Source: a virus (Duplodnaviria; Heunggongvirae; Uroviricota; Caudoviricetes). From it: DNA of 64,000 nt. A program made the position numbers and the translations under genes. The stretch is from the IMG/VR virus record IMGVR_UViG_3300000553_000006, positions 1-64,000 of that record; one strand, 5' to 3'. How positions within the stretch are numbered: the first letter of the stretch is position 1; each line of letters opens with the position of its first letter. Of the stretch, positions 1-64,000 are shown one piece after another. The notes under the pieces are model-generated. The model did not search any database. It worked only from the letters and a program-made list of their open reading frames with translations, and had not been told where the DNA came from.

Positions 1-45
1 AGGGAGATGCTTTCTCCCCGAGAGCCTTCGCCCATAGTCTCCACA

Positions 46-363
46 TTATTCCTTCGGCTCAACATCACAAGGTAGATGATCGTAGGCAGAATAAGATTGA
101 ACTTCTGGATAGAGACGAACAACGTTGTCCGGAAGTTCTCTAACAGTGGTTACTGTCATATTGTTACGTTCAAGGACATTGATCGTCTCAAACAAAACGT
201 CGACTAGATCTTCAAGCATTCTAACATGTTCTAGAATCTCTGAGAGATCTTCGTCTCCTGAGTAATTATCAGGAACATCTCGACCCATAGATTCTGCATG
301 CAGAAAGCCATTTACTGTCGCCTGAGCAACTCGTTCACGTAGTCGTCTAATTACTTCATCCAT
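46..363 (-). CDS. hypothetical protein
   Basis: 105-aa ORF on the dominant coding strand, acidic, no recognisable motif. Confidence 0.45.
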   Translation of the reverse strand: MDEVIRRLRERVAQATVNGFLHAESMGRDVPDNYSGDEDLSEILEHVRMLEDLVDVLFETINVLERNNMTVTTVRELPDNVVRLYPEVQSYSAYDHLPCDVEPKE

Positions 364-469
364 TTACTCATACCCTCTTAGATGATTTTCACACCAATTA
401 TTTAACATAGCAAATGGAGATGTCACAAGCCACAATACACCAAGGAATAGAACTGCTAGAATGCGCATA

Positions 470-973
470 TCAGTCCCACAGTGCGAAATAGTATTTACCG
501 AAAAGCTGAATACCGTTCTTAATACGCTCGAAATGCTTTTCGTATCCTTCACGGTCGAACACATGAGTGTCCTTTGGACCAGTCTTCATTTCGACAAGAT
601 CTTCTTTACCTTCGACTGGTTCCCAGAGAATGTCGTGCTCACCAGAATGGAACTGATCTTCCCAATCTTCGTTGATCTGACCAAACGCCCAGATCATTTC
701 GTCGAGAACCCAGTCCCAACGCTCAAAGAAATTGTCGTCAGTATCCCATTCGTTTTCCTTGGCAGGAGCACTGGTGGAACGAAGATATTCTGGAACATCG
801 GCGTCGTCAACTTGCGGAGCGCCTTGCTTAACTTCCTTCAGTCGAAGAAGAGCAGGATGTATAATGTAAGCAAGAGTATGATCAAGACCCCAAACATCAT
901 AGTTGTCAATCCTTACTTCAATTTTGCGTTCTTTGGAGATATCTTTAGGATACCGACCCAGATGGACCTTCAT
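470..973 (-). CDS. hypothetical protein
   Basis: 167-aa ORF on the minus strand; the overlapping plus ORF 461..994 is treated as an antisense shadow. Confidence 0.5.
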   Translation of the reverse strand: MKVHLGRYPKDISKERKIEVRIDNYDVWGLDHTLAYIIHPALLRLKEVKQGAPQVDDADVPEYLRSTSAPAKENEWDTDDNFFERWDWVLDEMIWAFGQINEDWEDQFHSGEHDILWEPVEGKEDLVEMKTGPKDTHVFDREGYEKHFERIKNGIQLFGKYYFALWD

Positions 974-1098
974 TCTTCTTCTCCTGCTCTTTAATCTTAG
1001 ATTCTAGATCGTAGGGAATGCGTGTACCTTTGTACACTCGCACGCCTTGTGCATCATATTCCCAGTCACGCTTTTCTGGAATGTGAATGTTTTCCCAA

Positions 1099-1407
1099 TC
1101 ACTCATATAATTCGTCCCATTCTTTTTGAGTATGGAGTGGATTCCATACAAATAGTCCTCGACCAAAGAATCTCTTCGGAAATTTCCATTCACTCCAGCC
1201 AGAAGGAATTGGTTTATCCCAACCGTTCTTCTTGGCTTCAGAAACTGATTTGAAGATACCGACATGAGCAACAAGATGAGCCATCGTTGTCCACAAAGGC
1301 TGAATTTGAATTAGCTCATCGTTGTCTTCAAATAGCTTCCTATCAAATTGTTCATCGAACTTCGGTCCAATGAAGCAGAAATCAAGACTTTTCGACGCCT
1401 CGGTCAT
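1099..1407 (-). CDS. hypothetical protein
   Basis: 102-aa ORF; a second frame (945..1274) overlaps it, with a plausible internal start at 1106 (MSDWENIH...). Confidence 0.45.
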   Translation of the reverse strand: MTEASKSLDFCFIGPKFDEQFDRKLFEDNDELIQIQPLWTTMAHLVAHVGIFKSVSEAKKNGWDKPIPSGWSEWKFPKRFFGRGLFVWNPLHTQKEWDELYE

Positions 1408-1705
1408 TTATATATCCATGTTCCTTTAGAGCACGAATCACAGCCAGAGCAGTTCCTAGCTCGTTTCGGCCAGTTTCTTCGGCCCAAGCCACAGCCTTTT
1501 TGCACGCTTGAACAGCTTCGTCAGACATTTCCATGGACATATCAGTATACGTCCTGTCAGAAATTCCTTTACCGACACGTCGAAGGTAATCCATACCACC
1601 GTCGACAGAAATGTTACCACACTTACAGGTCTTGAAGTCGTGGCGATTGGCTGAGTAGATATAGTCGTCGCACTTGTTACAGCGCACAGCGTTCTGAATA
1701 ATCAT
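1382..1705 (-). CDS. Cys-rich zinc-ribbon-like protein
   Basis: N-terminal CNKCDD...CKCG cysteine pairs; TTGACA-type promoter upstream at about 1745. Confidence 0.45.
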   Translation of the reverse strand: MIIQNAVRCNKCDDYIYSANRHDFKTCKCGNISVDGGMDYLRRVGKGISDRTYTDMSMEMSDEAVQACKKAVAWAEETGRNELGTALAVIRALKEHGYINDRGVEKS

Positions 1706-1754
1706 CGGTTACCCTTTCATGATATCATCATGATACCGCTGAATTGATTAAATG

Positions 1755-1776
1755 TCAAGGGGGGATTTTCATCCCC
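1755..1776 (-). terminator. GC hairpin GGGGGGA-TTTTC-ATCCCCCC between two genes
   Basis: 8-bp G/C stem directly downstream of the SPFH gene stop (1788) and overlapping the next promoter. Confidence 0.4.
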
Positions 1777-1787
1777 CCACAACGACA

Positions 1788-2540
1788 TTATTCCTTTGGT
1801 AGCTCAAGAAACGGGATAGGACCGCCACCACCAACGTAGGTCGGAAGTTGTCCATTCCACTTTTCAACCGCTGCGCGTTGATTTTCAACAGCCTTCAGCT
1901 TGACCAGTTCTGGAGAAGTACGCACAGACTCGGCAAGCAGAGCGTTTGCATCGGCTTGTCCCTTGGCTTCAGCAACCTTGGCTTGTGCTTGAGCAGTCGC
2001 GGTAGCAACAGCGGCTTGAGCAGCTAGAGCAGCTTGCTCGTTAGCTTGTCGGTTGTTGATTTGGGCTTGAATTTGGTCGGGAAGATGCAGACCAGACCAG
2101 AACAGGTCTTCGATATTCAGACCAAACGGAGCAAAGTGAGCAGCCACTTGAGTGTGAACACGATTCAGGAACTCAACCTTCTTCGGTCCTTGAATGTCGT
2201 CAACAACATATTCGCTGCCGACGTTGTTCAGCTGAGTACGAATTTCGTTACGAATCTGATTCGAGACGAGAGCTTCAGCAGTCGAGCGGAACTTACTATA
2301 CAGCTTTGGAGCATCGGAAACCGAATAGCTCACACCGATATCAGCACGAAGAGGAACACCGTTCTTATCGTTGAACGTAAATTCTTCGTTTACCGAATTA
2401 CCTTCGGAAGCAGCAGCGGTATAGGTATATTGTTGAGTAAAAACAGGATACTCAATGATGTTGGTTCCAAGAGGAGTCAGATACGTACCAACACCAAGAG
2501 CTTGTTGATCAATACCAGCACCTGAACCATACTGATTCAC
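1788..2540 (-). CDS. SPFH/band-7 (prohibitin/HflK-like) domain protein
   Basis: Band-7 core followed by an Ala/Gln-rich coiled segment (AQAAVATATAQAQAKVAEAKGQADANALLAE), typical of SPFH proteins; the reading frame stays open upstream to about 2633 with an LAAC lipobox-like motif. Confidence 0.55.
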   Translation of the reverse strand: MNQYGSGAGIDQQALGVGTYLTPLGTNIIEYPVFTQQYTYTAAASEGNSVNEEFTFNDKNGVPLRADIGVSYSVSDAPKLYSKFRSTAEALVSNQIRNEIRTQLNNVGSEYVVDDIQGPKKVEFLNRVHTQVAAHFAPFGLNIEDLFWSGLHLPDQIQAQINNRQANEQAALAAQAAVATATAQAQAKVAEAKGQADANALLAESVRTSPELVKLKAVENQRAAVEKWNGQLPTYVGGGGPIPFLELPKE

Positions 2541-2633
2541 CTTAATACCGACGTGACCAGGATGAACCTGACCACAAGCCGCGAGCGTATAGCCGCAGCT
2601 GTAACCAATAGAATACGCTTCATGATATAATCC

Positions 2634-2879
2634 TTAAGAGTTAAAATTGTTGTAGAATTTCCGAATGCCGAGATAGAACGACACAAAGAACCACAGAGCC
2701 ACGACTGGTACTGCAATCATCCCAACCACGGGGACACCAGTCAACATGTCGTCACGAGCATTAATGCAATCAGGGATAACTACACGAGCGAGAACTGCAA
2801 TAATGATCAGAGAGATCGCGCCCTTTACAAACGTCCACGAAACAAAATTTCGTAGAGCCTTGATTTTACTATCGTCCAT
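2634..2879 (-). CDS. small membrane protein
   Basis: 81 aa, two hydrophobic helices. Confidence 0.45.
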   Translation of the reverse strand: MDDSKIKALRNFVSWTFVKGAISLIIIAVLARVVIPDCINARDDMLTGVPVVGMIAVPVVALWFFVSFYLGIRKFYNNFNS

Positions 2880-2985
2880 TGTGCTTTCTCCTCCACCAGA
2901 AGTAGACTTCCGCTACCATCTGCCCAATCAGAACAAGTGCAGCGAATAGAAAGAAGCCAGCAATCATGTGGTCCTTGGTCATTGA

Positions 2986-3555
2986 TTAACGCTTCCTAAA
3001 CATAAAGCGGACAACCCAAACCAGCATAGCGATGAAGAGAATCAGCAGAAGGATTTGGAAAACGATAGCCAGGAAATACCCGACAGGGTTAGGAGCCGGA
3101 GCATAGCCAGGAGCGTAGCCGCCAGCCATAGGAGCGCCATAGCCACCACCGTTCACGTAGACTGGCTGACGATTGTGATCCATAGCCCACATCCAGAACC
3201 AAGGATTACCGCCGATACCACCGCTGCTGTAGTGATGTACGACAGTGCTGCCACCATATCCGCCGCCATACGAGCGCGAAGGAACAACAGCCGTTTGAGC
3301 AGGCTTATAGCTGTAGCCACCACCGCTTGAATAGCTGCGCGAAGGAGCAGCGGGAGCCGAATAGCTAGAGCCAGACGACCAAGAGCGACTCGGAGAAGAA
3401 TAGCTTGGGATGCTATAGCTGCGAGAAGAGAAACTCGATCCACTCGAGAAACTGGAGCGAGAACTAAAACCACCGCCACTCGAGAAACCACGAGCATCAG
3501 CAGCGCTGGCGATCATCGCGCAAGCGACGGCGCCAAGTAGAAACTTCTTGAACAT
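2986..3555 (-). CDS. secreted/anchored Ser-Gly-Tyr-rich low-complexity protein
   Basis: Signal peptide MFKKFLLGAVACAMIASAADA, long S/G/Y repeats (SSGSSFSSRSYS...), C-terminal TM helix plus RFMFRKR. Confidence 0.55.
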   Translation of the reverse strand: MFKKFLLGAVACAMIASAADARGFSSGGGFSSRSSFSSGSSFSSRSYSIPSYSSPSRSWSSGSSYSAPAAPSRSYSSGGGYSYKPAQTAVVPSRSYGGGYGGSTVVHHYSSGGIGGNPWFWMWAMDHNRQPVYVNGGGYGAPMAGGYAPGYAPAPNPVGYFLAIVFQILLLILFIAMLVWVVRFMFRKR

Positions 3556-3566
3556 AATGAATTTCC

Positions 3567-3794
3567 TTATTTCGTTTCAACCAAGAAATTACCGAAACCA
3601 TCAAGGAGTTGATCCTTGGTGATCTTTTCGTTATTCGCGTTTTCGTTAAGATACGCGATCATCTTCTCAAGCATATCTTCCTTGGCTTCAAGGTATTCGA
3701 TATAGTTTTGAGCTTCATCAACTACCTTGCCCACAGCGTAGGCTTGAGTTTGGCGAAGATTGTTAAAGTCTTCAAGCAGTCCATCGTATCGCAT
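3567..3794 (-). CDS. hypothetical protein
   Basis: 75-aa ORF; TTGACATTAAAT promoter at 3845..3857 upstream. Confidence 0.45.
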   Translation of the reverse strand: MRYDGLLEDFNNLRQTQAYAVGKVVDEAQNYIEYLEAKEDMLEKMIAYLNENANNEKITKDQLLDGFGNFLVETK

Positions 3795-3834
3795 TTGCGA
3801 TTCCTTTCATGTATCAGATATTCATATTATAAAT

Positions 3835-4113
3835 TCAAACCAATTTAATGTCAAGCCGCAATTGAAAGTATACCAGCAAGCCAAGCCAGATACCGTTAAC
3901 AACTACTACTCCCATACCACCAACAAACGACAGCCATTGATGTAAATGAGGATAATAGAATAGATTCCAGAAACCCCAAAGAAAGAAGAACAACGTAGGA
4001 GCCCAGTGGACGCCTGAGATCTTCTTGTCTTTCCAGAGACGGACTACGTTTGTCCAAAGACAAGCAGCCCCAAACAACTCGAACGATCCATTAATCAGAT
4101 CAGGAAGGTTCAC
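3835..4113 (-). CDS. membrane protein
   Basis: 92 aa, multiple TM segments (FFFLWGFWNLFYY, VVVVNGIWLGLLVYF). Confidence 0.45.
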   Translation of the reverse strand: MNLPDLINGSFELFGAACLWTNVVRLWKDKKISGVHWAPTLFFFLWGFWNLFYYPHLHQWLSFVGGMGVVVVNGIWLGLLVYFQLRLDIKLV

Positions 4114-4349
4114 TCGTTTATTCCATCAAACAGAACTTCTACTTCATACATATCAAGGATTGCTTTCGCGACCTCAACAGCCTGTTCCCGATCAAAGCAC
4201 AGATCCCCCGCAAGAGTTCCATCTTTCTCGTATTGAGCAAGTCTCACGCCACCACTATAATCTTCACCAATGGTGACATAATGTCCAACGACTTCATGAA
4301 GAATGTGCATCTCACGAATATACTTACTTACCATTTTCATATTCCTCAA
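4110..4349 (-). CDS. hypothetical protein
   Basis: 79-aa ORF whose start codon overlaps the stop of the upstream ORF 4466..4678. Confidence 0.4.
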   Translation of the reverse strand: MRNMKMVSKYIREMHILHEVVGHYVTIGEDYSGGVRLAQYEKDGTLAGDLCFDREQAVEVAKAILDMYEVEVLFDGINE

Positions 4350-4465
4350 AGGTTGTATAACGCATACCAGGAATTAGAGGTTCACCACCATAGATGTATT
4401 CTGGATCGTAAAAAGGAATTGAATACAATCGTTTTCCAGTAGTAGCGTCTATGTAATGACAGATC

Positions 4466-4678
4466 TTATTGGGCTGGGGCTCGTTGCTCATGGCGTTCCT
4501 TCATCAGCTGACAGTCGACCTTCATATCTCGAGCAAGAGATATGAGTGCGTCAAGCATAGAAATAGTGGTGTCGAATTGCTTCTTTTGATTGAGACGATA
4601 GATGCGCATAGCGAATTCGCCAACAGCATCTTCAGCCATTTCTTCGTCAGTACGTCGCTTGCTCATGGTATGCTCCAA
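4466..4678 (-). CDS. hypothetical protein
   Basis: 70-aa ORF; promoter motif attaatgtcaag at about 4708. Confidence 0.4.
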   Translation of the reverse strand: MEHTMSKRRTDEEMAEDAVGEFAMRIYRLNQKKQFDTTISMLDALISLARDMKVDCQLMKERHEQRAPAQ

Positions 4679-4714
4679 ATCATTAAGTAATACTACCGCC
4701 GAACGGTATTAATG

Positions 4715-5086
4715 TCAAGTAATGTAGTTGTTCTCACGAGCACTTTTAATGTATGCGTGGATCTTCAGACTACCCACAGGGTTCATGCTGTGTACAACGT
4801 AGTCTGGGAATGGTAGATTGTTTTCATGACAAAGATCAACTAACCAAACAGCGCAATGATAGCCTGTTTTCTCTGGTCCATAATCATCAGAACCAGCAGA
4901 CATAGCTTGATAGTGTTGATCAGCAAGATCATGATCGAAACAAACGAATTCTGGCAGACCATTCATAACGATGAATTTAACAAACTCATCATACGATCTG
5001 ACGATTTCGTATGGACCAACAGGAAATGATACCCAGGTTACTTGTCCTGGGTATCGCTCATCATCTAGAAATAGTTTGTAAGTCAT
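4715..5086 (-). CDS. hypothetical protein
   Basis: 123-aa ORF. Confidence 0.45.
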   Translation of the reverse strand: MTYKLFLDDERYPGQVTWVSFPVGPYEIVRSYDEFVKFIVMNGLPEFVCFDHDLADQHYQAMSAGSDDYGPEKTGYHCAVWLVDLCHENNLPFPDYVVHSMNPVGSLKIHAYIKSARENNYIT

Positions 5087-5475
5087 TTTTCTTCTGCAAT
5101 GATCAAACCAAAGCCACCGTAGTAGCCGTTGTGTTGATTGTGATTGGTTACAGTGATAAATCCTGTATCCGTTTGAATTTCAAGGAAAGCAGTTTCGTGA
5201 CAATCGCCATACTCGCCTTCCTCAAATGGTCCTTCTTTGACTTTTGCATGGACCCAACGACCACCAACAAGAGATTTAACGTCATCATCTGTGGTCATGT
5301 AACGAGATTCGCAGCATGATTGTCCGTCGTCGAACAACTTAATCTTGGTACCATCATCGAACTTGATGTGAATCGCTTCGTCATCCATCGTAGCATTGAT
5401 GACCTTACGTCCTCTGTATTCGTCTGACGTTTTACCATCTCTCCAGCTAGTTCCTAGCAAATATCCATCTTCCAT
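5083..5475 (-). CDS. hypothetical protein
   Basis: 130-aa ORF, 4-nt overlap with the upstream gene. Confidence 0.45.
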   Translation of the reverse strand: MEDGYLLGTSWRDGKTSDEYRGRKVINATMDDEAIHIKFDDGTKIKLFDDGQSCCESRYMTTDDDVKSLVGGRWVHAKVKEGPFEEGEYGDCHETAFLEIQTDTGFITVTNHNQHNGYYGGFGLIIAEEK

Positions 5476-5476
5476 C

Positions 5477-5818
5477 TTATTTCTCCATCACTGGCAACAG
5501 CGTATACATTTCTTTGTCGTCTAAAATAACTTCTTTGGCTCCAGGTCTACTGGTTTTGTCAACCAGATTTAGAGCGATACAATACCTACCATATTCATAG
5601 GTAAACACACCGCCCGACTGACCACCATCGAAGATACTTGCATCCCAATTATCTTCGGCTGCTTTATATCCTCTGGGTCGCCTAACAAAGAATCCAGTCA
5701 ATTTAGCTGCGTAATCGTCAATATACTTCTGACGAGCCTTATGGAAAAGATCATCCCAATGCTTCACAGCAAGTTGTGCATGCGTATTCACAAACTCACG
5801 ATCATAGACAGCTTTCAT
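5477..5818 (-). CDS. hypothetical protein
   Basis: 113-aa ORF. Confidence 0.45.
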   Translation of the reverse strand: MKAVYDREFVNTHAQLAVKHWDDLFHKARQKYIDDYAAKLTGFFVRRPRGYKAAEDNWDASIFDGGQSGGVFTYEYGRYCIALNLVDKTSRPGAKEVILDDKEMYTLLPVMEK

Positions 5819-6051
5819 TTTCTTTCCTTTACATACGCTCTAGCAGCTTTTCTTATGAAAGAGCGTGCTTCATCTTCAGTCATGTATCCAGCTTCGTAGG
5901 GAATACTTCCGTACGATTCATCGTAGCGCCAGTCCCCAACAGATAAAGACCACCGATTATGTCTGGCTCTAAAGTAGAACTCAACACCATCGATGGTACC
6001 TTCACCCTGAACGGGACATTCGCCATAGATCTCTCTAATGATCAGCTTCAT
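5815..6051 (-). CDS. hypothetical protein
   Basis: 78-aa ORF. Confidence 0.4.
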   Translation of the reverse strand: MKLIIREIYGECPVQGEGTIDGVEFYFRARHNRWSLSVGDWRYDESYGSIPYEAGYMTEDEARSFIRKAARAYVKERK

Positions 6052-6069
6052 GGCTTACTCTTATGAAAT

Positions 6070-6144
6070 TGGATGGGGGTTTGGGCTTCGAACCCATCTC
6101 TCCTGATTCAAAGTCAGGTATCCTACCAACTAGACGATCCCCCA
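6070..6144 (-). tRNA. tRNA-Gln (UUG)
   Basis: Manual fold of the minus strand: acceptor TGGGGGA/ACCCCCA, T-loop GGTTCGAAGCC, anticodon arm CCTGA-CTTTGAA-TCAGG, encoded CCA. Confidence 0.75.
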
Positions 6145-6145
6145 A

Positions 6146-6219
6146 TGGCGCTCATGACGGGACTCGAACCCGCCTTACCGGATCGACAGTCCGGTCCCTT
6201 CCCTGATGGGTACATGAGC
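6146..6219 (-). tRNA. tRNA-Asp (GUC)
   Basis: Manual fold: anticodon arm CCGGA-CTGTCGA-TCCGG, T-loop GGTTCGAGTCC, acceptor GCTCATG/CATGAGC, CCA; a minus-sense TATAAATA late box lies just upstream (6229..6236). Confidence 0.75.
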
Positions 6220-6331
6220 ATAGTAACTTATTTATACCACAAAAACAACTGCAATAGGGACCAGCGATCTTTTTCCGAGGTGCCATAGGGAATGTCGGAA
6301 AAGACTATTACTCCCATAAGGACGCTGGTTG

Positions 6332-6955
6332 CTAACTTCTCCCAAATCTCCAACCTTCAGGCAAAGATTCGGATTTATTAATCTTTTTACTACGAATTCC
6401 ATCTGTTATCCAAACTTTACCTAAATTTGGTGAACATTTTAGATTTTGAAATGGGTGAGTTCCAGTTTGGAATTGTAGTCTAGAAGAAATAGAAACTGAT
6501 CTACAAAAGTTTTCTCTGAATTTATGGTCCGTTTCTAATTTATATTTTCTTTTTGTGTTACCTAGAATAGAAGCAGCTTTGAAATCAACATTTTGTTTTT
6601 GTATCGGAACAGATAATCCATTAGTATTGATATAACCAAATCCACCTTTACCGCCAGGACAGATATTATACGTATCTTCTCGTAAACAAAACTCTTCTGT
6701 CACTAACTCTTTTTCTTTATTGTTCATTTCTTCTTCAGAGTCAAACACAAAAAGAATTTCTTTAGAGAACTTATCTAATCCATATTTCTTCTGGGATCGT
6801 TTAAGATTTTGACCAGAACCCATGTATCCATCAGTCAAAGACTTTGTTTGATGTTTACCAATATAGATCTTATTATTAATAGAACAAGTAATTTTATAGA
6901 CAGTATAAAACAAAGTACTACCCCTGGAATTATTGAAAGGTCTTAGTATGCCCAT
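6332..6955 (-). CDS. GIY-YIG homing endonuclease (seg-like), paralog of 46212..46826
   Basis: FYTVYKITCSINNKIYIGKHQT...DGYMGSG GIY-YIG core, and the C-terminal two thirds are near-identical to paralog 46212..46826 (KELVTEEF, NICPGGKGGFGYIN), giving a family-typical size of 207 aa with a putative DNA-binding tail. Confidence 0.8.
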   Translation of the reverse strand: MGILRPFNNSRGSTLFYTVYKITCSINNKIYIGKHQTKSLTDGYMGSGQNLKRSQKKYGLDKFSKEILFVFDSEEEMNNKEKELVTEEFCLREDTYNICPGGKGGFGYINTNGLSVPIQKQNVDFKAASILGNTKRKYKLETDHKFRENFCRSVSISSRLQFQTGTHPFQNLKCSPNLGKVWITDGIRSKKINKSESLPEGWRFGRS

Positions 6956-6965
6956 TTATAATTCC
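6926..6965 (-). promoter_or_regulatory. leader hairpin enclosing the start codon of the GIY-YIG gene
   Basis: Arms GGAATTAT/ATAATTCC flank a conserved loop AAATGGGCATACTAAGACCTTTC; a minus-sense TATAAATG late-like box overlaps. Confidence 0.55.
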
Positions 6966-7059
6966 AGAGGCTTGTGTCAGAGCAACTGGTAACGCTCCAG
7001 TATAGCCAGCTTCCAAAGCCAACTGAGATCCTTGTCTTTCCTACTCTGATAACTCAAAA

Positions 7060-7146
7060 TGGAGGGTCCTGTGGGATTCGAACCCACGGTGTGCTTGCGC
7101 ATGCAGATTAAGAGTCTGCTCGTTTCGACCGCTTACCTAAAAACCC
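7060..7146 (-). tRNA. type II (long variable arm) tRNA, anticodon reads CUU as folded
   Basis: 87 nt. Acceptor GGGUUUU/AGGACCC with two G.U pairs. Ser-like D-loop AAGCGGTCGAA. Anticodon arm GCAGA-CTCTTAA-TCTGC. 15-nt variable arm. T-arm GTGGG-TTCGAAT-CCCAC. Encoded CCA. The anticodon assignment is not standard for a type II tRNA. Confidence 0.55.
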
Positions 7147-7214
7147 ATAAGAGTGTTATTTAGTCACCCAACTGTTACATTATAGGTGAAGAGCGAATTA
7201 AAAGCAACTGATTT

Positions 7215-7562
7215 TTAGAACCAGTCGATTCCTCCACCCTTGTGGTGAACGGCGATCTCACGACCTCTATCCATCCACAGACCGCCCCAGCCGCTTTTGC
7301 TGTTCTTACGAATGTAAGCCTCAGGAGAGTCGCCATAGATTTCTGGATTCTCGGTTCCCTTGTCGTCGTTCCATTGGTCAGACCAACGGTTTCCGCAGCA
7401 AGGACAGTCACCTGATCCATCGAAATACAATCCGATACGCTCAGCACGGTCGTTAGCTTCAGCAGCTGAATCAGCTTCGATCACAACGAAGTGTGTGATC
7501 CCACGGTCCTTATCATAATCGAATGAGCCGCCACTGTTGTTTTGGTTGAATGTATACCACAT
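7215..7562 (-). CDS. hypothetical protein
   Basis: 115-aa ORF (CPCCGNRWSDQWND...); the overlapping frame 7175..7447 is rejected. Confidence 0.45.
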   Translation of the reverse strand: MWYTFNQNNSGGSFDYDKDRGITHFVVIEADSAAEANDRAERIGLYFDGSGDCPCCGNRWSDQWNDDKGTENPEIYGDSPEAYIRKNSKSGWGGLWMDRGREIAVHHKGGGIDWF

Positions 7563-7726
7563 AACAAGTTTCCTATTTAATTAATGTTTTCAGCCTTTTC
7601 CATAGAGAAGGCTTCTCTTCTTCTTCTTCGGTTTCTGAAGCATGTTAAGATCACGCTGTCGGAATTTAGCATCCGGAGAAATGTTAAGATTCGAAGACAT
7701 AGAAAACTCCTTTGTGAGTAAACTAT

Positions 7727-7942
7727 TTAGTCTTGAATTTCATACTCAAGAATAGCAGAGCAGACAATTTCGCCTTCATCGTCGTTGTAATGTGTGTTAA
7801 TGTAACAACCATTACGAATACCGAAGCTTGATGCAGCTTGCTGAATGTTCTTGTATGCTTTACTGCCCTTGGTGACCTTAAAGGTCTTCACTTCATCGTG
7901 TTCCATCTCATGGAACCCGTACTTAGATGCGTTCCTAGCCAT
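7727..7942 (-). CDS. hypothetical protein
   Basis: 71-aa ORF. Confidence 0.4.
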   Translation of the reverse strand: MARNASKYGFHEMEHDEVKTFKVTKGSKAYKNIQQAASSFGIRNGCYINTHYNDDEGEIVCSAILEYEIQD

Positions 7943-7951
7943 AATATCTCC

Positions 7952-8233
7952 TTACTTTACTAGCTTAACAAGCTCTTGAAAATCTTCGTTGGATAGAGAG
8001 TCTGTCTCAAACCCGCTCTCTAAAGACAAACCAAACGAAGGAATGTCTAACCCCTTGAATAGATGTTCAATTGAACAATAGATAGATTCGGTATACTTCC
8101 GAGGAGAGTTGTTAGGATCTCCATAAACTTCTCCAACCAGAACGAACAGAGTTACCAGCTCTTCTGGACTCAAAGAAAGATTGTATGTCTTTTCTGATTT
8201 AATGTCAATCTTCGCCATCATCGTCTCCATCAT
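7952..8233 (-). CDS. hypothetical protein
   Basis: 93-aa ORF. Confidence 0.4.
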   Translation of the reverse strand: MMETMMAKIDIKSEKTYNLSLSPEELVTLFVLVGEVYGDPNNSPRKYTESIYCSIEHLFKGLDIPSFGLSLESGFETDSLSNEDFQELVKLVK

Positions 8234-8471
8234 CCCAAACTAATTCCGAATACTTACGAGTGTAGGTATATGTTTCTTCCTTCTTAACGATCTTAGCTCG
8301 AGACTTTACATCGGCGAGCTGTGCTGCAATTTCCTTTTGAACAGCGTCGTTGAATTCATCTGAGAACACATAGGTGTAGCGTTCCAGACTCATAAGAGTA
8401 TCAAGTCCTTCGCTCCATTCGTCAGAAGCAAGATCCGTGTAATCTGTTAGTTCTTCAGAAGGTGTGCGCAT
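8205..8471 (-). CDS. hypothetical acidic protein
   Basis: 88-aa ORF with C-terminal DDGDDDGED. Confidence 0.4.
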   Translation of the reverse strand: MRTPSEELTDYTDLASDEWSEGLDTLMSLERYTYVFSDEFNDAVQKEIAAQLADVKSRAKIVKKEETYTYTRKYSELVWDDGDDDGED

Positions 8472-8758
8472 TAATAAACCTCAAATACGTGCCAAACGAA
8501 AATTCCCATCTGGGCTGTTCCGATATACTTCTTGAAAGAAGGAATAGAATGACCAGTTCCGTAAATCTGAAACTTACGAATAGAGGTTAAAACTTGATCT
8601 TCATCAAACATTACCCAAAGACACAGGACATTGTTTTGATTCTGAACACAAAGAATCTCTGCATCCAGCGGCATCTGAAACTCAGAAGTTTCGATATCAA
8701 GATCTAAAGTATACTTGTAGATCGTTTTCATTGCGGATCCCTGTTTCGTGCGTTCCAT
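8471..8758 (-). CDS. hypothetical protein
   Basis: 95-aa ORF. Confidence 0.4.
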   Translation of the reverse strand: MERTKQGSAMKTIYKYTLDLDIETSEFQMPLDAEILCVQNQNNVLCLWVMFDEDQVLTSIRKFQIYGTGHSIPSFKKYIGTAQMGIFVWHVFEVY

Positions 8759-8813
8759 TCTTGAAAGCGAACAAACTTCATTTCAGCTCGTTCAATGATT
8801 TGTTCGCGTTCTT

Positions 8814-9068
8814 CTAAGTAAGATTATGAACACCAAAATAATCAATAGTAGCAATGACATCACCCAACTCCTCAATTAAAAGTTTCTTGAGATCAGGTTC
8901 ATCCCAGTATACATAACTACCGTTGTTACCGATAATCTTGGCTGCTACCTGAACAACCTCACCACACTCTTCAATAACCTTTGAAAGACCATTGAGCTTA
9001 TCGCTACCAATTGAATAATCGCCGTCAGACATTAAATTTGCTCTCACTCTGTAAGAATCGTAAAGCAT
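8814..9068 (-). CDS. MazG-like nucleotide pyrophosphohydrolase domain protein
   Basis: EECGEV...EELGDV acidic motifs typical of the MazG/NTP-PPase fold. Confidence 0.55.
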   Translation of the reverse strand: MLYDSYRVRANLMSDGDYSIGSDKLNGLSKVIEECGEVVQVAAKIIGNNGSYVYWDEPDLKKLLIEELGDVIATIDYFGVHNLT

Positions 9069-9213
9069 CCAGAAGTGTTGGCTTTCTAGATGTATCAGAA
9101 AATTGGAAATAGAACCGTTGACCGTCTACTACCAAAGTCGCATCGTTCTCCCAGTAATCAATATCTGTGATTTGATACTCTGCAACTTCGATAGTAGGGT
9201 CTTCAATTAGCAT
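9025..9213 (-). CDS. hypothetical protein
   Basis: 62-aa ORF. Confidence 0.35.
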   Translation of the reverse strand: MLIEDPTIEVAEYQITDIDYWENDATLVVDGQRFYFQFSDTSRKPTLLDALRFLQSESKFNV

Positions 9214-10235
9214 TGACTGTTTACCTTGTTAATAAACCATGGCCGAGCCTTGTTTGCGATAGGACCACCAAGCTTCTTCGAATCGAACTGAGAAGCAACG
9301 ATAGTATCCATTTCTTCTTTCAGAACGTCATTGTATACCCAACGAATGAAGTCGCCCATAGAAGTCATATCGATCGGCTTCAGTTGTTCGTGGACGAGGT
9401 TCCAAACTCCTTGTTCAAGGCGCGCTTCAGTGACAACCTGATCCACGAAATCCGCAAGAGCCTTGACAGCTTCAACATCAACTGCAGCCAGTGTCTTGAC
9501 CTTGCTGACACTGTGCTTTTCACCCTTGATCTTGAACGCATGATCATACGAACGCCATCCTTCAGTAATACAAGTCCAAACAACACCTTCACCAATTCCA
9601 GAAACACCGAAGTGCTTTCCGACTGGACACTCAGCTTCTACCTTTTCAGTAATCGCGATCAGATCATTTTGAATCAGAGCGGGATTGTTGAAATCGATAG
9701 ACATTGAGAACGTCGGAAACTGGAAAATGCTGAAGATACGATTTTCGTTATACTTTGACAGATCAAATGTAGAGAAGTCAACCCACTCATGATTGATCTT
9801 GATGCCAAAGATAACGAACATCTTCGGAACTTCTGAAATCGCAACACCCTTTTGAACACCTGCACCACACCATTCACCGAAGATCACAACATGATCGACT
9901 GGAGCACGAACCTTATTCATGATAGTCACGATAAGGTCAGCAACAACGATGCGTTGGTTCTCCATGAATAGCATGAAGCCAGCATTGTCTTGAGTAAGCG
10001 AAAGAATGCGCTCACGAGACTGATAGTGAATTTCCTTGTTGCTCCAAACGATACCTGCATTGGTACCATGAAGCTTCACAGTTCCACGATAAGACAGAGT
10101 CGGAATACCAGCAGCTTCGTCTATGATCGGCTCACCGTTTTCGTCACGACCACGGTACTTCGCCTTACGCTTTACGTTGCTGATAGCAGTCCGGAACTGT
10201 TCTAGAGAAGGAAACTTTACCATTTCCTGAGTCAT
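9207..10235 (-). CDS. rnlB: RNA ligase 2 (Rnl2-like)
   Basis: Nucleotidyltransferase motif I VKLHGTNAGIV (T4 Rnl2 EKIHGTNFS), 342 aa. Confidence 0.7.
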   Translation of the reverse strand: MTQEMVKFPSLEQFRTAISNVKRKAKYRGRDENGEPIIDEAAGIPTLSYRGTVKLHGTNAGIVWSNKEIHYQSRERILSLTQDNAGFMLFMENQRIVVADLIVTIMNKVRAPVDHVVIFGEWCGAGVQKGVAISEVPKMFVIFGIKINHEWVDFSTFDLSKYNENRIFSIFQFPTFSMSIDFNNPALIQNDLIAITEKVEAECPVGKHFGVSGIGEGVVWTCITEGWRSYDHAFKIKGEKHSVSKVKTLAAVDVEAVKALADFVDQVVTEARLEQGVWNLVHEQLKPIDMTSMGDFIRWVYNDVLKEEMDTIVASQFDSKKLGGPIANKARPWFINKVNSQC

Positions 10236-10236
10236 T

Positions 10237-10719
10237 TTACACCTTTAGATCTGGATAGTGGGCCCAAAGAGTTTGTAGAGAAGTTTTGGCACAGTGATGA
10301 GTAATGAACACACCACCCATCGAAATCCAGTGGTGACGATACTTAGCAAGATCGTCAATCAGGACATCGCCTGGCTTGCCATGAAGCTTCTTTTCAACAC
10401 TCGGACAAGTGATAATCGGAACACCAGGAAAGTGTTCAGCTGCCCAATCAATCTTTTGCTGACGCGACCAATCTCCGCGAGGAATACCAGTCAGAATCGT
10501 TGGGTTGAGATGCTTGACACCTTCATAGAGTTCTCGTGCGTCTGGCATGAGCGGTAGATCTCTGAAGAACGTACCAGCTTCACGAATCATACTCCAAAAA
10601 ACAGCGTCCGAATACTTTTCATCAGCTTCTTTCGTAGTCATACCAAACAGATTGAAAAATCCAAGATCGAAATCGGCCATAACGCCGTCGCAATCCAGAA
10701 AAATGTGTGGGCGTCTCAT
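10237..10719 (-). CDS. HAD-family 5'(3')-deoxyribonucleotidase
   Basis: N-terminal FLDCDGVMADFD (DxDGV HAD motif I), 160 aa. Confidence 0.65.
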   Translation of the reverse strand: MRRPHIFLDCDGVMADFDLGFFNLFGMTTKEADEKYSDAVFWSMIREAGTFFRDLPLMPDARELYEGVKHLNPTILTGIPRGDWSRQQKIDWAAEHFPGVPIITCPSVEKKLHGKPGDVLIDDLAKYRHHWISMGGVFITHHCAKTSLQTLWAHYPDLKV

Positions 10720-10769
10720 GCTCTTCCTTTCAACTTAGGAATTAAGTATACGCCCAACGCAGATTAATG

Positions 10770-11129
10770 TCAAGCGGCTAACTTAAAAATTCGATTCTTC
10801 TTAAGAGTAGTCTTACGATAGTAAACGATAGGAACCGTATGGATTTGATCCATCAGAGCCTTACGCTTGGTCGCGTAGTCAGGATCATTCCAGCGAATTC
10901 CATTAAGAAGATTCCAGAATTCTCCGTTTACATCTTCTCCAGAATCGTTGAATACCCACTTTGAAGTATTTTCTTCAACGCGAGCCTGAGCTCCCTTACC
11001 ATTCATACCAAGATAGACACCCTTGGCGGTATAAGTGTTACCCCAACCAGTAGTTACGATAATAACTTCATCACCAGGCTTAATCACTTGGCCAATTTTA
11101 TTGGTAAACTCGACAGCTTCAGTCATCAT
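10770..11129 (-). CDS. hypothetical protein
   Basis: 119-aa ORF; TTGACATTAAT promoter at about 10763 upstream of the neighbouring gene. Confidence 0.45.
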   Translation of the reverse strand: MMTEAVEFTNKIGQVIKPGDEVIIVTTGWGNTYTAKGVYLGMNGKGAQARVEENTSKWVFNDSGEDVNGEFWNLLNGIRWNDPDYATKRKALMDQIHTVPIVYYRKTTLKKNRIFKLAA

Positions 11130-11502
11130 TTAATTCCTTTTCACGTAGATCAATTTGACGAGTAATCATTTGCTCAACACAAGAAGTTCCGTCTCCTGGC
11201 CAAGCCACGCAACCTTCTCGACAAAGAGCATCGAGAATTGCTGGGATAATTTCATTCTTCGGAAAGTCAAAATTATCAGGATTTCTCCACTTCCATTGAA
11301 GTTGTCCTGGTTCATATCCAAGCTGCTTTACAATATCAGCCGCATACTTTGCATACTGCTGTTGCATAGCAGGAAAACCGAAATCTTCTTGCAGTTTAAC
11401 ATATCGCTGCAAAGCATAAGCTAAATCTTGCACAAACTCATTGTCTGCATACTTCTCTTCTTTAGCTTCAGCCAAGAGTTCTTGAACAGTCTTTTTAGAC
11501 AT
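11119..11502 (-). CDS. hypothetical protein
   Basis: Likely start MSKKTVQELL at 11502, overlapping the ligase stop by 8 nt. Confidence 0.45.
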   Translation of the reverse strand: MSKKTVQELLAEAKEEKYADNEFVQDLAYALQRYVKLQEDFGFPAMQQQYAKYAADIVKQLGYEPGQLQWKWRNPDNFDFPKNEIIPAILDALCREGCVAWPGDGTSCVEQMITRQIDLREKELNDD

Positions 11503-12646
11503 CGAATCGAACACCCTTAAACTTACCGAAACGAGGGATACCGTCCGGAGTATAATTCTGAAACACGACAGTTCCAAGCTTACCGATGTGTTGATTCTTT
11601 TCTTCAAGGATAGTCTTGCAGTAATCCCAAGAACCAATCATACCAGCACGGAAAGTACGTCCGTCTTCAAGCTTCAGAAGAGCCGATGCTGCGCCACCAG
11701 ATCTGTTGCCATCACCTTCGATGAAGTCAACGATTTCAAACTCTTCGTCTTGAAATTCCTTGTATTTAATCAATGACTTAGAACGCTTGTTTTCATATTT
11801 TTCGTTGAGACGGATCATTGCGCCTTCAAAGCCACATTCAATGAAATCAGACGCTACGTCAGGAATTGCATCGATAGTAACAACAGAGGTATCCACAAGA
11901 ATCAGACTCTCATGAGAAAGAACAGTCTCAAACAAATCGCAAAGCAAATTTCTACGATCGTAAAAATTCTTGCTATTATCGCCGATATCATAAATCCAAT
12001 ACTGAAGAAGAAGTTCCTTTTCTGGATCGTGTTTCTTTACCACAGAAACTATCGTGTTGAAATCTTCTTTCAGCTCGTGATTGTAAAGTTCTCCGTCAAG
12101 AACCAGATCTGGATGAAGTTGAAAAACGCCAGCCAAAGCAGCGAAGATCTTAGGAGCGCCGACAATCTTCTTACCGTCGCGCGACCAGAGACCTTGTTTG
12201 TTTGCGATACAACGAATACCGTCCAGCTTTGGCTGCATGTAGACAGCAGTAACAGCGATCTTGTCCTTACGATCAGCCCACTTGGTTGCAAGCATCGGCT
12301 TAAAGCGATTAGAAACGTCGACCGTATCCATCTCTTCGCGATAGTCTCGAGCAAGCTTATGCTCGTACTTTGAAGTAACTTCTGCGATAGCTTGTTCTTC
12401 AGCTGATAGCTCATTAGAACGACCAACGTTCTTCGGTTGTGCTACGGTCCACTCAGAGACAGTCTTCTTACCATCTAGTTGACCAGAAGTTGTGCGATAC
12501 TTAGCACCATCTACTTCGGCGAACCAAATCTGAATGGCACCAGCCGAAGTTCGCTTATAGATCGTCGGGAAAATCATGTTATCTCCTGTTAATTTCTGGC
12601 TGTGTCTATTGGGACTTTTACCCCTACTGAGTCTATAGCGTCTCAC
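11495..12646 (-). CDS. ATP-dependent DNA ligase
   Basis: Motif I MQPKLDGIRCI (KxDG), 383 aa, T4 gp30-like. Confidence 0.8.
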   Translation of the reverse strand: MRRYRLSRGKSPNRHSQKLTGDNMIFPTIYKRTSAGAIQIWFAEVDGAKYRTTSGQLDGKKTVSEWTVAQPKNVGRSNELSAEEQAIAEVTSKYEHKLARDYREEMDTVDVSNRFKPMLATKWADRKDKIAVTAVYMQPKLDGIRCIANKQGLWSRDGKKIVGAPKIFAALAGVFQLHPDLVLDGELYNHELKEDFNTIVSVVKKHDPEKELLLQYWIYDIGDNSKNFYDRRNLLCDLFETVLSHESLILVDTSVVTIDAIPDVASDFIECGFEGAMIRLNEKYENKRSKSLIKYKEFQDEEFEIVDFIEGDGNRSGGAASALLKLEDGRTFRAGMIGSWDYCKTILEEKNQHIGKLGTVVFQNYTPDGIPRFGKFKGVRFDV

Positions 12647-12779
12647 TGGCTGTACACAGGGTCACGCCTAGCCTGTGCATAGTGTTCTTCGTTACTAGAT
12701 TGCAGCACCTGCTAGTAACCAATTCATGATAATGGTGTACGCAGACGGTGAGAATGATCAGTTCCCATAACCCATCGCT

Positions 12780-12850
12780 TCTTCAACCGTGGTTGGGCTC
12801 GAACCAACGACCTTCCTCTGCCTGAGGACGCTCTATCCGACTGAGCTACA
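12780..12850 (-). other. tRNA-like element (atypical; possible pseudo-tRNA)
   Basis: Canonical D-arm GCTC-AGTCGGATA-GAGC and T-loop GGTTCGAGCC, but no standard 7-nt anticodon loop or acceptor pairing could be folded. Confidence 0.35.
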
Positions 12851-12946
12851 CAAATTTACACCATTACACTTTCGTCTCTGTTTTGTCTAGAATTAACAGA
12901 GACTACAAACCTCATATTGTCATTCTAACTCAGGCGACCATTATTG

Positions 12947-13180
12947 TCAAGCCTCAAGCGGAATAAAAGGTGTTCCCCAAGTTACTTCTTCTGTCGGAAT
13001 AAACAACAGATCGAATCCATCATCGTCTTCAGGATGTCTAATATCTTCAGCGAATCGATCACCGAATTTGTGTCTCCAGTAAACAAACTTCTCTGTTATC
13101 CCATTCCAGCGAGCAGTCTGGGCGTTTCTACAACTTCCCCAGTAATACTGTCCGTGAATTAGATCTTTCTTGGCGATCAC
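12947..13180 (-). CDS. hypothetical protein
   Basis: 77-aa ORF. Confidence 0.4.
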   Translation of the reverse strand: MIAKKDLIHGQYYWGSCRNAQTARWNGITEKFVYWRHKFGDRFAEDIRHPEDDDGFDLLFIPTEEVTWGTPFIPLEA

Positions 13181-13635
13181 TTACAGACCAAATACCAAAG
13201 AGCCTTGGCATCCCAATAAGCATTGTGTTGAACAGCGCCAGGAAGAGAAGTCGGATACGCATCAATACGAGCCATCTCAAATCGAAGACTACGAATCGGA
13301 GCCATATTCCCTGGACCAGTGATTACTGCCTGACACATATACTTAATGTCATCTGGCCAATCGGTAATAATATATGGAGAAGGATCGAACGCAAGAAAGT
13401 CTGCGATACGCATCGCGCCTTCTTTTTGTGTCTTCACATCGTACGCCATTCCTGGCATGGGTGAAGGAATGTCCCAAAGAATCGGAACAACGTTCTCCTT
13501 GACCCAAGGATCTGTCACAAACTTTACGTTGTCAGAGTAAACTAGATACAGACTCTCTTTGTCCTCTCGAACTAATCCGAGAGAAAGAAGTTCTCCGCCG
13601 AATCCATTAAACTCTGTATCTAGAAAATATCGCAT
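13177..13635 (-). CDS. DEDD-type 3'-5' exonuclease (DexA/oligoribonuclease-like)
   Basis: MRYFLDTEFNGFGGELLSLGLV Exo I motif (D-T-E). Confidence 0.6.
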   Translation of the reverse strand: MRYFLDTEFNGFGGELLSLGLVREDKESLYLVYSDNVKFVTDPWVKENVVPILWDIPSPMPGMAYDVKTQKEGAMRIADFLAFDPSPYIITDWPDDIKYMCQAVITGPGNMAPIRSLRFEMARIDAYPTSLPGAVQHNAYWDAKALWYLVCK

Positions 13636-14045
13636 TATCGATCCTTAAATGACAGATCGTTAATAAACGCAGTGTCAATAATGATGTTGTAATCGCTCTT
13701 CATATAGAAGGATGCCTCAAAAAGAGCAGCTCGCAATGTACCACTAGATTCCCAGTTACCATCGCAATCATGCACAGTTTGCATGGCTTCGAGAACGTGA
13801 TACACACTATCATCAAAGAAATAACCAGGTAGACGGAAAATGTCTGATTGCTTAGCATTTTCTACGATGCGATAGAGCGCCATTTCTTCCATATCTGGAT
13901 TATACATGTCATCTGGAATCAGACAACCAACAGCACACTTGGTACCATTGTCGCCTCGATACAGACAAACTGTATTAGCTTTAGCTTGAACGCCTTGAGT
14001 GAACAGGTGTCGAGCAATGGTTTCAAATACTTCTTGAGGAGACAT
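13635..14045 (-). CDS. hypothetical protein
   Basis: 136-aa ORF; TTGACATTAAAT promoter at 14090..14101. Confidence 0.45.
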   Translation of the reverse strand: MSPQEVFETIARHLFTQGVQAKANTVCLYRGDNGTKCAVGCLIPDDMYNPDMEEMALYRIVENAKQSDIFRLPGYFFDDSVYHVLEAMQTVHDCDGNWESSGTLRAALFEASFYMKSDYNIIIDTAFINDLSFKDR

Positions 14046-14101
14046 TATATTTCCTTTATGTCAATTCACAGTAATCATTTTACGCTAGAAATGATTTAAT
14101 G

Positions 14102-14341
14102 TCAACCGATGTCACACACGCCAGGATGTTTAATCCGGAGCTTGATCGAGCCCAGGACTATGCGAAGCCACTGCCAGAAGCCACCATGCTCCAGAACCGT
14201 AGCCAGACCAGCTCCAGACATCACTCCAACCAGACTGACACGCGTGGAGAGATCTTCGCTGTCAAACTCCCAAGCCATCTCTTCCACGTGATTCATTGCC
14301 GTGTTGAGCACGTTGCGAGCACGAGCTTCCATGTCAGCCAT
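14102..14341 (-). CDS. hypothetical protein (GC-rich island)
   Basis: 79 aa; local GC clearly above the window average. Confidence 0.4.
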   Translation of the reverse strand: MADMEARARNVLNTAMNHVEEMAWEFDSEDLSTRVSLVGVMSGAGLATVLEHGGFWQWLRIVLGSIKLRIKHPGVCDIG

Positions 14342-14547
14342 CAGTTCGCCTCCAGAGCCAGAATGTCCATCGCGATGCTGTGTCCGATCTTGTGATTGGT
14401 GTCAGCGAACTTGTCCCACCAGGTGTCGCGCGCACGAGTCTGGCTCACATAATCGTACTTGTAGACCACACGGTCGGGGAGGCAGAAAGCCATACCGCAG
14501 ACGGACATCTCGATCGGGTCAACCATGGTGCGTTCCTTCATTTCCAT
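14341..14547 (-). CDS. hypothetical protein (GC-rich island)
   Basis: 68 aa; TTGCCATTAAT promoter at about 14565. Confidence 0.4.
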   Translation of the reverse strand: MEMKERTMVDPIEMSVCGMAFCLPDRVVYKYDYVSQTRARDTWWDKFADTNHKIGHSIAMDILALEAN

Positions 14548-14585
14548 GATACAAATGTACCCTGGATCCCCATTAATGGCAAGGA

Positions 14586-14867
14586 CTATTTTTGTGTCTC
14601 AGCATGAGCAGCCGGATCGCTATCCCACACACCCTCGCCGTACCCAGCTTCCCATGCGCGTCGAGCAGCAGACTCGTAGATCATGGGATCGACGTTGGAG
14701 TAGGCGAACGAAGGCTTAAACTCTTCTTCGAACCACTCTTCGAAGGTCATGTTATCGCTCCTGTATCCAACAAGACCATCCACAGGTCTCAGAGAGAGTG
14801 AACGCATACTTCTCGGCAGAGCGCCAATCCTCAAAGGTAGCGACGCATTCATCAATCGCATCACCAA
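14586..14867 (-). CDS. hypothetical protein (GC-rich island)
   Basis: 93-aa ORF; the real start may be the internal MTFEEWFEE. Confidence 0.35.
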   Translation of the reverse strand: MVMRLMNASLPLRIGALPRSMRSLSLRPVDGLVGYRSDNMTFEEWFEEEFKPSFAYSNVDPMIYESAARRAWEAGYGEGVWDSDPAAHAETQK

Positions 14868-14920
14868 TCCGATCAGGATACCAAGTTCTCATTACACGAA
14901 AGGTCATCGGTTTCATTTCC

Positions 14921-15268
14921 TCAGCCGAAATAGGTAGGAGCGATCATCAGAGACAGAGCCGAAGAAGCCGAGCAGCCACCGAAGTTAATTACAAGAGCGG
15001 GAAGACCGCAGAAGGTACCAGCTTCAACCGAGCCGTAACCACAGTCACAGTCATCACCCCAAGAGACCAACTCACGACCGGGGACGAACTCATAGAGCAT
15101 ATCCTCAGCAGCGTCATAGTCATCAGCCGCTTCAGGATCAAGGATCGAGAACGGACCGTTCACCGTTTCAAAGAACGCACCGACCAGCGAAGGGACTTCA
15201 GTCGGGAAGGACTCAGCAGCGTCAACGGTCAGAGTTTCAACCAGGTCTTCCAGCGAGAGAGCGTTCAT
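14921..15268 (-). CDS. acidic hypothetical protein
   Basis: Start MNALSLEDL at 15268 with an AAGGAAA RBS; strongly acidic (possible DNA mimic). Confidence 0.45.
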   Translation of the reverse strand: MNALSLEDLVETLTVDAAESFPTEVPSLVGAFFETVNGPFSILDPEAADDYDAAEDMLYEFVPGRELVSWGDDCDCGYGSVEAGTFCGLPALVINFGGCSASSALSLMIAPTYFG

Positions 15269-15293
15269 AGGGATTTCCTTTTCCAACTCTCTC

Positions 15294-15322
15294 ATTATCG
15301 CCCGGAATTGAATTAATAGCAA
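15294..15322 (-). promoter_or_regulatory. sigma70-like promoter, TTGCTATTAAT class
   Basis: Minus sense: -35 TTGCTA, 17-bp spacer, -10 GATAAT, followed by AGTTGG and an AAGGAAA RBS; one member of a repeated cassette. Confidence 0.55.
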
Positions 15323-15483
15323 GCGATAAAATGTGATGGCTCCCGACTGGGTTCAAAGCCGCAGCGGGAGCCATCCTGGGTCGTGGGTCTGCCCCACTCG
15401 TCCCTCGCAGGAGTATTGTCGGTCGCGGGATTATCAGCAATTACCCCACCGACAGTTGAGAATAATACTCAACCAAACTTCGA

Positions 15484-16005
15484 TTAGGCGAAGGTGAGTT
15501 CTTCAACTTCATCCACTTCCGGGATGTTATCTTCAGAGACAGCAGCCAGTTCAGCAGCTTCCTGCTTCGCCTTAGCAGCCGCAGCACGAGCGCGAGCACG
15601 CTCAAGAGCAGCCATCGCGTTGCCAGCTTGAACAACCTTCTGACCAGCGATTTCTTCCGGAGTCTTCTTGGGCTTCGCAGCCTTGACCTTCTTTTCAGCC
15701 TTCACCTTGGCAGGCTTGTTCGGATCAGCCTTGCGACCGCGAGTAACGCTGGGACCCTTGACGATCTCGGTCAGATTGGTCAGACCTTGCGTGACGCAGT
15801 AGCGGTAGTACGAAGTAGCGTTGCCGACGGTGATGCCGAGCTCATCAGCGATCAGAGCAGAGATCTCGGTTTGGTTCAGCAACGGATTGGCGTTGATCAG
15901 AGCGATAGCAGTAGCGCGCTTGTCGCCACGCTTAAAGGTCTTAGCAGCTTCAGCAGCGGCGGCAGTTTCAGCGACGGTGGTTTCGGTAGCTTCAGTCATA
16001 TTCAA
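15484..16005 (-). CDS. DNA-binding protein with HTH and Lys/Ala-rich histone-H1-like tail
   Basis: NQTEISALIADELGITVGNATSYY HTH-like segment, then KPAKVKAEKKVKAAKPKK repeats; own promoter TTGCCATTAAT-17-TAGAAT at about 16068..16099. Confidence 0.5.
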   Translation of the reverse strand: MNMTEATETTVAETAAAAEAAKTFKRGDKRATAIALINANPLLNQTEISALIADELGITVGNATSYYRYCVTQGLTNLTEIVKGPSVTRGRKADPNKPAKVKAEKKVKAAKPKKTPEEIAGQKVVQAGNAMAALERARARAAAAKAKQEAAELAAVSEDNIPEVDEVEELTFA

Positions 16006-16117
16006 GTCCTCATTTTATATCAGCGGGGAGGAATTCCCCAGGGTCACAAGGGAGTTCCTCACCCCCAACTATCACATTCTAGCTCCGGTCCCCATTAATG
16101 GCAACCAGTTTTTTCGT

Positions 16118-16303
16118 TCAGGCCGACTTTTTTTCGAAGCGGGCAGAAGCCCGAGCGGACAGACCCGGACGCTTGTTGCGCAGCTGTTTGCTGCCCAGGA
16201 CCAATCGAACGCCACAGTCCGTAGCCCCATTGAGCTTCATATAGCGGTCGATCATGTCCTGGTCGTTGGCGGTGTTCGCGCGGGGAGCAAAGCGGAGGTT
16301 CAT
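16118..16303 (-). CDS. small basic protein
   Basis: 61 aa; own promoter at 16328..16356 and an AAGGAAAGGAACACCGAATG RBS. Confidence 0.4.
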   Translation of the reverse strand: MNLRFAPRANTANDQDMIDRYMKLNGATDCGVRLVLGSKQLRNKRPGLSARASARFEKKSA

Positions 16304-16372
16304 TCGGTGTTCCTTTCCTTATGATTCATTATCGCCTATGAGCGAATTAAACGCAAGCGATATTTTTCACAT

Positions 16373-16476
16373 ACACGCGTAGGCGATTGTGACGATCAAC
16401 CCCAGGACAGCCATCACCACGATGAACTCGCACGCGATTTTGACGCCCAGCAGTCCGTTCCAGATCCAGTCGCTCA
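16373..16476 (-). CDS. predicted small hydrophobic peptide (MSDWIWNGLLGVKIACEFIVVMAVLGLIVTIAYACM)
   Basis: Not in the ORF track (<60 aa); translated by hand; own promoter TTGCTATTAAT-17-GATAAT at 16503..16531. Confidence 0.3.
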
Positions 16477-16639
16477 TTTCCGTTTCCTTCAGCCTATGAT
16501 TCATTATCGCTCAGACCTGAATTAATAGCAAGCGCCATTTTCATATCGTTAAACGATAAAGAATCCAGCGCATAAATATAATGTGAGTCGCGAGCCACCA
16601 CAACTCCACTCACTCTAGTCCAACCAAGGAGAGACCAGC

Positions 16640-17020
16640 ATGAGTACTTATGACACCAAGAAGTTCGTCAACAAGCGTAAAAAGACTACTAAGTCTAATC
16701 ATCGATCAATTTACGCTAAAAACTACGGACCAATCCCAAAAGATGAAAAGGGCTTCTCTTATGATATTCATCATATAGACGGAAACCATTTGAACAATAA
16801 TCCAAACAATCTTCAAGCATTGTCAATGCAAGAACACCATGATATACACATTGCTCAAGGAGATTATGGAGCAGCATCTCTAATACGAAAGCGAATGTCA
16901 GCTACTATGAGAACATCTACCTGTCGTTGGTGTGGTCATGAAGATTTAGAAATGAACATTCAATATAAACACAATCTCCATTGTTCACTGGTTAATGATA
17001 TATTCGATATGTTTAATTAA
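16640..17020 (+). CDS. HNH homing endonuclease
   Basis: YDIHHIDGNHLNNNPNNLQALSMQEHHDIH HNH motif; conserved HE leader upstream. Confidence 0.75.
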   Translation: MSTYDTKKFVNKRKKTTKSNHRSIYAKNYGPIPKDEKGFSYDIHHIDGNHLNNNPNNLQALSMQEHHDIHIAQGDYGAASLIRKRMSATMRTSTCRWCGHEDLEMNIQYKHNLHCSLVNDIFDMFN

Positions 17021-17214
17021 CCAAGCTTATCCATCACTTCAATGCGTCTATTCAAGTACTCTCGAACGTTGGGCATAGTATCATACAAGGTTACTAACAG
17101 TCCCTTCATGTACCCCAGCTGGGACCCAGCAAGGTAAGCAGGATTAGTGTTAGTTGATTGCTTTACAACTTGCTCACCAAGCTTCTTCAATACTACTTCA
17201 CCAGCGTCAACCAT
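17017..17214 (-). CDS. hypothetical protein
   Basis: 65-aa ORF. Confidence 0.35.
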   Translation of the reverse strand: MVDAGEVVLKKLGEQVVKQSTNTNPAYLAGSQLGYMKGLLVTLYDTMPNVREYLNRRIEVMDKLG

Positions 17215-17281
17215 TCAACCATTCCTTATTCATTAAGCCCACATGGTCTATTATACCGTGATCTGTATTAAAGTCAAGGTA

Positions 17282-17482
17282 TTAAGCAGCTCGCCAGCTT
17301 TCCCAATCACCATTCTTAAGCCTCTTATAGTAATCAGCTCGTTGCGAAACAATGATTAGAGCGGCTTCAGCGCTCTCAGCCTTGACATTAATGGTTCTAT
17401 GAAGTATAGTTGTTCCCCAATAGCCACCTTGAACGCGGAAGAACTGAAAGGACTGGAGAGACACTTTCGTTTGAGTAGTCAT
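17282..17482 (-). CDS. hypothetical protein
   Basis: 66-aa ORF. Confidence 0.35.
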   Translation of the reverse strand: MTTQTKVSLQSFQFFRVQGGYWGTTILHRTINVKAESAEAALIIVSQRADYYKRLKNGDWESWRAA

Positions 17483-17859
17483 TTTATATCGTTTTCCCCG
17501 GGAGAAACAGACAATTATTGAAACAACTAAACCAGGAGATTAGTCACGGACTAGGACAGGGTATTTCTCAATATTACCGCCGAACAACTCAGCCGTTGAC
17601 TTAATATCAACGAACGAATCATCGTATTCATCATAGATTTTGATGTCTAGATCGAGTTGTTGTCCGTCAAGTGACGACAAATACTCAGCCAATTCGCGGT
17701 AAGTCATCGCAGCGGTCCCTTTCCTTTATTGTCACTCATTGTACCGCGTCAGCGAATTAATAGCAATATCGTTTTCCGATAAGGAGCGACACATAAGCAC
17801 AAACTTATCGGACGTAAAAAAATCGGTGCGATTCGTTTTCGTATAGGTTGAGTAAAGGG

Positions 17860-18450
17860 TTATACGTTATTAGGAGCACCAGGTAGTTCGTCCATGTGCT
17901 TCAGTAGTTTCTCGCGATCTGCTTCAGCCTTACTCAATTCACCTTTGGCTTTGACTAGCTCTCTACTACTATACTCAATAGACCAGAGCAAAGAACGTTC
18001 ATGTTCTTGTAATGCTGATGTATAGTTGAGTCCTTTTAGTTCAGTCTCTAGCGTCATTACATTACAGTCTTGATCCATAGTCGAATAGATCTGCTCAATA
18101 GCAGTAATCTTTACTTGGGCTAACGCATAGGGGACATTCCACAACTCAAGAGCATTGATGATGTCTAGATATTTAGTATAGTCTTGCTTACGTTTCTCTA
18201 TCTCTTTGATTAGGTATGCTCTCTCTGATTCAATATTACTGAGAATTACTTCTTCTTTTGATTCAGGACGGAGAGACTTCCAGTTGTTGTAGTTTTCAGT
18301 CGCTTCATGTAACTGTTCGGTGTAGTATTCAACTGATTGACGTAGAGAGGAGAGGTCGGCGTCTGTTCCGAATATACCGCTGATGCTCTGAATGTACTGG
18401 TATGGTGTCCAGTTCTTCTCTAATATACCATATTTGTATCCCGTTGGCAT
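17860..18450 (-). CDS. coiled-coil protein
   Basis: 196 aa, heptad-rich. Confidence 0.45.
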   Translation of the reverse strand: MPTGYKYGILEKNWTPYQYIQSISGIFGTDADLSSLRQSVEYYTEQLHEATENYNNWKSLRPESKEEVILSNIESERAYLIKEIEKRKQDYTKYLDIINALELWNVPYALAQVKITAIEQIYSTMDQDCNVMTLETELKGLNYTSALQEHERSLLWSIEYSSRELVKAKGELSKAEADREKLLKHMDELPGAPNNV

Positions 18451-18460
18451 TGTCTCTCCT

Positions 18461-18703
18461 TTAGTAAACTAGGTCTACGTACTCGCCAAAGTGAATGTCA
18501 AATACATCGACCAGATGATCGTAATCACTGGACTTCATATCCTCAATCATAGTCTCAATCTGCTCGGGTGTGTACTCGAGTTGTTTGGCTAATGACTCAG
18601 CTGCACCCATCAGTGCGAACGCATTACCTGCCGGACCAGAGATATCGATCTCTAGCTTACCAGTTCTATTCTTCTTTCTAATAGACATTACGGATTTACG
18701 CAC
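18461..18703 (-). CDS. hypothetical protein
   Basis: 80-aa ORF. Confidence 0.4.
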   Translation of the reverse strand: MRKSVMSIRKKNRTGKLEIDISGPAGNAFALMGAAESLAKQLEYTPEQIETMIEDMKSSDYDHLVDVFDIHFGEYVDLVY

Positions 18704-19148
18704 TCAATGTCTTCACGGAACACTCGATAGAGCATATGCTGACATTCCCTATCTGAGGTCCAAATATCATCGCCATCGATAAACTTGACAGTACCAGTAC
18801 CCAGATTACAGCGACCTCAATAGTCTTAGCCGTGTGGCTCTTCACTTCATCATAGTCAAGGAACCAGTCACCGATACCATTCGGTAGAGTTACCTCGAGA
18901 TTATATCCTCTGTCATCAACAACAACTGCTTCAAGCGTAATAACATCACCAGGGCGATACTTCGGCATACTCTTCACCTTTTCAAATCGAGTTTCGTTGA
19001 ACCATTGTTGCTTACCAATGTCGGATACAATCCGAACTTCACCACAGCTGTTCTTACCAATTACAGCATACTCCTCACCGCGAGTCAGCAGAGGCGCATG
19101 AATACCGACATCAACGCAGATTACATTATCGCCAATCTCGATGGGCAT
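18696..19148 (-). CDS. hypothetical protein
   Basis: 150-aa ORF. Confidence 0.45.
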   Translation of the reverse strand: MPIEIGDNVICVDVGIHAPLLTRGEEYAVIGKNSCGEVRIVSDIGKQQWFNETRFEKVKSMPKYRPGDVITLEAVVVDDRGYNLEVTLPNGIGDWFLDYDEVKSHTAKTIEVAVIWVLVLSSLSMAMIFGPQIGNVSICSIECSVKTLSA

Positions 19149-19807
19149 TAGATGCTACCTTTCAGAGCCAGTACAGCCTTCAGACGAGCAGCAAACCGAT
19201 CAATCTCATCAGCATTCAGAGACCAGCGGCTGGTAGAGATAACCAGATACGCTTCGCCGTTACCATCTTCTACATCGATATCAATGGAGTTTTCTTCCAC
19301 ATGATAGCCAGCTTGCTCATCAGCAGGTTGCTTCAGAACAACACGAACAGTAGAGACGGTCGTGTCGTCAACAGTAGGCGTAGGACCTTCAACAATCTTG
19401 AAATCACCTTCGAAATAATACCAGTAGTCCTCGTAGCCCAGATCGTTGGTGATGAAGAATTGACTTGGGTCTTCGCTACCGACACTAGTAACGCGGTAGG
19501 ACTTATCGACATTAGTAACGCGGTAGGACTTACCGACAGTCAGTCCCGTAAAACCTTCAACCAGAGGTTCGATGTAATCGCCAACTTGAACGATGTTAGT
19601 CTTAAACACAGGCGTTTCCTTTTCTACCGGAACAAAGCGTTGATGAACGAACCAATCCTCATCACCATGGTCGTTCTGCTTGATATGAACGTATTGATGT
19701 TCGTCATAACCTTCGATATAGTCGATCTCATACTGCTTACCAACAGTAAGCGCGTCCACTTCTTCTACAGCGATCACATGAGTGAAGTTACGGAAATTGT
19801 AAGTCAA
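19148..19807 (-). CDS. hypothetical protein with internal 9-aa tandem repeat
   Basis: 219 aa; 27-bp direct repeat x2 at 19481..19534 encodes RVTNVDKSY/RVTSVGSED. Confidence 0.45.
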   Translation of the reverse strand: MTYNFRNFTHVIAVEEVDALTVGKQYEIDYIEGYDEHQYVHIKQNDHGDEDWFVHQRFVPVEKETPVFKTNIVQVGDYIEPLVEGFTGLTVGKSYRVTNVDKSYRVTSVGSEDPSQFFITNDLGYEDYWYYFEGDFKIVEGPTPTVDDTTVSTVRVVLKQPADEQAGYHVEENSIDIDVEDGNGEAYLVISTSRWSLNADEIDRFAARLKAVLALKGSI

Positions 19808-19818
19808 GTGCTTGTCTC

Positions 19819-20157
19819 CTAGACGTAAGCAATACGGTTGCCATAAGCACGCAGCTTACCGGCATCGGGCAGGCAATGAGAGTACTTACCGTTGATATAC
19901 ACATAGACACCATCGCGATGCTTGCTGGTGACTTCATAGATAGCCAGCTTTGCGTGGCGAGCGTTCTTCTTCAGAGTAGAAGCCGGACGCGTAGCGTAAC
20001 GCCAAGACTCACGACCAGCAGGCTTCGGGCGCGGACCAATATAGAAAGTACGGAGATAGTATTCCTTACCCGTAGACTTGGTCAGCTCGGCGAGTTGCTT
20101 GCGCGTTTCAGCGCGAACTTCGTTGAGCTTGTCGAGCGGGATGATCGTGTAAGACAT
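19819..20157 (-). CDS. hypothetical basic protein
   Basis: ATG at 20157 (MSYTIIPLDKL) with a GGAAAAGGAAA RBS; tandem promoters at 20183..20211 and 20263..20291. Confidence 0.5.
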   Translation of the reverse strand: MSYTIIPLDKLNEVRAETRKQLAELTKSTGKEYYLRTFYIGPRPKPAGRESWRYATRPASTLKKNARHAKLAIYEVTSKHRDGVYVYINGKYSHCLPDAGKLRAYGNRIAYV

Positions 20158-20182
20158 TTGGGTTTCCTTTTCCAACTTTCAT

Positions 20183-20211
20183 ATTCTAGCTCGGGGACGG
20201 ATTAATAGCAA
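20183..20211 (-). promoter_or_regulatory. sigma70-like promoter, TTGCTATTAAT-17-TAGAAT
   Basis: Read directly from the sequence; a second near-identical copy (TTGCTTTTAAT-17-TAGAAT) lies 80 bp upstream at 20263..20291. Confidence 0.55.
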
Positions 20212-20366
20212 GCGGTGTTTTTTATGTCCCGGCGTTCGCTACCATCCGTCCCCGACTATCACATTCTAACCGGAGAGCGGATTAAAAGCAAGCAATTTTA
20301 TATAAATAGAATGCTAGTCGCGAGTTGGCGCTCCACTAGCTCTATTCTGGTTGAGGAGAACAGCAC

Positions 20367-21002
20367 ATGAGTATTTATTACGTTTACGCATACCTTCGCA
20401 AATCGAACGGTATCCCTTACTATATCGGAAAAGGTAAAGGAGACAGAGCGTTTAGAAAACATACTTTCGTATCAGTTCCAAAAGACAAATCTAAAATAGT
20501 GTTCTTAGAAACTAATCTTACGGAGATTGGCGCTCTAGCATTAGAGAGACGATACATCCGTTGGTATGGTCGTAAAAACTTGAATACAGGAGTCCTTCTA
20601 AACAAAACAGATGGAGGAGAAGGAACAGCAGGAAGAATTCCTACACCACAATCTCCTGAATCAAATATAGCAAGAGGATCTGGATTCAGAGGTAAGAAAA
20701 GACCAGAACATGCTGCTAAAATGAAAGAGTATTATCGTTCAGGTAAACTGAATCAACTAGCAGTAGCTAGAAAACATACTGAAAAAACTAAAGATAAGCT
20801 ACGTAAACCTAAATCTAACAAACTAAACTATCAGAACAGGAAATGGTATCACAGTTTGCTCCTAAAGAAAGAAGCTTGCGTGAGTACCATTCCTGACTGG
20901 ACAGATGTTAAACTAGGTAGATACCCTAATTCCGGAGACAGGTTACGCGAGCCATCTTTTCCCAACGTTCAGGCGAAGTCTTACGAAGAGCAGCCAGCTT
21001 AA
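20367..21002 (+). CDS. GIY-YIG homing endonuclease
   Basis: [29 protein letters not shown]; paralog of 30000..30596 and 49150..49701; conserved leader. Confidence 0.8.
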
Positions 21003-21786
21003 GAGCCATACGAAGAGACAGCTCGCGAAGTTGATCGGCGTGCTTTTCAATAAAATCAACCACATCAGCTTCCTCTTGCTTATTGCAACCATTCATACGA
21101 AGCATACCTTCCCGACAAATCATTTTGATGCGGATAAGATAATCTCGTTTGGTGTGCATGGCAAGATCAACATAATGTGAACGACTGATGAGAGCGGTAA
21201 AGTGAGGAGCAAGCTTAGATCCCCGATCAATCTCACGGTCAAACGACATATTTGTAATGAAGATCACAGTACCTTCAAAGTCGAAAGACTTCGGAATGAT
21301 ACCGCCATCTTCGTCTTCCATTTGATTTTCAGTCATGTAAGAGATTACACGACGGTCACAGGTATCGCAAGCAGCCTTCAGCAAGTTGAGAGCGACATCA
21401 TCAAAGAACACGCTGTCCGCGTCATCAAATACAATGACGTTACCCGGATGGCGGAACTGATAAAGCAACCGTATAATGCCAGTAGCCCGGACATAACCCT
21501 TAACAATAGTGTAGACAGACTCGCTGGGGTCGTAATCGTTAAGAACCTTCTCAATAGTGAAGGACTTACCGAGACCAGCGGGACCAGAAACGATAAGCGC
21601 CCGAGCCTCGCCAGTAACTGCAGCGTTAGCCAGGTCTTCAAGGACACTGAACCGCTCGTTAAGCTTCGCCTCAATTTGGGCGTCCGTTTCGCGAGTTTCG
21701 GCATCAAAGACATTCATACGAGCAAGCTTCGCGCTCTTACCAGCCATCTTATTTCCTTTCGGGTGGGGACCGTTCCCCTCAACCAA
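20926..21786 (-). CDS. AAA-family P-loop ATPase
   Basis: Walker [13 protein letters not shown] and Walker [10 protein letters not shown]; 286 aa. Confidence 0.6.
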
Positions 21787-21818
21787 CTATGTCATTCTAG
21801 CCGATGACGGGATTAATG

Positions 21819-22334
21819 TCAAACGCTTTTTGTCGCTTGTCGCTTAATAAATTCGCCGACCTTACCAATGTGTTTGCATTGGCGCCGGAAAGCAAATCCC
21901 TGACAATCGCAAGTATACTTGCCATCAATTCTCTGCACGAGATAGTTGTCGCCTTTGGAACCTTTGACGCGCCAAAGCTTATTATCGTTGTTTACATGAG
22001 TGTTCGCACCAGCACTTCCAGTGTGGTACTCAACATCTATCACTCTACTTGATTCGATCACAGACTCAAACGGACGAAAGCCAGGACCGAAAGGTTGCAT
22101 CGTTAGAATACGCCAAGTCCCAGGATTGTCGTGCTTAGCTGACTTAACCTTTACTCCGGTCGTCTTAAACTTATTCCGGACGTTAATAGCAGCGATGCCT
22201 GGTTTCCAAACATCGGACCAATCGGTCGTAATCGTTACACGAGATCCATCTGTCGGCTCGTTAAACATCACATCCCCTCTCAAATTAGAACTAATTCTAG
22301 CCTGAGAGGGGATTAATGTCAAGCCTTTTTCCAT
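21819..22334 (-). CDS. SWIM zinc-finger protein
   Basis: C-terminal YTCDCQGFAFRRQCKH (CxC-x9-CxH); own TTGACATTAAT promoter at about 22300..22318. Confidence 0.5.
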   Translation of the reverse strand: MEKGLTLIPSQARISSNLRGDVMFNEPTDGSRVTITTDWSDVWKPGIAAINVRNKFKTTGVKVKSAKHDNPGTWRILTMQPFGPGFRPFESVIESSRVIDVEYHTGSAGANTHVNNDNKLWRVKGSKGDNYLVQRIDGKYTCDCQGFAFRRQCKHIGKVGEFIKRQATKSV

Positions 22335-22570
22335 AATTCCGGTTGACAGTTCATTTGTTGAATACGTCGACCAGTGTGAAATAGTCTTAGAGTAACATCA
22401 TCCATAGAAGCAAAGAACGCTTCGTATCGCTTAGTATACTCTTTGTATTTTTCTAAATCCTCAAGCTCTTCTGTTGTAGGAGAAGGAACTTGAGGAGCCA
22501 GAGACTTAAACGCATGTATTGCGTTGTAATAAATCTTAGTCGTGTTCATATTCATCAACAGTAGCGCCAT
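22319..22570 (-). CDS. hypothetical protein
   Basis: 83-aa ORF. Confidence 0.4.
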   Translation of the reverse strand: MALLLMNMNTTKIYYNAIHAFKSLAPQVPSPTTEELEDLEKYKEYTKRYEAFFASMDDVTLRLFHTGRRIQQMNCQPELWKKA

Positions 22571-23126
22571 CCTTAGTCAATACAACCTTGACGTGGTCGC
22601 CGTAAACGTCGCGAAGAACTTCATCATTAGACATCAGCAGACGCTTAAACTGATCACAGACATCACCAAGACCAGGATAAGCTGCTTGCTGTTCTTCCCA
22701 GTTCTTTAAATCGAGAGCATAGTGCTCAGAATACTTGTCGTTCTTACTAACTGCTTGCTTGCGCCATTCAATCTGACGAGCATCATAGTTGACAACTTGA
22801 GTATACTTGTCACTATCTTCGTAGTCATACGCATCACTTTCAATGTTATCAGGATCAAATCCCTTAATAACAAAGATAGGATCGTTCACGCCGAATACAC
22901 ATTCCTCACCATCATTGAAGTAAGGAGTATACTGGGTCCAGATAACTGCTTGTACTGGAGTTTCGTTGAAGAACTCTTTAGTAACTTCGCGGAAAGCTTC
23001 TTGCAGCTTCCTCATATGTTCCTTACGAACTTCTTCAAGTTCTTGGTTCATCTGAGAAATACGAGCAGTAATTTCATTCATCGACATATTCATCTTCTCC
23101 ATTAAGAAATTGTTTAGCTGAATCAA
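22536..23126 (-). CDS. hypothetical protein
   Basis: 196-aa ORF. Confidence 0.45.
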   Translation of the reverse strand: MIQLNNFLMEKMNMSMNEITARISQMNQELEEVRKEHMRKLQEAFREVTKEFFNETPVQAVIWTQYTPYFNDGEECVFGVNDPIFVIKGFDPDNIESDAYDYEDSDKYTQVVNYDARQIEWRKQAVSKNDKYSEHYALDLKNWEEQQAAYPGLGDVCDQFKRLLMSNDEVLRDVYGDHVKVVLTKDGATVDEYEHD

Positions 23127-23565
23127 TTAGTTGGTCAATCGTTTCGACCATTGGTATAGCAAAACGGTCACATACTATTTGCACATTACCTCTGCGCCAG
23201 TAACCTTCTGGGCAACACACAATCATGTTGCTTGTCCGCCCAAACATACCCAACTCTAGCAGAGTAATTGGAGCAGGTCCATCAGGATCAAAATAGACAA
23301 GGATAAGTTGAGCTAACTCCAGAGAATCTAATTCCCAAGTAACTTGCTCACGAAACTTATCGTTGCTGATATCTTGTACCCAACTACTATCCCAGTCATC
23401 TCGCCGAGGATTAGCAATGATTATCTCTAGATCTTCAAGTTCTTTCTCGACTCGTTCCTGCCAGTTAACAGCCTTGCCCATATCAATAGAGCCAGCGAGA
23501 AAAACAACAGGAATCCAATAATCAGGAATTGGATTTGGGGCTTTAACTACTACTGCCATCACCAA
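23074..23565 (-). CDS. nucleoside 2-deoxyribosyltransferase-like (Rcl/DNPH1 fold) protein
   Basis: VVFLAGSIDMG...NPRRDDW...LLELGMFGRTSNMIV matches the NDT/Rcl family layout. Confidence 0.55.
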   Translation of the reverse strand: MVMAVVVKAPNPIPDYWIPVVFLAGSIDMGKAVNWQERVEKELEDLEIIIANPRRDDWDSSWVQDISNDKFREQVTWELDSLELAQLILVYFDPDGPAPITLLELGMFGRTSNMIVCCPEGYWRRGNVQIVCDRFAIPMVETIDQLIDSAKQFLNGEDEYVDE

Positions 23566-23819
23566 CTCCGAATAATAGCACGACCACTACAGTTTGGGCA
23601 ATCTACCCATTCACAACCATCTGATCCACCGCTGTAGTCTGTACCGTGATACTCCTTTACTTCATTCTGAGTGTATTCAAGAATGGCAGCACAATCATCA
23701 CAAGTAACACGCTTTACTGCGCGCTCGTCTCTACCAACTATCTTGACCATAATACTGATACCTTTCCAAATACCCAAGCAAGAGCAAGAACTGGAGCACC
23801 AAGAACCCAATACCACCAA
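23559..23819 (-). CDS. Cys-rich zinc-ribbon protein
   Basis: CDDC...CPNC pairs. Confidence 0.4.
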   Translation of the reverse strand: MVVLGSWCSSSCSCLGIWKGISIMVKIVGRDERAVKRVTCDDCAAILEYTQNEVKEYHGTDYSGGSDGCEWVDCPNCSGRAIIRSW

Positions 23820-24079
23820 GGAGTATTCTTTCCTGTATTGATCTTTGCGCTTGGATTTGTCATAAACTCATGTAGAAAGAAAACACAAGCGAGTAGAGTC
23901 CAGATGAACAACATCGGAACAAGAAAAATCATTCTAATCATCTGAGCCAATCCAAGCAGGACAATTTTTACCATAGGTTGATTCAGTATAACTACCATGA
24001 TCACCTTCGTCAACATAAGCCCAGAATGGAACTTTAGGAAGTGTCCATTCACATTGCTTAACTCCTGGCTCTGCTTCAT
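23738..24079 (-). CDS. membrane protein
   Basis: 113 aa, hydrophobic. Confidence 0.4.
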   Translation of the reverse strand: MKQSQELSNVNGHFLKFHSGLMLTKVIMVVILNQPMVKIVLLGLAQMIRMIFLVPMLFIWTLLACVFFLHEFMTNPSAKINTGKNTPWWYWVLGAPVLALAWVFGKVSVLWSR

Positions 24080-24164
24080 AGCCTGTCCAGTATTTGCATG
24101 TTCCGCAACACTTGCTCAATCTACATTCTCCTGTTTTGTTCTCTTGTGAGCACCGCTCATCCAA
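23934..24164 (-). CDS. Cys-rich small protein
   Basis: CRLSKCCGTCKYW...C. Confidence 0.35.
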   Translation of the reverse strand: MDERCSQENKTGECRLSKCCGTCKYWTGYEAEPGVKQCEWTLPKVPFWAYVDEGDHGSYTESTYGKNCPAWIGSDD

Positions 24165-24463
24165 GGTTCCAGAGGTAGATTACGAAGCCAACGTTCGATG
24201 GTAGGAATAGTTCCTAGATCATCTTGAATGTGTTCTTCAGCAATGTCTCGAACAGAGAAATCCTTACCTTCGGCGTTGGTCTTATATACACCAAACACTT
24301 GCTCGGCAAGGTAGCAACCAAAGCTGCTATGTAGAATTGCTCGGTGTCGAACATCTGGCATAGCAGCTTTGGTTTGATCGATAAAGTTATGAATATCGAT
24401 GTAGTCTTCAATTACTCCGCCGTGTCGCTTTACAGAGATCTTGGCATGAATAAGTGGCTTCAC
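24116..24463 (-). CDS. hypothetical protein
   Basis: 115-aa ORF. Confidence 0.4.
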   Translation of the reverse strand: MKPLIHAKISVKRHGGVIEDYIDIHNFIDQTKAAMPDVRHRAILHSSFGCYLAEQVFGVYKTNAEGKDFSVRDIAEEHIQDDLGTIPTIERWLRNLPLEPWMSGAHKRTKQENVD

Positions 24464-24464
24464 G

Positions 24465-24725
24465 TTACTTTCCTAACTTAACAGGACGCCAAACTCGGAC
24501 AGTTCGAACAACATCTTCTGGAGTAACTTCAATGATCGTGGGATCAAAGTAGTCGTAGTCAGTGTAGTAACTACCAGAACGACTTTCGTCAATCTGGTAG
24601 TACTTACCTTCGTACTTGATCACAGTCTCTTTGAAAGAATACTTTCCGTCATCAATCCAATCACCATCTTCGATGATCTCGACTGACTCGTCCTCTTCTT
24701 TATAGAGTTCTAGGATCTCTTCCAT
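24465..24725 (-). CDS. hypothetical protein
   Basis: 86-aa ORF. Confidence 0.4.
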   Translation of the reverse strand: MEEILELYKEEDESVEIIEDGDWIDDGKYSFKETVIKYEGKYYQIDESRSGSYYTDYDYFDPTIIEVTPEDVVRTVRVWRPVKLGK

Positions 24726-25315
24726 TACAGAGCCTGAATTGTCACGTTCACAGGTTGGAACACCAGAGCATGCGGCTTCAGGATGAGGAAAGTCTGAGTA
24801 GGATTGAGTTGGCTCAGACGAGACACTTGAGCAGTCGCGGTTTCTTCGTCTGGATGAGCAGCAACGAAAGTATTCTTCGACAGGTTATACACTGCCCAAA
24901 CAGGAGTCTTAGCAGTTTGATCTTCAATAGCGAGAGCGTCAGTCATGATGTTTGGATTTCCTTCAATATCGTAAGAAACGAGGGTTTGTGGGTCAATTTG
25001 AATTTTGGTATTAGCTGCACCACGATAAAGATCGTAGCTCGCAACGTCAGTAATAACGTAGCGATAGTAGTCTGAACCAGAGTCATTCAGAAACTTCTTC
25101 TGAATACCAGCCCAGGTTGAACTGTAACGATAAGATGTGTTCAGTTCATACTTTGAAGTGCTGCTTCTCTTGTAAAGAGAAATCATCACAAATTGAGCAT
25201 CCTTCGGAACAGTCCGAAGGTAAGCGTTAGCTGTAGACAAAGCATTAGCATGCATAGGAACATCTTCCCATCCAGTCAAATACTTAAGCTTGTTTCCATA
25301 ATTTGACATAGTCAC
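24725..25315 (-). CDS. hypothetical protein
   Basis: 196-aa ORF. Confidence 0.45.
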   Translation of the reverse strand: MTMSNYGNKLKYLTGWEDVPMHANALSTANAYLRTVPKDAQFVMISLYKRSSTSKYELNTSYRYSSTWAGIQKKFLNDSGSDYYRYVITDVASYDLYRGAANTKIQIDPQTLVSYDIEGNPNIMTDALAIEDQTAKTPVWAVYNLSKNTFVAAHPDEETATAQVSRLSQLNPTQTFLILKPHALVFQPVNVTIQAL

Positions 25316-25322
25316 TCCTTCA

Positions 25323-25703
25323 TTAAACAGCAGTCAGTTCGATATGAACATCTTTTCCATAGAGTACAGGATCGTACCCGTCGACAATAAACCCAGGCGA
25401 ACAACCGCAACCGCAGCCAGCCTTCTGGCTCCAGCGATAGTTTACATTCTCCAGAGTAACACCAGCGTTGCTCAATCCTTCACGGAGAGCTTGCCGATAG
25501 ACATTAATAGGACGAGAGCGCCTGTTCTCCAGGTTCTCGATAATAGATTCGCCCTTCGGCCAGATATAAACGCGAGACTTAGTCCGATACCGAGCGCGCG
25601 GCTCTTGACGAATCGGAACAAACTTCGTTTCGGTTTGCATTTTGGAGTTCCCTTCAACCATGTTCATAATATACGGTGGAACGCCATTAATAGCAAGCCC
25701 CAA
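25323..25703 (-). CDS. hypothetical protein
   Basis: 126-aa ORF; promoter motif at about 25686. Confidence 0.45.
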   Translation of the reverse strand: MGLAINGVPPYIMNMVEGNSKMQTETKFVPIRQEPRARYRTKSRVYIWPKGESIIENLENRRSRPINVYRQALREGLSNAGVTLENVNYRWSQKAGCGCGCSPGFIVDGYDPVLYGKDVHIELTAV

Positions 25704-25805
25704 ATTCCTTAACAGAATCAGGGGCTTGCGTTATTTAAGTAATTGTTTGACAACCACAATAAAGCACACGAACAGTGCTAAGCATACTAAAGCGTAGAAC
25801 ATATA

Positions 25806-26147
25806 TTATTCTCTAATACCATCCAGCATTCTTGTTTGTTTGTTGCGTTCTTTCTTGTCATTGTGGTGAGCAATGTAAGCATGAGTTAACCAACCTACGC
25901 TTCCTGCCCACATTGTTTCCATACCAGTAATGTTATGACCAAGCCAACCAAGAATTGAAGCAACGAATGTTGAAATAGCAGCAACATTAGCTGACCATAC
26001 GTTGATCTTAGTTGGTGACAAAATGTTACGAGCATCATCTAGAACATTTACGAATCTCAAGAATCGAATTGTCTTAGATGTGTTTGGTGGAAACCACAGG
26101 TCTTGTTGAACTGGCACTTTAGTAGTGTCTTCTGTATCGTCTGACAT
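25806..26147 (-). CDS. membrane protein
   Basis: 113 aa with TM segments. Confidence 0.4.
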   Translation of the reverse strand: MSDDTEDTTKVPVQQDLWFPPNTSKTIRFLRFVNVLDDARNILSPTKINVWSANVAAISTFVASILGWLGHNITGMETMWAGSVGWLTHAYIAHHNDKKERNKQTRMLDGIRE

Positions 26148-26187
26148 AGTAAATCCTCATAATTTGGCTATTCACAAATATATAGGA

Positions 26188-26955
26188 TTACGCGACTTTA
26201 CGAATTGTCCAGAAATCAGAGGCTAGACCTGGGTGTGTAATGTAATCATAAGGCATGTGGAAATATCCAGACATACCCCAATCTTCACCCCAAGAGTTAC
26301 GAACAATGATACAGTTGTTATCGTCATCGTAACCAACAGCCATTACTGCGTGTCCACCGAGGAACTTCTCGTCTCTAGCTGGCATCTTTAGAATACCGGA
26401 GTCAGCCATCTCTTGAGATTCCATGTTGTCATAAACAGAGAATCCAAATACAAATGGATAACCTTCTACTAGACAAGCCTTCATATGATCAAGATCACCA
26501 TCAGGAATAGCAGAATACTCGAGAACAAGATCCTTCTTTGCATCAACAAAGCAGTTATCAGTTGGCTTTGTTGTTACTTTCGATTGATCAAACTTCCAAT
26601 CAGACTCTGGACAGATACCAAACTCAGCTGTTCCTTTGATTACATCACGAATTACAGCGCCACAGTCTTGATCTGTTGTCTGTGAATAGCTTCTACCATT
26701 CCAATAGATGAATAGACGAGAAGGAACAAAATCAACAAGTCCTTCTTTGCGACGCACAAACTCAACCATTGCTGCAATAGAATTACCAGTGCAGCTGCTT
26801 GTTTGATATTGATTGTAGATTACTGAATCGTGAGGACGAAGGTCAACTTTCTTTGGGAAAGCACCTGGTGCAGCTCCCATTGGCATAGTATAAACGTGGT
26901 CACGGAAGTCAGGAAGTTGAGGCTTCCAACCATATTGATACTGAGTGTCTGACAT
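26188..26955 (-). CDS. papain-like (C1 family) cysteine peptidase
   Basis: QYQTSSCTGNS catalytic-Cys context; GGHAVMAVGYDDD...IVRNSWGEDWG His/Asn block. Confidence 0.65.
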   Translation of the reverse strand: MSDTQYQYGWKPQLPDFRDHVYTMPMGAAPGAFPKKVDLRPHDSVIYNQYQTSSCTGNSIAAMVEFVRRKEGLVDFVPSRLFIYWNGRSYSQTTDQDCGAVIRDVIKGTAEFGICPESDWKFDQSKVTTKPTDNCFVDAKKDLVLEYSAIPDGDLDHMKACLVEGYPFVFGFSVYDNMESQEMADSGILKMPARDEKFLGGHAVMAVGYDDDNNCIIVRNSWGEDWGMSGYFHMPYDYITHPGLASDFWTIRKVA

Positions 26956-26978
26956 TGTTCTCTCCCATTTGAGTATCG

Positions 26979-27410
26979 TCAGACATATTTATCATATGGA
27001 CCATCTACAATTACGACAGCGCCAGGAATTCTTACTTGTTTTGGTAATTCAGTTCCTACTGGGAGAACAACTCGATACTCGTTACCATTGTACATGATGT
27101 AAACAATGGTGTCTTTATCCATCTTCTTAAGGGGTAGCCGGACTGTAGCTCTAGAGCTCTCAATGATACGAAAGAACTTCTCGGAATCTTTTGCTGGTTG
27201 ATAGTGTTCTTTTGGTCTCGGTTGCTGAATGTGATTCTTTGTCAGAAACTCTAATGCTTCTGTGATCAATCTAAACTGTTCAGATGCATTTGGACTCTTG
27301 TTGAGATCAGGATGTGTCTTTAGAGCGAGTTGTCTATACGCTCGCTTAATCTCTTCAATAGTCTGATATGGGCCGCAGTTAAGTAGGCGATAGCTGGTTG
27401 ACAAGTCCAT
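26979..27410 (-). CDS. J-domain (DnaJ-like) protein
   Basis: YRLLNCGPYQTIEEIKRAYRQLALKTHPDLN with HPD tripeptide. Confidence 0.7.
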   Translation of the reverse strand: MDLSTSYRLLNCGPYQTIEEIKRAYRQLALKTHPDLNKSPNASEQFRLITEALEFLTKNHIQQPRPKEHYQPAKDSEKFFRIIESSRATVRLPLKKMDKDTIVYIMYNGNEYRVVLPVGTELPKQVRIPGAVVIVDGPYDKYV

Positions 27411-27535
27411 TTTTGATTACAAATTCCTTCGCGATTAGAATCCATCGACGGTAACTTTCACCATTCATAGCATAAAAGTTACTTGTAGGATAGATTGTAT
27501 GAAATAGACTTGCAGCCAGCTTTTCGTAGTTCATA

Positions 27536-27880
27536 TTACCTCCGCATAGATGAAATAGCCTCGGCGTCCTCTTTGCGGAACACAGGGACCATGTTACTCT
27601 TGTGCATCGTAGCGATGCCGATTAGATTCGTTCCAGTATATACTTGTTCTGGCTTCTTGAAACCATTTCCGACAGTGTCTGATGTCTTTGGCTTATAGGT
27701 TGGCACAACAGCAACCTTCTCGCGCTTAACAGTAACAGCACGTTTGGCTGCGATCTGTTCAGGATGTACCCCCTTAGATCGCAGCCATTTGTCGTGTTCT
27801 TCTTTTGCTCTTTGTTGCTTCTTATTTAGTTTTGGCTTACACTTACCGTGTGTGTTAAACATGGCTCGCTCGAGATGCAT
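27536..27880 (-). CDS. basic hypothetical protein
   Basis: 114 aa, K/R-rich. Confidence 0.4.
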   Translation of the reverse strand: MHLERAMFNTHGKCKPKLNKKQQRAKEEHDKWLRSKGVHPEQIAAKRAVTVKREKVAVVPTYKPKTSDTVGNGFKKPEQVYTGTNLIGIATMHKSNMVPVFRKEDAEAISSMRR

Positions 27881-28191
27881 TATACTACCTTCAGAAAAGT
27901 GTTTTCTAAGTGTTCTTTAATCTTCTCTTTAACTTTTAGTTTGATATTGTATTTTACCCACAGAGCAATTGCTTTTCTATCTTCTGGCATTGCTTCATCA
28001 AACAAGAATGCGTTTTTGATTGTTAGAGTGTCATTCTTACCATATTGGTAGTGTAGATCTCCCCAACATACTTTCCCAAAAACTTCATCGTGAATCTTAA
28101 AGCGTGCGTACACATTGACTGAAAATTTGTTCTTTCTAGCACTGTGAACATTTAGAGATACAATCTCCAAATCAGTCAATGTGTACGTCAT
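27880..28191 (-). CDS. hypothetical protein
   Basis: 103-aa ORF. Confidence 0.4.
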   Translation of the reverse strand: MTYTLTDLEIVSLNVHSARKNKFSVNVYARFKIHDEVFGKVCWGDLHYQYGKNDTLTIKNAFLFDEAMPEDRKAIALWVKYNIKLKVKEKIKEHLENTFLKVV

Positions 28192-28757
28192 TACCGATTA
28201 CCTCTACGCTCTTGAAAACCAATCTTACCACCTTCTGCTTCGATACGCTTCAGCATATCTTCAAACAGAATAGGAGCAAAGTCGGTGTGCTCAACACAAA
28301 CGCAATGATATTCAGGATCAACCTTACCCCACTTGTCCCTTACACGATTAGCGTGCAGGTGTCCATGGACGTTAGTCCCGAATCGTTCCAGCTGACTGTG
28401 GTGAACAGGAACGTGACTCAAAATCAGTCCATTCATTACATGATAAGCACGAATGTCCCGGAAACCTGCGTCGATGTAATCTTGCAGACGGAAAATATCG
28501 TGATTACCCTTGATCAGAACCTTATCGCCGTTAAGACGATTGACAGTCTTCAGAGCCTTTCGATTGATTACAACGTCGCCCAAGAAATAACATTTGTCGT
28601 TAGGTCCAACAACAGCGTTGTATCGCTTAACTAACTCTTCATCCATTTCATCTGGGTGATTCCAAGGACGCAAAGGTGTAACACCATCTGGTCCGAGAAA
28701 TTTACATACTCCCCAGTGCCCGAAATGTGGATCGCTATAAAGAAATGTTTTTACCAT
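28191..28757 (-). CDS. calcineurin-like metallophosphoesterase
   Basis: GDVV...GNHD motifs; possible phosphatase partner of the kinase at 29406..29999. Confidence 0.6.
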   Translation of the reverse strand: MVKTFLYSDPHFGHWGVCKFLGPDGVTPLRPWNHPDEMDEELVKRYNAVVGPNDKCYFLGDVVINRKALKTVNRLNGDKVLIKGNHDIFRLQDYIDAGFRDIRAYHVMNGLILSHVPVHHSQLERFGTNVHGHLHANRVRDKWGKVDPEYHCVCVEHTDFAPILFEDMLKRIEAEGGKIGFQERRGNR

Positions 28758-28815
28758 AAGATCACCTAGAAGATAAATAGGAAGCGTAGAAAGATTATAA
28801 CTGGAGATATCAATA

Positions 28816-29448
28816 ATGTCAAGCCCAAATGCATATGTGTATAAAATAACGAATACGGTAACTAATGAATTTTATATCGGATACAGATACAAAAACCAAA
28901 GACAAAACGTTCTTCCAGAAAATGATTTGTTTGTTACATATTTCTCTTCATCAAAACGAGTTCTATCTGACATAGAGAAATATGGGAAGTCAAATTTTAT
29001 TTATGAGATAATTTTCCAAGACCAAAATTCTCTATTGTGTTGGGAAAAAGAACAGGAAACAATCAAAGAACTCTGGGGAAATTCTCTTTTACTTAACTCG
29101 AAATATAATGATGTCTCTAGTAAAACAGAACATTACCGAAGAGTTGGTATTGTATCAGAAGAAGCAAGAAAGAAAATGAGTGTTGCAGGAAGAGGGAAAA
29201 CAAAGTCTCTCGAGCATAGAAGAAAAATTGCCGAATCTAATAGAGGTAGAGTAAAATCTCTAGAAGAGAGACAAAAGATATCTAACTCAAGAATTGGGAA
29301 ACCAACAAATAAAGGTAAGTCTCCTCCAAAATTTTCCTGTCCTCACTGCAACAAAGTAGCATCTTGGGCAAATTTACAAAAGTGGCATAATGACAAATGT
29401 AAATTTTATGTCGTTACCTCTTCAATTTCCGAGAAACCTTCCTCGTAA
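28816..29448 (+). CDS. GIY-YIG homing endonuclease with NUMOD3 repeats
   Basis: YVYKITNTVTNEFYIGYRYKN; SLEHRRKIAESNRGRVKSLEERQKIS repeats. Confidence 0.75.
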   Translation: MSSPNAYVYKITNTVTNEFYIGYRYKNQRQNVLPENDLFVTYFSSSKRVLSDIEKYGKSNFIYEIIFQDQNSLLCWEKEQETIKELWGNSLLLNSKYNDVSSKTEHYRRVGIVSEEARKKMSVAGRGKTKSLEHRRKIAESNRGRVKSLEERQKISNSRIGKPTNKGKSPPKFSCPHCNKVASWANLQKWHNDKCKFYVVTSSISEKPSS

Positions 29449-29999
29449 GTGGGATACTCGAAGTTCTTCAACATCGAGTTGATCACATCTTGCGGAATAG
29501 ATTTTCCATCACGAGAATTAAGACGACGCTTCCATTCGTTCTCTTCAGGAGTATTGAAGACAACAGCGTAGAACTTATATCCCTTGTTCTTCAGTCGATC
29601 GATGATGCGCTTACGTGACTTCACCGACATGTTGGTGCGATCGATGTAGATATCGATGTTGTTCTTAGCATCAGCATCAATGTCGCGCCAAAAGATTCGT
29701 TCAGCGAACTGAATCAATTCCTTGAATGAAGCATCGTAAGTCGTACCACAAAGATCACAGATAGTCTGAATGATATTGTCGGTAGAATGAGTCCAGATTT
29801 GAACCTCATTCTTTTTGACCCAAGTCGACTTACCGACGCCAGGAGCACCGATCAGTATGAAACAGTTAGCCATTTCAAATTCCTTTATTACGCGATTATA
29901 ATACCGCACAACCGATTTAATGTCAATCAAAATATAAATAATGATGGCCACGATGCTACCAACATCTGCCATCTCTAATGCTAACAGGAGCACCAGCAC
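29406..29999 (-). CDS. P-loop polynucleotide kinase-like protein
   Basis: [13 protein letters not shown] Walker A; size and context match a Pnk kinase domain. Confidence 0.55.
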
Positions 30000-30596
30000 A
30001 TGACTATTTATTACGTCTATGCATATTTGAGAAACTCAGACAACTCACCATATTACATCGGTAAAGGTACAGGAAATCGTGCATATAAAAGACACGGAAG
30101 AATCAGTGTACCTAATGATAAAACAAAAATTAAAATTCTAGAAACTAATCTAACAGAGATTGGCGCTCTAGCATTAGAGAGACGATACATCCGTTGGTAT
30201 GGTCGTAAAGATTTAGAAACAGGAATATTACTTAATTTGACAGACGGAGGTGAAGGATTACAAGGACTCAAAAGAACTCCAACTCACAAAGCAAATATCT
30301 CGAAGTCTTTGACAGGTAAACCTAAAAAGAAACACACTCAAGAATGGAAGGGTCATATGTCTTCAGTAATGAAGGGAAAAATTCCTTGGAATAAAGGGAT
30401 ACCGCTGTCAAAAGAACACTTAGAGTTAAGAACAAAAGCAGTCAAAGGTATGAGATGGTGGACGAACGGTGAAACAGAAAAGAAATCCTTTGTTCAACCC
30501 GACTCTTCATTCCACATTGGAAGATTAGAAAAGTTTCGCCCACCATCTCAATTAAAGCGTATTCCTTCAAACCAGGTAGAAGCCAGAACTTCATAG
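30000..30596 (+). CDS. GIY-YIG homing endonuclease
   Basis: [29 protein letters not shown]; paralog of 20367 and 49150. Confidence 0.8.
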
Positions 30597-31750
30597 TTCT
30601 TGTTGTTCGAAAGCTTCTTCTTTACATTGTTGATCACAGTCAGATAAGCATTCGTTACCGAGTTGTCATCCCAGAGACTGAAGACAGTAGCACGATCGAG
30701 ATCGCACAACTTAGGGGCAACATTCAGAGCGAAGTTCTTACGGTCCATGCTCTTGCTGTTGTGCTCAGTCTTCATGAACAAACGATCGGCGATCTCCGAA
30801 ATACGGTTTTGAATCTTGATCTTAAAGGCTTGCAGACGCTCACGATCTTCCTTGGGAAGATGAGCCTCAACGTCGTCCAGCTTATTCTCGAGAATCATCT
30901 CAACAATATTCCGGTCTTGAAGAATAGCTTCCTTCGCCTTGTGAATCATCACGTATTCGTCAGTCTTCACCTTGATCTTATGACCACGATCGTCGATCAC
31001 ATATCCTTCGATGCTCTTCTCCTGAGCAACAAAACGAGCAAACTCCTTCAAATCCTTAGTCGGATGAATAACACCAACAACAGGAATGTTGTACCGAGCA
31101 GCCTCAACAGTCAGTTCTTCGTAGTCGATGTATTCACCAGTGTACATACCACGAATGGCAGTCAACACCAGTTCATCTTCTTCGTAGTCAAGAACGATAC
31201 GTTGCTTACGCGAACACCACTCGAAAATCGGAGTAAACCCAATGTCGATCCACTTCTTAGCAAGATCTTCATACGGAGATCCTTGAACGTGCATTTCCAC
31301 AGGAGCAGCAACGTCAGTAATCCCCATCTTGGTTCCCCAGCGGATGATTCCGTAATTGTAGAACGGAGCTATCATCGATCCATCGAGCTTATCCATGATG
31401 TAATGGTTGTCCGACAGATTGACGTTACCAACTTGAGTTTCATCGCGCTCATTCAGATTGAAGAACTTGTGGAACGGACGACGGATGATCTTCCCGGTGT
31501 TCGAGTCGAACATGATTCCGCGACACTCGCGACGCATCTTGTTGTGAAGCATACGCAGCTCGCGCATCTTGGCCGAACCGCCAGCAACCTTGATCGCCGG
31601 AAAGGTATCGGGCATCATCACGTTGTAGTTGAGCACAGTGAAGCCATCGCGCTCAGCCACCACGAATTCCGGAGAACCCTCGATGGCAGGAAGCACGTCG
31701 TCAATGTGGGTGATCAGCGGAAAATCGTAGTGCATTTCGTTCATCCTCAA
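30548..31750 (-). CDS. rnlA: RNA ligase 1 (RnlA-like)
   Basis: [24 protein letters not shown]...MDKLDGSMI aligns with T4 Rnl1 motif I; 400 aa. Confidence 0.75.
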
Positions 31751-31791
31751 TTATAAGCAATCATACCCTGAGATTGCTTTAATGTCAATCC

Positions 31792-32076
31792 CTAATGCCA
31801 CTCCGGATTATAATCGTCATCGAAATCGACGATGCCTAATGGTTCATCGTCAGGATCGGAATATCGTTCTTCCATCTTTTCGAAATATCCATCAGAGACA
31901 CCTGTCTTAATTCTCTCAAGCTGTTGTTGACCTTGAGGCGTAGCCATGTGTTTCTTTTGATCAATGCGTCGACGTTCCTTTAACTCAGGAGTGTATGTCC
32001 TTGAGTTAGCACATTTCCTGCTACAGAATTTGCCAGGTCTATCGTGCTCTGTTTCGCATTTTGGACAGATTTTCAT
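31792..32076 (-). CDS. zinc-finger protein
   Basis: CPKCETEH...CSRKC. Confidence 0.4.
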   Translation of the reverse strand: MKICPKCETEHDRPGKFCSRKCANSRTYTPELKERRRIDQKKHMATPQGQQQLERIKTGVSDGYFEKMEERYSDPDDEPLGIVDFDDDYNPEWH

Positions 32077-32897
32077 TTTATGATTCTGAATGCAAAGCTC
32101 TCGTTGTTTCTACGACCGACAAACTCGAAAGAATATCCTGTCTTTTCAAGAAACTCGATGAATGCTTTACCCTCATGTCTAAAGTTCTCGCCAGACAATC
32201 CACCATGAATATCGTAAATCTCATCAAATACCATGATAGCGCCAGGATGAATCAGATCACGTTCAATAAATTTATTGAGAATGAAAGATGTAGATGAATA
32301 GAGATCAGCATCCAAATGAACAAATGAAACAGGATAGGTTGAATACTTATTGATGAACTCATCAAGAGTGTCTTCAAACAATCCAACAATCAGTTCTACG
32401 TTCTGCGGAACAACAGGCAGCTGGTCTTGAGCAAACTTTCCCTTATCATTACCAGCTTTCCAGTCTTCAGGAAGTCCAGTAAAGCAATCAAAGCCGAACA
32501 CCTTACGTTGAGGAACAGCGTTAGCAATGATATTGATAGATGTACCTTCACCAACTCCAAACTCAAACATCAAACCACCCTGTGGAGCAATCTTTGCTGC
32601 ATATGCTAGACTATCTGGGTGTGGTGGCGGAAAGCCGGTTAGAAGATCAATAAGCTTTTGTTCTTGCGGACTAATTTGTTGCTCTTTCTTCTCTTCAGCG
32701 TAAAGAGCGTTTCCATATTCATGTCCAATCACGTAAACCAACTCTCCTGTTGGGATCTTTCTTAGACCTTCAGGAGTATTCATAAAGGCTGAGCAAAGTT
32801 TACCACCAACTGACGAGAAGATAATGTTCTCATGCGCCCAAGCAGGGATGTCTTCATACGTAAGTTTATCTGGATCCCAAACAAATTCAAACTTCAT
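32073..32897 (-). CDS. TylF/macrocin-O-methyltransferase-family SAM-dependent methyltransferase
   Basis: FEFGVGEGTS...VFGFDCFTGLPE and IMVFDEIYD blocks typical of class I sugar O-methyltransferases. Confidence 0.55.
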   Translation of the reverse strand: MKFEFVWDPDKLTYEDIPAWAHENIIFSSVGGKLCSAFMNTPEGLRKIPTGELVYVIGHEYGNALYAEEKKEQQISPQEQKLIDLLTGFPPPHPDSLAYAAKIAPQGGLMFEFGVGEGTSINIIANAVPQRKVFGFDCFTGLPEDWKAGNDKGKFAQDQLPVVPQNVELIVGLFEDTLDEFINKYSTYPVSFVHLDADLYSSTSFILNKFIERDLIHPGAIMVFDEIYDIHGGLSGENFRHEGKAFIEFLEKTGYSFEFVGRRNNESFAFRIIK

Positions 32898-32899
32898 AC

Positions 32900-33583
32900 T
32901 TACCTCTTGTTATAATATTCGCGAATAACATCCATTGCGCCATCTATATAATCATCTCGTTTCTTTATAAAAACTTGACCTGGCGCGGGTGAGTCTGAAG
33001 CCATTACGATTACTATCTGTGGACAACATATTCCAGTCCGTTCTTCCATCATGACGGAGTATATAGCTGTCTGATAAAAGTAGGATAGAATCCAATCAGC
33101 TCTCTTAGGTTTGTTTGCTGACTTGAAATCTAGAATAGAGTTTCTTCCAGACCAACGAACAACAGCGTCAACACGACCTCCAACCTTAAGATAATCAGAG
33201 GTCAGAGGTGTCTCTACACCATAAACAATCTCGATGTTCTCGTCTAGAATGTGTTTAATCTTACCGAAAAGATCCAGCGTTGTTGGCATTACACCACGAC
33301 GATACTCTTTATTCAGTAGATAGTTCTCGCAAACAGTGTGAAGAGCTGTACCTCTGTCGGCTGCTGCTTTGCTGATTCTCTTGGCTTCTTCCTCACCAAC
33401 TCTAGCTTTCCATTCATCAAGTCCAGTCTTATCCATCACACCCATAACTGTAGTAACAGATGGATACCTCGCCCCGTCCGGCGAGGTATAAAATCTTCCA
33501 TATGATAAAGTTTCAACCAATGGATCAGGCAAATCTACTAATTGATGTTCAAACATGTATTCTTCCAATATTCCAAGAACCAT
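32900..33583 (-). CDS. PD-(D/E)XK nuclease-family protein
   Basis: GRVDAVVRWSGRNSILDFKSANK (D-x13-D-F-K). Confidence 0.45.
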   Translation of the reverse strand: MVLGILEEYMFEHQLVDLPDPLVETLSYGRFYTSPDGARYPSVTTVMGVMDKTGLDEWKARVGEEEAKRISKAAADRGTALHTVCENYLLNKEYRRGVMPTTLDLFGKIKHILDENIEIVYGVETPLTSDYLKVGGRVDAVVRWSGRNSILDFKSANKPKRADWILSYFYQTAIYSVMMEERTGICCPQIVIVMASDSPAPGQVFIKKRDDYIDGAMDVIREYYNKR

Positions 33584-34238
33584 CAGCAGATTCTGTAAAT
33601 CTTAGATAGTTTCTTTTTCCATCATTATACCATTTTCTTCCAGTGAGATAAGAATAATCGATATTCTTTCTAGCATCAGAAAGTTTTTTGCAAGTTTCTA
33701 GAGAAGGTTTCTTACCTTTATGAGATAAACTATTTTTCTTTCTTTGATCCTCAGTTAGTTTTCTTCCTGTGTTTGCAACACTTATTTTTCTTTTATGTTC
33801 ATCAGAAAAAATTTTACCTTTATTTGCAGCATTACCTATGCTTGCTTTTGCTATTTTGTCTTTTGTTTCTTGAGATTGTTTAAATCCTGGAATTCTATAG
33901 AAATCTTTGGCTCCATTTGATTTATTGAGCCAAAGATTTGATTTAGCTGCATTAAGTTTTCTTAATACAGCGTTTTCCCAAAATAAACATTTTTCCTTTG
34001 ATGTAAATGTCTTTCTGATTTCTATCACATCAGGCTCACCATATTGGTGTCTAAATGCAGCAACAACCTTTGAAGAAGTGAAATACGTTACCCAAAGATC
34101 GCTTGGGTTCGCTGTTTTGTTAAATTGGGCGCCATAATACCACTTATTGTGATTGCGCCAACCTATAAGGTATGTGTATGGGACATAAATAGTCATAGCT
34201 GGTTCTCCTCGTAGAACTAGAGCCTGGGGGAAGTGCAA
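33549..34238 (-). CDS. GIY-YIG homing endonuclease (seg-like) with NUMOD3 repeats
   Basis: YVPYTYLIGWRNHNKWYYGAQ; SQETKDKIAKASIGN repeats. Confidence 0.65.
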   Translation of the reverse strand: MHFPQALVLRGEPAMTIYVPYTYLIGWRNHNKWYYGAQFNKTANPSDLWVTYFTSSKVVAAFRHQYGEPDVIEIRKTFTSKEKCLFWENAVLRKLNAAKSNLWLNKSNGAKDFYRIPGFKQSQETKDKIAKASIGNAANKGKIFSDEHKRKISVANTGRKLTEDQRKKNSLSHKGKKPSLETCKKLSDARKNIDYSYLTGRKWYNDGKRNYLRFTESADGSWNIGRIHV

Positions 34239-34263
34239 GTTCCGCGCCAGGCGTTTTTACTAT

Positions 34264-35010
34264 TTATATGTAACCTAATTGGTCAGCTGCGATAATAAAT
34301 TTACGAACGATATCACTACGAACAATATCAGAGTATCCGAACTCAACATCACCAAAGTCACCCATACGTTGAATAACTTTACGGAAGCGTTGAATGTCTT
34401 CACGACGTTCTGATTGATAATGGTTCTTTAGATCGCTTTGTTTGTAGTCACCGCAGAAGATAATCTTAGAATTCTTACCAAGACGAGTCATGATAGCGAA
34501 CAACTCGTTCCATTCTAGGTTTTGACACTCGTCTACGATAACACAGCAGTTCTCTAGTGTGATACCACGAATGTATGAAGTAGGCATGAACTCAACGAGA
34601 CCTTTGTTCTTAAGGTAGTCGTAGGCGTCGCCTCTATTATACAACTCTTGAAAAATTCCATAGTATGGAGCTTCAAGAACCTTAGTCTTTTCTTTTAGAT
34701 TACCTGGGAGGAATCCGACACTCTTCGATGGTTCTGATGAACGGACGATGATAATTTTGTCGAATGTACGATTCTCAAACAGATTTTTACACGCGAGATA
34801 TATTGACAAGAAAGATTTACCGGAACCAGGACATCCATGTAGAAATAGATGTTTTCCTTGTTCATATTCATCAAAGGTAAGACGTTGATTTTCCGTTAGT
34901 GGAGTAATCGAACGCAACACAAAATTGAGACTTGTATTTGGACCTTCTCCGTTACCGCTTCTTTGTTGTTTACGACGTTCTTTTCTTGTTAATCTTTCTT
35001 GAGCCAGCAT
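34264..35010 (-). CDS. phoH: PhoH-like ATPase
   Basis: LHGCPGSGKSF Walker A; 248 aa. Confidence 0.75.
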   Translation of the reverse strand: MLAQERLTRKERRKQQRSGNGEGPNTSLNFVLRSITPLTENQRLTFDEYEQGKHLFLHGCPGSGKSFLSIYLACKNLFENRTFDKIIIVRSSEPSKSVGFLPGNLKEKTKVLEAPYYGIFQELYNRGDAYDYLKNKGLVEFMPTSYIRGITLENCCVIVDECQNLEWNELFAIMTRLGKNSKIIFCGDYKQSDLKNHYQSERREDIQRFRKVIQRMGDFGDVEFGYSDIVRSDIVRKFIIAADQLGYI

Positions 35011-35065
35011 TTTCTTCCTTACTTGTTAAAATGGAACAATGCATGACGAATTCTATACCACTGCG

Positions 35066-35311
35066 TTAAAAGGTGTTGATCTTCGTTTCTATCCTTCCTC
35101 CTGCTGAATGTTGATTGTGAATCTCTTTAAGAACGTCACGGAACCCGGCGTCTGGCTTACCCATCCCTCTTCCTGAGTGAATGAGTGGAGCTCCGTTAGG
35201 AAACGTTTCAATATGAGGATTGTTTTTGAGAAACTCTTCTCTTCCAGAAATGGTCATGTATTCGACCCATTCCTCTTGAGTATTCTTGTTTCTAAATGCG
35301 TATGATGGCAT
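35066..35311 (-). CDS. hypothetical protein
   Basis: 81-aa ORF. Confidence 0.4.
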   Translation of the reverse strand: MPSYAFRNKNTQEEWVEYMTISGREEFLKNNPHIETFPNGAPLIHSGRGMGKPDAGFRDVLKEIHNQHSAGGRIETKINTF

Positions 35312-35335
35312 AGTTTCTCCTTGACTATATTTATC

Positions 35336-35626
35336 TTACCAAATACCTGTTTTGTTGAGTTCGATCAACTTATTGTCGATCAGACCCTTGATACATTCAT
35401 CACAAATATTGGTCTCATATTGAGAAGTTCTGTCATGCTTGTCAAAAATCCTCTTAATATGCAATGGCATACCAGTCGTCCAGGTCCAATATTGCATGTC
35501 AATGACGGTTGACCCATAATGACCAACAATACCATCTTTCAAGACACTGGCTGAACAGTCGCAGCCTTGATTGGTAGACTCGAAGATTGCTTCGTGTTCA
35601 CTACCACAAATGTCACAAATAACCAT
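35336..35626 (-). CDS. Cys-rich hypothetical protein
   Basis: CDIC...CDC...CDEC. Confidence 0.4.
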   Translation of the reverse strand: MVICDICGSEHEAIFESTNQGCDCSASVLKDGIVGHYGSTVIDMQYWTWTTGMPLHIKRIFDKHDRTSQYETNICDECIKGLIDNKLIELNKTGIW

Positions 35627-35892
35627 TAGAACCTGCTATGTTTGGTTGGATAGAAATAGCCATACCATTCTCGACGAATAGCCCAGCGACGATACCTCCA
35701 AGAACGATACACCTTACGGAATTTACGCTTGCGAGACCAGTAGAGACCATCTAGTTTCTTATAATTACCAAGAGAAAAATATCCTGAAGTCCAGTAATGT
35801 TTCGGGAACTTCAGTTTATAGTCGTGAAAACTCAGAAAGCCGTTAGACTTACTGCCGGCAGAAGTAAAATAGTAACGAGAAGTCTCTTTCAT
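35626..35892 (-). CDS. extremely basic aromatic-rich small protein
   Basis: 88 aa, WSRKRKFRKVYRSWRYRRWAIRREWYGYFY. Confidence 0.4.
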   Translation of the reverse strand: MKETSRYYFTSAGSKSNGFLSFHDYKLKFPKHYWTSGYFSLGNYKKLDGLYWSRKRKFRKVYRSWRYRRWAIRREWYGYFYPTKHSRF

Positions 35893-36257
35893 CAGTCCGC
35901 TTGTCTCGTCAAAAATGTCTTTCGAATACGAACAGGATTGAAGAAGTGTTCAACAACATTAACAGCAACGTCGATGTCATATTCTTTACAAGAGAAGATA
36001 TCAATATACCCTTCCTGAGTCCAATCGTTAAAATGGGCAATGATATTGCTTGTTTCAATTAATTGGATTACTGTCCACCCCTCTAAATGTCTTTCATTAT
36101 GTCCAAAATGGATAACTTGTGGCTCGCCAAAAGGAACCATTTCAATTTCTTCTACAAGAGCTTTTACCCATTCTTTCAATACATCTGGATTTGTAATCGC
36201 TTCTTTATCGCAACCACTACAATCCAAAATTAGGTGGTAACCCCAGTATGACATCAA
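35892..36257 (-). CDS. S-adenosylmethionine decarboxylase, SpeH-like pyruvoyl proenzyme
   Basis: GYHLILDCSGC...LIETSNIIAHFNDW...DIFSCK matches the class 1b AdoMetDC pattern, including an internal serine at the expected self-cleavage position. Confidence 0.6.
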   Translation of the reverse strand: MMSYWGYHLILDCSGCDKEAITNPDVLKEWVKALVEEIEMVPFGEPQVIHFGHNERHLEGWTVIQLIETSNIIAHFNDWTQEGYIDIFSCKEYDIDVAVNVVEHFFNPVRIRKTFLTRQAD

Positions 36258-36413
36258 TATTCCTCATCGTCTTCAAGTTCCATTAAAGCATCAATATCAC
36301 GAAGCTTCAGGGCGCGATTAATCTTCTTTTCTTTCCTATGATTACGAGTGTCGAATGACTCGTATTCCTCTTCGTCATCATAGTATGCACGAGAGTTCTT
36401 GTTCATGGAATTC

Positions 36414-36851
36414 TTACTTTTGCTCATTTTCCTTGTCCGTCAAAAGCCCTGGGAGAGTGGTTTCAATCATCTTACGAGTGATGTTCTTATAAGGGAACTT
36501 CTTGTCCTTACATGCGATGAGTAGTTCCGCATCTTCAGGTTCGATTGATTCAAGGATTTGGACGAAAATTGTTTCGCGACGTAGTTGTGGCATTTCCGGA
36601 CCACCCTTGAGGAAGATGTACATGCGACGCATCTCTTGATGCAGTCGACCATGTTGGTCAAGTTGTTCGCATGGCTTATATGGCGGTGCTCCAGGCGGTA
36701 ACTCGAACTGACAATTCTTATCAAAGGCGATTTGTAGCATCATCGGAACTGTTGCTACTTGTCTTGCTGCTTGTAGAAGAGCATTACTGCGCTCTTCAAC
36801 TGTTTTCTGTTCAGAGATTACTTTGAAAATCTCTGTCATAGATAGTGCCAT
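36414..36851 (-). CDS. hypothetical protein
   Basis: 145-aa ORF. Confidence 0.45.
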   Translation of the reverse strand: MALSMTEIFKVISEQKTVEERSNALLQAARQVATVPMMLQIAFDKNCQFELPPGAPPYKPCEQLDQHGRLHQEMRRMYIFLKGGPEMPQLRRETIFVQILESIEPEDAELLIACKDKKFPYKNITRKMIETTLPGLLTDKENEQK

Positions 36852-36971
36852 TAGAAACTCCTAACTTTGTAATACATTATACCGTCCTAAGACATTAAAG
36901 TCAACTAAATAAATGTGAGTCGCGGATGGCAGTCCCACTCACTCTAGTCCTCTCTTTCAAGGAACCAGCAC

Positions 36972-37439
36972 ATGATTATATATGATCCTATCGCAACCTT
37001 TCTTGGTGTAACACCATGTTACGTAGATTACGATAATCTACCAATAACTCCATCTAATCATACTCACAATCCTCTTTGGTTACGTCCGGGTGGATGGAAA
37101 CATGATGATGAAGCGAAGAAAAAGATGAGTAAAGCTAAGAAAGGTAAACCAGGACCAAAGAAATCTAAAGAAACAAAGCAAAAAATGGGTGAATCACATA
37201 GAGGTATACCAAGACCAGATGTTAGTCTTCTCCATAAAGGTAAAATCTTATCTGATGAGACAAAAGAAAAGATTAGAATAGCGAGAGCTAAACAAATTTC
37301 ACAACCACATAATGAAGAAACTAAGTTAAAAATATCTTTAGCAAAGACAGGCAAAAAGCGCAAACCTTTTACCGAAGAGCACAAAAGAAAGATGAGTGAG
37401 TCAGCTAGAATTCGCCGACTGAAGTCATCAAATTCTTAA
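36972..37439 (+). CDS. NUMOD3-repeat DNA-binding protein (homing-endonuclease-derived; no clear catalytic domain)
   Basis: Repeated KxKxSxAxxGK blocks; shares the conserved HE leader. Confidence 0.55.
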   Translation: MIIYDPIATFLGVTPCYVDYDNLPITPSNHTHNPLWLRPGGWKHDDEAKKKMSKAKKGKPGPKKSKETKQKMGESHRGIPRPDVSLLHKGKILSDETKEKIRIARAKQISQPHNEETKLKISLAKTGKKRKPFTEEHKRKMSESARIRRLKSSNS

Positions 37440-38250
37440 GTTTGTGTGTGATAAAATAGTTGAAGAGTTGAGATCTGTCTTTAGCGCCAGGTGGATTATT
37501 GTATTGTTCCAAGATTTCATCTACCAAATTCTGAGGGATCTCATTAAAGTCAATGAGAATTTTATTCCGGTTGTAGTTTCTTAGAGTTTGAGAGTCCATC
37601 GTTTCTTCAGGCTCACCACTCATATATGTAGCTAATCTCTTGGCTGTGATTGGAGTCTGACGGATCTTCTCTACAAAGCTTGAGTCCTTTGAAAGAATGT
37701 TCGGAATACCGTCGTCACCAGCCTTGATGATGTGTTCCTTGAGGTAAGCTTCAGGATTGACACACTTTAACCACTTCTTCAACACAGGATTATACTGTGA
37801 GACATTAGGATACTTCTGAAGTTGTTGGTAGTCCTTGTCTCCTGACAGAATCAAAATCTTGTCAGTGTAGCAGCATTCCTTGGTGATGACTGCGATAATG
37901 TCGTCAGCCTCAGCCTTGTCTACACGAATAACCTTGTAGGGAAAGTAGTCGCGAATCTCATCACGGATCTTGTTCATCATCGTGAAGAACTGATTCCAGT
38001 CCAGAGGCGACTCATCCCGGTCAGTCTTACGGCGAGCCTTGTAATAAGGAAACACATCCTTACGCCAGACGTTACCGCTATCACAGCAAATAACGATCTC
38101 TCCGAACTCTTCTCGGAACTTCAGCCGATTTGCTCGAATCATGTTCAAAATCATATGACGGAGTAGGTCTTCGTCAATATCAGCCTTCTTTCCCTTCAAT
38201 TGAGCCATGAGCGTTGCGATCATGATCTGGGAAAGGTCAATCAATACCAT
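37405..38250 (-). CDS. rnh: RNase H / 5'-3' flap exonuclease (T4 rnh-like)
   Basis: N-terminal LIDLSQIMIATLMAQL resembles T4 RNase H; 281 aa; acidic residues consistent with a FEN fold. Confidence 0.7.
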   Translation of the reverse strand: MVLIDLSQIMIATLMAQLKGKKADIDEDLLRHMILNMIRANRLKFREEFGEIVICCDSGNVWRKDVFPYYKARRKTDRDESPLDWNQFFTMMNKIRDEIRDYFPYKVIRVDKAEADDIIAVITKECCYTDKILILSGDKDYQQLQKYPNVSQYNPVLKKWLKCVNPEAYLKEHIIKAGDDGIPNILSKDSSFVEKIRQTPITAKRLATYMSGEPEETMDSQTLRNYNRNKILIDFNEIPQNLVDEILEQYNNPPGAKDRSQLFNYFITHKLKNLMTSVGEF

Positions 38251-38252
38251 GT

Positions 38253-38594
38253 TTAATCCTCGTTAGATTCCTCGACAATAGTGTCGTAGTATTCGTCAGG
38301 AACGCTGATAATCTTTTCAACGACCTTGTGTAGTGGATGTTCAATTCCAAGACTTCTGTAGATCAGAGAGTTAACAGATTGAACGAGAAGTAGACTGTCT
38401 TTGAAACAGTTCTTCCCACCCACGTTGAAGCCGAACATGTCTAAATTATTGAATAGATCCTCAGTGAGAGTCATCGCAGCAATTTCTGCAGTTTCTTCCC
38501 GTGACATTTTGACTTGTTCTTGTATTTCTTCCAGATTCGGTATCTGGGCTTTAGTGTTCTTAGATGGGAAGAGAACTACGTTATTTGCTGTCAT
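38253..38594 (-). CDS. hypothetical protein
   Basis: 113-aa ORF. Confidence 0.4.
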   Translation of the reverse strand: MTANNVVLFPSKNTKAQIPNLEEIQEQVKMSREETAEIAAMTLTEDLFNNLDMFGFNVGGKNCFKDSLLLVQSVNSLIYRSLGIEHPLHKVVEKIISVPDEYYDTIVEESNED

Positions 38595-39706
38595 TGAAGC
38601 ACCCTCAACAGAAGTGTATCTTGATTGATTCGTCCGTTGAGTTTCGTTTCTGCAGTTTTAACTTCCCCAAGGAGAGAGCGCAAACCAACTTTACCATACA
38701 AATTCACCTTTGGCAGCATGTCCTCAGGTTTACGCAACTTCTTGCCAACTGATGTAGCAGGATCATATCCAGTAATCGTTGTACCCTTTACACTAAATCC
38801 ATTGGGATCGCTCGCTTTGTAGCAACCCAACAATCTATATTTAGTATTATACACCCACAGTTGCTTGGCGCCGATCACCGTTACCGGATCAATTGACGCG
38901 AGCTTGCTTTCGGAGTCAGAGACACAGAACTTCATGTCCTTAACAAGCAGAGCAGCAGGCTTTTGCTTTACTGGACGCGGCTTACGGATCTTCTTCTCAG
39001 CCTTGACCACATTAGACACCTTACCAGCATCCTCAATGATCAGCATAATGAAGTCGAAGTAGGCTTGAAGATCCTTCTTCTTGAACTTCTTGTATCCTTC
39101 CTTGAGTTGAACATCCTTACCTTCAAGAGCGTCAGCAAGCTCAAGCAGGAGAGGTTCATAGCGAAGGATGATCGCGTTGGCTTGAACGTCCTTGACTTCG
39201 TTTGTCTTGAAATAGGTGTAAGGTTCGAAGTCGGTAACGAAATCCATCAGAATGAAGTGATCAATCTCGGCTTCAAGTTCGGCGATGATCTCGTCGGTCT
39301 TTTCCTTGACCTTATCAACGATTCGATACTCAAGCTTCTTCGGCTCTTCTTCAGGAACTCGATACAGATTCTCTTCGACTCGCTTCATGATCTTATCATG
39401 ATACTTGCCGATATCACAGCCGTTGTTGGCCATACGTGCGAGAGCACAGTAAGTCATACCGATGAATTGGGGCTTGATCTTCTTGACCCGATCGATATAC
39501 TTCTTACTGTGACCGTGACGTTCTAGATACGTGTAAAGCCAAGGCGCTGCGTTATCGACATGATACGCATATCCGTACCAAGTGAGCGCGACCGAAACAG
39601 CAGTTTCGCTTTTGACTGTCTTGAGCATGGGTTCGCCGCCGATAAACTTCTTCTCGGCTGCGATATTCTTTGTCTTAGGCTTCTTTGCCATGTTTCCCTC
39701 AATCAA
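38591..39706 (-). CDS. hypothetical 371-aa protein
   Basis: Large ORF, no motif recognised; TTGCCATTAAT promoter at about 39732. Confidence 0.45.
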   Translation of the reverse strand: MIEGNMAKKPKTKNIAAEKKFIGGEPMLKTVKSETAVSVALTWYGYAYHVDNAAPWLYTYLERHGHSKKYIDRVKKIKPQFIGMTYCALARMANNGCDIGKYHDKIMKRVEENLYRVPEEEPKKLEYRIVDKVKEKTDEIIAELEAEIDHFILMDFVTDFEPYTYFKTNEVKDVQANAIILRYEPLLLELADALEGKDVQLKEGYKKFKKKDLQAYFDFIMLIIEDAGKVSNVVKAEKKIRKPRPVKQKPAALLVKDMKFCVSDSESKLASIDPVTVIGAKQLWVYNTKYRLLGCYKASDPNGFSVKGTTITGYDPATSVGKKLRKPEDMLPKVNLYGKVGLRSLLGEVKTAETKLNGRINQDTLLLRVLQ

Positions 39707-39734
39707 CTATGAACCATTATACCCTGAAGGCGCA

Positions 39735-40334
39735 TTAATGGCAAGCGTGTTTTTCCGCTAGATATTGTGACACGAGATGCATAATCGCTTGATGCATGTC
39801 CTCAACAATACCATAGTTGTGAGCGTCAACGTGAATTGAAATATCAGCCATCATTTTGGCGACACCACCGTTGAATCCAGTTAAAGCTACTGATTTGATT
39901 CCAATTTCTTCAGCACACTCTAATGCTCGGAGAATGTTAGCCGAATTTCCGCTGGAACTAATAACGATAAGAAGGTCTTCAGCGCTGTATGACAGTTTTC
40001 GTAGATAATACGCGATAGATTGATTATAACCGATATCGTTGCTAATCGCAGTCAGCATAGAAACATTGGAAACCAGCGAGATTACTCGTGGTTTTAGATC
40101 GCTCTCGTGGCCGACACCCTTACACACATCACAAACAAGATGGTCAGCGATAGCTGCTGAGCCACCATTACCAGCGACAAAGATGTTTCCGCCTGATTTA
40201 GTTGTATTCTCGATAGCATCTGCAAACGCTTGAATCTTATCCATTTGACTGTCTAGATCTTTAAGTGAAGCGATCAGTCCATACTTGTAGCTAGAGAACT
40301 TCGTAAAAATGTCCATTTTGTTCCTCTGAATCAT
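39735..40334 (-). CDS. gmhA: SIS-domain sedoheptulose-7-phosphate isomerase (GmhA-like)
   Basis: FVAGNGGSAAIADHLVCD matches the GmhA GNGGSAADAQH motif; 199 aa. Confidence 0.7.
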   Translation of the reverse strand: MIQRNKMDIFTKFSSYKYGLIASLKDLDSQMDKIQAFADAIENTTKSGGNIFVAGNGGSAAIADHLVCDVCKGVGHESDLKPRVISLVSNVSMLTAISNDIGYNQSIAYYLRKLSYSAEDLLIVISSSGNSANILRALECAEEIGIKSVALTGFNGGVAKMMADISIHVDAHNYGIVEDMHQAIMHLVSQYLAEKHACH

Positions 40335-41355
40335 ATACTACATCAGCGCCAGGAGCATTGATTCTAAACTCGAATTGCTCAAGCCCGACCGCTTGTCTTA
40401 CTTCTTCTTGTCGCTCGATGGGAACGTAGAATAGGAAAAATCCTCCACCACCTGCACCCAGTAGTTTGCCTCCAAGAGCGCCAGCTTGTATGGCCGAAGC
40501 ATAAGTTCGATCAAAACTCTCATTGCTGATACCTCCAGCTAATTGTTTCTTCAACGACCAGGTCTCATCTAACAGAGACCCAAAGGCGTCATACTCAAAG
40601 TTAATTAGATGATCGGCTGCTCTATATGTGAGTTCAACCATTTCATCAACCAACTTTACCTTTGATTTATCTTTGTTCATTGCAGCTGATTGTTTGGCCA
40701 GAATTGTATCTGCTGACCGAGTTTGGTCCGTGTAGAACATCATCAGATTGTCCGAAAGAACAGTTAGATCGTGCTCAATCGGTGTTCTTGAGAATCCATC
40801 TTTTCTGAATTGAAAGAGATTCGTTCCACCATATGCAGCTGCGAATTGATCTTGATATCCAATTGGCTTCTCACAACGCGAAATCTCAATTTCACATGCT
40901 TTAGATGCCAGAATTCCTCTGTTGAGCTGTTCACCTTCAAACATGTAGTTTAGTCCGTTCAGCAGAGCCACAGCGAACGTAGACGATGATCCAAGACCTG
41001 TTCCGCTCGTTGGCATGTCAGCAAAGGAACCAATCTCGATACCATACTTTACACCATACGCATCAAGCGAATGGCGGACGATATCGTGCTTGAGTAGAGA
41101 TGCGTCGTTGACGATCTCGATCTCTGAATACATAAGTTTGACATGGTGCTTTGGTGTATCGATTAAAGCCAGATACATGTATTTGTCAATAGCAGTGGAA
41201 AGAACCACACCACCTTGCTTTGACTTTAGGAAGTATGAAGGAAGATCGCTACCTCCTCCGAAGAAACTTACCCGTAGAGGTGCTCTTGATAACAGAATCG
41301 TCAAATCTCCTATAACGAAACATAACAAAATGGGTGGAGCCGAAACTCCACCCAT
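40291..41355 (-). CDS. hddA: GHMP kinase, D-glycero-D-manno-heptose-7-phosphate kinase (HddA-like)
   Basis: N-terminal RAPLRVSFFGGGSDLP (HddA/WcbL signature) and GHMP motif MPTSGTGLGSSSTFAVALL. Confidence 0.7.
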   Translation of the reverse strand: MGGVSAPPILLCFVIGDLTILLSRAPLRVSFFGGGSDLPSYFLKSKQGGVVLSTAIDKYMYLALIDTPKHHVKLMYSEIEIVNDASLLKHDIVRHSLDAYGVKYGIEIGSFADMPTSGTGLGSSSTFAVALLNGLNYMFEGEQLNRGILASKACEIEISRCEKPIGYQDQFAAAYGGTNLFQFRKDGFSRTPIEHDLTVLSDNLMMFYTDQTRSADTILAKQSAAMNKDKSKVKLVDEMVELTYRAADHLINFEYDAFGSLLDETWSLKKQLAGGISNESFDRTYASAIQAGALGGKLLGAGGGGFFLFYVPIERQEEVRQAVGLEQFEFRINAPGADVVYDSEEQNGHFYEVL

Positions 41356-41362
41356 CAGTTAA

Positions 41363-41794
41363 TTAGGTAACTGGACCGAATACAATTTCACCAGTTGCTG
41401 CAGCTGCTGCACCGACAGTAATAGTACCTGTGGCAGTAATTGGGGCTTCACCAACAGTTTCAGTTGCTTGAGCAACGACTGTAACAGTGACTGACCCAAC
41501 TCCGGCTGGAGCGAATGATGCTGATAGACCATCTGGAGCAACAGTTGGAGTTACAACACCGTCAGCTGATAGTGTCCAAACTGGAGCACCAAATACTGAG
41601 GCTTGATTACCCTTTTTGTCCTTGAAGGCTAGTGTGGCGCTTACGCCATTGTCGTCTAGTTTAAGTACTGCTTCTGACATGTTCTTTCCTTTATAGTTAG
41701 AGAATACAATTTCCATGTCATCGTAGACAGGGAATCTTTCATGTGCAATCCAACCAAGAAACAGGAACAGTAGAATAAGGTCAAAGATTAGCAT
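41363..41794 (-). CDS. membrane-anchored Ig-like domain protein
   Basis: N-terminal TM helix, then a Thr/Val/Ala-rich beta-strand pattern typical of bacterial Ig-like folds. Confidence 0.45.
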   Translation of the reverse strand: MLIFDLILLFLFLGWIAHERFPVYDDMEIVFSNYKGKNMSEAVLKLDDNGVSATLAFKDKKGNQASVFGAPVWTLSADGVVTPTVAPDGLSASFAPAGVGSVTVTVVAQATETVGEAPITATGTITVGAAAAATGEIVFGPVT

Positions 41795-41822
41795 AACAGA
41801 TCCTCCTGGTTGTCAACATTAT

Positions 41823-42836
41823 TTAGGCAGTCCGGAAACTGAATGTTGGCTTTGGGAAGGAAAGATCAGCATCTTTATATTGCTCATAGAGACCAAAGAT
41901 CAATTGTTCCCAACGAGGACCAATGTTATCCCATGAGAAACGAGCGTCAGCATAGTTCGAAATAAACTTCAGATGGTTCTGAATGTTCTCTTGTTGAACA
42001 ATACCAACCGCTTGACTCAGAGCTTGATAGAAGATGTTGGCGTGTTGATTAATGTCTTGTACGTAATCATACTGGAAAGTCATACCTCCAGCTGTATCTG
42101 GCAGAGCACCAAAGTTTGGGTGAACACACAGAACGCCAGCCATCATCGCCTCAATCAGAGTACGACAGGAAGTTTCTGGCCAGATGTTAGGATAAGCCAA
42201 AATGTGTGCTTTAGACACTGCTTCGCGAACAACCTCTTGTTCTTGAAACCCATGATAGTTGATTTGTGTGTGCTGTCTACAACGCTCATAGAGCTCTTCA
42301 AATTCAGCATCACGTTGGTCCCAACCATAGATCTTGAATGAAGAGAACACATCAAGAATTACATTTGGATTGTTCTTAGCAAGTTCTTCAAAAACTGGAA
42401 CCAGAATTTGTAGACCACGATGCGGAGTTGAGAAATAGATCAGACGAACAGTTCCTGTCCTATCCTTTTCTGTATTCAGAGAACGAAAAGAATCAACGCC
42501 TGTTTCAATAACAGTCGACTGAGAATCAAACGGAACACCGAGATAGTCTCGGAATTGTTGATACTGCCAATTGCTTGAAAAGACCAACTTATGAAAGCGA
42601 TTACGTTTGTTGGGATCCTTCAAATGCTGTGATTCTGGATCGTTGGCCAGATCATGCAGGTGAAGAACTCGAATCCTATTCTCATCAAGTTCACGCACAC
42701 GTGAGGTGATAATCTGAAACTTGTCCAGCTTATCCGATACGTTTGCGGAGTTTTCTAGGATTCGTTGTAGAGCGGTAGTAGTAAGTTCCGTACCACCCTT
42801 ACTGTTTTGGTTTAATTCATTACGCGAAAATGTCAT
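41823..42836 (-). CDS. GT-B glycosyltransferase (group 1-like)
   Basis: C-terminal ETSCRTLIEAMMAGVLCV resembles the GT1/GT4 E-x7-E donor-binding block. Confidence 0.55.
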   Translation of the reverse strand: MTFSRNELNQNSKGGTELTTTALQRILENSANVSDKLDKFQIITSRVRELDENRIRVLHLHDLANDPESQHLKDPNKRNRFHKLVFSSNWQYQQFRDYLGVPFDSQSTVIETGVDSFRSLNTEKDRTGTVRLIYFSTPHRGLQILVPVFEELAKNNPNVILDVFSSFKIYGWDQRDAEFEELYERCRQHTQINYHGFQEQEVVREAVSKAHILAYPNIWPETSCRTLIEAMMAGVLCVHPNFGALPDTAGGMTFQYDYVQDINQHANIFYQALSQAVGIVQQENIQNHLKFISNYADARFSWDNIGPRWEQLIFGLYEQYKDADLSFPKPTFSFRTA

Positions 42837-43162
42837 TCATCATCCTCTGGTTCATCAAATTCTATTGAATCAATATACTTGTCATGTATATCTAGGCATG
42901 TTGCAATGAAGATCATAGGACTGATTCTTGATGCCCAGAACATCAACTGTCTGGCGAGTATCGCTTTCCAATACTCAAGTCCTTTTAACTCTTGCTTCAT
43001 TTTATCTACCTATAACTTCGCGAATAAAGGACTTCACAATTTCTTTAATTAGAAGAATCGGCCACCAAAGACCAACAAGTGGATGATGTCCTTCAAATTC
43101 CACATTAATAATCAATGATGTGATGGATGCAATAAGCAAATATGCTATGAAGATGTGCACCA

Positions 43163-43459
43163 TTAGCTTAGATTTACGTCAAATCCAAGAACACTGTCCT
43201 TGCGGAAAGAGCGCCAGTTTTCCTTTTCTAGGTCCCAAACAACAAGAATGTCATCATTTGGCTTACGTCCTGATTCAGTCAGTTGATCAGCACGACCCAG
43301 ATCGCGTAGAATTTCAGCAATTAGAGTGTTGTCTTGAGTACAACACATGTTACGAACGCTTCCGTCAGCCTTCGTAAACTTTACCCAAACAGGACCCATA
43401 CCAAGGTAATGCTTGAGAGTATCGATACCGTTATTCGTTGAGGAGTTGTCTTGGACCAT
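43163..43459 (-). CDS. hypothetical protein
   Basis: 98-aa ORF. Confidence 0.4.
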   Translation of the reverse strand: MVQDNSSTNNGIDTLKHYLGMGPVWVKFTKADGSVRNMCCTQDNTLIAEILRDLGRADQLTESGRKPNDDILVVWDLEKENWRSFRKDSVLGFDVNLS

Positions 43460-43685
43460 TGTCTAGGAACCTTTCACGGAGTTGGGCGAAGCCGCCGACA
43501 TATTCGTTATCTAGAAAGATCTGAGGAACAGACCTAGCGTGGGGAAGAACCTCAAACAGAAGATTACGATTGTTATCTTCTTCGATATTGACTTCTTCGT
43601 AAGAAATACCCCTGCTATCTAGCAATTGCTTAGCAGAGATACAGAACGGACAAGCGTTCTTCGTGTAGATTAATGCTCTACTCAT
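43431..43685 (-). CDS. glutaredoxin (NrdH/T4 NrdC-like)
   Basis: CPFC active site, 84 aa. Confidence 0.75.
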   Translation of the reverse strand: MSRALIYTKNACPFCISAKQLLDSRGISYEEVNIEEDNNRNLLFEVLPHARSVPQIFLDNEYVGGFAQLRERFLDNGPRQLLNE

Positions 43686-43920
43686 ATTGTACCTCTAATT
43701 CGTGACCGAGTTTTTCAAAGATCAACCGGAATACCTCATCTTGACTATAGGAAGTACCTCCGAAACAATGTGCCGAAGGTGCAAGATCGATGATTTCAAC
43801 TCCATCGAAATAAATTTTAGCACCTTCAGCACTGCTTCCTCCGCAAGTATCACAGTCAAAATAATCTGACAACCAATCAATCTTAACCTTCATTATATAG
43901 TCACCCTGTATTAAAGTCAA
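43678..43920 (-). CDS. hypothetical protein
   Basis: 80-aa ORF. Confidence 0.4.
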   Translation of the reverse strand: MTLIQGDYIMKVKIDWLSDYFDCDTCGGSSAEGAKIYFDGVEIIDLAPSAHCFGGTSYSQDEVFRLIFEKLGHELEVQYE

Positions 43921-44046
43921 GTTTAGATGAATGCAGCAACTACTGCTGAAAACATGATTAATCCCAATAACGCAAACGCAGTGGGAACGGCGTACTTAAG
44001 TACGGTTTCTGTTGACATGGCAATGTTCCTTATTTTACAGCAAAAT

Positions 44047-44069
44047 GGCTGGGTCCGAACGACCCAGCC
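44047..44069 (-). terminator. stem-loop GGCTGGGTC-CGAAC-GACCCAGCC with flanking T-runs (possibly bidirectional)
   Basis: Perfect 9-bp GC-rich stem between tRNA-Trp and the downstream gene. Confidence 0.45.
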
Positions 44070-44142
44070 TCATTTGTATTTAGTCCAGCCGAACGTTGCG
44101 GCGCAAAATAAAATCTATTGCTGTTTATAGATTTAGAATGTT

Positions 44143-44216
44143 TGGCATGGGTACTAAGAGTCGAACTCAGGCTTACAGTTTTGGAGACTGTCGTGCTACC
44201 GTAACACTTTACCCAC
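44143..44216 (-). tRNA. tRNA-Trp (CCA)
   Basis: Anticodon arm ACAGT-CTCCAAA-ACTGT, T-loop GAGTTCGACTC, encoded CCA. Confidence 0.7.
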
Positions 44217-44526
44217 ACATGTATTTCTTATTTTTACCAGCGTATGTCTCAGTTTGAGAATGGCAGTTAGGACAAAGAAAGGTTAAATTATCTAATCTAT
44301 TGTCGTTATTTACACCATTCTTGTGTTCTAACTGAAGAGAAATAGATTTCCCATTCCACTCATCAGAAAGTCCGCAATCTGAACAAACATAATCTATCAG
44401 TTTTTGCTTAATTACTCTTTCTTTTAACCTATGTCTAGGATAATTTGAATTTTCAACAAAAACAGTATCATTAGAAAATTTTCTACTAGCTGCAGATAAT
44501 AGCAACCCTTGTATATTTCTTGGCAT
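44209..44526 (-). CDS. HNH endonuclease
   Basis: CSDCGLSDEW...HKNGVNNDNRLDNLTFLCPNCH; minus-sense TATAAATA late box at about 44550. Confidence 0.7.
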   Translation of the reverse strand: MPRNIQGLLLSAASRKFSNDTVFVENSNYPRHRLKERVIKQKLIDYVCSDCGLSDEWNGKSISLQLEHKNGVNNDNRLDNLTFLCPNCHSQTETYAGKNKKYMCG

Positions 44527-44583
44527 AAGCTATCTCCTCTTTAGAGATATTTATATACCGTCGGTTCTAAGAACCGAAGAAAA

Positions 44584-44658
44584 TGGTGGAGGATAAGGGA
44601 ATCGAACCCTTGCTTCATGCTTGCAAAGCACGAGTGCTACCATTATCACCAATCCCCC
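44584..44658 (-). tRNA. tRNA-Ala (UGC)
   Basis: Anticodon arm CGTGC-TTTGCAA-GCATG; G3.U70 identity pair present; CCA. Confidence 0.7.
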
Positions 44659-44664
44659 ATTATA

Positions 44665-44740
44665 TGGTGCCGCAACGAGGAATCGAACCCCGGACATCCT
44701 GCTTACAAGGCAGGCGCTCTTCCAACTGAGCTATTACGGC
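44665..44740 (-). tRNA. tRNA-Thr (UGU)
   Basis: Anticodon arm CCTGC-CTTGTAA-GCAGG; D-arm GCTCAGTTGGAAGAGC; CCA. Confidence 0.75.
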
Positions 44741-44787
44741 ATAATTACTCTTTATTTATAAATATCTAAGCAGCTAAGGAGAAGAAT

Positions 44788-45147
44788 ATGATTGAACATA
44801 TCGAAAAAATCAACACAAAGATCGCACTTACGGTAACAGATGTCGTAGGTACAATGTGGTGCGCGTATATTTTCGCAGTTCTAGCAGTACTCAGTCTTCC
44901 TACAGCTATTGCTGGTGGTATCGCAACTCTAATTTCTTGGGTCGCTCAAACTTTCCTTCAACTCGTACTTCTATCAGTCATCATGGTTGGACAACGTATT
45001 CAAAGCGAGAGAACTGAGAAGCGAGACGAAGAAGATCACGTAACCATCATGAACGAATTCGCAGAAATTAAACAAATGCATAACGAAATAAAAGAAATCT
45101 TGGCTCTTGAAAAGCAAGATGCTGCTCAAGAGAAGCGTGGAGTCTAG
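44788..45147 (+). CDS. membrane protein
   Basis: 119 aa, two TM helices; TATAAATA late box at 44757..44764 and an AAGGAGA RBS. Confidence 0.55.
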   Translation: MIEHIEKINTKIALTVTDVVGTMWCAYIFAVLAVLSLPTAIAGGIATLISWVAQTFLQLVLLSVIMVGQRIQSERTEKRDEEDHVTIMNEFAEIKQMHNEIKEILALEKQDAAQEKRGV

Positions 45148-45154
45148 AGAGTAT

Positions 45155-45230
45155 TGGAGTGCACGACAGGATTCGAACCTGCATTAAACTGAGTTGCAAT
45201 CAGTTGACTAACCATTCATACCACGTGCAC
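45155..45230 (-). tRNA. tRNA-Cys (GCA)
   Basis: Anticodon arm ACTGA-TTGCAAC-TCAGT; acceptor GTGCACG/CGTGCAC; CCA. Confidence 0.7.
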
Positions 45231-45810
45231 GTAATTTTCTATATCTTAATCCTTTACTCCATCCCGTCATATTTAGGAATTCTTCTTCAGTTACCATTTT
45301 AGATTTCTGCAAATCATCATTAGAAACCCAAAATTTACCTTTACTGTGATGATGTTCTAACAGTTTTTTAGAAAGTGCTGGACCATTTTTCCTATTAATT
45401 TCAGTCATCTTTTCACAAAACTTGTCACGATATGACTGATCAATTTTGATTCTATTCCCGTGAATTAAATGTTGATCAACTTTATGATTTAATCCAAATT
45501 TATTCACATAATAGAAATTTGCAGGTCCACCCAATTTTACATTATACACATCATTTCTATCTAAAAATTCTTCCGTTACTAATTCTATTTCTCTATCATA
45601 CATATTTTCTTCAGTATCAAACCACTCTATAATTTCTTTAGAAAAATTCTCAATTCCATACTTTTTTATAGCAGATTTAATACCTTTTCCAGATCCCATA
45701 TATCCATCATCTATATTAGAAGTTTTATGGACCCCAACATATATTTTGCCGTTCAGTCTATTTCTAATTTGATATAGATAGTAATACATAAGAATCTCCA
45801 TTCTCTTCAT
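45208..45810 (-). CDS. GIY-YIG homing endonuclease
   Basis: YYYLYQIRNRLNGKIYVGVHKT...DGYMGSG; its stop overlaps the 5' end of tRNA-Cys; late box at about 45822. Confidence 0.75.
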   Translation of the reverse strand: MKRMEILMYYYLYQIRNRLNGKIYVGVHKTSNIDDGYMGSGKGIKSAIKKYGIENFSKEIIEWFDTEENMYDREIELVTEEFLDRNDVYNVKLGGPANFYYVNKFGLNHKVDQHLIHGNRIKIDQSYRDKFCEKMTEINRKNGPALSKKLLEHHHSKGKFWVSNDDLQKSKMVTEEEFLNMTGWSKGLRYRKLRARGMNG

Positions 45811-45848
45811 TACTATTTATATAAACGCAGACCGTTACCTAGAAGATA

Positions 45849-45923
45849 TGGCACCCACATCCAGAATCGAACTGGAATCGACCGTTTAGAAGACGGTAGC
45901 TCTGTCCGTTGAGCTATGCGGGC
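45849..45923 (-). tRNA. tRNA-Arg (UCU)
   Basis: Anticodon arm ACCGT-CTTCTAA-ACGGT; CCA. Confidence 0.7.
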
Positions 45924-45929
45924 TCAAAA

Positions 45930-46004
45930 TGGTACTGGAGCCCAGAATTGAACTGGAGACTCAGGGGACACAATCCTGCATTTTACCAATTAAACTACTC
46001 CAGC
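45930..46004 (-). tRNA. tRNA-His (GUG), probable
   Basis: Anticodon loop TTGTGTC in a CAGGA/CCCTG stem with one mismatch; CCA. Confidence 0.55.
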
Positions 46005-46202
46005 TCACTCTTGATCAATAACCAGATAGCAAAATCTATGAACAATATCGAAAGACTCGATTACCTTAATCGCGCGCTCATCGTTTGCTTTTGCTTTCAC
46101 ATGTAGATCAAGAATATAATCTCGTAGACGAAAAAAATTGTAAGCATCTTGGAGAAGATCACCAAGATCCAGAACTTGTTCAACAGTCACATTCTGTTTC
46201 AT
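46005..46202 (-). CDS. hypothetical protein
   Basis: 65-aa ORF. Confidence 0.35.
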   Translation of the reverse strand: MKQNVTVEQVLDLGDLLQDAYNFFRLRDYILDLHVKAKANDERAIKVIESFDIVHRFCYLVIDQE

Positions 46203-46211
46203 AATATATCC

Positions 46212-46826
46212 TTAAAGAGTCTTTCGACCTTTATTATAACCTAGTGCCAAATAATAATCAAGCTGTTCTTTTTTAATTTTAAGAATACGTTGTCCATTAT
46301 TTATCCAACAAGTACCAAATTGAGAATTTTTAGATCCTTTTTGGTGTTCTTTTTCGTGCAAAGTATTTTTTCTTTTTAATTTGGCATCTTCAGTATTGGC
46401 AAATAATGAAGCAATCTTTATATTATTCTTTCTAGCTCTTAGTTTATTTTCACTTTCAATTTTAAGATTTAATTTATTCAATTTTCCTGAAATTTTTCCA
46501 CCCAATCTATATGCTTCAATAGGAACCAATCCATTTGCATTGATATACCCAAATCCACCTTTACCACCAGGACATAGATTATAGGTATCCTCTCGTGTAC
46601 AAAACTCTTCGGTAACCAATTCTTTCTCTTTAGCATTCATTTCTTCTTCCGAATCAAATACAAAGAGAATTTCTTTAGTAAACTTATCTAATCCATATTT
46701 CTTTTGGGCTCTACGTAATGATTGACCAGAACCCATATATCCATCATCCAAATCTTTTGTTTGATGTTTACCAATATAGATTTTGTTGTTTACAGAACAA
46801 GTAATTTTGTAGATAGTATAAAACAT
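46212..46826 (-). CDS. GIY-YIG homing endonuclease, paralog of 6332..6955
   Basis: MFYTIYKITCSVNNKIYIGKHQTKDLDDGYMGSG. Confidence 0.8.
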   Translation of the reverse strand: MFYTIYKITCSVNNKIYIGKHQTKDLDDGYMGSGQSLRRAQKKYGLDKFTKEILFVFDSEEEMNAKEKELVTEEFCTREDTYNLCPGGKGGFGYINANGLVPIEAYRLGGKISGKLNKLNLKIESENKLRARKNNIKIASLFANTEDAKLKRKNTLHEKEHQKGSKNSQFGTCWINNGQRILKIKKEQLDYYLALGYNKGRKTL

Positions 46827-46833
46827 ATTAGTG

Positions 46834-46883
46834 TCCCAGGAAATATAGAAAGGTCTTAGTATGCCTATTTATATTTCCTGGGA
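46834..46883 (-). promoter_or_regulatory. leader hairpin (14-bp perfect stem) upstream of the GIY-YIG gene
   Basis: Arms TCCCAGGAAATATA/TATATTTCCTGGGA around the same conserved loop as at 6926..6965; contains a minus-sense TATAAATA. Confidence 0.55.
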
Positions 46884-46889
46884 CTGAAG

Positions 46890-46979
46890 TAGTCCTGCTA
46901 GGACTCGAACCTAGATCGTTCACCCGTCCGGTGATCATGCCTTATAAGGACACCGCTCTGCCAATTGAGCTACAAGACT
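46890..46979 (-). tRNA. type II tRNA with 22-nt variable arm, anticodon reads UAU as folded; no encoded CCA
   Basis: Acceptor AGTCTTG/CAGGACT, D-arm GCTC-AATTGGCA-GAGC, anticodon arm GTGTC-CTTATAA-GGCAT (2 G.U), T-arm CTAGG-TTCGAGT-CCTAG. Confidence 0.5.
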
Positions 46980-46987
46980 ACATAATT

Positions 46988-47072
46988 TGGTGCGAATGAG
47001 AGGACTCGAACCTCCACCCCTTTCGGGACTGGTTTCTAAGACCAGCGCGTCTACCAATTCCGCCACACTCGC
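46988..47072 (-). tRNA. tRNA-Leu (UAG)
   Basis: Anticodon arm CTGGT-CTTAGAA-ACCAG, long variable arm, CCA; 85 nt. Confidence 0.75.
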
Positions 47073-47186
47073 ATTATTTTCCGTCTAGTAAAAGACAAAG
47101 AAAGCCTACTATCCAAACCCAAAGTGGCGCATTATAGTGCCAACATACCAGAAAGCCAAAAATAGCAAGCATTTCTCATCCTCAAA

Positions 47187-47262
47187 TGGTGCCGACGGCA
47201 GGGATCGCACCCGCATCTGCTGGGTTTCAACCAGCCGCTAAGACTACATCAGCTACGACGGC
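47187..47262 (-). tRNA. tRNA-Phe (GAA)
   Basis: Anticodon arm GCTGG-TTGAAAC-CCAGC; CCA. Confidence 0.65.
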
Positions 47263-47269
47263 GTAATAT

Positions 47270-47346
47270 TGGAAGGGGATACGGGACTCGAACCCGCATT
47301 AGTGGATTGAAAGTCCACTGTCCTAGTCCAATTAGACGAATCCCCC
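47270..47346 (-). tRNA. tRNA-Glu (UUC)
   Basis: Anticodon arm GTGGA-CTTTCAA-TCCAC; T-loop GGTTCGAGTCC; CCA. Confidence 0.7.
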
Positions 47347-47388
47347 AGAGTTCTTATTTAGTCATTGTAACCGAAGCAGCCAATAAAA

Positions 47389-47667
47389 TCAAGCACTTTT
47401 TTTGAACAAAGGACATTTATGTACAGGCGCTTCAGTCTCGTCTTCGAATTTTACACCAACGAGGCGCCAACCTTCAGGTCGTTGTTCCCAATGAAGGTTG
47501 GGCGCTCCGCAGTGCTTACATTCTTTTGTCTTGGGCTTATACTGACGTCGCGAACGACCATTAAATGTATAATCATCAGCAAAACAGTCTTCAGCATAGA
47601 AGTCTGATTGATCATGATAATACTCGTCGAACATAGCTTCGACAGCCATGTCAGCATATTCACCCAT
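47389..47667 (-). CDS. hypothetical protein
   Basis: 92-aa ORF with CKHC...C cysteines. Confidence 0.4.
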   Translation of the reverse strand: MGEYADMAVEAMFDEYYHDQSDFYAEDCFADDYTFNGRSRRQYKPKTKECKHCGAPNLHWEQRPEGWRLVGVKFEDETEAPVHKCPLFKKSA

Positions 47668-47669
47668 AA

Positions 47670-48527
47670 TTACACTCGAATCCTCTTTTTAATTTCCTCG
47701 AAAGACTCATCCTTAACAAGTTTACCATCAAGATAGACAGTTTCAAGACAATCGTTGGCATCGTGATTGCTTTCAAGAGTGAACCAATTGTGTCCATCTT
47801 GACGCAGAACCAGTCGACCCTTCTTGCTCTTCTTGCCAGGATCAGTAATCGGATCCTTGGCGATAGCAAGATCCTTACCATTCACACGAATGTTGCTCGC
47901 CTTGAACGCAAACTTATTCGTGTCTCGATTGATATCGACTTGCATCAGACCACCGCCTGAACCAGTCATAATCGAATCAGCAGAGATATGCATGTCTAGA
48001 GCAATCTGGAACGGAACAGCCACAGTGTCTTCGTTGATACCGTCACCCCACAGAACCTTGACGTTGTTCAGAACTTTGTATCCCTTGTTATTCCGAGTGA
48101 AGCCAAAGCCCTTCTCAAGAATAGCCAGGACTTGAGGAAGAACAACCTCAATATCGCCGCTGTCAGGACGAACGACGAGAGTGATATTCTTCTCGACGAT
48201 CTTATCCTTCAGAGACACCCACTTACGAGCCGCATCGTAGATGTTCCAAGTGTCCGAAACAACAGACAGAATAGAACCAGGTTCAGCGACATCAACCAGA
48301 CGTTCGAACGAAGCAAGTTCGTTCTCTTGACCGTAGCTACACATGATGCTGTGTTCAGTAGCAGCCACGGAGTAACCCATGATCTTACCACCATACAGCT
48401 TACGAACCCAGTCGATAGCAGACATACTGTCCGAACCGGCGAAGTTCAGTAGATGCGCAGCACCACCGATCTGATTGCTCTCGAAAGAAGAGCAGCGATG
48501 GCTCCGATAGAAGCAATCTTTCTCATA
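47670..48527 (-). pseudogene. nadV: nicotinamide phosphoribosyltransferase (NadV/Nampt) C-terminal portion, N-terminal ~180 aa missing
   Basis: GGAAHLLNFAGSD...GYSVAATEHS...RPDSGD...KGRLVLRQDGHNW aligns with Nampt residues ~185-480 from memory; an in-frame TAA at 48528..48530 separates it from an unrelated low-complexity ORF. Confidence 0.55.
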
Positions 48528-48821
48528 TTACCAGCTCCCCGACGATCCGCCGGCGGCGGTCGAGCCGCCATCGCCAGAAAAATCACTGCTGCTGCCAGAG
48601 TCATAACTCGGACCCGGATCATAGCTAGGAGTAGACATACTGTCTATAATCGATTCAGCAACAATAACAGAAGCCATTGTACTAGCGAAAGAATCATCGC
48701 TAGAAACATAAGTATCGTCCGAAGTCCTCGTCCGATTCCTCTCAACCAGCTGCCAAGGATGGTTCTTCTTGAAAAGAGACTTCTTAATTTCACCAGTGAT
48801 AGAGTGCTTGTATTCATACAT
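48528..48821 (-). CDS. Ser/Asp/Gly-rich low-complexity ORF (same frame as the nadV fragment)
   Basis: 97 aa, GC-rich low-complexity DNA; may be non-functional. Confidence 0.3.
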   Translation of the reverse strand: MYEYKHSITGEIKKSLFKKNHPWQLVERNRTRTSDDTYVSSDDSFASTMASVIVAESIIDSMSTPSYDPGPSYDSGSSSDFSGDGGSTAAGGSSGSW

Positions 48822-49149
48822 GATATTTAGTTTTCCCTAGTAAAGTTCAGCGAGAATGCTGTCTGCCCAATCAAACCAATCGAGCTCTTCACGCTCGACC
48901 TTTTCGTTGTTACGGATCTTCCGCATAATCTCGCAGTACTTAGCCTGCATGGCTAAGAACCCTTGTTCGATCATCGGAAACTTAAAGACTTTGATATCCA
49001 TCTCAATCCCTCCTACAACGGTTACATACTTAGTATACCGTCAGGATGAATTAATAGCAAGTCCCAAAATTATTTTTTTGATATAAATAGAATGCTAGTC
49101 GCGGACTGCCATCCCACTAGCTCTAGTCCTCGTTCAAAGAGCCCAGCAC

Positions 49150-49701
49150 ATGTTTATTTATTACGTCTATGCTTACCTTCGTAAATCTGATGGATCTCCA
49201 TATTACATCGGAAAAGGTAAAGGAAAGAGAGCGTTTGACAAAAGTCATTCTGTCTCTGTACCTAAAGACAAATCAAAAATAATTTTCCTCGAAACACATC
49301 TATCTAATCTGGGTGCATGCGCATTAGAACGTAGATATATTCGCTGGTATGGACGTAAAGATTTAGGAACAGGTATCCTTCTTAATAAGACAGAAGGAGG
49401 GGATGGAAATTCTGGAAAAAGATCTAAATTGTGGAGAGAAAACCACAGTAAAATAATGTCCGGAGAAAACAACCCTTCTAAGAGACCTGAAGTAAAAGAA
49501 AAACAAAGAATGACTGATAAATCTTATATGCAGAAAGATGACTACAAGAACAAAATCTCCCAAGCAAATAAGAAAGCAATCATTACTCCAAACGGTAAAT
49601 TCAAATCAGTTGGAGAAGCTATCTCTAGTTACAATACGACTCCACACTACTTTTACAAGATGATGAAATCTAGCCCGAAGGAGTTTTATACTGTGCTTTA
49701 A
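49150..49701 (+). CDS. GIY-YIG homing endonuclease
   Basis: [29 protein letters not shown]; conserved leader at 49083..49149. Confidence 0.8.
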
Positions 49702-50128
49702 GGTGTGAACTTGAGACTCTACATTGAACATAGTCGTTGTAGTAATCTTCTCTAATGATTGCATCAGTTTCTAGAATCATCTTCGATTCATAATACGTGC
49801 ATTGCGAACGATTGTCGCAGAGCCTTACGATTTCTCGGGTAAAGTTATAGTGTCCCAATTGTTCGATATCAGCTTGGAGTAATTTAGATGAACCCCAATA
49901 AGATTTCCAGTCGCTTGGCTTTCTGATACGCTTTCTCTTACCTTTAACTGTCTTATAACCAGCCGACGAGAAGAGTTTCTTTCCGATGTATCTTCTTCCA
50001 GTGGTAATATTAGTAATGACATAAACAAATCCGAAGTGCGCATCAGCTAAACTCTCATCAAAATTAATCCCTTGATATGTCCACCAAGGTTCCTCACTCA
50101 TCTTCTTCGAAGTCTTCGTCTTCATCAA
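49670..50128 (-). CDS. short GIY-YIG nuclease
   Basis: [26 protein letters not shown] core; 152 aa; converges on 49150..49701. Confidence 0.6.
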
Positions 50129-50255
50129 CTAGATTTAGTTCTGAAGAACAATACGGACAGAATTCTAGACTGCCCATGGCGACTGACGTAACGATCTTAA
50201 ATTCGGATTCGCAGGCGTCGCAATTAATCCAACTATCCCATCTATCTACCATTTA

Positions 50256-50726
50256 CTACTCCAGTTTTGTTACTTTAACTCCACCGCGAGTAAGCAAATC
50301 GATGCCAGATCTATCACGGTAGTCATCTTTATATATGACTTCGGCGATTTTGGCTTGTAACATGAGTTTTGCGCAGTCTCCACAAGGACTTAGCGTAACG
50401 AAAACTGTTGCGCCTTCTGAAGATTCAGTTGAAGCGGCGAGTTTAGCAATCGCATTCAACTCAGCGTGTAGAACTTCTGGTTTAGTTTTTAGAGCTACGC
50501 GACCTCCGTTTGCTCCATCAAAATACGGACCATTAAAGTCCATTTTATAATCTATCTCTTCTTCACAATTATTATTATCCCAACCAGCTGGCGTGCCATT
50601 GTAACCGAACGAGATAATACTCCTGTCCTTTACAATGACACATCCAACCTTAGTTCTTCTAGCATAAGAAAGATCCGCCGTTTCTTCAGCAACTCTCATA
50701 AAATAATTGACGAATTTTTCTTTCAT
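50256..50726 (-). CDS. cd: dCMP deaminase
   Basis: HAELNAI and SPCGDCAKLM zinc-binding motifs. Confidence 0.8.
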   Translation of the reverse strand: MKEKFVNYFMRVAEETADLSYARRTKVGCVIVKDRSIISFGYNGTPAGWDNNNCEEEIDYKMDFNGPYFDGANGGRVALKTKPEVLHAELNAIAKLAASTESSEGATVFVTLSPCGDCAKLMLQAKIAEVIYKDDYRDRSGIDLLTRGGVKVTKLE

Positions 50727-50842
50727 ATTATCCTTGACCTCTGTACTTTTTGTAAGAACGGCGAGAATGCTTGTTCATAGAACTTGTCTTCAACACTCCA
50801 CGTCCTTGAGCAGTTCTCTTTGGAACAGTAACGTGTACGAGT

Positions 50843-51088
50843 TTAGCCTCTTTGACTGTTTTTGCCATGCGCTTTATCCTTTATCAATTTTTTAACGTCG
50901 ACTACAGTTTCGTTTTCTATAATACCGATAATCACGTTAGTCAGATTGATATCGCTCTGAATAAAGTACATCTTCTCTTTCAATTTTTCGAGTTGTTCGC
51001 GATAGAATGCGAGCTCTTCTTCTTTTCTTTTTCGCATCTCGTAAACATCATCAAGTAAAATGATCCTTGCTGTGCGTTCTTCTTCCAT
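50843..51088 (-). CDS. hypothetical protein
   Basis: 81-aa charged ORF. Confidence 0.4.
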   Translation of the reverse strand: MEEERTARIILLDDVYEMRKRKEEELAFYREQLEKLKEKMYFIQSDINLTNVIIGIIENETVVDVKKLIKDKAHGKNSQRG

Positions 51089-52197
51089 TATAATGAGAAT
51101 CCCTTAAATGAAGCGTCAGTTACATCATTATTTACTCCTCCTACTGTGTAGGAGGTAAGTTCAGTTTCCTGAGGAGCTACTTGTACCTCAGAACCGCTGA
51201 TCCACTTTTGTGTCCAAGGAAGAGGATTGCTTGTAATTCCCTTGGCTAAATCGTAGGTGTTTACATCAATCGCCTTCATTCTCTTAGAAGCGATCCATTC
51301 TACATAGTCGCAAAGCAACTTCTCGTTTAGACCGATCATTGATCCATCTTTGAATAGATATCTTGCCCAGATTTTCTCTTGAATGATAACAAGATTAAAG
51401 ATCTCTTCGACCTTTTGTCCATATTCTGCTTCAATTTGAGCAAAGTCACTATCTTCTTTTGGAAGAAGCTTCAACATTTGTTGAGTCGAAGCCAAGTGAA
51501 TGTTCTCATCTCGAGCAATAAACTTGATAATCTTGGCGTTACCTTCCATCTTCTTCATTTCAGCGAACGCCCAAGAGCAAGCAAAGCTGACGTAGAAACG
51601 GATACCTTCAAGAGCATTAACAGCATTCAAACAAAGCCAAAGAGCGACCTTGTGCTCATATAGTTGTCTAGAACGTCCTCCTTCACTTGACCACATAGCA
51701 GGTCTCATGTTATTGCAATGAACAAGCTTATCGTAATACTCACTGATAGCTGATCCACAATCTACAATTGCATCAATGCTCATCATATCATCAAACACTT
51801 TAGATGGGTTTGAGTAAATGTTACGAATGATGTGAGTGTATGAACGAGAGTGAATGGTCTCGAAATATGTCCAGGTTTGAATCCAAGTTTCAAGCTCTGG
51901 AATTGATGTAATAGGAAGGAAAGCTAGAGAAGGAGCGCGACCTTGAATTGAATCAAGAAGGATCTGTCTCTTCAGATTGGAAGTGAAGATGTGTTGTTCT
52001 GAAGTTGTTAGCTGTTTGAAGTCCTTAGAATCTCTAGTCAGATCAACTTCGGTTGGTCGCCAGAAATATCCGTTTTGTCTTTCAGTAAGTTTCTCGAAAA
52101 TAGAATACTTCTGAACATCGTATCTAGCAACTCCCAAACTCTCACCAAAGAACATTGGAGTTTCATCGTAGTTACTTTTATTCTTAAAGACAGTCAT
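51088..52197 (-). CDS. nrdB: ribonucleotide reductase class Ia beta subunit
   Basis: 369 aa, ferritin-like diiron-carboxylate pattern (EGIRFYVSFACSWAFAE). Confidence 0.8.
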   Translation of the reverse strand: MTVFKNKSNYDETPMFFGESLGVARYDVQKYSIFEKLTERQNGYFWRPTEVDLTRDSKDFKQLTTSEQHIFTSNLKRQILLDSIQGRAPSLAFLPITSIPELETWIQTWTYFETIHSRSYTHIIRNIYSNPSKVFDDMMSIDAIVDCGSAISEYYDKLVHCNNMRPAMWSSEGGRSRQLYEHKVALWLCLNAVNALEGIRFYVSFACSWAFAEMKKMEGNAKIIKFIARDENIHLASTQQMLKLLPKEDSDFAQIEAEYGQKVEEIFNLVIIQEKIWARYLFKDGSMIGLNEKLLCDYVEWIASKRMKAIDVNTYDLAKGITSNPLPWTQKWISGSEVQVAPQETELTSYTVGGVNNDVTDASFKGFSL

Positions 52198-52846
52198 TCG
52201 TTAATCTTCCTTTAATCCATCCTTGAGGTTGTTCTTCATGATATCTCTCAATTACGCCATTATTATACCAATGTTTTCCTAGGGCTGCTCTGTTCTTCAC
52301 TTTGCGCATTCCATGTGTATTATTTTTAACAAATGGAACAGGATCAATACCATTCAAATAATATTTGTTATATAAATGATAAGAAATTCCTGTCTTTTCT
52401 AATAATTCTGTATATCCTAAATATTCAACACCATTATATTCTAATTTTAACAATTTTGCTTCAGAAATAGACTTTTTGTGTTCTTCAGTTTTTTTCTTAT
52501 TTTTTCTAGAGAAACTCATCTTAGATTTAGCTGACTCGCTATGTACATAACCAGAATTTTGTTTCTTAATTTCTACTGAAAATTTTCTTTTCAACCAACC
52601 ATATCGTTTATTACATCTATTCCCCATCATATTAGCAGCAAAAATCAATTTACTATTTCCAGGATATATTTTAGTAAGCAATAAGTGTGCAAGAAAATGT
52701 TCTTCTGGAGTTAAAGCAACCAAATTCTCAGAATTATCCAATCCACCGACACATTTCGGGATGATATGATGAGATTCAGAATATTCCAACAGTGGTCTTT
52801 CTTTGGTTTTCTCTATCAACAACGCGTAATGTTTGTTATAATCCAT
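52184..52846 (-). CDS. HNH homing endonuclease between nrdA and nrdB
   Basis: HHIIPKCVGGLDNSENLVALTPEEH; placement as for T4 mobE. Confidence 0.7.
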   Translation of the reverse strand: MDYNKHYALLIEKTKERPLLEYSESHHIIPKCVGGLDNSENLVALTPEEHFLAHLLLTKIYPGNSKLIFAANMMGNRCNKRYGWLKRKFSVEIKKQNSGYVHSESAKSKMSFSRKNKKKTEEHKKSISEAKLLKLEYNGVEYLGYTELLEKTGISYHLYNKYYLNGIDPVPFVKNNTHGMRKVKNRAALGKHWYNNGVIERYHEEQPQGWIKGRLTNDCL

Positions 52847-52889
52847 AAATACGCTCCTATCGTTCGTATTTATTTAGTAAAACTTAGAG

Positions 52890-55175
52890 CTAGATAGTAC
52901 AGCTGTCACAATTTTCTTGATCTAATTCTCCTAGTTTTACAGCAAAAGAAGATTCAGTAATTTCTCCAGCGCCATCTGAAGTATTGAAGTAATATAAGGT
53001 CTTACCACCAAGTTTATAGTGTAGAAGAATATGTCCTAGCATTTCTGAGACTGGGATCTTCTCTTCAGGATAGAAGATAGGATTGTAAGAGGTATTTACA
53101 GAAATGGCTTGGTCCATATACTTTTGAATCACAGCCATAATCTTGAGATATCCCTCAGGACTGCGTTGATCCCATAGCAATTCGTATTTATTCTTCATAC
53201 GACGGAAGTCAGGGACAACTTGCTTGAGAACTCCATCCTTTGATACTTTAACAGAAACAAATGCTCTTGGTGGTTCAACACCATTTGTAGCATTAATGAT
53301 CTGTGATGAAGTCTCAGATGGCATACAAGCCATTAGTGTGGCGTTACGAATACCATGAAGCTTGGCATCAGCCTTGAGGCTTTCCCAGTCCATATGATAA
53401 ACTGGAGTAACAATAGTGTCAAGCTCTTTCTTATACGTATCAATCGGGAAAATGCCGTGAGCATACTTTACAGCTTCACCGCCCTTACATGGACCAAACT
53501 CTTTCGCAAGTTGTACAGAAGCTTTGATCAAATAGTAAGACCAAGCTTCACACATCTCATCAATCTTAGCCAGATTTGGATTGGTGTATGTCATATCATT
53601 CTTTGCCATCCAGTAAGCAAGATTATTCAATCCTACACCAAGAGGACGGTACTTCTCGGTAGAGTTACGTGCAGCCAAAACAGGATAGTTTTGGTAGCTA
53701 AGAAGAGCGTCAAGCCCGCGTACTGCAAGCTCACAAGGCTTCTCAAAATCCTTAGATGATCTGATCTTACCTAGATTAATCGCTGTTAGAGTACAAAGAG
53801 CGATCTCTCCATTAGGATCATTAACATCATTAAGAGGAACAGTTGGTAGTGTAATCTCTGTACATAGATTGCTCATTCTGATTGGAGCAAGATCTGTAAT
53901 GAATGAACCGTGATCGTTACAGTGATCAACATTCATAAGATATACTCGTCCAGTGTCCTTCCGTTCTTGTATGAACGACGTGAAAAGGTCAATGGCTTTA
54001 ACTGTCCGCTTTCTAATCTTAGTTGAACGCTCGTACTTCTCGTATAGAGTGCGGAAAGTGTCTGTGTTTGAGAAGAACGCTTCGTAGAGGTCAGGTACAT
54101 CAGATGGAGAAAACAGAGTGATGTTCCCGCCAGTAATAAGTCTTTCATACATGACTTTATTGAATTGGACGCCGTAGTCAAGATGTCTTGCACGATTATC
54201 CTCCGTACCTTTGTTGTTCTTCAGAACAAGCATGTCCTCGATTTCTAAGTGCCAGACCGGATAATAGAGCGTTGCAGCACCGCCTCGAACACCCCCTTGG
54301 GAGCACGATTTGACAGCACTTTGAAAATGTTTATAAAAAGGAATAACTCCAGTATGAGAAGCATCACCATTGCGAATAGGGGAGCCAAGAGCACGTATGC
54401 GCCCAGCTCCAATACCAATACCAGCCTTTTGAGAAACATACTTAACGATCGCCGATGCCGTCGCGTTAATACTGTCAAGGGAATCCTCCGTTTCAATTAA
54501 TACGCATGATGAGAATTGACGTTGAGGAGTTCTAACGCCAGCCATCACAGGTGTGGGTAATGAGAAATCAAAGGTAGAGATCGCGTCGTAGTATTCCTTG
54601 ACGTACTTAAGGCGAGTTTCCTTTGGATAGTTTGAGAACAACGCAGCTGAGATAAGAATGAACGCCATTTGTGGCGTTTCAAAGATCTCTCCAGTTGTTC
54701 TATTCTTTACAAGATACTTACCACGGAACTGCTCCATTGCAGCATAAGTGAGAAGATAATCTCGGTCGTGATTAATGTAACCATTAATTGAGTTCCATTC
54801 TTGTTCGTTGTATGCAGCAAGTAGATCCTTATCATAGAAACCGAACTTGACAACATTCTTTACATGGTCAAGAAGGTGTATAGGCTCGTATTGCCCATAC
54901 ACTTCCTTGCGAAGATGGTAGTTAATCAGGCGACCACCAACGTATTGGTAGTTCGGAGTCTCTTCCGAGATAAGATCAGCTGCAGCCTTGATCAAAGTCT
55001 CTTGAATATCAGAGGTCTTGATCTTATCGTAAAACTGAATTTGAGACTTCAGTTCAATTTCTGAAGCTGATACATTATTGATTCCTTGACAAGCAAGAAT
55101 ACACACACCGTGGAACTTGTTTAGATCGAGAGGTTCCTTGTCTCCGTTACGTTTTGTTACTACAATTCCTGACAT
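52890..55175 (-). CDS. nrdA: ribonucleotide reductase class Ia alpha subunit
   Basis: 761 aa, N-terminal ATP-cone, C-terminal CDSC redox pair. Confidence 0.85.
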   Translation of the reverse strand: MSGIVVTKRNGDKEPLDLNKFHGVCILACQGINNVSASEIELKSQIQFYDKIKTSDIQETLIKAAADLISEETPNYQYVGGRLINYHLRKEVYGQYEPIHLLDHVKNVVKFGFYDKDLLAAYNEQEWNSINGYINHDRDYLLTYAAMEQFRGKYLVKNRTTGEIFETPQMAFILISAALFSNYPKETRLKYVKEYYDAISTFDFSLPTPVMAGVRTPQRQFSSCVLIETEDSLDSINATASAIVKYVSQKAGIGIGAGRIRALGSPIRNGDASHTGVIPFYKHFQSAVKSCSQGGVRGGAATLYYPVWHLEIEDMLVLKNNKGTEDNRARHLDYGVQFNKVMYERLITGGNITLFSPSDVPDLYEAFFSNTDTFRTLYEKYERSTKIRKRTVKAIDLFTSFIQERKDTGRVYLMNVDHCNDHGSFITDLAPIRMSNLCTEITLPTVPLNDVNDPNGEIALCTLTAINLGKIRSSKDFEKPCELAVRGLDALLSYQNYPVLAARNSTEKYRPLGVGLNNLAYWMAKNDMTYTNPNLAKIDEMCEAWSYYLIKASVQLAKEFGPCKGGEAVKYAHGIFPIDTYKKELDTIVTPVYHMDWESLKADAKLHGIRNATLMACMPSETSSQIINATNGVEPPRAFVSVKVSKDGVLKQVVPDFRRMKNKYELLWDQRSPEGYLKIMAVIQKYMDQAISVNTSYNPIFYPEEKIPVSEMLGHILLHYKLGGKTLYYFNTSDGAGEITESSFAVKLGELDQENCDSCTI

Positions 55176-55747
55176 ACTTTTCCTACTCTACAATTGTCAA
55201 AATGCCATCTTTTCATACCACTACCATATCCAGATTTACCACATTTATTACATGTATGTTTTTGTTGAGAATGGTGTGTGCCAGAATCTAGTTGTTTCTT
55301 TTGCGCTTTTCTTTGTGTATCACCACCAATAAAGTGATGAGTTCCGTTTTCTATTCTTTTCTGTGTAGTCTTTCTAGAAATTTCGCCACCAATAAAGTGG
55401 TGTGTTCCAGCATCAACTCTTTTCTTAGCAGATATTTTAGCGACTTCACCACCAAGAAAATTATGTGTACCTTCTTCAACTCGTTTTCTAGAATTTTTTC
55501 TAGCTATCTGAGATATTATTTCTCCAGACATATTCATTCTAATTAATACTGCTTGTGCAGCTGCCCAGTCTTCTTGGTCATAATGAATTTTATAGTGGTC
55601 ATCAATAGATAATGCAATCAAGTTGCTAATATCGTTATTTTGATTGTTCCCATCCTTGTGATGAATATCAAATGTTCTACCGTATTCATCACAAGGAATA
55701 GGTCCATATACACTTTCGTATAATCTTCTGTAATCAGTCATAAGCAA
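55160..55747 (-). CDS. HNH homing endonuclease
   Basis: TFDIHHKDGNNQNNDISNLIALSIDDHYKIH; late box at about 55768. Confidence 0.7.
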   Translation of the reverse strand: MLMTDYRRLYESVYGPIPCDEYGRTFDIHHKDGNNQNNDISNLIALSIDDHYKIHYDQEDWAAAQAVLIRMNMSGEIISQIARKNSRKRVEEGTHNFLGGEVAKISAKKRVDAGTHHFIGGEISRKTTQKRIENGTHHFIGGDTQRKAQKKQLDSGTHHSQQKHTCNKCGKSGYGSGMKRWHFDNCRVGKVCQEL

Positions 55748-55802
55748 CTCCTATTAGATCATCTATTTATAAATTGCTTACGCTTGATTACATTAATCAT
55801 CT

Positions 55803-56498
55803 TTATTCCTTAGCTAGACTAGCCTTAACTGCGCGAGTATCTACAGCCTTACCAGATACGGTGTAATCTGCAGAAGCAGTAGCATAGAAGTTCATGGTTG
55901 CATCCATGTTACGTAGAGAGGTGTTGATCACCTTACCGGCAGATAGACCGTAGTTTTGAGCAACAGTATCAGCGTTAAACTCAGCACCAAGGAATAGAAC
56001 TTCCCATCCACGAGCCTGACAAGTAGCAATACGATCACGAATTGATGCCAGATTGTATGTCTTGCTTGAGTTTTCTTCACCATCAGTCATGATGATAATT
56101 ACAGTCTTTTCGTTGTTATTCTTGTCAGCAAGATTAAGCAGCTTCGCAGTTGAGTCATAAAGTGGAGTTCCGCCGCGTGGTGAAGTTTCGTTGATACCAA
56201 CGTCCTTAAACTTCTTGATACTTACTTTATCACGAATAACATCAAAGCTGTTTGGATCAACTACTTCAGCGTTAAACGCTCTTGCCATTTGAGCACCACC
56301 AAGACGAACTTGTCCACCCCAATTCGATGGTCCGTTTGAGTCAAAGGTTGCAAGAGTAATCTCAGCGTCAGTTCCAGCAGTTCTTAGTCCATGTACGTAG
56401 GTATTGATAGCGCCAATTGCACCTTCCCATCGAGAACCAGACATAGAGCCTGAGCGATCAAGTAGAATATATGCAGATAGCTTATTTGATTTTGCCAT
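55803..56498 (-). CDS. von Willebrand factor A (vWA) domain protein
   Basis: MIDAS motif LLDRSGSMSG plus downstream TDGEE. Confidence 0.6.
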   Translation of the reverse strand: MAKSNKLSAYILLDRSGSMSGSRWEGAIGAINTYVHGLRTAGTDAEITLATFDSNGPSNWGGQVRLGGAQMARAFNAEVVDPNSFDVIRDKVSIKKFKDVGINETSPRGGTPLYDSTAKLLNLADKNNNEKTVIIIMTDGEENSSKTYNLASIRDRIATCQARGWEVLFLGAEFNADTVAQNYGLSAGKVINTSLRNMDATMNFYATASADYTVSGKAVDTRAVKASLAKE

Positions 56499-57169
56499 TA
56501 ATTTTCTTCCTTTTGTTCATTCCAATAGTCTTCGAGCATCGGGAAGTGATGAAGAACAATGTCTTTGCACTGCTCAGCAATAATCCTATGCTCCTTTTGA
56601 GTCCCCACATCAGTACGTAGATCGATGTAGTGGATCCAGCTACGCAGAGTACCTGACATATATAGCGTCGTTTCTGTCAAGCCTTCGGGTAGAACTGCTC
56701 TTGCTTGTTCTTTGGCGATGCCTTTAGCGAGAGCCCATTTATAGATATTCGCTGCATAATCAGCAACTTCTGTTTGCTTCATACACCATTCTTCTTGAAG
56801 AAAACGATCATCAGTTTCAATTGAGTTCTGACGATTCTTCTTATCCTGAAGACGCGCTTCTCTGTTGTTGATGAATGAAGTAGCTTCAGCATATCGTTGA
56901 CTAAACTCTTGGAAAGAGAAGCTACGATGACGAAGAATTTGTCTTGAGATGTCACGTGTTGTTTGAATCTCAATAGTAACTGATACCATCTCAAATGGAC
57001 TAAAATGTTTATGATCCAACAGATACTTAATCAGTCTCGGAGCAGTTTGCATATTTGCTTGATTGGCTGGATTACTAACTCTTGCAGCATAAGCAATTAA
57101 TTCCGCCGCCGTATTACATCCTGTAGAAGCACTTGGTTTAGTGATTCCTACCAAAGACACATTTCCCAT
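56498..57169 (-). CDS. thyX: flavin-dependent thymidylate synthase ThyX
   Basis: ThyX signature RHRSFSFQEFS (RHR-x7-S); 223 aa. Confidence 0.8.
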   Translation of the reverse strand: MGNVSLVGITKPSASTGCNTAAELIAYAARVSNPANQANMQTAPRLIKYLLDHKHFSPFEMVSVTIEIQTTRDISRQILRHRSFSFQEFSQRYAEATSFINNREARLQDKKNRQNSIETDDRFLQEEWCMKQTEVADYAANIYKWALAKGIAKEQARAVLPEGLTETTLYMSGTLRSWIHYIDLRTDVGTQKEHRIIAEQCKDIVLHHFPMLEDYWNEQKEEN

Positions 57170-57170
57170 A

Positions 57171-57746
57171 TTATTCCTTTCTATATACCATACCAGCTAC
57201 CCAGTCTGAGCCGGGTGATACTTTAGATCGTTTTCTTTTACCTTCTGGATTTACCCACCAAATAGTATTTTGTACAGCTTTACTTCCATGACTATTGGAA
57301 GTAGTATCTAAAAATCCAGCACACCTTTCTTTAGCAACTAATCCAGCACGTTGAGCATTTTTTCTTGCTAATATAGGATCTGCATTTATAGCGTGTATCC
57401 CAACTTTATTCTTTACAGTTTTATATGCTGCTTGAGTTGATATTTCAGATCTTCTTTCTTTAGACATTTTTTGGAAATTGTGATTTCCAGAATCATAAAT
57501 TTTCTTTTGAGATAAAGAAGCAGCGTTTTTAATTTCTTCTTTACTTGCTCCATTTATTCTAAGTAATATAGCTTGGACTGCACCCCAATCATTCTGCTTT
57601 TTGTGTATTTCTAAATGCTCTTGAATAGTTACTAACTGAAGATTAGTTGGATCGTCATTAAAATGATTACCGTCTATATGGTGAATTTCATAACCCTCTG
57701 GAATTTTTAGATTATTATATTCTTCCCAAATTTTTCTATAGTGCAT
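57171..57746 (-). CDS. HNH homing endonuclease
   Basis: EIHHIDGNHFNDDPTNLQLVTIQEHLEIH; late box at 57782..57789. Confidence 0.7.
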   Translation of the reverse strand: MHYRKIWEEYNNLKIPEGYEIHHIDGNHFNDDPTNLQLVTIQEHLEIHKKQNDWGAVQAILLRINGASKEEIKNAASLSQKKIYDSGNHNFQKMSKERRSEISTQAAYKTVKNKVGIHAINADPILARKNAQRAGLVAKERCAGFLDTTSNSHGSKAVQNTIWWVNPEGKRKRSKVSPGSDWVAGMVYRKE

Positions 57747-57798
57747 ATCTATCTCCTACATTGGTCGCCGTTCGAAGATATTTATACATTATATTCTC

Positions 57799-58134
57799 CT
57801 ACCATGAGTCATAATCCGTCAAATCGTATTTCCATTCCTTCTTGTCTTTCTCAAATCCAATGGTATATACCGCACAAGTAATAACACCAATAGAGGTAGG
57901 AGTAAACTCGTAACTTAATCCACCACCGATAGCTCCCTCGTATGGGTAACCATCCTTCCAAGAATCCTTATGAAAGATAGTTGGGTTCTTAGTATTCTTC
58001 TTCTGATACTTGATTACTTCAGGATACACTGTGTTCTTAAGCCAAACTGAAATCTTTTCATGTTGACTCTTGGTGATACCAAATGTAAAGTACTCAGCCT
58101 CAAATTCTTCATCTTCCATTATACTTTTCTCCAC
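57799..58134 (-). CDS. hypothetical protein
   Basis: 111-aa ORF. Confidence 0.4.
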   Translation of the reverse strand: MEKSIMEDEEFEAEYFTFGITKSQHEKISVWLKNTVYPEVIKYQKKNTKNPTIFHKDSWKDGYPYEGAIGGGLSYEFTPTSIGVITCAVYTIGFEKDKKEWKYDLTDYDSW

Positions 58135-59138
58135 TCAGTCAACTTAAGCTGAGCCATTAACCCAGAGTAAGTATTTGCATTGATAATTGACTGTACATCT
58201 TCACTATCCATACCTGAAAGAACCATATCGTTGATGTCTTTTTCATGTATATTTGAAGGCCAGATACATACACTATACCCTAACTTGACTTTTTTGTCAA
58301 GCCTTTTAACTATTTCTTTGTTCCTTGGCTCATTATCAAATACGTATACTACTGTACAGAAGTCTTTCGGTAAAGCAACGTCAGATCCTGCCATGGCTAC
58401 ACTGTTCTGAATGAACATAGAGTCGATCGGACCTTCAAGAACATAGACCGTCTTTGATTTATCTACTGTGTCAAGACCATACAACTTGGTTGCATCTTCT
58501 TTCAACATGATAGTAATGTATCGAATACTTTTGGGATTGAACGCTCTACCCTGAAAGCCGATCATTTCCTTGTTCTCATCAAAGAACGGAATGACTAATC
58601 TCGGCTCGTCATACTTCTCATCAAGCTTATCAGGAATGATACTATTCACCCATTGTGCAAATTTGGGTGCATAGAACAGTTTAGCGTGATAGAAGTTCGG
58701 AATCTTACGCTTTACTACGTATTGTTTTACAGGATGATCGTGTGCCAGCTGCGAAACCTTTTTCAGTTTAGCAAGCGGTTTACCTTTCTTCAAATACTCT
58801 GGATAAGCAAATTCAAGAGGCTCTTTCTTCTTCTCAGGCTTCGGTTGCTCATCTTGCGCAAGGAATCGTTCGCGAATATACTCTTCGTATAATCCTTCAT
58901 CAATACGCTTCAGGAAGTTTTGAAATGTGGGTGGTGCTCCACAGTTGTGACAACGGTAGAACAACCTATCTTTATGCTGAAAGATATACCCGCGTGCTTT
59001 GATTTTACTCTTGTCAGAGTCACCACAAATTGGGCATCGGAAGTTGGCGAGGTAAGGACTACTGCTCTTTATCTTGAACCGCTTGAGCTTCGATGACAAT
59101 AGGTTGGCATACTTCACGTCTAGCCATGTTTGATACAT
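58119..59138 (-). CDS. DNA primase (T4 gp61-like)
   Basis: FRCPICGDSDKSKIKARGYIF...YRCHNCG zinc-binding region as in T4 gp61. Confidence 0.7.
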   Translation of the reverse strand: MYQTWLDVKYANLLSSKLKRFKIKSSSPYLANFRCPICGDSDKSKIKARGYIFQHKDRLFYRCHNCGAPPTFQNFLKRIDEGLYEEYIRERFLAQDEQPKPEKKKEPLEFAYPEYLKKGKPLAKLKKVSQLAHDHPVKQYVVKRKIPNFYHAKLFYAPKFAQWVNSIIPDKLDEKYDEPRLVIPFFDENKEMIGFQGRAFNPKSIRYITIMLKEDATKLYGLDTVDKSKTVYVLEGPIDSMFIQNSVAMAGSDVALPKDFCTVVYVFDNEPRNKEIVKRLDKKVKLGYSVCIWPSNIHEKDINDMVLSGMDSEDVQSIINANTYSGLMAQLKLTEWRKV

Positions 59139-59206
59139 TCAGATACTCACTTCTATTCATAAATCGTCATACTCTATTATACTCTAAACGCCAATAAAGT
59201 CAAGTC

Positions 59207-59704
59207 TTATTTGTGTAGATTAGCCAAAACGTTGCTGAAGTAGCTTGACAAAAAGCTGAATACTTGAGTAGCTGCGAAACCCAATAATACAGCAATACCT
59301 GTGAACTTCCACTTCCATCCTTCAAGATTGTCAACGCGCTTACCAGTGTTGCTGTAAAAGTTTACTTGATTCTCTTTAATTGTTCCAAGTTCGTCAAGAA
59401 TTCTTTCTTCAAGCTTGTTCATATCTTCCTTAAGATCGAGTTTTGTTTGCTTGATTGTTTCAAAAATCTTAATATCTTGATCTTTGGCTTCGCTACGATG
59501 TTGGTCCAAAATACGATATACCTGTCCAGTTGATTCTTCGTTACGTGCTAGTTTTACTTCATGAACAGCCAATAGTTCTTTAATAGCTGCAGATACATCT
59601 GTCAACTTTTCCATTGTACTATCCAGGCGTTCGAAGAAGCCGGTTATCTGAGTAATGTCGCGTTCCATAAGCGCGACTCTTGTTTCTACATCCAAAGCTG
59701 GCAT
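59207..59704 (-). CDS. coiled-coil protein with C-terminal TM anchor
   Basis: 165 aa; adjacent to the spanin pair. Confidence 0.4.
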   Translation of the reverse strand: MPALDVETRVALMERDITQITGFFERLDSTMEKLTDVSAAIKELLAVHEVKLARNEESTGQVYRILDQHRSEAKDQDIKIFETIKQTKLDLKEDMNKLEERILDELGTIKENQVNFYSNTGKRVDNLEGWKWKFTGIAVLLGFAATQVFSFLSSYFSNVLANLHK

Positions 59705-59715
59705 TGGTAATCCTC

Positions 59716-59973
59716 TTATTTACAGTATTTGTTAATGTGGTCAATCAAAGCATTTTTGTCAAGGATGACACCATTAAGTCGAGCATCGTCATTCAACCAG
59801 TATGTTATAATTTGTTGCTCGGAAATATTCTTATCTGTAATAGGAGGAAGAGGAGCCTCCTTCTTCATCAATGCAGGATCAGGTGTGCAAGGATTAGTCA
59901 GAATGGTGTTACCATCTGTTGCACAACCCGATAATAGTACTGTTGCTGCAAGGACGAGAAATAGATTCTTCAT
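59716..59973 (-). CDS. o-spanin (Rz1-like outer-membrane lipoprotein)
   Basis: Lipobox LLSGC after a signal peptide; immediately downstream of the i-spanin. Confidence 0.6.
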   Translation of the reverse strand: MKNLFLVLAATVLLSGCATDGNTILTNPCTPDPALMKKEAPLPPITDKNISEQQIITYWLNDDARLNGVILDKNALIDHINKYCK

Positions 59974-60353
59974 TACTTCACTCCAGAACGTGCTTTGTTG
60001 ATTTGATCAATTACATCACTATGTATGTCACATGCACGGTTGTCTGGAACAAGCTTCGTAACCGTCTTAATTACGTCTTGAGTAACGACTTGAATCTTGT
60101 CTTTTTGTGCAGTAAGTTGAGCGATGACAATCTTATCACCCTCTACTTGCTTCTTTAGATTTTCTGCTTGGAGTTGTTCTGCTTTTAATTCTCTGGCGTA
60201 TTCGGCAGCCTTACATTGACTGTTGGCTGCTTTGTATCCCATGTTGTAACCTGTAAAAAATAATATAGCAATTACAACAGCGCCAATGATGTATGGAAGT
60301 AGAGTTTTGAATAGCTTAGAATTGAAAAAGCTTAGGATTGATAACCACCACAT
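59973..60353 (-). CDS. i-spanin (Rz-like)
   Basis: N-terminal TM helix then a long coiled coil (ELKAEQLQAENLKKQVEG...). Confidence 0.6.
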   Translation of the reverse strand: MWWLSILSFFNSKLFKTLLPYIIGAVVIAILFFTGYNMGYKAANSQCKAAEYARELKAEQLQAENLKKQVEGDKIVIAQLTAQKDKIQVVTQDVIKTVTKLVPDNRACDIHSDVIDQINKARSGVK

Positions 60354-60580
60354 TACGGAACCTCTCTTCTCATTTTGGTAAGATCTTGGCCAAGCTTTGC
60401 TTCGCTCTTCTTACCTTCTCTCTGGCGCTTTTTCTGAGCGCCACGAAATACAGGTGGAGTTACCTTTGATCCATCTGGTGCAACAACGCTTCCAAGACCT
60501 GCTTGAGCATTAGTTGGAGCTGCTCCACCCATACCACCTGCGCCTGAACCATCTTCTACAAATAATCTGAATGTTTTCAT
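60353..60580 (-). CDS. hypothetical protein
   Basis: 75-aa, Gly-rich then basic. Confidence 0.35.
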   Translation of the reverse strand: MKTFRLFVEDGSGAGGMGGAAPTNAQAGLGSVVAPDGSKVTPPVFRGAQKKRQREGKKSEAKLGQDLTKMRREVP

Positions 60581-60786
60581 GGCAACATATCCAATAGCAT
60601 ACCAGTCTTAGTATCTACGGCGCGAATTCTACGATTCTTGTAGAGTTTCTTAGCGTCTTGCATTCCCTTGATAATATAGACTGGTTGATTGATAGAACGT
60701 GTGATCGTTTTCCAAGTACCTGCTAGGTCTTGAAATTGAATTTCTGCTGAATTTGACTCTGTTAGAAACTCAGATAACGATTTCAT
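60577..60786 (-). CDS. hypothetical protein
   Basis: 69-aa ORF. Confidence 0.35.
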   Translation of the reverse strand: MKSLSEFLTESNSAEIQFQDLAGTWKTITRSINQPVYIIKGMQDAKKLYKNRRIRAVDTKTGMLLDMLP

Positions 60787-61178
60787 TAGATGTTCCTTAA
60801 TACTTCTTCAATATATTTATCGGATGCTATATCCTCACTAGATATAGTTTCGTTCGCAATACCGATGTTATGAATCGTTTTTGGCATAATACCAAGTAAT
60901 TCAAGGAAGGGTTTAAGCTGATTACGTCTATTTTTGATCTTTAGAAACAACATTCGTGCAGTTGGTTCGGCACCAAACAAATTATTCAGGACTATAATGT
61001 GATTGAGAATCAGACGCTCTTTTAGGTCGCCTGATTCTATGTACTGATTAATTAATCGTTTGATGTAGTTAAATCTCTTGAGATCATCGTAAAATTCTAC
61101 TGTGTCATAACACTCTAAGTTGTTATAATGTTTCGCAGCATAAAGTAGAAAGTTCGTCTCATCCAATTTTTCAAGCAT
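60786..61178 (-). CDS. hypothetical protein
   Basis: 130-aa ORF. Confidence 0.45.
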   Translation of the reverse strand: MLEKLDETNFLLYAAKHYNNLECYDTVEFYDDLKRFNYIKRLINQYIESGDLKERLILNHIIVLNNLFGAEPTARMLFLKIKNRRNQLKPFLELLGIMPKTIHNIGIANETISSEDIASDKYIEEVLRNI

Positions 61179-61520
61179 TTAGACCAATCTTATTTTTACT
61201 GTTCCTGTTGTGTCGTAGTATAGTGTATTAAGAGCGATACCTGCGGTAGCTGCAGCAGCATCATCAGCATATGGCCCAAGAGTTGGATTAATCGCAATTT
61301 GAGCTGGAATGTGGAACGTACCGTTTGAGTCAAGATTCGCTGTATAACCACCTACAACATTATTTAGTGATGAGACAACAACATTACTTAGAACGTCAGA
61401 TACGTTGACAGTGGCTAACACAGCACCGTTTCCGGATGTGTTAGCCACCACAACTATTCTGTCAGTATTTGCTACCGATGTTCTAATCGGTAGACTTGAA
61501 GCTTTGATTCCGCCAGCCAT
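61179..61520 (-). CDS. Ala/Thr/Val/Asn-rich beta-rich protein (possible virion protein)
   Basis: 113 aa; composition resembles the next gene. Confidence 0.4.
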   Translation of the reverse strand: MAGGIKASSLPIRTSVANTDRIVVVANTSGNGAVLATVNVSDVLSNVVVSSLNNVVGGYTANLDSNGTFHIPAQIAINPTLGPYADDAAAATAGIALNTLYYDTTGTVKIRLV

Positions 61521-61535
61521 ACTCTAAACTCCAGA

Positions 61536-62396
61536 TTATGTGTTAGGGAATACGTTATTATCGCCAGTATTTTCTGAAGTAATATGCATGGCTACTAGTG
61601 TTTCGTACTGAATACGACCAGAACGACCACCAAGAGTAATTCCGCCTGTTACAGAACCACCAGTGCTTGTGATTAGGTTACCAGTGAAGGTAGCACCTGA
61701 ACCATTTGAAGCAGCACCGTTAGCAGCCTTAACAGCGAATACTAGAGAAGCATTTGCAGCTACGTTTGAGAATAGACCAACATTAGTGATCGATACGTTA
61801 CCAGTCACAAATCCGCCTGTGGCGTTTGTAGAAATGGTAGCACGACCATTAGCGATACCATTACTTACAACAATATAGTCTGTGTTGTTGTAACTAGTTG
61901 GAGTTCCACCAACAGTAATTGTTGAGATGTGTTGTTCTCTATTGAATGCTGCAGTTACAGAAGCAACGTTGGTGAAACCAAATCCAGGAGTAGTTACTGC
62001 GATAGAAGCAATATTACCTGTGGCGTTTGATGTAATTGTACCAATAGCGTTTTGACTTCCGCCTGAAATGGTAATTGTTTCGCCGTTGGCTACGTTTGCA
62101 CTTGAAGATGAACCATTGGCTACTAGAGCAGTTACTGGACCAGTACCTACGATAACCTTTACCCATCCGCCAGATAGACCCTTATTGTGGGCCAAAGCTG
62201 TTTCGACGTTGTCAACACCAAATACACCAACAGCGATACCGTTTACGATCGCATCAGGTGTAGTGTTTCCGTATGCTGAAATCCAGCGTGGGTTGGTGTT
62301 ACCACCAGCCACACCGTTAGCAGCAGCTTTTGCACCAGCAATAGCAACGAACTTAGGTCCGTTGTTTGCTTGGTCAAGACTACCCCATAGACTCAT
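61536..62396 (-). CDS. Gly/Thr/Asn-rich beta-rich protein (possible virion/fibre-like protein)
   Basis: 286 aa, repetitive G/T/N/S beta-strand pattern; minus-sense TATAAATA late box at 62427..62436. Confidence 0.45.
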   Translation of the reverse strand: MSLWGSLDQANNGPKFVAIAGAKAAANGVAGGNTNPRWISAYGNTTPDAIVNGIAVGVFGVDNVETALAHNKGLSGGWVKVIVGTGPVTALVANGSSSSANVANGETITISGGSQNAIGTITSNATGNIASIAVTTPGFGFTNVASVTAAFNREQHISTITVGGTPTSYNNTDYIVVSNGIANGRATISTNATGGFVTGNVSITNVGLFSNVAANASLVFAVKAANGAASNGSGATFTGNLITSTGGSVTGGITLGGRSGRIQYETLVAMHITSENTGDNNVFPNT

Positions 62397-62482
62397 TTTG
62401 TTTCTCCTTAAGAATCTTTTTTATATTTATATTGTTCGGAAACATAATGTAGTCTAGGGATAGCCTCACATACGGTAGTCCC

Positions 62483-63412
62483 TTAGTTCTTAAACTTGGC
62501 TTCTTCCGCTTCCTTACGAAGATTACGACCTTGTGAAAGAACTCCACGAATAGTATTTTCTAGAGCCAATGAACGAGAATCAGCTGTGAAAGTTGAAACA
62601 CGTTGTTCCACCAGAGGAGCAGTTTCAACTGATTCCTTAGTGCTGATTGACCAGTTGTGCTTTGGATCGTGAACAGTACGTTCCTTAGTTTCTTGATCTT
62701 TAGTCCAAGTTCTACCGTGAGCTAGAGAAACCTTTACTGGTGGCTTCTTAGTAGACTTTGCGAATGGACCTTGAGCATAAACGGCTGCGTGTGGATCGCG
62801 GTGAATATGTGAAGCAAAGCCTTCACGTTCCTTCGCATCAAGAATAGTGTCATGCTTGTGTGCTAGGTGCTTAGCAACATCCTTTGAAAGATGAACAGTT
62901 GTACCGTTCTTCTTAATGAAGTTGTCGCCCTTTGTTAGATTGGCAATACGACGTACTTGAGCGATTGGGTGAACAGCTGCTTCATCAGCTGTAATGGCTT
63001 CGTTACCAACTCTTGGTGGACGTCCGCGCTTACGCTTCTTTTCTACTTCTTCTTCAGTTAGACCTTCAGTTGACTCACACATTTCATCATCTCCATCATC
63101 ATTGTCATCGTCGTCATCATCACCGTCGTCTTTATCCTTGTCCTTCTTACCCTTCTTACGAAGCTTCTTGAAGTCGTCGGAATCAAGCTTACCGTTGTCA
63201 TTCTTGTCAAGCTTTTCTTGCTTACCGAATAGTCCCTTTTCTTCAAGAGGAGTAAGCTCAGCTGTGTTTACTTCTCTCTCAATACCATGTTCGAACATAA
63301 CGTCAACAGAAAGAATTTGACCTTCTTCGTCGAATTGCTCGGTTGATGGAAGGACAGTTCCTAGTCCATATTCTTCGTGTTGTACTTTAATCGTCATTTT
63401 ATGGATCTCCAA
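62483..63412 (-). CDS. highly acidic protein with poly-Asp tract and Lys-rich segment
   Basis: DDGDDDDDDNDDGDDE flanked by KKLRKKGKKDKDKDD; 309 aa. Confidence 0.5.
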   Translation of the reverse strand: MEIHKMTIKVQHEEYGLGTVLPSTEQFDEEGQILSVDVMFEHGIEREVNTAELTPLEEKGLFGKQEKLDKNDNGKLDSDDFKKLRKKGKKDKDKDDGDDDDDDNDDGDDEMCESTEGLTEEEVEKKRKRGRPPRVGNEAITADEAAVHPIAQVRRIANLTKGDNFIKKNGTTVHLSKDVAKHLAHKHDTILDAKEREGFASHIHRDPHAAVYAQGPFAKSTKKPPVKVSLAHGRTWTKDQETKERTVHDPKHNWSISTKESVETAPLVEQRVSTFTADSRSLALENTIRGVLSQGRNLRKEAEEAKFKN

Positions 63413-63443
63413 ATAAAGAAGTAGAATTTACTACTATTTATGT

Positions 63444-63884
63444 TTATCGTCCCTTTAAGGATGCGCGAAGCATCCAGCCGTGTTTGCTATGAACATCAAT
63501 TCGTTCTTCAAGGAAGTTAACGATAGCTGGTTCATTTTCTTTCTCAGCGAAAGCATGAGTTTCTTTGAGATTCTTAATCACGATCTCATTGTCAGCAAGA
63601 AGTTGCTTGATCATTCCCATACCAGAAGGGATGGTAGTTTCATCTTTGATATCAGTGAGTTCACTGAATCGTGAAAACGAACCTGGTACATACTCATCAA
63701 GTGTACGTAGGTGCTCTGCAACCGCGTCCACAGCCTCCCACACTTCTGTATAGAGAGTGTCAAAGAACTTATGATACTCATAGAAATCCGGACCCTCTAC
63801 GTTCCAGTGGAAATTATGAGTCTTCAAATAGAAGGCGAATGTGTCTGCAACATTAACCTTGAGCATATCACCCAGCTTCGACAT
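63444..63884 (-). CDS. Dps-like ferritin-fold protein
   Basis: VADTFAFYLKTHNFHWNVEGPDFYEYHKFFDTLYTEVWEAVDAVAEHL fits the Dps ferroxidase-site consensus. Confidence 0.6.
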   Translation of the reverse strand: MSKLGDMLKVNVADTFAFYLKTHNFHWNVEGPDFYEYHKFFDTLYTEVWEAVDAVAEHLRTLDEYVPGSFSRFSELTDIKDETTIPSGMGMIKQLLADNEIVIKNLKETHAFAEKENEPAIVNFLEERIDVHSKHGWMLRASLKGR

Positions 63885-64000
63885 CTGGTTTTCCTTTACG
63901 TTTCTTGAAATCTTGAAGAGTCTTACCAGCCTTCTCTTTTTGAGCTTGATCTGATGTTTGAGATGCTGGCTTTGGAGCAGGAGCAGTTCCTGGAGTTGGT

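Follow-up and report, generated by a model that had tools for sequence, protein, structure and literature searches.

Each of the two long hairpins that precede paralogous GIY-YIG endonuclease genes in the window (the whole stretch of 64,000 nucleotides of viral DNA that was analysed) is probably the leader of a SegB-type homing endonuclease gene inserted 3' of a tRNA gene in a T4-like phage, a leader that carries a late promoter and masks the ribosome site. Conservation and covariation of the stem across the leaders of environmental T4-like phages are strongly supported. The original prediction of homing endonucleases in tRNA islands, with a structured translational gate over a late-promoter box, fits the evidence in general, and several of its particulars have to be revised.

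Judged by its marker proteins, the window is part of the genome of a divergent T4-like phage. NrdA is at most 60% and the DNA ligase about 43% identical to those of known phages, and the top matches of the marker proteins include Stenotrophomonas phage DLP_6 and Caulobacter phage Cr30, both of which we take to be T4-like.

The two endonuclease genes and their leader hairpins

Both genes lie on the minus strand. Copy 1 (6332..6913, with a probable TTG start at 6913; the mechanical ORF reaches an ATG at 6955) and copy 2 (46212..46826) code for proteins that have an N-terminal GIY-YIG catalytic domain, match Pfam GIY-YIG (PF01541) and SegE_GIY-YIG (PF19835) above the cut-offs and are GIY-YIG paralogues with 56% identity (E 2e-73). 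The copy 1 protein was also assigned to phrog_314, homing endonuclease (E 3e-41), and residues 1-202 of copy 2 align in BLASTP with residues 1-218 of T4 SegB, over the full length (40% identity, E 1e-44). Homologues in cultured T4-like phages carry Seg-like or SegB homing endonuclease annotations, the one in Vibrio phage Va1 being SegB. By homology, both window genes are full-length SegB homologues of the free-standing GIY-YIG homing endonuclease type, with putative cleavage and homing activities. A third SegB-like homing endonuclease gene, preceded by TATAAATA, was identified on the same strand at 45208..45821 (gene 45208-45810; box 45814-45821), 38 nt after a tRNA-Arg; its leader has another geometry, in which the promoter box pairs with codons 2-6, and is a weak match to the covariance model described below (16.5 bits, E 0.25).

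The shared core that had been predicted for the two paralogous genes was confirmed as an 18-mer, GGCATACTAAGACCTTTC, with exactly two occurrences in the window (6935-6952 and 46848-46865, both on the minus strand) at a chance expectation of 0.03. Besides the apical loop and a short inner helix, the core comprises the 3' half of the promoter box and the promoter complement. RNAfold gives the copy 1 leader hairpin (6920..6971, minus strand) a 14-bp stem, with -22.5 kcal/mol and a z-score of -2.35; its arms are GCCUCUGGAAUUAU/AUAAUUCCAGGGGU (5' arm 6958-6971, apical region 6934-6957, 3' arm 6920-6933), and 8 of these 14 pairs had been noticed before. The copy 2 leader hairpin (46833..46884, minus strand) has a 15-bp stem, with -27.4 kcal/mol and a z-score of -5.0 (5' arm 46870-46884, apical region 46848-46869, 3' arm 46833-46847). 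With the covariance model, copy 1 scores 43.2 bits on the minus strand against 17.0 on the plus strand, and copy 2 scores 54.6 against 31.7. Megablast of this region against phage records returned no match, and in the Rfam search of the window and four related loci only tRNAs reached the gathering score, with no credible match for the hairpin even at E values up to 10.

The arms of the two copies had been described as completely different and yet complementary. They are complementary, forming the 14- and 15-bp stems, but they are far from completely different: in an ungapped alignment they keep the same register, with nine identical pairs, three doubly compensatory ones (C-G/U-A, U-A/A-U and U-A/A-U), two one-sided changes (G.U/G-C and U.G/C-G) and one position that is paired in copy 2 only. 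The compensatory pairs are suggestive and, coming from just two window sequences, are no decisive proof of the stem. Their independence is also affected by a related locus, L074, which is 99.3% identical to positions 44591-46882 of the window. All of its 15 mismatches in this segment fall within 46782-46874 (the leader and the first 15 codons), where L074 mostly matches copy 1. This pattern indicates gene conversion between the paralogues, so that some of the "compensatory" differences between copies 1 and 2 may be co-inherited instead of being independent paired mutations. The covariation at the level of the family, described in the next section, is independent of this conversion.

It had also been proposed that the hairpin encloses the start codon. 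In both window copies, however, the start codon lies outside the stem, 6 nt past the 3' arm, and an SD-like G-run is covered instead. This element is GGGG in copy 1 (6921..6924, minus strand; 7 nt upstream of the TTG at 6913) and GGGA in copy 2 (46834..46837, minus strand; 7 nt upstream of the ATG at 46826); both are weak SD-like elements, and each lies within the 3' arm with its four nucleotides paired.

Covariation of the leader in related phages

When viral contigs were queried with the copy 2 protein, 80 loci with 49 distinct upstream regions were retrieved. Most loci share the same order of elements: the 3' end of a tRNA, a short CATAGAG/CATAAGC box, a long hairpin with TATAAATAG on its 5' strand, an apical loop ending in UAA(G/A)AC, and a 3' strand that closes with a G-rich SD-like element, an ATG or TTG following after 5-10 nt. 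A subgroup differs in that the start codon itself is covered by the 3' strand (GAACAUGAAAUG/CAUUUCAUGUUC). The stem reaches up to 20-25 bp when outer and inner helices are included, and the folding-energy z-score is below -3 in 41 of 51 distinct leaders (median -4.8).

RNAalifold returned no structure for a plain MAFFT alignment, because the 3' arms were out of register; trimming each leader to its hairpin cured this. The resulting alignment comprises 38 leaders of homologous genes from environmental phage contigs, and 86.7% of its cells pair, as against 31-45% when the partner is slid by 1-3 columns. Changes on both sides were observed in 14 of the 16 pairs, and the covariation score is 0.726, compared with 0.227 in shuffles (0 of 500 shuffles as high). 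An independent register test, in which each sequence had a single registration parameter, showed pairing in 36-38 of the 38 sequences at the nine positions immediately 5' of the promoter, with 4-6 pair types at each of them. The SD-like tetramer has at least three of its four nucleotides paired in 27 of the 38 leaders and the start codon is paired in 27; one or both are sequestered in 37. The inverted arms, whose absence from homologous genes of related phages had been named as a refutation, are hence present there and covary strongly.

A covariance model was built from the 38 leaders. Its significant scores in the window are confined to the two copies. In the loci it found six sites outside the seed, of which five have a tRNA immediately upstream and a SegB-like ORF downstream; the sixth, an orphan hairpin, precedes ATGTTT and, beyond that, a tRNA. 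Scanning viral contigs with a 14-mer of the core gave 98 matches, all by chance except L074, and a metagenome scan with the 18-mer core gave two contigs only, both with the L074 leader.

The late-promoter box and the proposed switch

The hairpins were predicted to overlap a late-promoter box, and both do. In copy 2, the T4-type consensus TATAAATA (46866..46873, minus strand) has its TATA in the 5' arm and its AATA in the loop; in copy 1, a variant with seven of the eight bases, TATAAATG (6953..6960, minus strand), sits where the 5' arm meets the loop. In T4, of which TATAAATA is the late-promoter consensus, the 5' ends of the late transcripts of gene e were mapped just downstream of the box (PMC3014915). 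The window contains 13 TATAAATA sites (2.7 expected), each followed after 4-68 nt by a gene start on its own strand, and 9 of the 13 precede endonuclease genes. From this enrichment and position we infer that TATAAATA serves as a late promoter in the window phage. No gp55 gene was found among the ORFs scanned, which were part of all ORFs of a 64-kb window that is itself part of the genome. Sigma-70-like promoters are present upstream of the tRNA clusters, but their frequency is not above that in shuffles.

Within the family alignment, T15, A16 and T19 of the promoter box are invariant and A17, A18 and A20 are at least 90% conserved, while the neighbouring stem columns are variable. Conservation is lower in the promoter complement on the 3' strand, where 11 U.G and 11 unpaired cells were counted at the two innermost promoter pairs. 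A near-invariant box on the 5' strand, facing a looser complement, points to a constraint on the 5'-strand sequence beyond pairing.

A late-promoter box is usually located at about -13 to -6 from the transcription start, and late transcripts would consequently begin within the apical loop and lack the 5' arm. We propose that early and middle transcripts, presumably formed by read-through of the tRNA cluster, would include the two arms of the hairpin; the stem would pair the SD-like G-run, and in many relatives also the start codon, which would leave the endonuclease untranslated early. TATAAATA, on the 5' strand where it meets the apical loop, would act as a gp55-type late promoter. Transcripts initiated from it, some 6 nt downstream of the box and inside the loop, would retain the 3' strand only; with the ribosome site unmasked, the endonuclease would be synthesised late. 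In copy 1, TATAAATG together with an A.A mismatch may impair this switch.

The tRNA neighbourhood

Upstream of copy 1, ARAGORN identified a tRNA of 87 nt with anticodon CUU (7060..7146, minus strand; 49.3 bits with the Rfam tRNA model), which has a long variable arm, a 3-bp D stem, U73 and an encoded CCA. The corresponding tRNA of copy 2 (46889..46979, minus strand; ARAGORN, 56.4 bits with the Rfam model) has 91 nt, anticodon UAU and a long variable arm; it has homologues in six other loci, and the variable-arm stem covaries across the seven homologues. Their designation as type II tRNAs holds for the long variable arms but not for the anticodons, CUU and UAU being outside the Leu/Ser/Tyr/Sec set of bacterial type II tRNAs. 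We found no phage tRNA-Ile with a long variable arm in the literature. A special link of the leaders to type II tRNAs has to be abandoned: the tRNAs upstream of the endonuclease genes belong to at least 14 isoacceptor types (Gly, Gln, Leu, Met, Lys, Asn, Glu, Pro, Ile, Thr, Trp, Arg, Asp and Ser) and are mostly of an ordinary length of 72-78 nt.

Both genes had been placed directly 3' of their tRNA, which is correct for copy 2, with a 4-nt gap between tRNA and hairpin, but not for copy 1, where an 88-nt spacer (6972-7059) intervenes. This spacer was searched for a decayed tRNA and contained no remnant of one. The gene starts 146 nt after the tRNA in copy 1 and 62 nt after it in copy 2, the latter being typical of the family; in about 36 of 47 homologous loci, 52-70 nt separate the end of a tRNA from the endonuclease start, and the hairpin begins 0-7 nt past the tRNA 3' end in most loci. 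T4 SegB was described as recognising a target of 27 bp in which the T-loop motif of tRNAs, GGTTCRANTCC, is included (PMC2330249), and a target of this kind would account for the location of such genes behind tRNA genes. Endonuclease-less alleles were sought among viral contigs with the exact 3' halves of both flanking tRNAs, and no match was obtained.

The apical loop and other possible roles of the hairpin

The UAA(G/A)AC motif of the apical loop is invariant across leaders that otherwise covary freely, and equals the promoter in conservation. The two are separated by anything from 4 to 12 nt, whereas the position of the motif beside the inner helix is fixed. The model of a late promoter with a masked ribosome site leaves this invariance unaccounted for. 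It is conceivable, although in our opinion rather unlikely, that the hairpin goes beyond a passive mask and that UAA(G/A)AC is a protein site, on RNA or DNA, or a processing signal that links the maturation of the tRNA 3' end with what becomes of the endonuclease mRNA. The leaders would then constitute a distinct and widespread family of cis-regulatory RNAs of tRNA-targeting endonucleases, absent from Rfam. A possible lead is that the loop of the T4 gp43 operator was reported to contain -UAAC- (PMC3014915). Candidate binders of UAA(G/A)AC are the endonuclease itself or a phage translational repressor. A long-range partner for the apical loop was sought in the upstream tRNA and in the endonuclease ORF, and no consistent complement was observed.

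The invariant motif could likewise be a recognition element if the hairpin were chiefly an RNA-processing site between the tRNA and the endonuclease mRNA, cut by an RNase III-type activity on the stem or by RNase E on the AU-rich loop. Such a cut would serve tRNA 3' maturation and would also inactivate or activate the endonuclease message. The beginning of the hairpin so close to the tRNA 3' end in most loci and a stem of 20-25 bp with outer and inner helices would suit this function, and RNase E processing of the T4 segB mRNA, within the tRNA precursor, was reported (PMC2988022; PMC2330249). Nevertheless, neither the near-invariance of TATAAATA on the 5' strand alone nor a 3' strand that always ends in the SD or start codon would be accounted for, and we consider it unlikely that processing is the chief role; it is in any case compatible with a late-promoter-bearing, ribosome-site-masking leader and does not exclude it.

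The start codon of copy 1

The ATG in the copy 1 loop (6955-6953) is formed by the last three bases of TATAAATG; it is an exposed codon that shares the frame of the ORF. According to the original prediction, this ATG is the true start, enclosed by the hairpin, and copy 2 lost it by a G-to-A change and has to start downstream; we regard this as quite improbable. Homology between copies 1 and 2 begins at Leu15 of copy 1, that is, at the TTG at 6913, which is aligned with the copy 2 ATG, and homology with T4 SegB likewise starts at the TTG position. The start codon at the homologous position in the 38 leaders is ATG in 31 and TTG in 6, and the closest relative, L099, has a TTG start and no ATG in the loop. 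The loop ATG, moreover, has no SD upstream, and since it overlaps the promoter box it would be absent from late transcripts. The direction of the base change is also the opposite of the one proposed: the promoter base that is G in copy 1 is A in at least 90% of the family, so the G of copy 1 is the derived state. Copy 1 therefore most likely starts at the TTG at 6913 and should be annotated in this way, and the A-to-G change from TATAAATA to TATAAATG appears to have created the loop ATG incidentally, weakening the promoter match.

RNA or DNA element

We also considered that the inverted arms may act as a DNA-level palindrome, either a recombination site or, as with I-TevI, an operator to which the endonuclease binds. 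I-TevI, whose operator overlaps its own late promoter and mediates repression of it, is a precedent (PMC2988022), and the homology between the window and L074 stops exactly at the 5' edge of the hairpin, the tRNA upstream of it in L074 being a different one, Gly(UCC). This possibility is nonetheless highly improbable. G.U cells are four times more frequent than A.C cells in the alignment (41 against 10), which favours a sense-strand RNA over a DNA palindrome, and the covariance model scores much lower on the opposite strand. GIY-YIG endonucleases are not known to require palindromic sites. The apical-loop motif UAA(G/A)AC is, in addition, unlike the SegB recognition motif GGTTCRANTCC (PMC2330249).

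A role of the hairpin as an intrinsic terminator, or in stabilising the 3' end of the tRNA transcript, with no bearing on endonuclease expression, is hardly credible even for a stable stem-loop immediately 3' of a tRNA, given that no U-tract follows the stem, that a terminator scan was empty at both sites, that the hairpin tracks the endonuclease gene and not tRNAs generally (at least 14 isoacceptor types), and that a SegB-like ORF follows it in all cases but one.

Comparison with known systems

A late promoter inside a hairpin that sequesters the ribosome site is a design already known, to which further members are added here. The arrangement was shown experimentally for T4 gene e and I-TevI, and described for I-TevII, I-TevIII, T4 segB and Aeh1 mobE (PMC2988022; PMC3014915; PMC2330249). 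The leader hairpin of T4 segB was predicted by Brok-Volchanskaya et al. (2008; PMC2330249) and grouped with those of I-TevI and mobE by Edgell, Gibb and Belfort (2010; PMC2988022, Fig. 5). With both homology and leader layout matching the T4 segB/I-TevI type, the window leaders belong to a known type and no new mechanism has to be invoked; what had been presented as a new leader type is the T4 segB type, already predicted in these two papers. In T4 segB itself, no promoter was mapped nearby (Brok-Volchanskaya et al., 2008), and the late promoter is a predicted one only (PMC2988022, Fig. 1, asterisk).

The comparison with a T4 seg-gene leader, which had been suggested, was favourable, since the T4 segB leader folds alike: GAACAUAAAUACUCUUAG pairs with AUAGGAGAUAUUUAUGUUC, the 5' strand carrying CATAAATA and the 3' strand the SD and AUG. 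T4 segB codes for a homologous endonuclease and lies immediately 3' of a tRNA in a cluster, between tRNA-Ile and tRNA-Arg; its hairpin (71912-71952 of the T4 genome) has a (C/T)ATAAATA box in the 5' strand, while the 3' strand holds the translation start region, and its GAGAACAU...AUGUUC outer helix (GAACAU/AUGUUC) is common to a subgroup of the environmental leaders. Unlike T4 segB, the window copies have a longer, freely covarying middle helix, a start codon 6 nt outside the stem and a weaker SD, and their apical loop CAUACUAAGA (UAA..C being invariant in the family) is missing from T4.

The hairpin of I-TevI, in the T4 td intron, precedes another GIY-YIG gene and, as presented in the papers that cite the original work (Gott et al., 1988 and Gibb and Edgell, 2010, as cited in PMC2988022 and PMC3014915), resembles the proposed leader in that early and middle read-through RNA folds and hides the ribosome-binding site, whereas late transcripts start inside the structure and are translated. 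According to the same accounts, I-TevI differs in being intron-encoded, in belonging to another GIY-YIG subfamily and in its demonstrated autorepression through an operator that resembles the homing site, the like of which is not evident in the window leaders. The hairpins at the translation initiation regions of T4 e (lysozyme), soc and 49 and of Aeh1 mobE also mask the SD, the AUG or both on a long early RNA (PMC3014915; PMC2988022), and transcripts that start at a TATAAATA late promoter are freed from this masking; since neither their genes nor their sequences are related to the window leaders, these systems are mechanistic analogues, not homologues.

Implications

The T4 segB hairpin has so far been a prediction from a single sequence, and the 38 covarying leaders are the first strong support that we found for selection on it. 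Selection on this design would span a wide range of environmental T4-like phages, and the hairpin together with TATAAATA may be used as a marker of SegB-type cassettes and of their insertion borders in the tRNA islands of T4-like phages.

Homing-endonuclease genes and their leaders

The window has a very high density of homing-endonuclease (HE)-like genes, with at least 11 in 64 kb: three SegB-like genes (6332–6913, hereafter copy 1, 45208–45810 and 46212–46826, hereafter copy 2), a SegE-like gene (28816–29448, plus strand), a NUMOD3 gene (33549–34238), three HNH genes (44209–44526, 55160–55747 and 57171–57746) and three paralogous ORFs on the plus strand (20367–21002, 30000–30596 and 49150–49701). 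The T4-type late-promoter box TATAAATA precedes HE-like genes at nine of its 13 sites in the window.

The plus-strand paralogues, which share 46% identity and a common N-terminus and have weak matches to homing-endonuclease PHROGs, are placed antisense to their neighbouring genes, each with TATAAATA approximately 60 nt upstream. Two of the three have in common the leader GAATGCTAGTCGCG...CAGCACATG, probably the "first leader type" of the original prediction.

The HNH/intron-like ORF at 55160–55747 (minus strand) is located directly upstream of nrdA (52890–55175) and overlaps its start, a position that recalls that of T4 mobE. In its leader (55748–55790, minus strand), AAGCAAUU, upstream of TATAAATA, pairs with GGAGUUGCUU at the Shine–Dalgarno sequence just before the AUG. 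Judged by its predicted pairing, this is the same design as that of the SegB-type leader hairpins, in which the late-promoter box is on the 5' strand and the Shine–Dalgarno sequence or start codon is paired on the 3' strand.

The covariance model of these leader hairpins also matched (31 bits) positions 5132–5185 of the viral contig locus L154, directly after a tRNA-Asn. There, the ATGTTT and the hairpin are intact and are followed by a tRNA gene, without an endonuclease ORF; the site resembles a trace left behind by an endonuclease gene that has since been lost. The locus L120, on a contig with many tRNA genes, carries a manA RNA (3644–3815; Rfam RF01745; 55.3 bits, barely over threshold), which follows a SegB-like gene on its 3' side at a distance of a few hundred bases.

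Adjacent tRNAs with a long variable arm

A tRNA of approximately 91 nt with a UAU anticodon, present beside copy 2 (46889–46979, minus strand), is recurrent in phages, with homologues in L110 (1415–1505), L115 (986–1077), L128 (1920–2011), L134 (2589–2679), L144 (739–830) and L154 (2850–2939). It has A73, an invariant anticodon loop (CUUAUAA) and a long variable arm, whose stem covaries (GCGC/GCGC, UCACC/GGUGA, UCUC/GAGA and CAGU/ACUG). An Ile (AUA) anticodon on a type II-like tRNA body is unusual, and a literature search found no paper on a phage tRNA-Ile with a long variable arm. The CUU-anticodon tRNA (7060–7146, minus strand; 87 nt) has U73, an encoded CCA, a D stem of 3 bp and a long variable arm; it was seen in a single instance, no close relative being found in the viral contigs.

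Possible exchange and rearrangement among relatives

The left end of the window (1–79) is 100% identical to the contig ends L074 4693–4733 and L183 1–79, where it is joined to a SegB-like gene through approximately 2.1 kb of other sequence carrying tRNA-Leu, tRNA-Tyr and tRNA-Gly, so that either gene order differs between relatives or a further tRNA/endonuclease island is located immediately to the left of the window. In L183, the similarity of the endonuclease gene to the window copies is confined to its first 350 nt, suggesting that the C-terminal domain has been swapped. Along a 2292-bp stretch in which the window and L074 are 99.3% identical, all 15 differences fall within 46782–46874 (L074 2447–2539), which corresponds to the leader and first 15 codons of copy 2, and L074 there resembles copy 1. 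This patch suggests gene conversion between paralogous endonuclease genes.

Follow-up and report, generated by a model that had tools for sequence, protein, structure and literature searches.

An island of eight small genes in a T4-like phage genome

Between positions 14100 and 16531 of the window (the whole 64,000-nucleotide stretch of DNA that was analyzed), the minus strand carries a GC-rich island of eight small, predicted early genes together with promoter cassettes. Each of the eight open reading frames has an AAGGAA-type ribosome-binding site. In the direction of transcription, the first gene (16367..16477) encodes a 36-aa hydrophobic peptide with one predicted membrane helix (72% identical in the sibling phage described below; 11 synonymous and 10 non-synonymous codon differences). 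It is followed by genes for a 61-aa basic protein (16118..16303; pI 10.9; 93% identical in the sibling), a 171-aa protein (15484..15999), a 115-aa acidic protein (14921..15268; pI 4.1, with 20 D/E residues vs 1 K/R; 86% identical to its sibling homologue, P0059), a 54-aa protein (14752..14916; 94% identical; 11 synonymous and 3 non-synonymous differences), a 54-aa acidic protein (14586..14750; pI 4.2), a 61-aa protein (14341..14526; 89% identical), and, as the last of the island, a 79-aa protein (14102..14341; 85% identical). The first-pass annotation had already recognized an island of small reading frames here, and its count of seven genes is corrected to eight. All eight are conserved in the sibling, and in none of the pairs do non-synonymous codon differences outnumber synonymous ones, so these are real genes, and they are under purifying selection.

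None of the eight proteins matched a Pfam or PHROG family, save for a weak match of the 14586-14750 product to PHROG 16912 (E = 0.002). At its N terminus, the 171-aa protein has a three-helix, HTH-like domain; a disordered linker rich in K, A, and P leads from there to a long helix and an acidic tail. Its AF2 model contains a confident three-helix bundle (pLDDT > 95 for residues 21-80; helices at 26-37, 43-54, 58-70, and 125-156) joined to the disordered linker, and the top Foldseek matches were all HTH proteins (Lrp, MarR, DeoR, homeodomain), none of them significant (E > 0.8). The protein probably binds DNA. The AF2 model of the 115-aa protein was of low confidence (pLDDT of 61.7) and gave no convincing structural match (best Foldseek match at E = 0.12 with a TM-score below 0.3). 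What the 115-aa and 54-aa acidic proteins have in common with DNA-mimic or anti-restriction proteins (Ocr, ArdA, Arn, and others) is their acidity alone; neither matched such a family, and a T4 Arn query against the window returned nothing with E below 1. The island proteins would most likely serve in early modulation of the host.

The window comes from an uncultured freshwater phage, which its gene content assigns to the T4 superfamily. The window codes for a gp61-type primase, NrdA, NrdB, RnlA (gp63-like), RnlB, an ATP-dependent DNA ligase, and SegE-like endonucleases, and 13 copies of the T4-type late promoter motif TATAAATA were counted vs 2.7 expected. The primase, NrdAB, RnlA, the ligase, and these late promoters place the phage in the T4 superfamily, and the primase itself shares 48% identity with its best matches, which come from T4-superfamily phages (T4-like cyanophages and the phiM12 group). 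The island forms part of a ∼20-kb hyperplastic region between the genes for RNA ligase A (gp63-like) and DNA ligase (gp30-like), upstream of the latter. The window was matched by ten contigs of separate samples or assemblies (L001-L010), at 100% for nine of them and 99.98% for the tenth, which shows that it is not an assembly artifact.

Composition and codon usage of the island

The GC content of the 2.4-kb island was 53.6%, compared with 41.5% for the rest of the window. In 300-nt windows, GC ranged from 0.52 to 0.557 between ∼14100 and ∼16500 and from 0.36 to 0.47 in the flanks; among 2400-nt windows the island ranked first, and the next non-overlapping one reached 0.481. The profile is thus not uniform, and the rise in GC that had been estimated by eye in the first-pass annotation is confirmed. 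Codon usage deviates as well: pooled GC3 of the island genes was 0.61 vs 0.373 ± 0.093 for reference genes, with hardly any codons ending in A. The shift extends to GC1, GC2, and amino-acid composition, with 13.8% Ala vs 6.6% and lower K, N, I, and Y. Clear GC richness is confined to the coding parts, and the cassette and leader segments within the island have 0.38-0.51 GC, like cassettes elsewhere.

The sole homologues of the 171-aa protein (23 family representatives among 1.84 billion proteins) lie on phage contigs of 0.50-0.565 GC that are GC-rich throughout. Relative synonymous codon usage in the island correlated at 0.61-0.80 with these contigs and at 0.25 with the core genes of the window, which supports a foreign composition and codon usage consistent with such GC-rich phages. 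On three of the contigs (L011, L293, and L294), the homologues stand behind TT(T/G)NNN-T(T/A)AATTC-N10-TA(T/G)A(A/C)T cassettes, with hairpins nearby. For one of the eight island genes only was a homologue found in this putative donor lineage. Neither the 171-aa nor the 115-aa protein had a cellular homologue in 185,579 species genomes.

An alternative origin for the high GC content is selection, in which immediate-early genes fit the tRNA pool of a GC-richer host before phage tRNAs build up. In keeping with this idea, several of the 14 tRNAs in the window read the A-ending codons CAA, GCA, ACA, AGA, ATA, CTA, and GAA; five of these (CTA, AGA, GCA, ACA, and CAA) occur often in core genes but much less so in island genes, with GAA and ATA differing only slightly. 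The GC excess is also concentrated in coding sequence. Moreover, first genes behind cassettes outside the island have a somewhat raised GC3 (0.35-0.61; ∼0.46-0.61 for other promoter-proximal genes vs a genome mean of 0.37), so early-gene codon selection could contribute. However, selection at synonymous sites does not explain the shifts in GC1, GC2, and amino acids, nor does the idea sit well with the ordinary GC of genes downstream of identical cassettes at 17766, 17277, and 14105, just beyond the island, the location of the 171-aa gene homologues on contigs that are GC-rich over their whole length, or the drop in GC at 14100 that coincides with a break in synteny. We consider selection an unlikely source of the contrast.

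A family of repeated promoter cassettes

Five copies of a promoter-like cassette lie in the island and a sixth at its lower edge, all on the minus strand. Cassette 1 (16503..16531; TTGCTA-17-GATAAT) marks the upper edge, with the 36-aa gene downstream of this predicted promoter. Cassettes 2 (16328..16356; TTGCGT-17-GATAAT), 3 (16076..16104; TTGCCA-17-TAGAAT, with AGTTGG next), 4 (15294..15322; TTGCTA-17-GATAAT), and 5 (14554..14582; TTGCCA-17-TACATT) follow, and in the boundary cassette (14077..14105; TTGACA-17-TAAAAT) the -35 element overlaps the stop codon of the 79-aa gene. All promoter copies listed in the first-pass annotation were found; those outside the island are at 17738-17766, 20183-20211, 20263-20291, 21794-21822, 22294-22322, 25668-25696, 39716-39744, and 49032-49060. 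To these we add the boundary cassette and copies at 4690-4718, 7179-7207, 10745-10773, and 12922-12950, and most members of the family lie between 4.7 and 25.7 kb. A stricter form of the motif, TTGMNATTAAT-N13-ANNNT, matched 14 times vs 0.04 expected, 13 of the matches being on the minus (coding) strand. A repeat finder recovered the cassettes independently, in 49-60 nt repeat families (D4 and D7) that reach the ATG.

The cassette consists of TTG(C/A)(T/C)A, a 17-bp spacer that opens with TTAAT, and then TAgAAT or GATAAT. TTGACA and TTGCTA are interchangeable as the -35 hexamer, an A-run lies 6-12 nt upstream of it in most copies, and most leaders span 22-31 nt up to the start codon, with AAGGAA before the ATG. 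None of the cassettes was flagged for an extended -10 (TGn). The spacer length of 17 bp given in the earlier description holds when measured from TTGCTA to the -10 hexamer, whereas from TTGCTATTAAT the distance is only 12 bp; likewise, the AGTTGG reported to follow the promoter is exact in 5 of 16 copies and is not general. By its sequence, the repeated unit is a canonical and predicted strong early promoter for host sigma-70. It comprises an A-tract, the -35 element, the 17-bp TTAAT spacer, the -10 element, a predicted start region that often carries AGTTGG, and an AAGGAA ribosome-binding site ∼25 nt downstream. With a sigma-70 promoter of its own per unit, each small gene or gene pair would be a separate early transcription unit.

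The TTGCTA hexamer had previously been likened to the MotA box of T4, with the suggestion that these units are MotA/AsiA middle promoters, in which case the island would be a middle-expressed block. T4 middle promoters likewise combine a good -10 hexamer with a TGCT-containing box upstream, and two cassette copies (7207 and 20291) read TTGCTT. The MotA box is (a/t)3TGCTTtA, centered at -30 and 12 ± 1 bp from the -10 element, and it replaces the -35 element (PMC2988021). In contrast, the hexamer here lies at the canonical -35 distance of 17 bp, the equivalent box ends 15 bp from the -10 element, the core is TGCTA or TGACA, and a genuine -35 element is present, which in at least six members of the family is a perfect TTGACA. 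Searches with the T4 proteins (blastp and phmmer) revealed no MotA or AsiA homologue among the open reading frames of the 64-kb window; a weak AsiA match was a WYL_2 protein. Since only 64 kb of the genome is visible, the gene for a MotA-like activator could lie outside it. Judged by the primase, the closest cultured relatives belong to the phiM12 group and the cyanophages, neither of which is known to have MotA. We find the assignment as middle promoters very improbable and regard the units as predicted sigma-70 early promoters.

Stem-loops accompany some of the cassettes. The 76-nt leader of the 171-aa gene contains a hairpin (16019..16069, minus strand; MFE of -25.4 kcal/mol, z = -2.7), and homologues of the gene on L293 and L294 have hairpin leaders too. 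On the other side of the gene, a structured non-coding spacer (15323..15483, minus strand; fold z = -4.3; no Rfam match) has four hairpins, the last of which (15335-15375; 11-bp stem, z = -5.7) is terminator-like and directly upstream of cassette 4. The segment 15421-15486 is 100% identical in the sibling. Among the island cassettes, a strong upstream stem-loop was present at one only (15322), and modest ones were seen at ∼5 of the 22 promoters examined (17766, 21822, 20291, 49060, and 16531). At the other promoters, without such a stem-loop, the preceding stop codon lies immediately before the promoter. A TATCG-N5-CGATA mini-palindrome occurs at two cassettes.

Cassettes are breakpoints between sibling phages

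Comparison with close relatives involved one sibling (L290, 4.7 kb of DNA, plus a 13.96-kb contig). Nucleotide identity to the window was 80-85% over flanks and island alike (∼83%; 82-83% for the island locus), and the sibling island is equally GC-rich, i.e., the island has diverged as much as its low-GC flanks. The sibling contains an extra 818-bp GC-rich segment with three genes, bounded by cassettes, at the place where the window has the single cassette 4. This cassette is chimeric: its upstream half corresponds to sibling cassette 1 and its downstream half to sibling cassette 3, the shared core being TTGCTATTAATT. At the boundary cassette, the sibling sequence ceases to be homologous precisely at the -35/TTAA core at 14100, where GC drops to 0.25-0.41. 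In the sibling counterpart of cassette 1 of the window (16503..16531), the -10 element and downstream half are swapped for those of the TAGAATgtgatag type. The cassettes are the breakpoints of gene gain or loss between the siblings, in an indel whose direction we infer rather than observe.

A free-standing HNH homing endonuclease gene (16640..17020, plus strand; PF13392, E = 1.6e-11) lies outside the island and abuts its upper edge on the opposite strand. This position suggests another route, in which the endonuclease brought the island by co-conversion and the cassettes are promoters only. The other neighbor of the HNH gene (17017-17214) is replaced by an unrelated open reading frame in the sibling, the phage has many free-standing endonucleases, and endonuclease-driven transfer of neighboring DNA was also noted by the authors who described comparable cassettes (PMC4122927). 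Against this route, the HNH gene has a GC content of ∼0.37, unlike the island, and the two mapped differences, one within the island and one at its lower edge, lie 1.3 and 2.5 kb from it, each exactly in a cassette core. Both siblings possess the HNH gene (76% amino-acid identity) as well as the island, so no homing event is visible. Transfer by the endonuclease appears improbable as the explanation for the island.

Relatives anchored by the DNA ligase gene (56-59% identical ligase) share core genes with the window and none of the ∼20 kb at 32.9-12.6 kb; these relatives, more distant than the sibling, are without any island gene. A relative missing only the island was not found; the only close relative holds it, at high GC, and the distant ones lack it. 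The earlier proposal of recent horizontal acquisition is therefore upheld in part: foreign composition and codons, together with its absence from distant relatives, favor acquisition, whereas a sibling that has the island at ∼83% identity indicates that the event was not very recent.

As the best explanation of the observed composition, repeat family, promoter geometry, chimeric cassette, and cassette-located ends of homology, we favor imported GC-rich reading frames, sigma-70 early-promoter cassettes, and modular shuffling of the PeSL (promoter-early stem-loop) type, a combination that we consider likely. The composition and codon usage of the eight reading frames are those of a phage lineage of ∼50-56% GC that has the same promoter architecture (a -35 hexamer and then TTAATTC), and import would most probably have been from such phages, before the split from a sibling that now differs by ∼17% in nucleotide sequence. 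The cassettes are dispersed, short direct repeats that share an identical core of 12-13 nt, and they would provide crossover points at which homologous recombination could insert, delete, or swap the reading frames in between, the mechanism described for the PeSL cassettes of T4-type phages.

Relation to known systems

PeSLs are mobile regulatory cassettes of T4-type phages (Arbiol et al. 2010, PMC2839356; Comeau et al. 2014, PMC4122927), and the locus is a clean new example of this known promoter-cassette gene shuffling rather than a new kind of system. Like PeSLs, the cassettes are repeated units of ∼50-60 nt with an A/T-rich tract, a sigma-70-like -35/N17/-10 arrangement, a Shine-Dalgarno sequence, and an ATG; they stand ahead of small ORFans and cluster in hyperplastic regions (five to six in 2.4 kb here, eight in ∼5 kb in RB49). 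In RB49 and phi1, an ORFan that lies between two PeSLs in one phage has a single chimeric PeSL as its counterpart in the other (PMC2839356), the same relation as between the sibling segment and cassette 4, and the window consensus TTGCTA-N17-TAGAAT fits the nt-1/KVP40 PeSL consensus, TTGYVH-N17-TAWWAT (PMC4122927). The locus differs in that a single island cassette has a strong stem-loop or terminator ahead of it, an element by which PeSLs are defined in part, and in that conservation is highest in the -35 hexamer and in the invariant TTAAT(TC) with which the spacer opens. Our mapped crossover falls in this -35/TTAAT core, whereas those of RB49 lie in the AT-rich tract or between the -10 element and the ATG. 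In addition, the island reading frames are ∼12 GC points off their host phage, pointing to gene exchange among T4-like lineages that differ in composition.

T4 early promoters (Hinton 2010, PMC2988021) similarly have host sigma-70 -35 and -10 elements, a 17-bp spacer, an upstream A-tract, and extra conserved positions, and they are dense ahead of tRNA genes and small early genes without assigned function. The -35 element differs, being TTGCTA or TTGACA here vs TTTACW in the PST/T4 PeSL consensus (PMC4122927), and no extended -10 of the TGn type was flagged. Morons and other compositional islands also consist of autonomously transcribed small genes of a composition unlike their surroundings (here, behind predicted promoters). 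However, the promoters of the island come from a resident, phage-wide family rather than being foreign signals, most genes have no flanking terminators, and the arrangement is an array of several cassettes instead of a single insertion.

With this locus, PeSL-type shuffling, so far seen mainly in cultured coliphages, Yersinia phages, and vibriophages, extends to an uncultured freshwater lineage within the T4 superfamily. The GC contrast of 12 points serves as a natural label, consistent with reading frames that moved and promoter cassettes that stayed or were homogenized, and it makes the island a concrete model locus for the spread of orphan early genes between phage lineages. The eight conserved, selected, and uncharacterized early proteins are candidates for host-takeover or counter-defense screens.

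The -35 hexamer with its TTAAT(TC) core is common to freshwater T4-like phages of 42% GC (this phage) and 50-56% GC (L011, L293, and L294), and it could be a shared, integron-like exchange site for orphan early genes, a wider reading that, taken as a whole, is speculative and rather unlikely. If it holds, orphan early genes would move between phages of different hosts and be ready for expression on arrival, the 66-nt double hairpin after the 171-aa gene, identical in both siblings, would be a functional RNA or a recombination element, and the 171-aa family would be a new and widely exchanged early factor directed against the host nucleoid or transcription. Members of this family are predicted to combine an HTH domain, an H1-like K/A/P linker, and an acidic tail.

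A sharply bounded GC-rich island of small genes

The GC content, computed in 300-nt windows, was 0.52 to 0.557 across ∼14100-16500 and 0.36 to 0.47 on either side. Taken as a whole, segment 14100-16500 had a GC of 0.536 versus 0.415 for the remainder of the window, and the next-highest 2.4-kb stretch reached at most 0.481. The sharp island that the first-pass annotation had estimated by eye is thus genuine and clearly bounded. It contains eight minus-strand ORFs (36, 61, 171, 115, 54, 54, 61, and 79 aa), each preceded by an AAGGAA-type ribosome-binding site. As previously described, the products include two acidic proteins (pI 4.1 and 4.2), a basic protein of 61 aa (pI 10.9), a small hydrophobic peptide (36 aa), and a protein that is K/A-rich in its middle (171 aa). 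The pooled GC3 of the island genes was 0.61 compared to 0.373±0.093 for 70 reference genes, A-ending codons (e.g., CTA, TTA, TCA, CCA, GCA, and AGA) were almost missing, and amino-acid usage was increased for alanine and decreased for K, N, I, and Y. The GC excess was located mostly in coding sequence; the cassette segments of the island (0.38-0.51 GC) resembled the cassettes elsewhere.

The window codes for NrdA, NrdB, a gp61-type primase, RnlA (gp63-like), RnlB, and an ATP-dependent DNA ligase, along with SegE-like GIY-YIG and HNH endonucleases and 14 tRNAs. The gene order nrdA-nrdB...rnlA...ligase presumably follows the T4 map, and the primase is 48% identical to its best matches, which are T4-superfamily phages (the Sinorhizobium phiM12 group and T4-like cyanophages). 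A megablast search with 13-18 kb found neither a match nor a near-identical record among GenBank phages. The window was matched by ten metagenome contigs from separate samples or assemblies, at 100% identity for nine of them and 99.98% for the tenth. This rules out an assembly chimera, and a related phage shares the layout.

Repeated promoter cassettes resemble host sigma-70 promoters

The window has 14 matches to the pattern TTGMNATTAAT-N13-ANNNT (0.04 expected), of which 13 lie on the coding strand. Each unit combines an upstream A-run with a -35 hexamer of the form TTG(C/A)(T/C)A, a -10 hexamer (TAGAAT, TATAAT, GATAAT, or TACAAT), and exactly 17 bp of spacer between the two hexamers; at least six copies carry a perfect TTGACA as the -35. 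The distance from the -10 hexamer to the start codon is 22-31 nt in most copies. All promoter copies listed earlier were present, together with several further ones, including copies preceding tRNA genes (7207, 12950, and 47392). The placement of the 17-bp spacer required revision: it runs from TTGCTA to the -10 hexamer and opens with the five bases TTAAT. As judged from these motifs, the geometry is that of a canonical host sigma-70 promoter. An exact scan of IMG/VR for TTGCTATTAAT-N12-KAKAAT yielded one match per contig among the matches listed.

The cassettes had been proposed to be middle promoters of the T4 type. The T4 MotA box, (a/t)3TGCTTtA, is centered at -30, lies 12±1 bp from the -10 element, and takes the place of the -35 element (PMC2988021). 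In the cassettes, 15 bp would separate the end of a MotA-equivalent box from the -10 hexamer, a true -35 is also present, and no homolog of T4 MotA or AsiA was found among the ORFs of the window, where a weak AsiA match proved to be a WYL_2 protein. For these reasons, the MotA/AsiA reading is unsupported and was rejected.

Some cassettes carry a mini-palindrome, TATCG-N5-CGATA, just upstream of the -35 hexamer (2 versus 0.02 expected), at 16544-16558 and 17767-17781 in the window and at 2561-2575 in L290, a DNA locus of the related phage. The half-site TATCGC directly adjoins the -35 of the cassettes at 15322 and 16356.

A sibling phage carries the same island with cassette-bounded differences

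The related phage (hereafter, the sibling) is known from loci L290-L292 and one 13.96-kb contig available as a gene list only. Window 17766-14100 aligned with L290 at 80-85% nucleotide identity, in the low-GC flank and the island alike, and the GC rise was also seen in L290. Because the island has diverged as much as its flank, it is older than the split of the two phages, which weakens the earlier suggestion of a recent acquisition. All eight island ORFs are kept in the sibling at 72-94% amino-acid identity (86% for the 115-aa protein). Synonymous differences equaled or exceeded non-synonymous ones, a pattern that points to purifying selection on these ORFs.

The sibling possesses an extra GC-rich segment of 818 bp with three genes (77, 72, and 46 aa; GC3 0.62) and two added cassettes, in place of which the window has just one cassette, at 15294-15322. 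This window cassette matched sibling cassette 1 in its upstream part (a terminator hairpin and TTTTATCG) and sibling cassette 3 in its downstream part (GCGATAATGAGA.GTTGG), with TTGCTATTAATT as the shared core. The lower end of homology falls at window 14100, within TTGACATTAA, the core of the boundary cassette. Beyond it, the window continues with AT-rich sequence, genes for 136-, 152-, and 77-aa proteins, and the ligase; the sibling has thirteen other genes before the 152-aa gene and ligase. At cassette 1, counted from the upper edge of the island, the -10 and downstream half have been swapped (GATAATgaatcat in the window and TAGAATgtgatag in the sibling).

The same topology is found in the promoter-early stem-loop (PeSL) mobile cassettes of T4-type phages: RB49 has an ORFan between two PeSLs, like the cassette-flanked genes of the sibling, and phi1 has a single chimeric PeSL at that place (PMC2839356), like the chimeric cassette of the window. 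Mini-circles have been shown experimentally in the PeSL system (PMC2839356; PMC4122927). The island differs in that a strong stem-loop is found at one cassette only. More distant relatives (ligase 56-59% identical) have core genes in common with the window and lack all of the ∼20-kb stretch from 32.9 to 12.6 kb; therefore, the island lies in a hyperplastic region. The flanking 136-aa and 196-aa proteins had no relatives in the IMG/VR search. Homologs of the 136-aa protein do exist in non-syntenic settings, which makes them uninformative about the presence or absence of the island. On sequence grounds, the cassettes are best filed as PeSL-like, an already known kind of system. Such early-promoter cassettes would organize and shuffle orphan early genes in the hyperplastic region of this T4-superfamily phage, and the 12-point GC contrast makes imported ORFs visible.

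Two hairpins directly after the 171-aa stop codon (15421-15486, minus strand) span 66 nt that are 100% identical in the sibling, with surroundings at ∼82%. The 164-nt spacer in which they lie had a fold z of -4.3 and no Rfam match (a search of 13.5-18.5 kb found nothing), and it holds a degenerate promoter-like TTGCTG-17-AATACT. In the sibling, an unrelated ORF of equal length (L290 614-811; 28% identity in a partial alignment) takes the place of the 65-aa gene that lies at 17017-17214 (minus strand), with the 17277 promoter on one side and the 3' end of an HNH gene on the other.

Origin of the island

The family of the 171-aa protein is very small, with three clusters among 5.8 billion proteins and 23 representatives among 1.84 billion. 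Homologs with readable DNA were all on phage-like contigs of 0.50-0.565 GC. On three of these contigs (L011, L293, and L294), the homologs or their neighbor genes stand behind related cassettes (TTTACAttaattc-N10-TATACT, TTGACTtaaattc-N10-TAGAAT, and TTTCTTttaattc-N10-TATAAT), with hairpins near. The codon usage of the island correlated at 0.61-0.80 with these contigs versus 0.25 with the core genes of the window. An alignment-based locus search of IMG/VR for the 171-aa family found nothing, and tblastn with the 171-aa protein gave no match in GenBank phages. These sequence comparisons are best read as import of the island from related phages that form a GC-richer lineage and use the same promoter architecture.

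Host-derived DNA or an integrated element was rejected as a source: alignment-based searches of 185,579 bacterial and archaeal species genomes (GTDB) found no relative of the 171-aa or the 115-aa protein, and no integrase was found among the proteins of the island and its immediate flanks scanned against Pfam or PHROGs. Part of the island GC may stem from codon selection that favors translation by host tRNAs. GC3 is moderately elevated in the first genes downstream of cassettes located outside the island, many phage tRNAs are for A-ending codons (CAA, GCA, ACA, AGA, ATA, CTA, and GAA), most of which the island genes avoid, and the concentration of the GC excess in coding sequence fits such selection as well as ORF exchange between shared cassettes. 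However, codon selection leaves unexplained why GC1, GC2, and amino-acid composition are shifted and why the GC boundary coincides with the synteny break. A free-standing HNH homing endonuclease gene (16640-17020, plus strand; PF13392) adjoins the island on the opposite strand. Since the gene on its far side is replaced in the sibling, this endonuclease may have had a part in local turnover; however, its own GC is low (∼0.37) and the mapped breakpoints fall in cassettes.

A second GC-rich patch consists of one gene (19819-20157, minus strand; 112 aa, GC 0.53, GC3 0.58) behind two tandem cassettes, 20183-20211 and 20263-20291, 80 bp apart; this gene may be another imported ORF. In addition to the 171-aa homolog, L011 encodes, at positions 837-1118, a Gly/Tyr/Asp/Asn-rich protein with GYGNGNG... 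repeats.

Properties of the island proteins

Pfam and PHROGs provided no meaningful family for any of the eight island proteins or for the 24-member 171-aa family, and a PDB sequence search with the island proteins found nothing. In the model of the 171-aa protein, a confident three-helix bundle at residues 26-70 (pLDDT above 95) is accompanied by a K/A/P-rich linker that is disordered, a long helix at 125-156, and an acidic tail. Its best Foldseek matches were HTH domains (Lrp, MarR, DeoR, and homeodomain), none of them significant; from the model, DNA binding is plausible. With regard to the idea of a DNA mimic, confidence was low for the model of the acidic 115-aa protein, and Foldseek returned no meaningful match for it.

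tRNA genes, late-promoter motifs, and homing endonucleases

The 14 tRNA genes lie on the minus strand at 6070-7146, 12784-12855, and 44143-47346, and include an unusually long tRNA-Lys (87 nt) and tRNA-Ile (91 nt). A SegE-like GIY-YIG endonuclease gene (6332-6955, minus strand) has repeat segments in common, at 61-86% nucleotide identity, with ORFs 45208-45810 and 46212-46826 (minus strand), which are situated within the tRNA region.

The T4-type late-promoter motif TATAAATA occurs 13 times in the window versus 2.7 expected, for example at 20301, 29933, and 49082 on the plus strand and at 6229, 34261, 44548, 45814, 46866, 55764, 57779, and 62424 on the minus strand, and it stands before plus-strand endonuclease genes. 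The HNH gene has a late-promoter-like CATAAATATAAT ahead of it, and the hairpin upstream of the gene (leader 16575-16615) shows no difference from the sibling (100% identity). Plus-strand ORFs 20367-21002, 30000-30596 (with a sub-threshold NUMOD3 match), and 49150-49701 are paralogs with 70-72% nucleotide identity over 282 nt. All three have TATAAATA ahead of them, and a conserved hairpin leader is repeated at 20310, 36912, and 49091. Together with ORFs 28816-29448 (a SegE GIY-YIG domain plus a threshold-level NUMOD3 match) and 36972-37439, also on the plus strand, they look like late-expressed homing endonucleases.

Follow-up and report, generated by a model that had tools for sequence, protein, structure and literature searches.

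We propose that the leader module shared by several homing-endonuclease genes (HEGs) of this phage most likely encodes, with confidence that we would call moderate, a small late cis-antisense RNA that lies over the HEG ribosome-binding site and limits HEG expression. The proposal is built from sequence, on two helices with a strand asymmetry, a reverse late-promoter-like box with a codon bias and a fixed spacing to the antisense hairpin P2', the association of the module with HEGs and the reversed orientation of these genes. The window, that is, the whole 64-kb stretch of viral DNA that was analysed, belongs to a phage of the T4 superfamily, as its gp61 primase is 48% identical to the phiM12 and cyanophage primases; RnlA, Rnl2 and NrdA are also encoded, consistent with this placement, and about eleven HEG-like genes are present.

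The initial annotation described five plus-strand leaders in the window, and all five lie where it placed them, each with a T4-late-like box, a covarying hairpin and a purine-rich Shine-Dalgarno (SD) sequence, but the window total is six, with a further full copy on the minus strand (Table 1, copy 6). As the HEG of copy 6 is on the minus strand, its putative antisense RNA lies on the plus strand. With the covariance model R1, trained on 11 copies, the six reach 45-51 bits (E about 1e-9 in a 64-kb scan), a signal far beyond chance, and the model's scan of the 64 kb found no further full copy; a possible degenerate remnant of helix P1 (Table 1) is without the CTCTAG motif, a late box or a downstream gene. 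Some details of the leader read differently from the earlier description: copy 1 has CCAGC-ATG where CAGCAC had been placed before the ATG, copy 2 reads CTCTATTCT in place of the CTCTAGTCC motif, and the fifth-copy hairpin, which had been called different, shares the same architecture with CAC in place of CGC and a compensating U opposite. The idea of a portable cassette holds, the module being common to the unrelated endonuclease families GIY-YIG, HNH_3, Mob-like HNH and NUMOD3-only, where families of metagenomic HEGs were assigned by PHROGs, Pfam being mostly blank.

Table 1. Module copies, their helices, promoter-like boxes and genes in the 64-kb window.
Feature	Position	Strand	Remarks
Possible degenerate P1 remnant (seventh hairpin)	15416-15458	+	TCGGT-CGC-...-C-ACCGA; R1 16.5 bits, E = 0.12-0.22
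Copy 1 forward late-promoter-like box CATAAATA	16571-16578	+	4 nt from P1 base; putative HEG mRNA promoter
Copy 1 helix P1	16583-16613	-	11 bp, two invariant bulges; R1 51 bits; present in antisense minimum-energy fold
Copy 1 P2 arm CTAGTCC	16615-16621	-	within conserved CTCTAGTCC motif; pairs with 16632-16638
Copy 1 P2 loop	16622-16631	+	contains HEG Shine-Dalgarno AAGGAG; anti-SD on antisense RNA
Copy 1 P2 arm AGACCAG	16632-16638	-	start context of the initial annotation; invariant sense A.C = antisense G.U
Copy 1 predicted antisense start	16639	-	G opposite C, 6 nt past reverse box; predicted from the spacing rule of PMC1524935
Copy 1 reverse late-box-like CATAAGTA	16645-16652	-	6/8 match; inside HEG codons 2-5
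Copy 1 HNH_3 HEG	16640-17020	+	126 aa; Pfam PF13392, E = 1.6e-11
Copy 2 module	20301-20379	-	forward box TATAAATA 20301-20308; P1 20313-20340
Copy 2 P2 arms	20342-20348 (CTATTCT), 20357-20363 (AGAACAG)	-	fully compensated relative to consensus
Copy 2 predicted antisense start; reverse box AATAAATA	20364; 20379-20372	-	
Copy 2 GIY-YIG-type HEG	20367-21002	+	211 aa; IYYVYAY...PYYIGKG
Copy 5 module	29933-30012	-	forward box TATAAATA 29933-29940; P1 29943-29973 (CAC variant)
Copy 5 P2 arms	29975-29981 (CTAATGC), 29990-29996 (GCACCAG)	-	
Copy 5 predicted antisense start; reverse box AATAAATA	29997; 30012-30005	-	
Copy 5 GIY-YIG-type HEG	30000-30596	+	198 aa
Copy 6 module	34184-34268	+	forward box 34268-34261; P1 34252-34222; ATG 34196
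Copy 6 P2 arms	34220-34214 (CTAGTTC), 34205-34199 (GAACCAG)	+	
Copy 6 predicted antisense start; reverse box CATAAATA	34198; 34184-34191	+	
Copy 6 HEG	33549-34196	-	215 aa, NUMOD3-containing, YTYLIGW...WYYG type
Copy 3 module	36904-36984	-	forward box ACTAAATA 36904-36911; P1 36915-36942
Copy 3 P2 arms	36944-36950, 36962-36968	-	
Copy 3 predicted antisense start; reverse box CATATATA	36969; 36984-36977	-	
Copy 3 gene, NUMOD3 motifs only	36972-37439	+	155 aa; Pfam NUMOD3, E = 1.4e-14; phrog_314 'homing endonuclease'
Copy 4 module	49082-49162	-	forward box TATAAATA 49082-49089; P1 49094-49121
Copy 4 P2 arms	49123-49129, 49140-49146	-	
Copy 4 predicted antisense start; reverse box AATAAATA	49147; 49162-49155	-	
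Copy 4 GIY-YIG-type HEG	49150-49701	+	183 aa

The module contains two covarying helices. In P1 the inner part covaries as well as the outer arms (GAG/CTC, GGA/TCC, GATG/CATC, GGAA/TTCC), and copies 1-4 present all four outer-by-inner arm combinations. The CCAG that had been taken for part of a CAGCAC-ATG start context is the 3' arm of the second helix, P2, and pairs with CTAGTCN of the CTCTAGTCC motif so as to enclose the Shine-Dalgarno; it lies directly before the ATG or directly after it (ATGACCAGC), and in the copies of type B P2 also holds the AUG. The covariation check with added homologues that the initial annotation had suggested bears the structure out in 78 distinct copies, with compensatory changes at 15 of the 18 pairs of P1 and P2 and a covariation score of 0.721, against 0.192 in shuffles, none of 500 of which reached that value. 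Of the 1350 cells in these copies, 97.0% are standard pairs when read on the antisense strand, cell counts overstating independent events because the module sequences are related, and a slid-register control gave 31-51% pairing.

The strand on which the helices are selected is not that of the endonuclease mRNA. Outside the apical P1 pair the sense strand of the 78 copies holds 0 G.U against 135 A.C: pairs 0-9 of P1 comprise 766 Watson-Crick, 0 G.U and 14 A.C, and the cells of P2 398 Watson-Crick, 0 sense G.U, 121 A.C and 27 other, so that pairing in P2 amounts to 72.9% in the sense reading and 95.1% in the antisense reading. A single P2 pair is A.C on the sense strand in 78/78 copies. As a sense A.C is a G.U on the other strand, and sense G.U is absent off the apical P1 pair, the helices are selected antisense to the HEG. 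The claim that the covarying stem marks a selected hairpin stands, with compensatory changes at 11/11 P1 pairs, but the selection is not in the endonuclease mRNA. The covariation signal itself fits RNA or single-stranded DNA alike. For the six window copies the computed folding energy of the antisense RNA ranges from -16 to -25 kcal/mol (copy 5, -22.8 kcal/mol, z = -2.7; copy 6, -25 kcal/mol, z = -2.4), and five of them have P2'+P1' as their minimum-energy fold; the corresponding sense strands give -13 to -19.5 kcal/mol with P2 missing from the fold, and sense leaders folded singly give z-scores of -1.8 to +0.65, which are uninformative alone. Other structural and functional readings were rejected on inspection: a pseudoknot of CCAGC with the P1 loop lacks consistent complementarity, the flanks of CCAGC vary (ACCAGC, CCCAGC, TCCAGC) where a Chi-like site was considered, mimicry of 16S rRNA, a T-loop or a group I intron by CTCTAGTCC amounts to short coincidences, and an outer helix 'P0', which would join the forward box to the complementary sequence of the reverse box, has variable first positions without covariation.

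The T4-type late box noted earlier in front of the module is confirmed. Its variants, (T/C/A)ATAAATA or xCTAAATA, agree with those of T4 relatives, in which the box lies at -13 to -6 of the start with a variable first base, the CTAAATA variant occurring in Aeh1 (PMC1524935). This forward box stands 2-16 nt upstream of P1 (3-5 nt in 63/78 copies) and upstream of both P2 arms. A reverse box, NATAAATA, has at least 7 of its 8 positions matching in 63 of the 78 copies and lies 6-8 nt from P2' in 62; it is weak (6/8) in 15, among them window copies 1 and 3, the weakest of the six in the window. Its spacing to P2' is the same with the AUG before or after CCAGC, and across protein families. The conserved Ile-Tyr codons ATT TAT, read from the other strand, give ATAAAT, a T4-type late-promoter core. 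Of 42 genes with the peptide IYY(V/I)YAY, 37 use ATT for Ile and 38 use TAT for the first Tyr, against 8, 17 and 22 that use TAT for the next three Tyr; the reverse box is kept by synonymous codon choice. At the sequence level, then, a promoter-like box on the opposite strand is present near the 5' end of the target gene, as in cis-antisense regulators.

The 78 distinct copies comprise, besides those of the window, 72 from viral and metagenomic contigs, 50 of which were reached via endonuclease protein similarity alone. One HEG subfamily carries the module at 58/80 loci, and for the copy 2 HEG 570 homologues were confirmed in IMG/VR. A search with the defining DNA pattern returned 7 matches in IMG/VR, all with perfect arms, late box and CCAGC, and 53 in metagenomes, 18 of them with these features; among bacterial and archaeal genomes, 596 Gb in total, it returned 19 matches, none with complementary arms, and at this pattern stringency the module is absent from prophages and cellular genomes. 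Two further searches were set aside: the looser pattern TCGCGN{12,22}CTCTAGTCC yielded chance matches only in IMG/VR (L001-L118, discarded), and the hairpin-independent pattern CTCTAGTN{8,32}ACCAGCACATG yielded one true locus (L122/L123), the remainder being chance. Megablast and blastn against cultured phages found no close relative of the window, and the cyanophage HEG homologues (S-SRM01, S-N03, Sf-CH5, ACG-2014f) and RSP15 lack the module. One cultured carrier was found, Pseudoalteromonas phage vB_Psh_XG4, in which the reverse box is absent. No Rfam family matches the module: a gathering-threshold scan of the window with Rfam 15 returned 14 tRNAs and nothing else, and at E <= 10 two copies gave, on both strands, chance snoRNA/miRNA matches or none.

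In the model that we propose, the module of roughly 95 bp would comprise two converging T4-type late promoters flanking the two antisense-selected hairpins. The forward box would start the HEG mRNA at the base of P1 or 1-2 nt inside it, and the reverse box, (A/C)ATAAATA, would initiate the antisense RNA with the G that faces the C of CCAGC, giving the predicted layout 5'-G-[P2']-A-[P1']-A(C/U)UUUUAUUUAU. P2' is a 7-bp hairpin, CUGNNNN/NNNNUAG, with the invariant G.U and a loop that complements the Shine-Dalgarno, and P1', a hairpin of 11 bp, carries two bulged G residues that do not vary (C and C on the plus strand of copy 1, G and G on its putative antisense RNA). P1', with a mean dG of -10.8 kcal/mol and a tail averaging 5.7 U over 10 nt, may be a terminator in view of this U-rich tail, and would end the transcript there, at about 65-90 nt; otherwise the RNA would run on into the next gene, and termination at P1' is uncertain because the tail begins A(C/U). 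A lenient terminator scan flagged copy 1 on the minus strand, and the tail of copy 6 is GUUUUUAC. In all copies the SD falls within the predicted RNA, as does the AUG in those of type B, and the full complementarity of this RNA to the HEG 5' UTR and SD would lead to repressed translation, cleavage of the duplex, or both; the colliding promoters may add transcriptional interference. The net effect would be that a potentially toxic nuclease is kept low and late. The firing of either box, the ends of the RNA and its repressive effect are what we infer from sequence. The initial annotation had suggested a late-transcribed, translationally gated switch that limits endonuclease expression; a limiting role is still likely, but by way of an antisense RNA and not of a cis-acting leader switch. 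The two bulged Gs, the G.U and CUAGAG stay fixed though the stems covary freely, and as antisense pairing alone cannot explain their invariance, a binding partner is suggested. It is a long shot that bulged G residues, G.U and CUAGAG junction dock one trans-acting factor, phage or host, that would recognise the antisense RNAs of all HEG cassettes in a genome; this would amount to an RNA-based 'HEG regulon' or antitoxin-like layer of immunity, by which a phage, or competing selfish elements during mixed infection, could govern many unrelated homing endonucleases together.

The orientation of the genes bears on where such a structure acts. Module HEGs are opposite to both neighbours in 40/57 loci and co-oriented in 7, module-less homologues are opposite in 2 and co-oriented in 7, and in the window 5/6 copies are opposite to both neighbours. 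As the flanking phage genes are mostly encoded on the 'antisense' strand, the structure could act for their transcripts, as a substitute late promoter that gives the downstream phage gene a protective hairpin leader at the 5' terminus, or as a terminator or insulator, so that a reversed HEG has no polar effects. We consider this unlikely while giving it real weight, for every window module has, within about 50-130 nt after it, a sigma-70-like promoter and a minus-strand gene, T4 HEGs embed promoters for downstream genes (PMC2988022), and P1' with its U-rich tail resembles a terminator. However, the orientation of the module is fixed to the HEG and not to the neighbours, structure and reverse box persist in co-oriented copies (window copy 6, L233, L237 and L280), and the genes downstream are unrelated among loci, yet bulges, G.U and CUAGAG are invariant.

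Distinctly unlikely, in our estimation, is the account given in the initial annotation, in which the hairpins act in the HEG mRNA, P1 as a 5' stabiliser or protein operator and P2 as a weak RBS/AUG gate that restricts translation. The close distance from forward box to P1 means that the mRNA would begin at P1, P2 surrounds the SD (and the AUG in type B copies), mirror-image hairpins partly form in sense RNA, and RBS-sequestering hairpins are a known regulatory theme of T4 HEGs (PMC2988022); against this stand the A.C-rich, G.U-free sense helices, a sense P2 that is incompletely paired and missing from the sense minimum-energy folds, and the ATTTAT codon bias and fixed distance to CCAGC, which it leaves unexplained. 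Nor does it follow the T4 logic in which the late transcript lacks the 5' arm, because here the late box is upstream of both arms. Very improbable is a role for the hairpins in single-stranded DNA complementary to the HEG coding strand, read by a DNA-processing protein in replication priming, recombination or homing, in the manner of attC sites and IS200/IS605 ends. DNA hairpins tolerate G.T as well, T4-type replication exposes much single-stranded DNA, and the invariant extrahelical bases recall those carried by attC sites, but the boxes at start-site distance on both sides, one kept by synonymous codons, point to transcripts, the loop content is merely the SD, and an unsystematic look noticed no integrase or HUH partner gene nearby.

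The proposed antisense RNA has likenesses among known systems. IS10/Tn10 has two promoters facing each other at the 5' end of a gene of the mobile element, and its RNA-OUT, a small stable stem-loop antisense RNA over the RBS region of RNA-IN, limits the element's own enzyme. The module, as read from sequence, likewise combines opposed putative promoters with a structured candidate antisense RNA complementary to the RBS; IS10 is, however, a bacterial transposon with sigma-70 promoters where the phage module has late promoter boxes, and RNA-OUT is one hairpin where there are two here, with an overlap of about 65 nt. In the T4-like phage S-PM2 the antisense RNA CfrI is expressed across the start of the HEG F-CphI, according to Millard et al. 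2010 as relayed in PMC2984593, and is annotated as misc_RNA 136544-136741 in NC_006820. It too is antisense to the 5' end of a free-standing HEG, starting within the coding region and crossing start codon and leader, but at about 200-225 nt it is longer and also covers the psbA 3' end, and its HEG is of EndoVII type and co-oriented with its neighbours. Homology with CfrI was rejected, R1 giving over S-PM2 100-150 kb a best score of 10.8 bits elsewhere and no match at the annotated RNA; on inspection the CfrI leader has a terminator and an ATAAATA box only.

The control of T4-type HEGs by an RBS-sequestering hairpin and an internal late promoter (I-TevI/II/III, segB, Aeh1 mobE; PMC2988022) resembles the module in the late promoter directly upstream of the HEG, the hairpin around the SD and the likely purpose of restricting nuclease expression. 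It differs in that the module's late box is upstream of both hairpins, so that late transcripts keep them and the known gating logic is not applicable, in that the module HEG is usually not co-transcribed with upstream genes, and in that the module helices are selected on the opposite strand. As for the features described by Gott and Edgell, the SD of the module lies in the P2 loop or stem end and sense P2 has its invariant A.C, and the neighbours are mostly opposite where a same-strand early/middle polycistron would be expected. Hairpins with TATAAATA upstream of metagenomic 'fractured gene' HEGs (Dassa et al. 2009; PMC2677866) are similar in belonging to marine metagenomic phage HEGs, with conserved 5' UTR motifs that pair together beside a late box, but there the UTRs measure 27-51 nt and the hairpin contains the late box (a distinction drawn from description, not motif sequence), and those HEGs are co-oriented, between split-intein halves.

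To our knowledge, how phages tolerate many free-standing HEGs is understood for a few T4 genes only. If the model is correct, one portable module would explain how unrelated endonuclease families come to be inserted backwards into operons, the endonucleases bringing their own late promoter and being restrained by an antisense RNA with a promoter concealed in synonymous codon positions. The antisense reading predicts a late RNA of about 65-90 nt that begins at the G opposite CCAGC. The module would then represent a new, abundant family of phage RNA, with at least 78 distinct copies and no Rfam model, and a textbook case in which G.U/A.C asymmetry, together with internal codon controls, assigns a structure to its strand.

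The leaders of the five plus-strand homing-endonuclease genes (HEGs) with this module in the window can be aligned as the initial annotation claimed, each opening with a T4-late-like box, and a motif scan adds a complete sixth copy on the minus strand whose stem is a third variant, CCTGG/CCAGG. The window comes from a T4-superfamily phage and encodes RnlA, Rnl2, DNA ligase, NrdA and a gp61 primase with 48% identity to its Sinorhizobium phiM12 and cyanophage counterparts; no close cultured relative of the phage was found. Behind the six copies lie genes for three IYYVYAY...PYYIGKG-type GIY-YIG proteins, one HNH_3 protein, one NUMOD3-only protein and one NUMOD3-containing protein of the YTYLIGW type. 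Helix P1 starts 2-4 nt past the forward box in the window leaders. Its outer stem, of 6 bp, joins G-NNN-GU to AC-NNN-C; next come a bulged C, one G-C pair and another bulged C, and then an inner stem of 3-4 bp with a loop of 4-9 nt. This is the hairpin already described as covarying; covariation extends to its inner stem as well as the outer, and copies 1-4 between them show all four outer-by-inner combinations. Helix P2 pairs 7 bases starting 2 nt past P1 (CTAGTCN, within the conserved CTCTAGTCC) with 7 bases ending in CAG beside the start codon; its loop, 6-26 nt long, holds the Shine-Dalgarno sequence. As CCAGC stands 0-3 nt ahead of the AUG in type A modules and after it in type B (AUGACCAGC; protein N-terminus MTSxxIY), it is a nucleotide-level motif, and what had been read as a CAGCAC-ATG start context is really the 3' arm of P2.

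Coordinates and sequences of module copies and associated features (window positions unless a record is named)
Feature	Position	Strand	Sequence or remark
Forward late-like box, copy 1	16571	+	CATAAATA
Forward late-like box, copy 2	20301	+	TATAAATA
Forward late-like box, copy 3	36904	+	ACTAAATA
Forward late-like box, copy 4	49082	+	TATAAATA
Forward late-like box, copy 5	29933	+	TATAAATA
Copy 6, complete	box 34268-34261, ATG 34196	-	motif scan
P2 arms, copy 2			5' CUAUUCU, 3' AGAACAG
P2 arms, copy 6			5' CUAGUUC, 3' GAACCAG
P2 arms, database locus L124			5' CUAGUGU, 3' ACACCAG
P2 arms, database locus L243			5' CUAUGUC, 3' GACACAG
P2 arms, database locus L261			5' CUAUAAC, 3' GUUACAG
XG4 module	L287 2437-2500; PP712099.1 about 56140-56205		GenBank record without annotation
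Weak P1-like hairpin	15416-15458	+	TCGGT-CGC-...-C-ACCGA
Further HEG-like genes	6332-6955(-), 28816-29448(+), 45208-45810(-), 46212-46826(-), 55160-55747(-)		
tRNA clusters, fourteen genes	44146-47346, 6073-6219, 7063-7146, 12784-12855	-	
ATTAATAGCAAG repeat, examples	16521-16532, 20201-20212, 20281-20292, 49050-49061, 15312-15323, 25686-25697	+	
Sigma-70-like promoter	20211-20183	-	TTGCTA-N17-TAGAAT
Sigma-70-like promoter	16104-16076	-	TTGCCA-N17-TAGAAT

The module is more than a chance assembly and is phage-specific. All seven IMG/VR matches to GTCGCG-N10-18-CCACT-NN-CTCTAGT combine a late box and CCAGC close to the start codon with stems that differ from one another yet are perfectly complementary; of 53 metagenome matches to a similar pattern, 18 are true loci sharply set apart from the others, and none of 19 pattern matches in bacterial and archaeal genomes (596 Gb) has complementary arms. 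R1, a covariance model trained on 11 copies, recovers all six copies in the window with scores of 45-51 bits and otherwise just the weak P1-like hairpin (16.5 bits), which lacks a late box, CTCTAG motif and downstream gene and may be the leftover of a lost cassette. No family in Rfam 15 matches the module, and literature searches returned no account of it. In an unbiased sample, obtained from IMG/VR by protein alignment of the GIY-YIG subfamily alone, 58 of 80 loci (50 distinct sequences) have an R1 match 20-110 nt directly upstream on the gene's strand, and at least four more carry divergent copies by eye. Together with the first set this yields 78 distinct modules, the genes behind them including Mob-like HNH (phrog_655) and Seg-like GIY-YIG (phrog_314) endonucleases and a few short or unassigned ORFs. 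At locus L122 (7865-8020 of a 210,571-bp contig; sequence shared with L123 and L167) a full module with a perfect CCAGCAC-ATG leads into a 51-aa ORF that by eye has no endonuclease likeness and may be a truncated HEG or other cargo.

The structure is kept on the HEG-antisense strand, as G.U/A.C asymmetry, covariation and folds all favour that strand. An A.C pair on one strand is a G.U pair on its complement. At the third P2 pair the HEG-sense strand has A facing C in 78/78 copies; read on that strand, the seven P2 pairs comprise 398 Watson-Crick, 121 A.C or C.A, 27 other and no G.U combinations (73% paired), and pairs 0-9 of P1 comprise 766, 14, 0 and 0, respectively. When the stems alone are aligned gap-free from 75 distinct antisense sequences, standard pairs fill 97.0% of 1350 cells and just 31-51% in slid registers, compensatory changes occur at 15 of 18 pairs, and the covariation score is 0.721 versus 0.192 shuffled, with 0 of 500 shuffles as high. 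For the window copies, the predicted antisense RNAs have folding energies of -16 to -25 kcal/mol, and in five of six the minimum-energy fold consists of P2' and P1' (the same helices on antisense RNA); sense-strand folds reach -13 to -19.5 kcal/mol, with P2 not formed.

A further late box is hidden in the HEG codons on the opposite strand. In types A and B, and with any protein family, ATTTAT or ATATAT follows CCAGC by 6-8 nt, mostly translated Ile-Tyr, and its reverse complement, (A/C)ATAAATA, is a T4-type late box. This reverse box agrees at seven or more of eight positions in 63/78 copies; copies 1 and 3 of the window have a weak one. In 62/78 the box is separated by 6-8 nt from the opening base of P2'. 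The T4 late box spans -13 to -6 from the start site, T4 relatives differ in its first base, and Aeh1 has CTAAATA (Nolan et al., PMC1524935); the variants of T4 relatives recur in the module on both strands. Given a 6-nt gap, the antisense start site is predicted at the G facing the conserved C of CCAGC, which would explain this conserved base outside P2. As a codon control, the 42 genes that carry both a module and the peptide IYY(V/I)YAY use ATT for Ile in 37 cases and TAT for the first Tyr, within the box, in 38, and for the second, third and fourth in 8, 17 and 22. A general AU-rich preference in early codons does not account for this fall from 90% to 19% TAT between adjacent codons, and the control supports nucleotide-level selection. 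The sole cultured carrier found, Pseudoalteromonas phage vB_Psh_XG4 (locus L287), has its first P2 pair switched (GUAG.../...CCAC) with the A.C pair retained, no recognisable reverse box and an atypical forward box.

Covariation alone would also be compatible with module hairpins that form in single-stranded DNA. A serious rival is that the structure acts in transcripts of neighbouring phage genes, which usually lie on the antisense strand of the module HEG: the HEG opposes both neighbours in 5/6 window copies and about 20 of 22 loci of the first set, and by crude ORF calling 40 protein-derived module loci oppose both neighbours and 7 are co-oriented, the figures for module-less homologues being 2 and 7. 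Cultured cyanophage homologues are co-oriented and without module. The reverse box is retained in co-oriented module copies.

About 20 plus-strand sites in the window carry the repeat ATTAATAGCAAG, whose minus-strand reading, CTTGCTATTAAT, is a putative extended -35 region of sigma-70-like promoters for minus-strand genes; several HEG modules lie directly upstream of such promoters. Two stretches (about 14500-16500 and 20180-20300) are G+C-richer, have few convincing ORFs and hold G+C-rich inverted repeats and repeated promoter units with a common downstream ACTATCACATTCTAG/A (about 16066-16080 and 20250-20266); they resemble a series of short early transcription units. HEG-like genes number about eleven in the 64 kb, counting five without module, of which four are GIY-YIG/SegE-like and one HNH-like by N-terminal sequence. 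These five lack P1 and P2, at least four are closely preceded by a (T)ATAAATA box, and four are co-oriented with their neighbours. GIY-YIG genes are inserted between the tRNA genes, paralleling the location of segB in the T4 tRNA region. Cyanophage GIY-YIG HEG homologues (L153, L290 and others; S-SRM01, B3, B23, Sf-CH5) are labelled 'translation initiation factor 2', which looks like a propagated annotation error.

The module is a symmetric unit of late box, 3-5 nt, P1, 1 nt, P2, 6-8 nt and opposite-strand late box, for which we propose a model of antisense control of the HEGs. From this layout we infer two converging late transcripts that would overlap by ~65 nt. The antisense RNA would open with the 5'-terminal hairpin P2', its loop serving as an anti-SD, and would stop at or read through P1' and the following A(C/U)UUUUAUUUAU, termination at P1' being uncertain. 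The predicted RNA has full complementarity to the ribosome-binding site of the HEG. The T4 paradigm, in which a hairpin sequesters the RBS and late transcripts lack its 5' arm (PMC2988022), does not fit, because both hairpins of the module lie downstream of the late box and the HEGs are usually not co-transcribed with upstream neighbours. The short TATAAATA-containing hairpins ahead of HEGs in metagenomic 'fractured genes' (Dassa et al., PMC2677866) are unlike the module in architecture, a distinction drawn from their published description. Biologically, the closest precedent is CfrI of S-PM2, an expressed antisense RNA across the F-CphI start (PMC2984593, PMC5931967); CfrI is not homologous to the module. 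By analogy with IS10 RNA-OUT/RNA-IN, in which the proposed repression by an RBS-complementary antisense RNA has its model, the most economical function would be repression of endonuclease synthesis, to which promoter collision may add. The bulges and the G.U pair are reminiscent of features that in other antisense RNAs protect from RNase III and speed target pairing. Both bulged residues are constant in 78/78 copies (C, C sense; G, G antisense), and the strict invariance of the bulges and the G.U pair suggests an additional binding partner.
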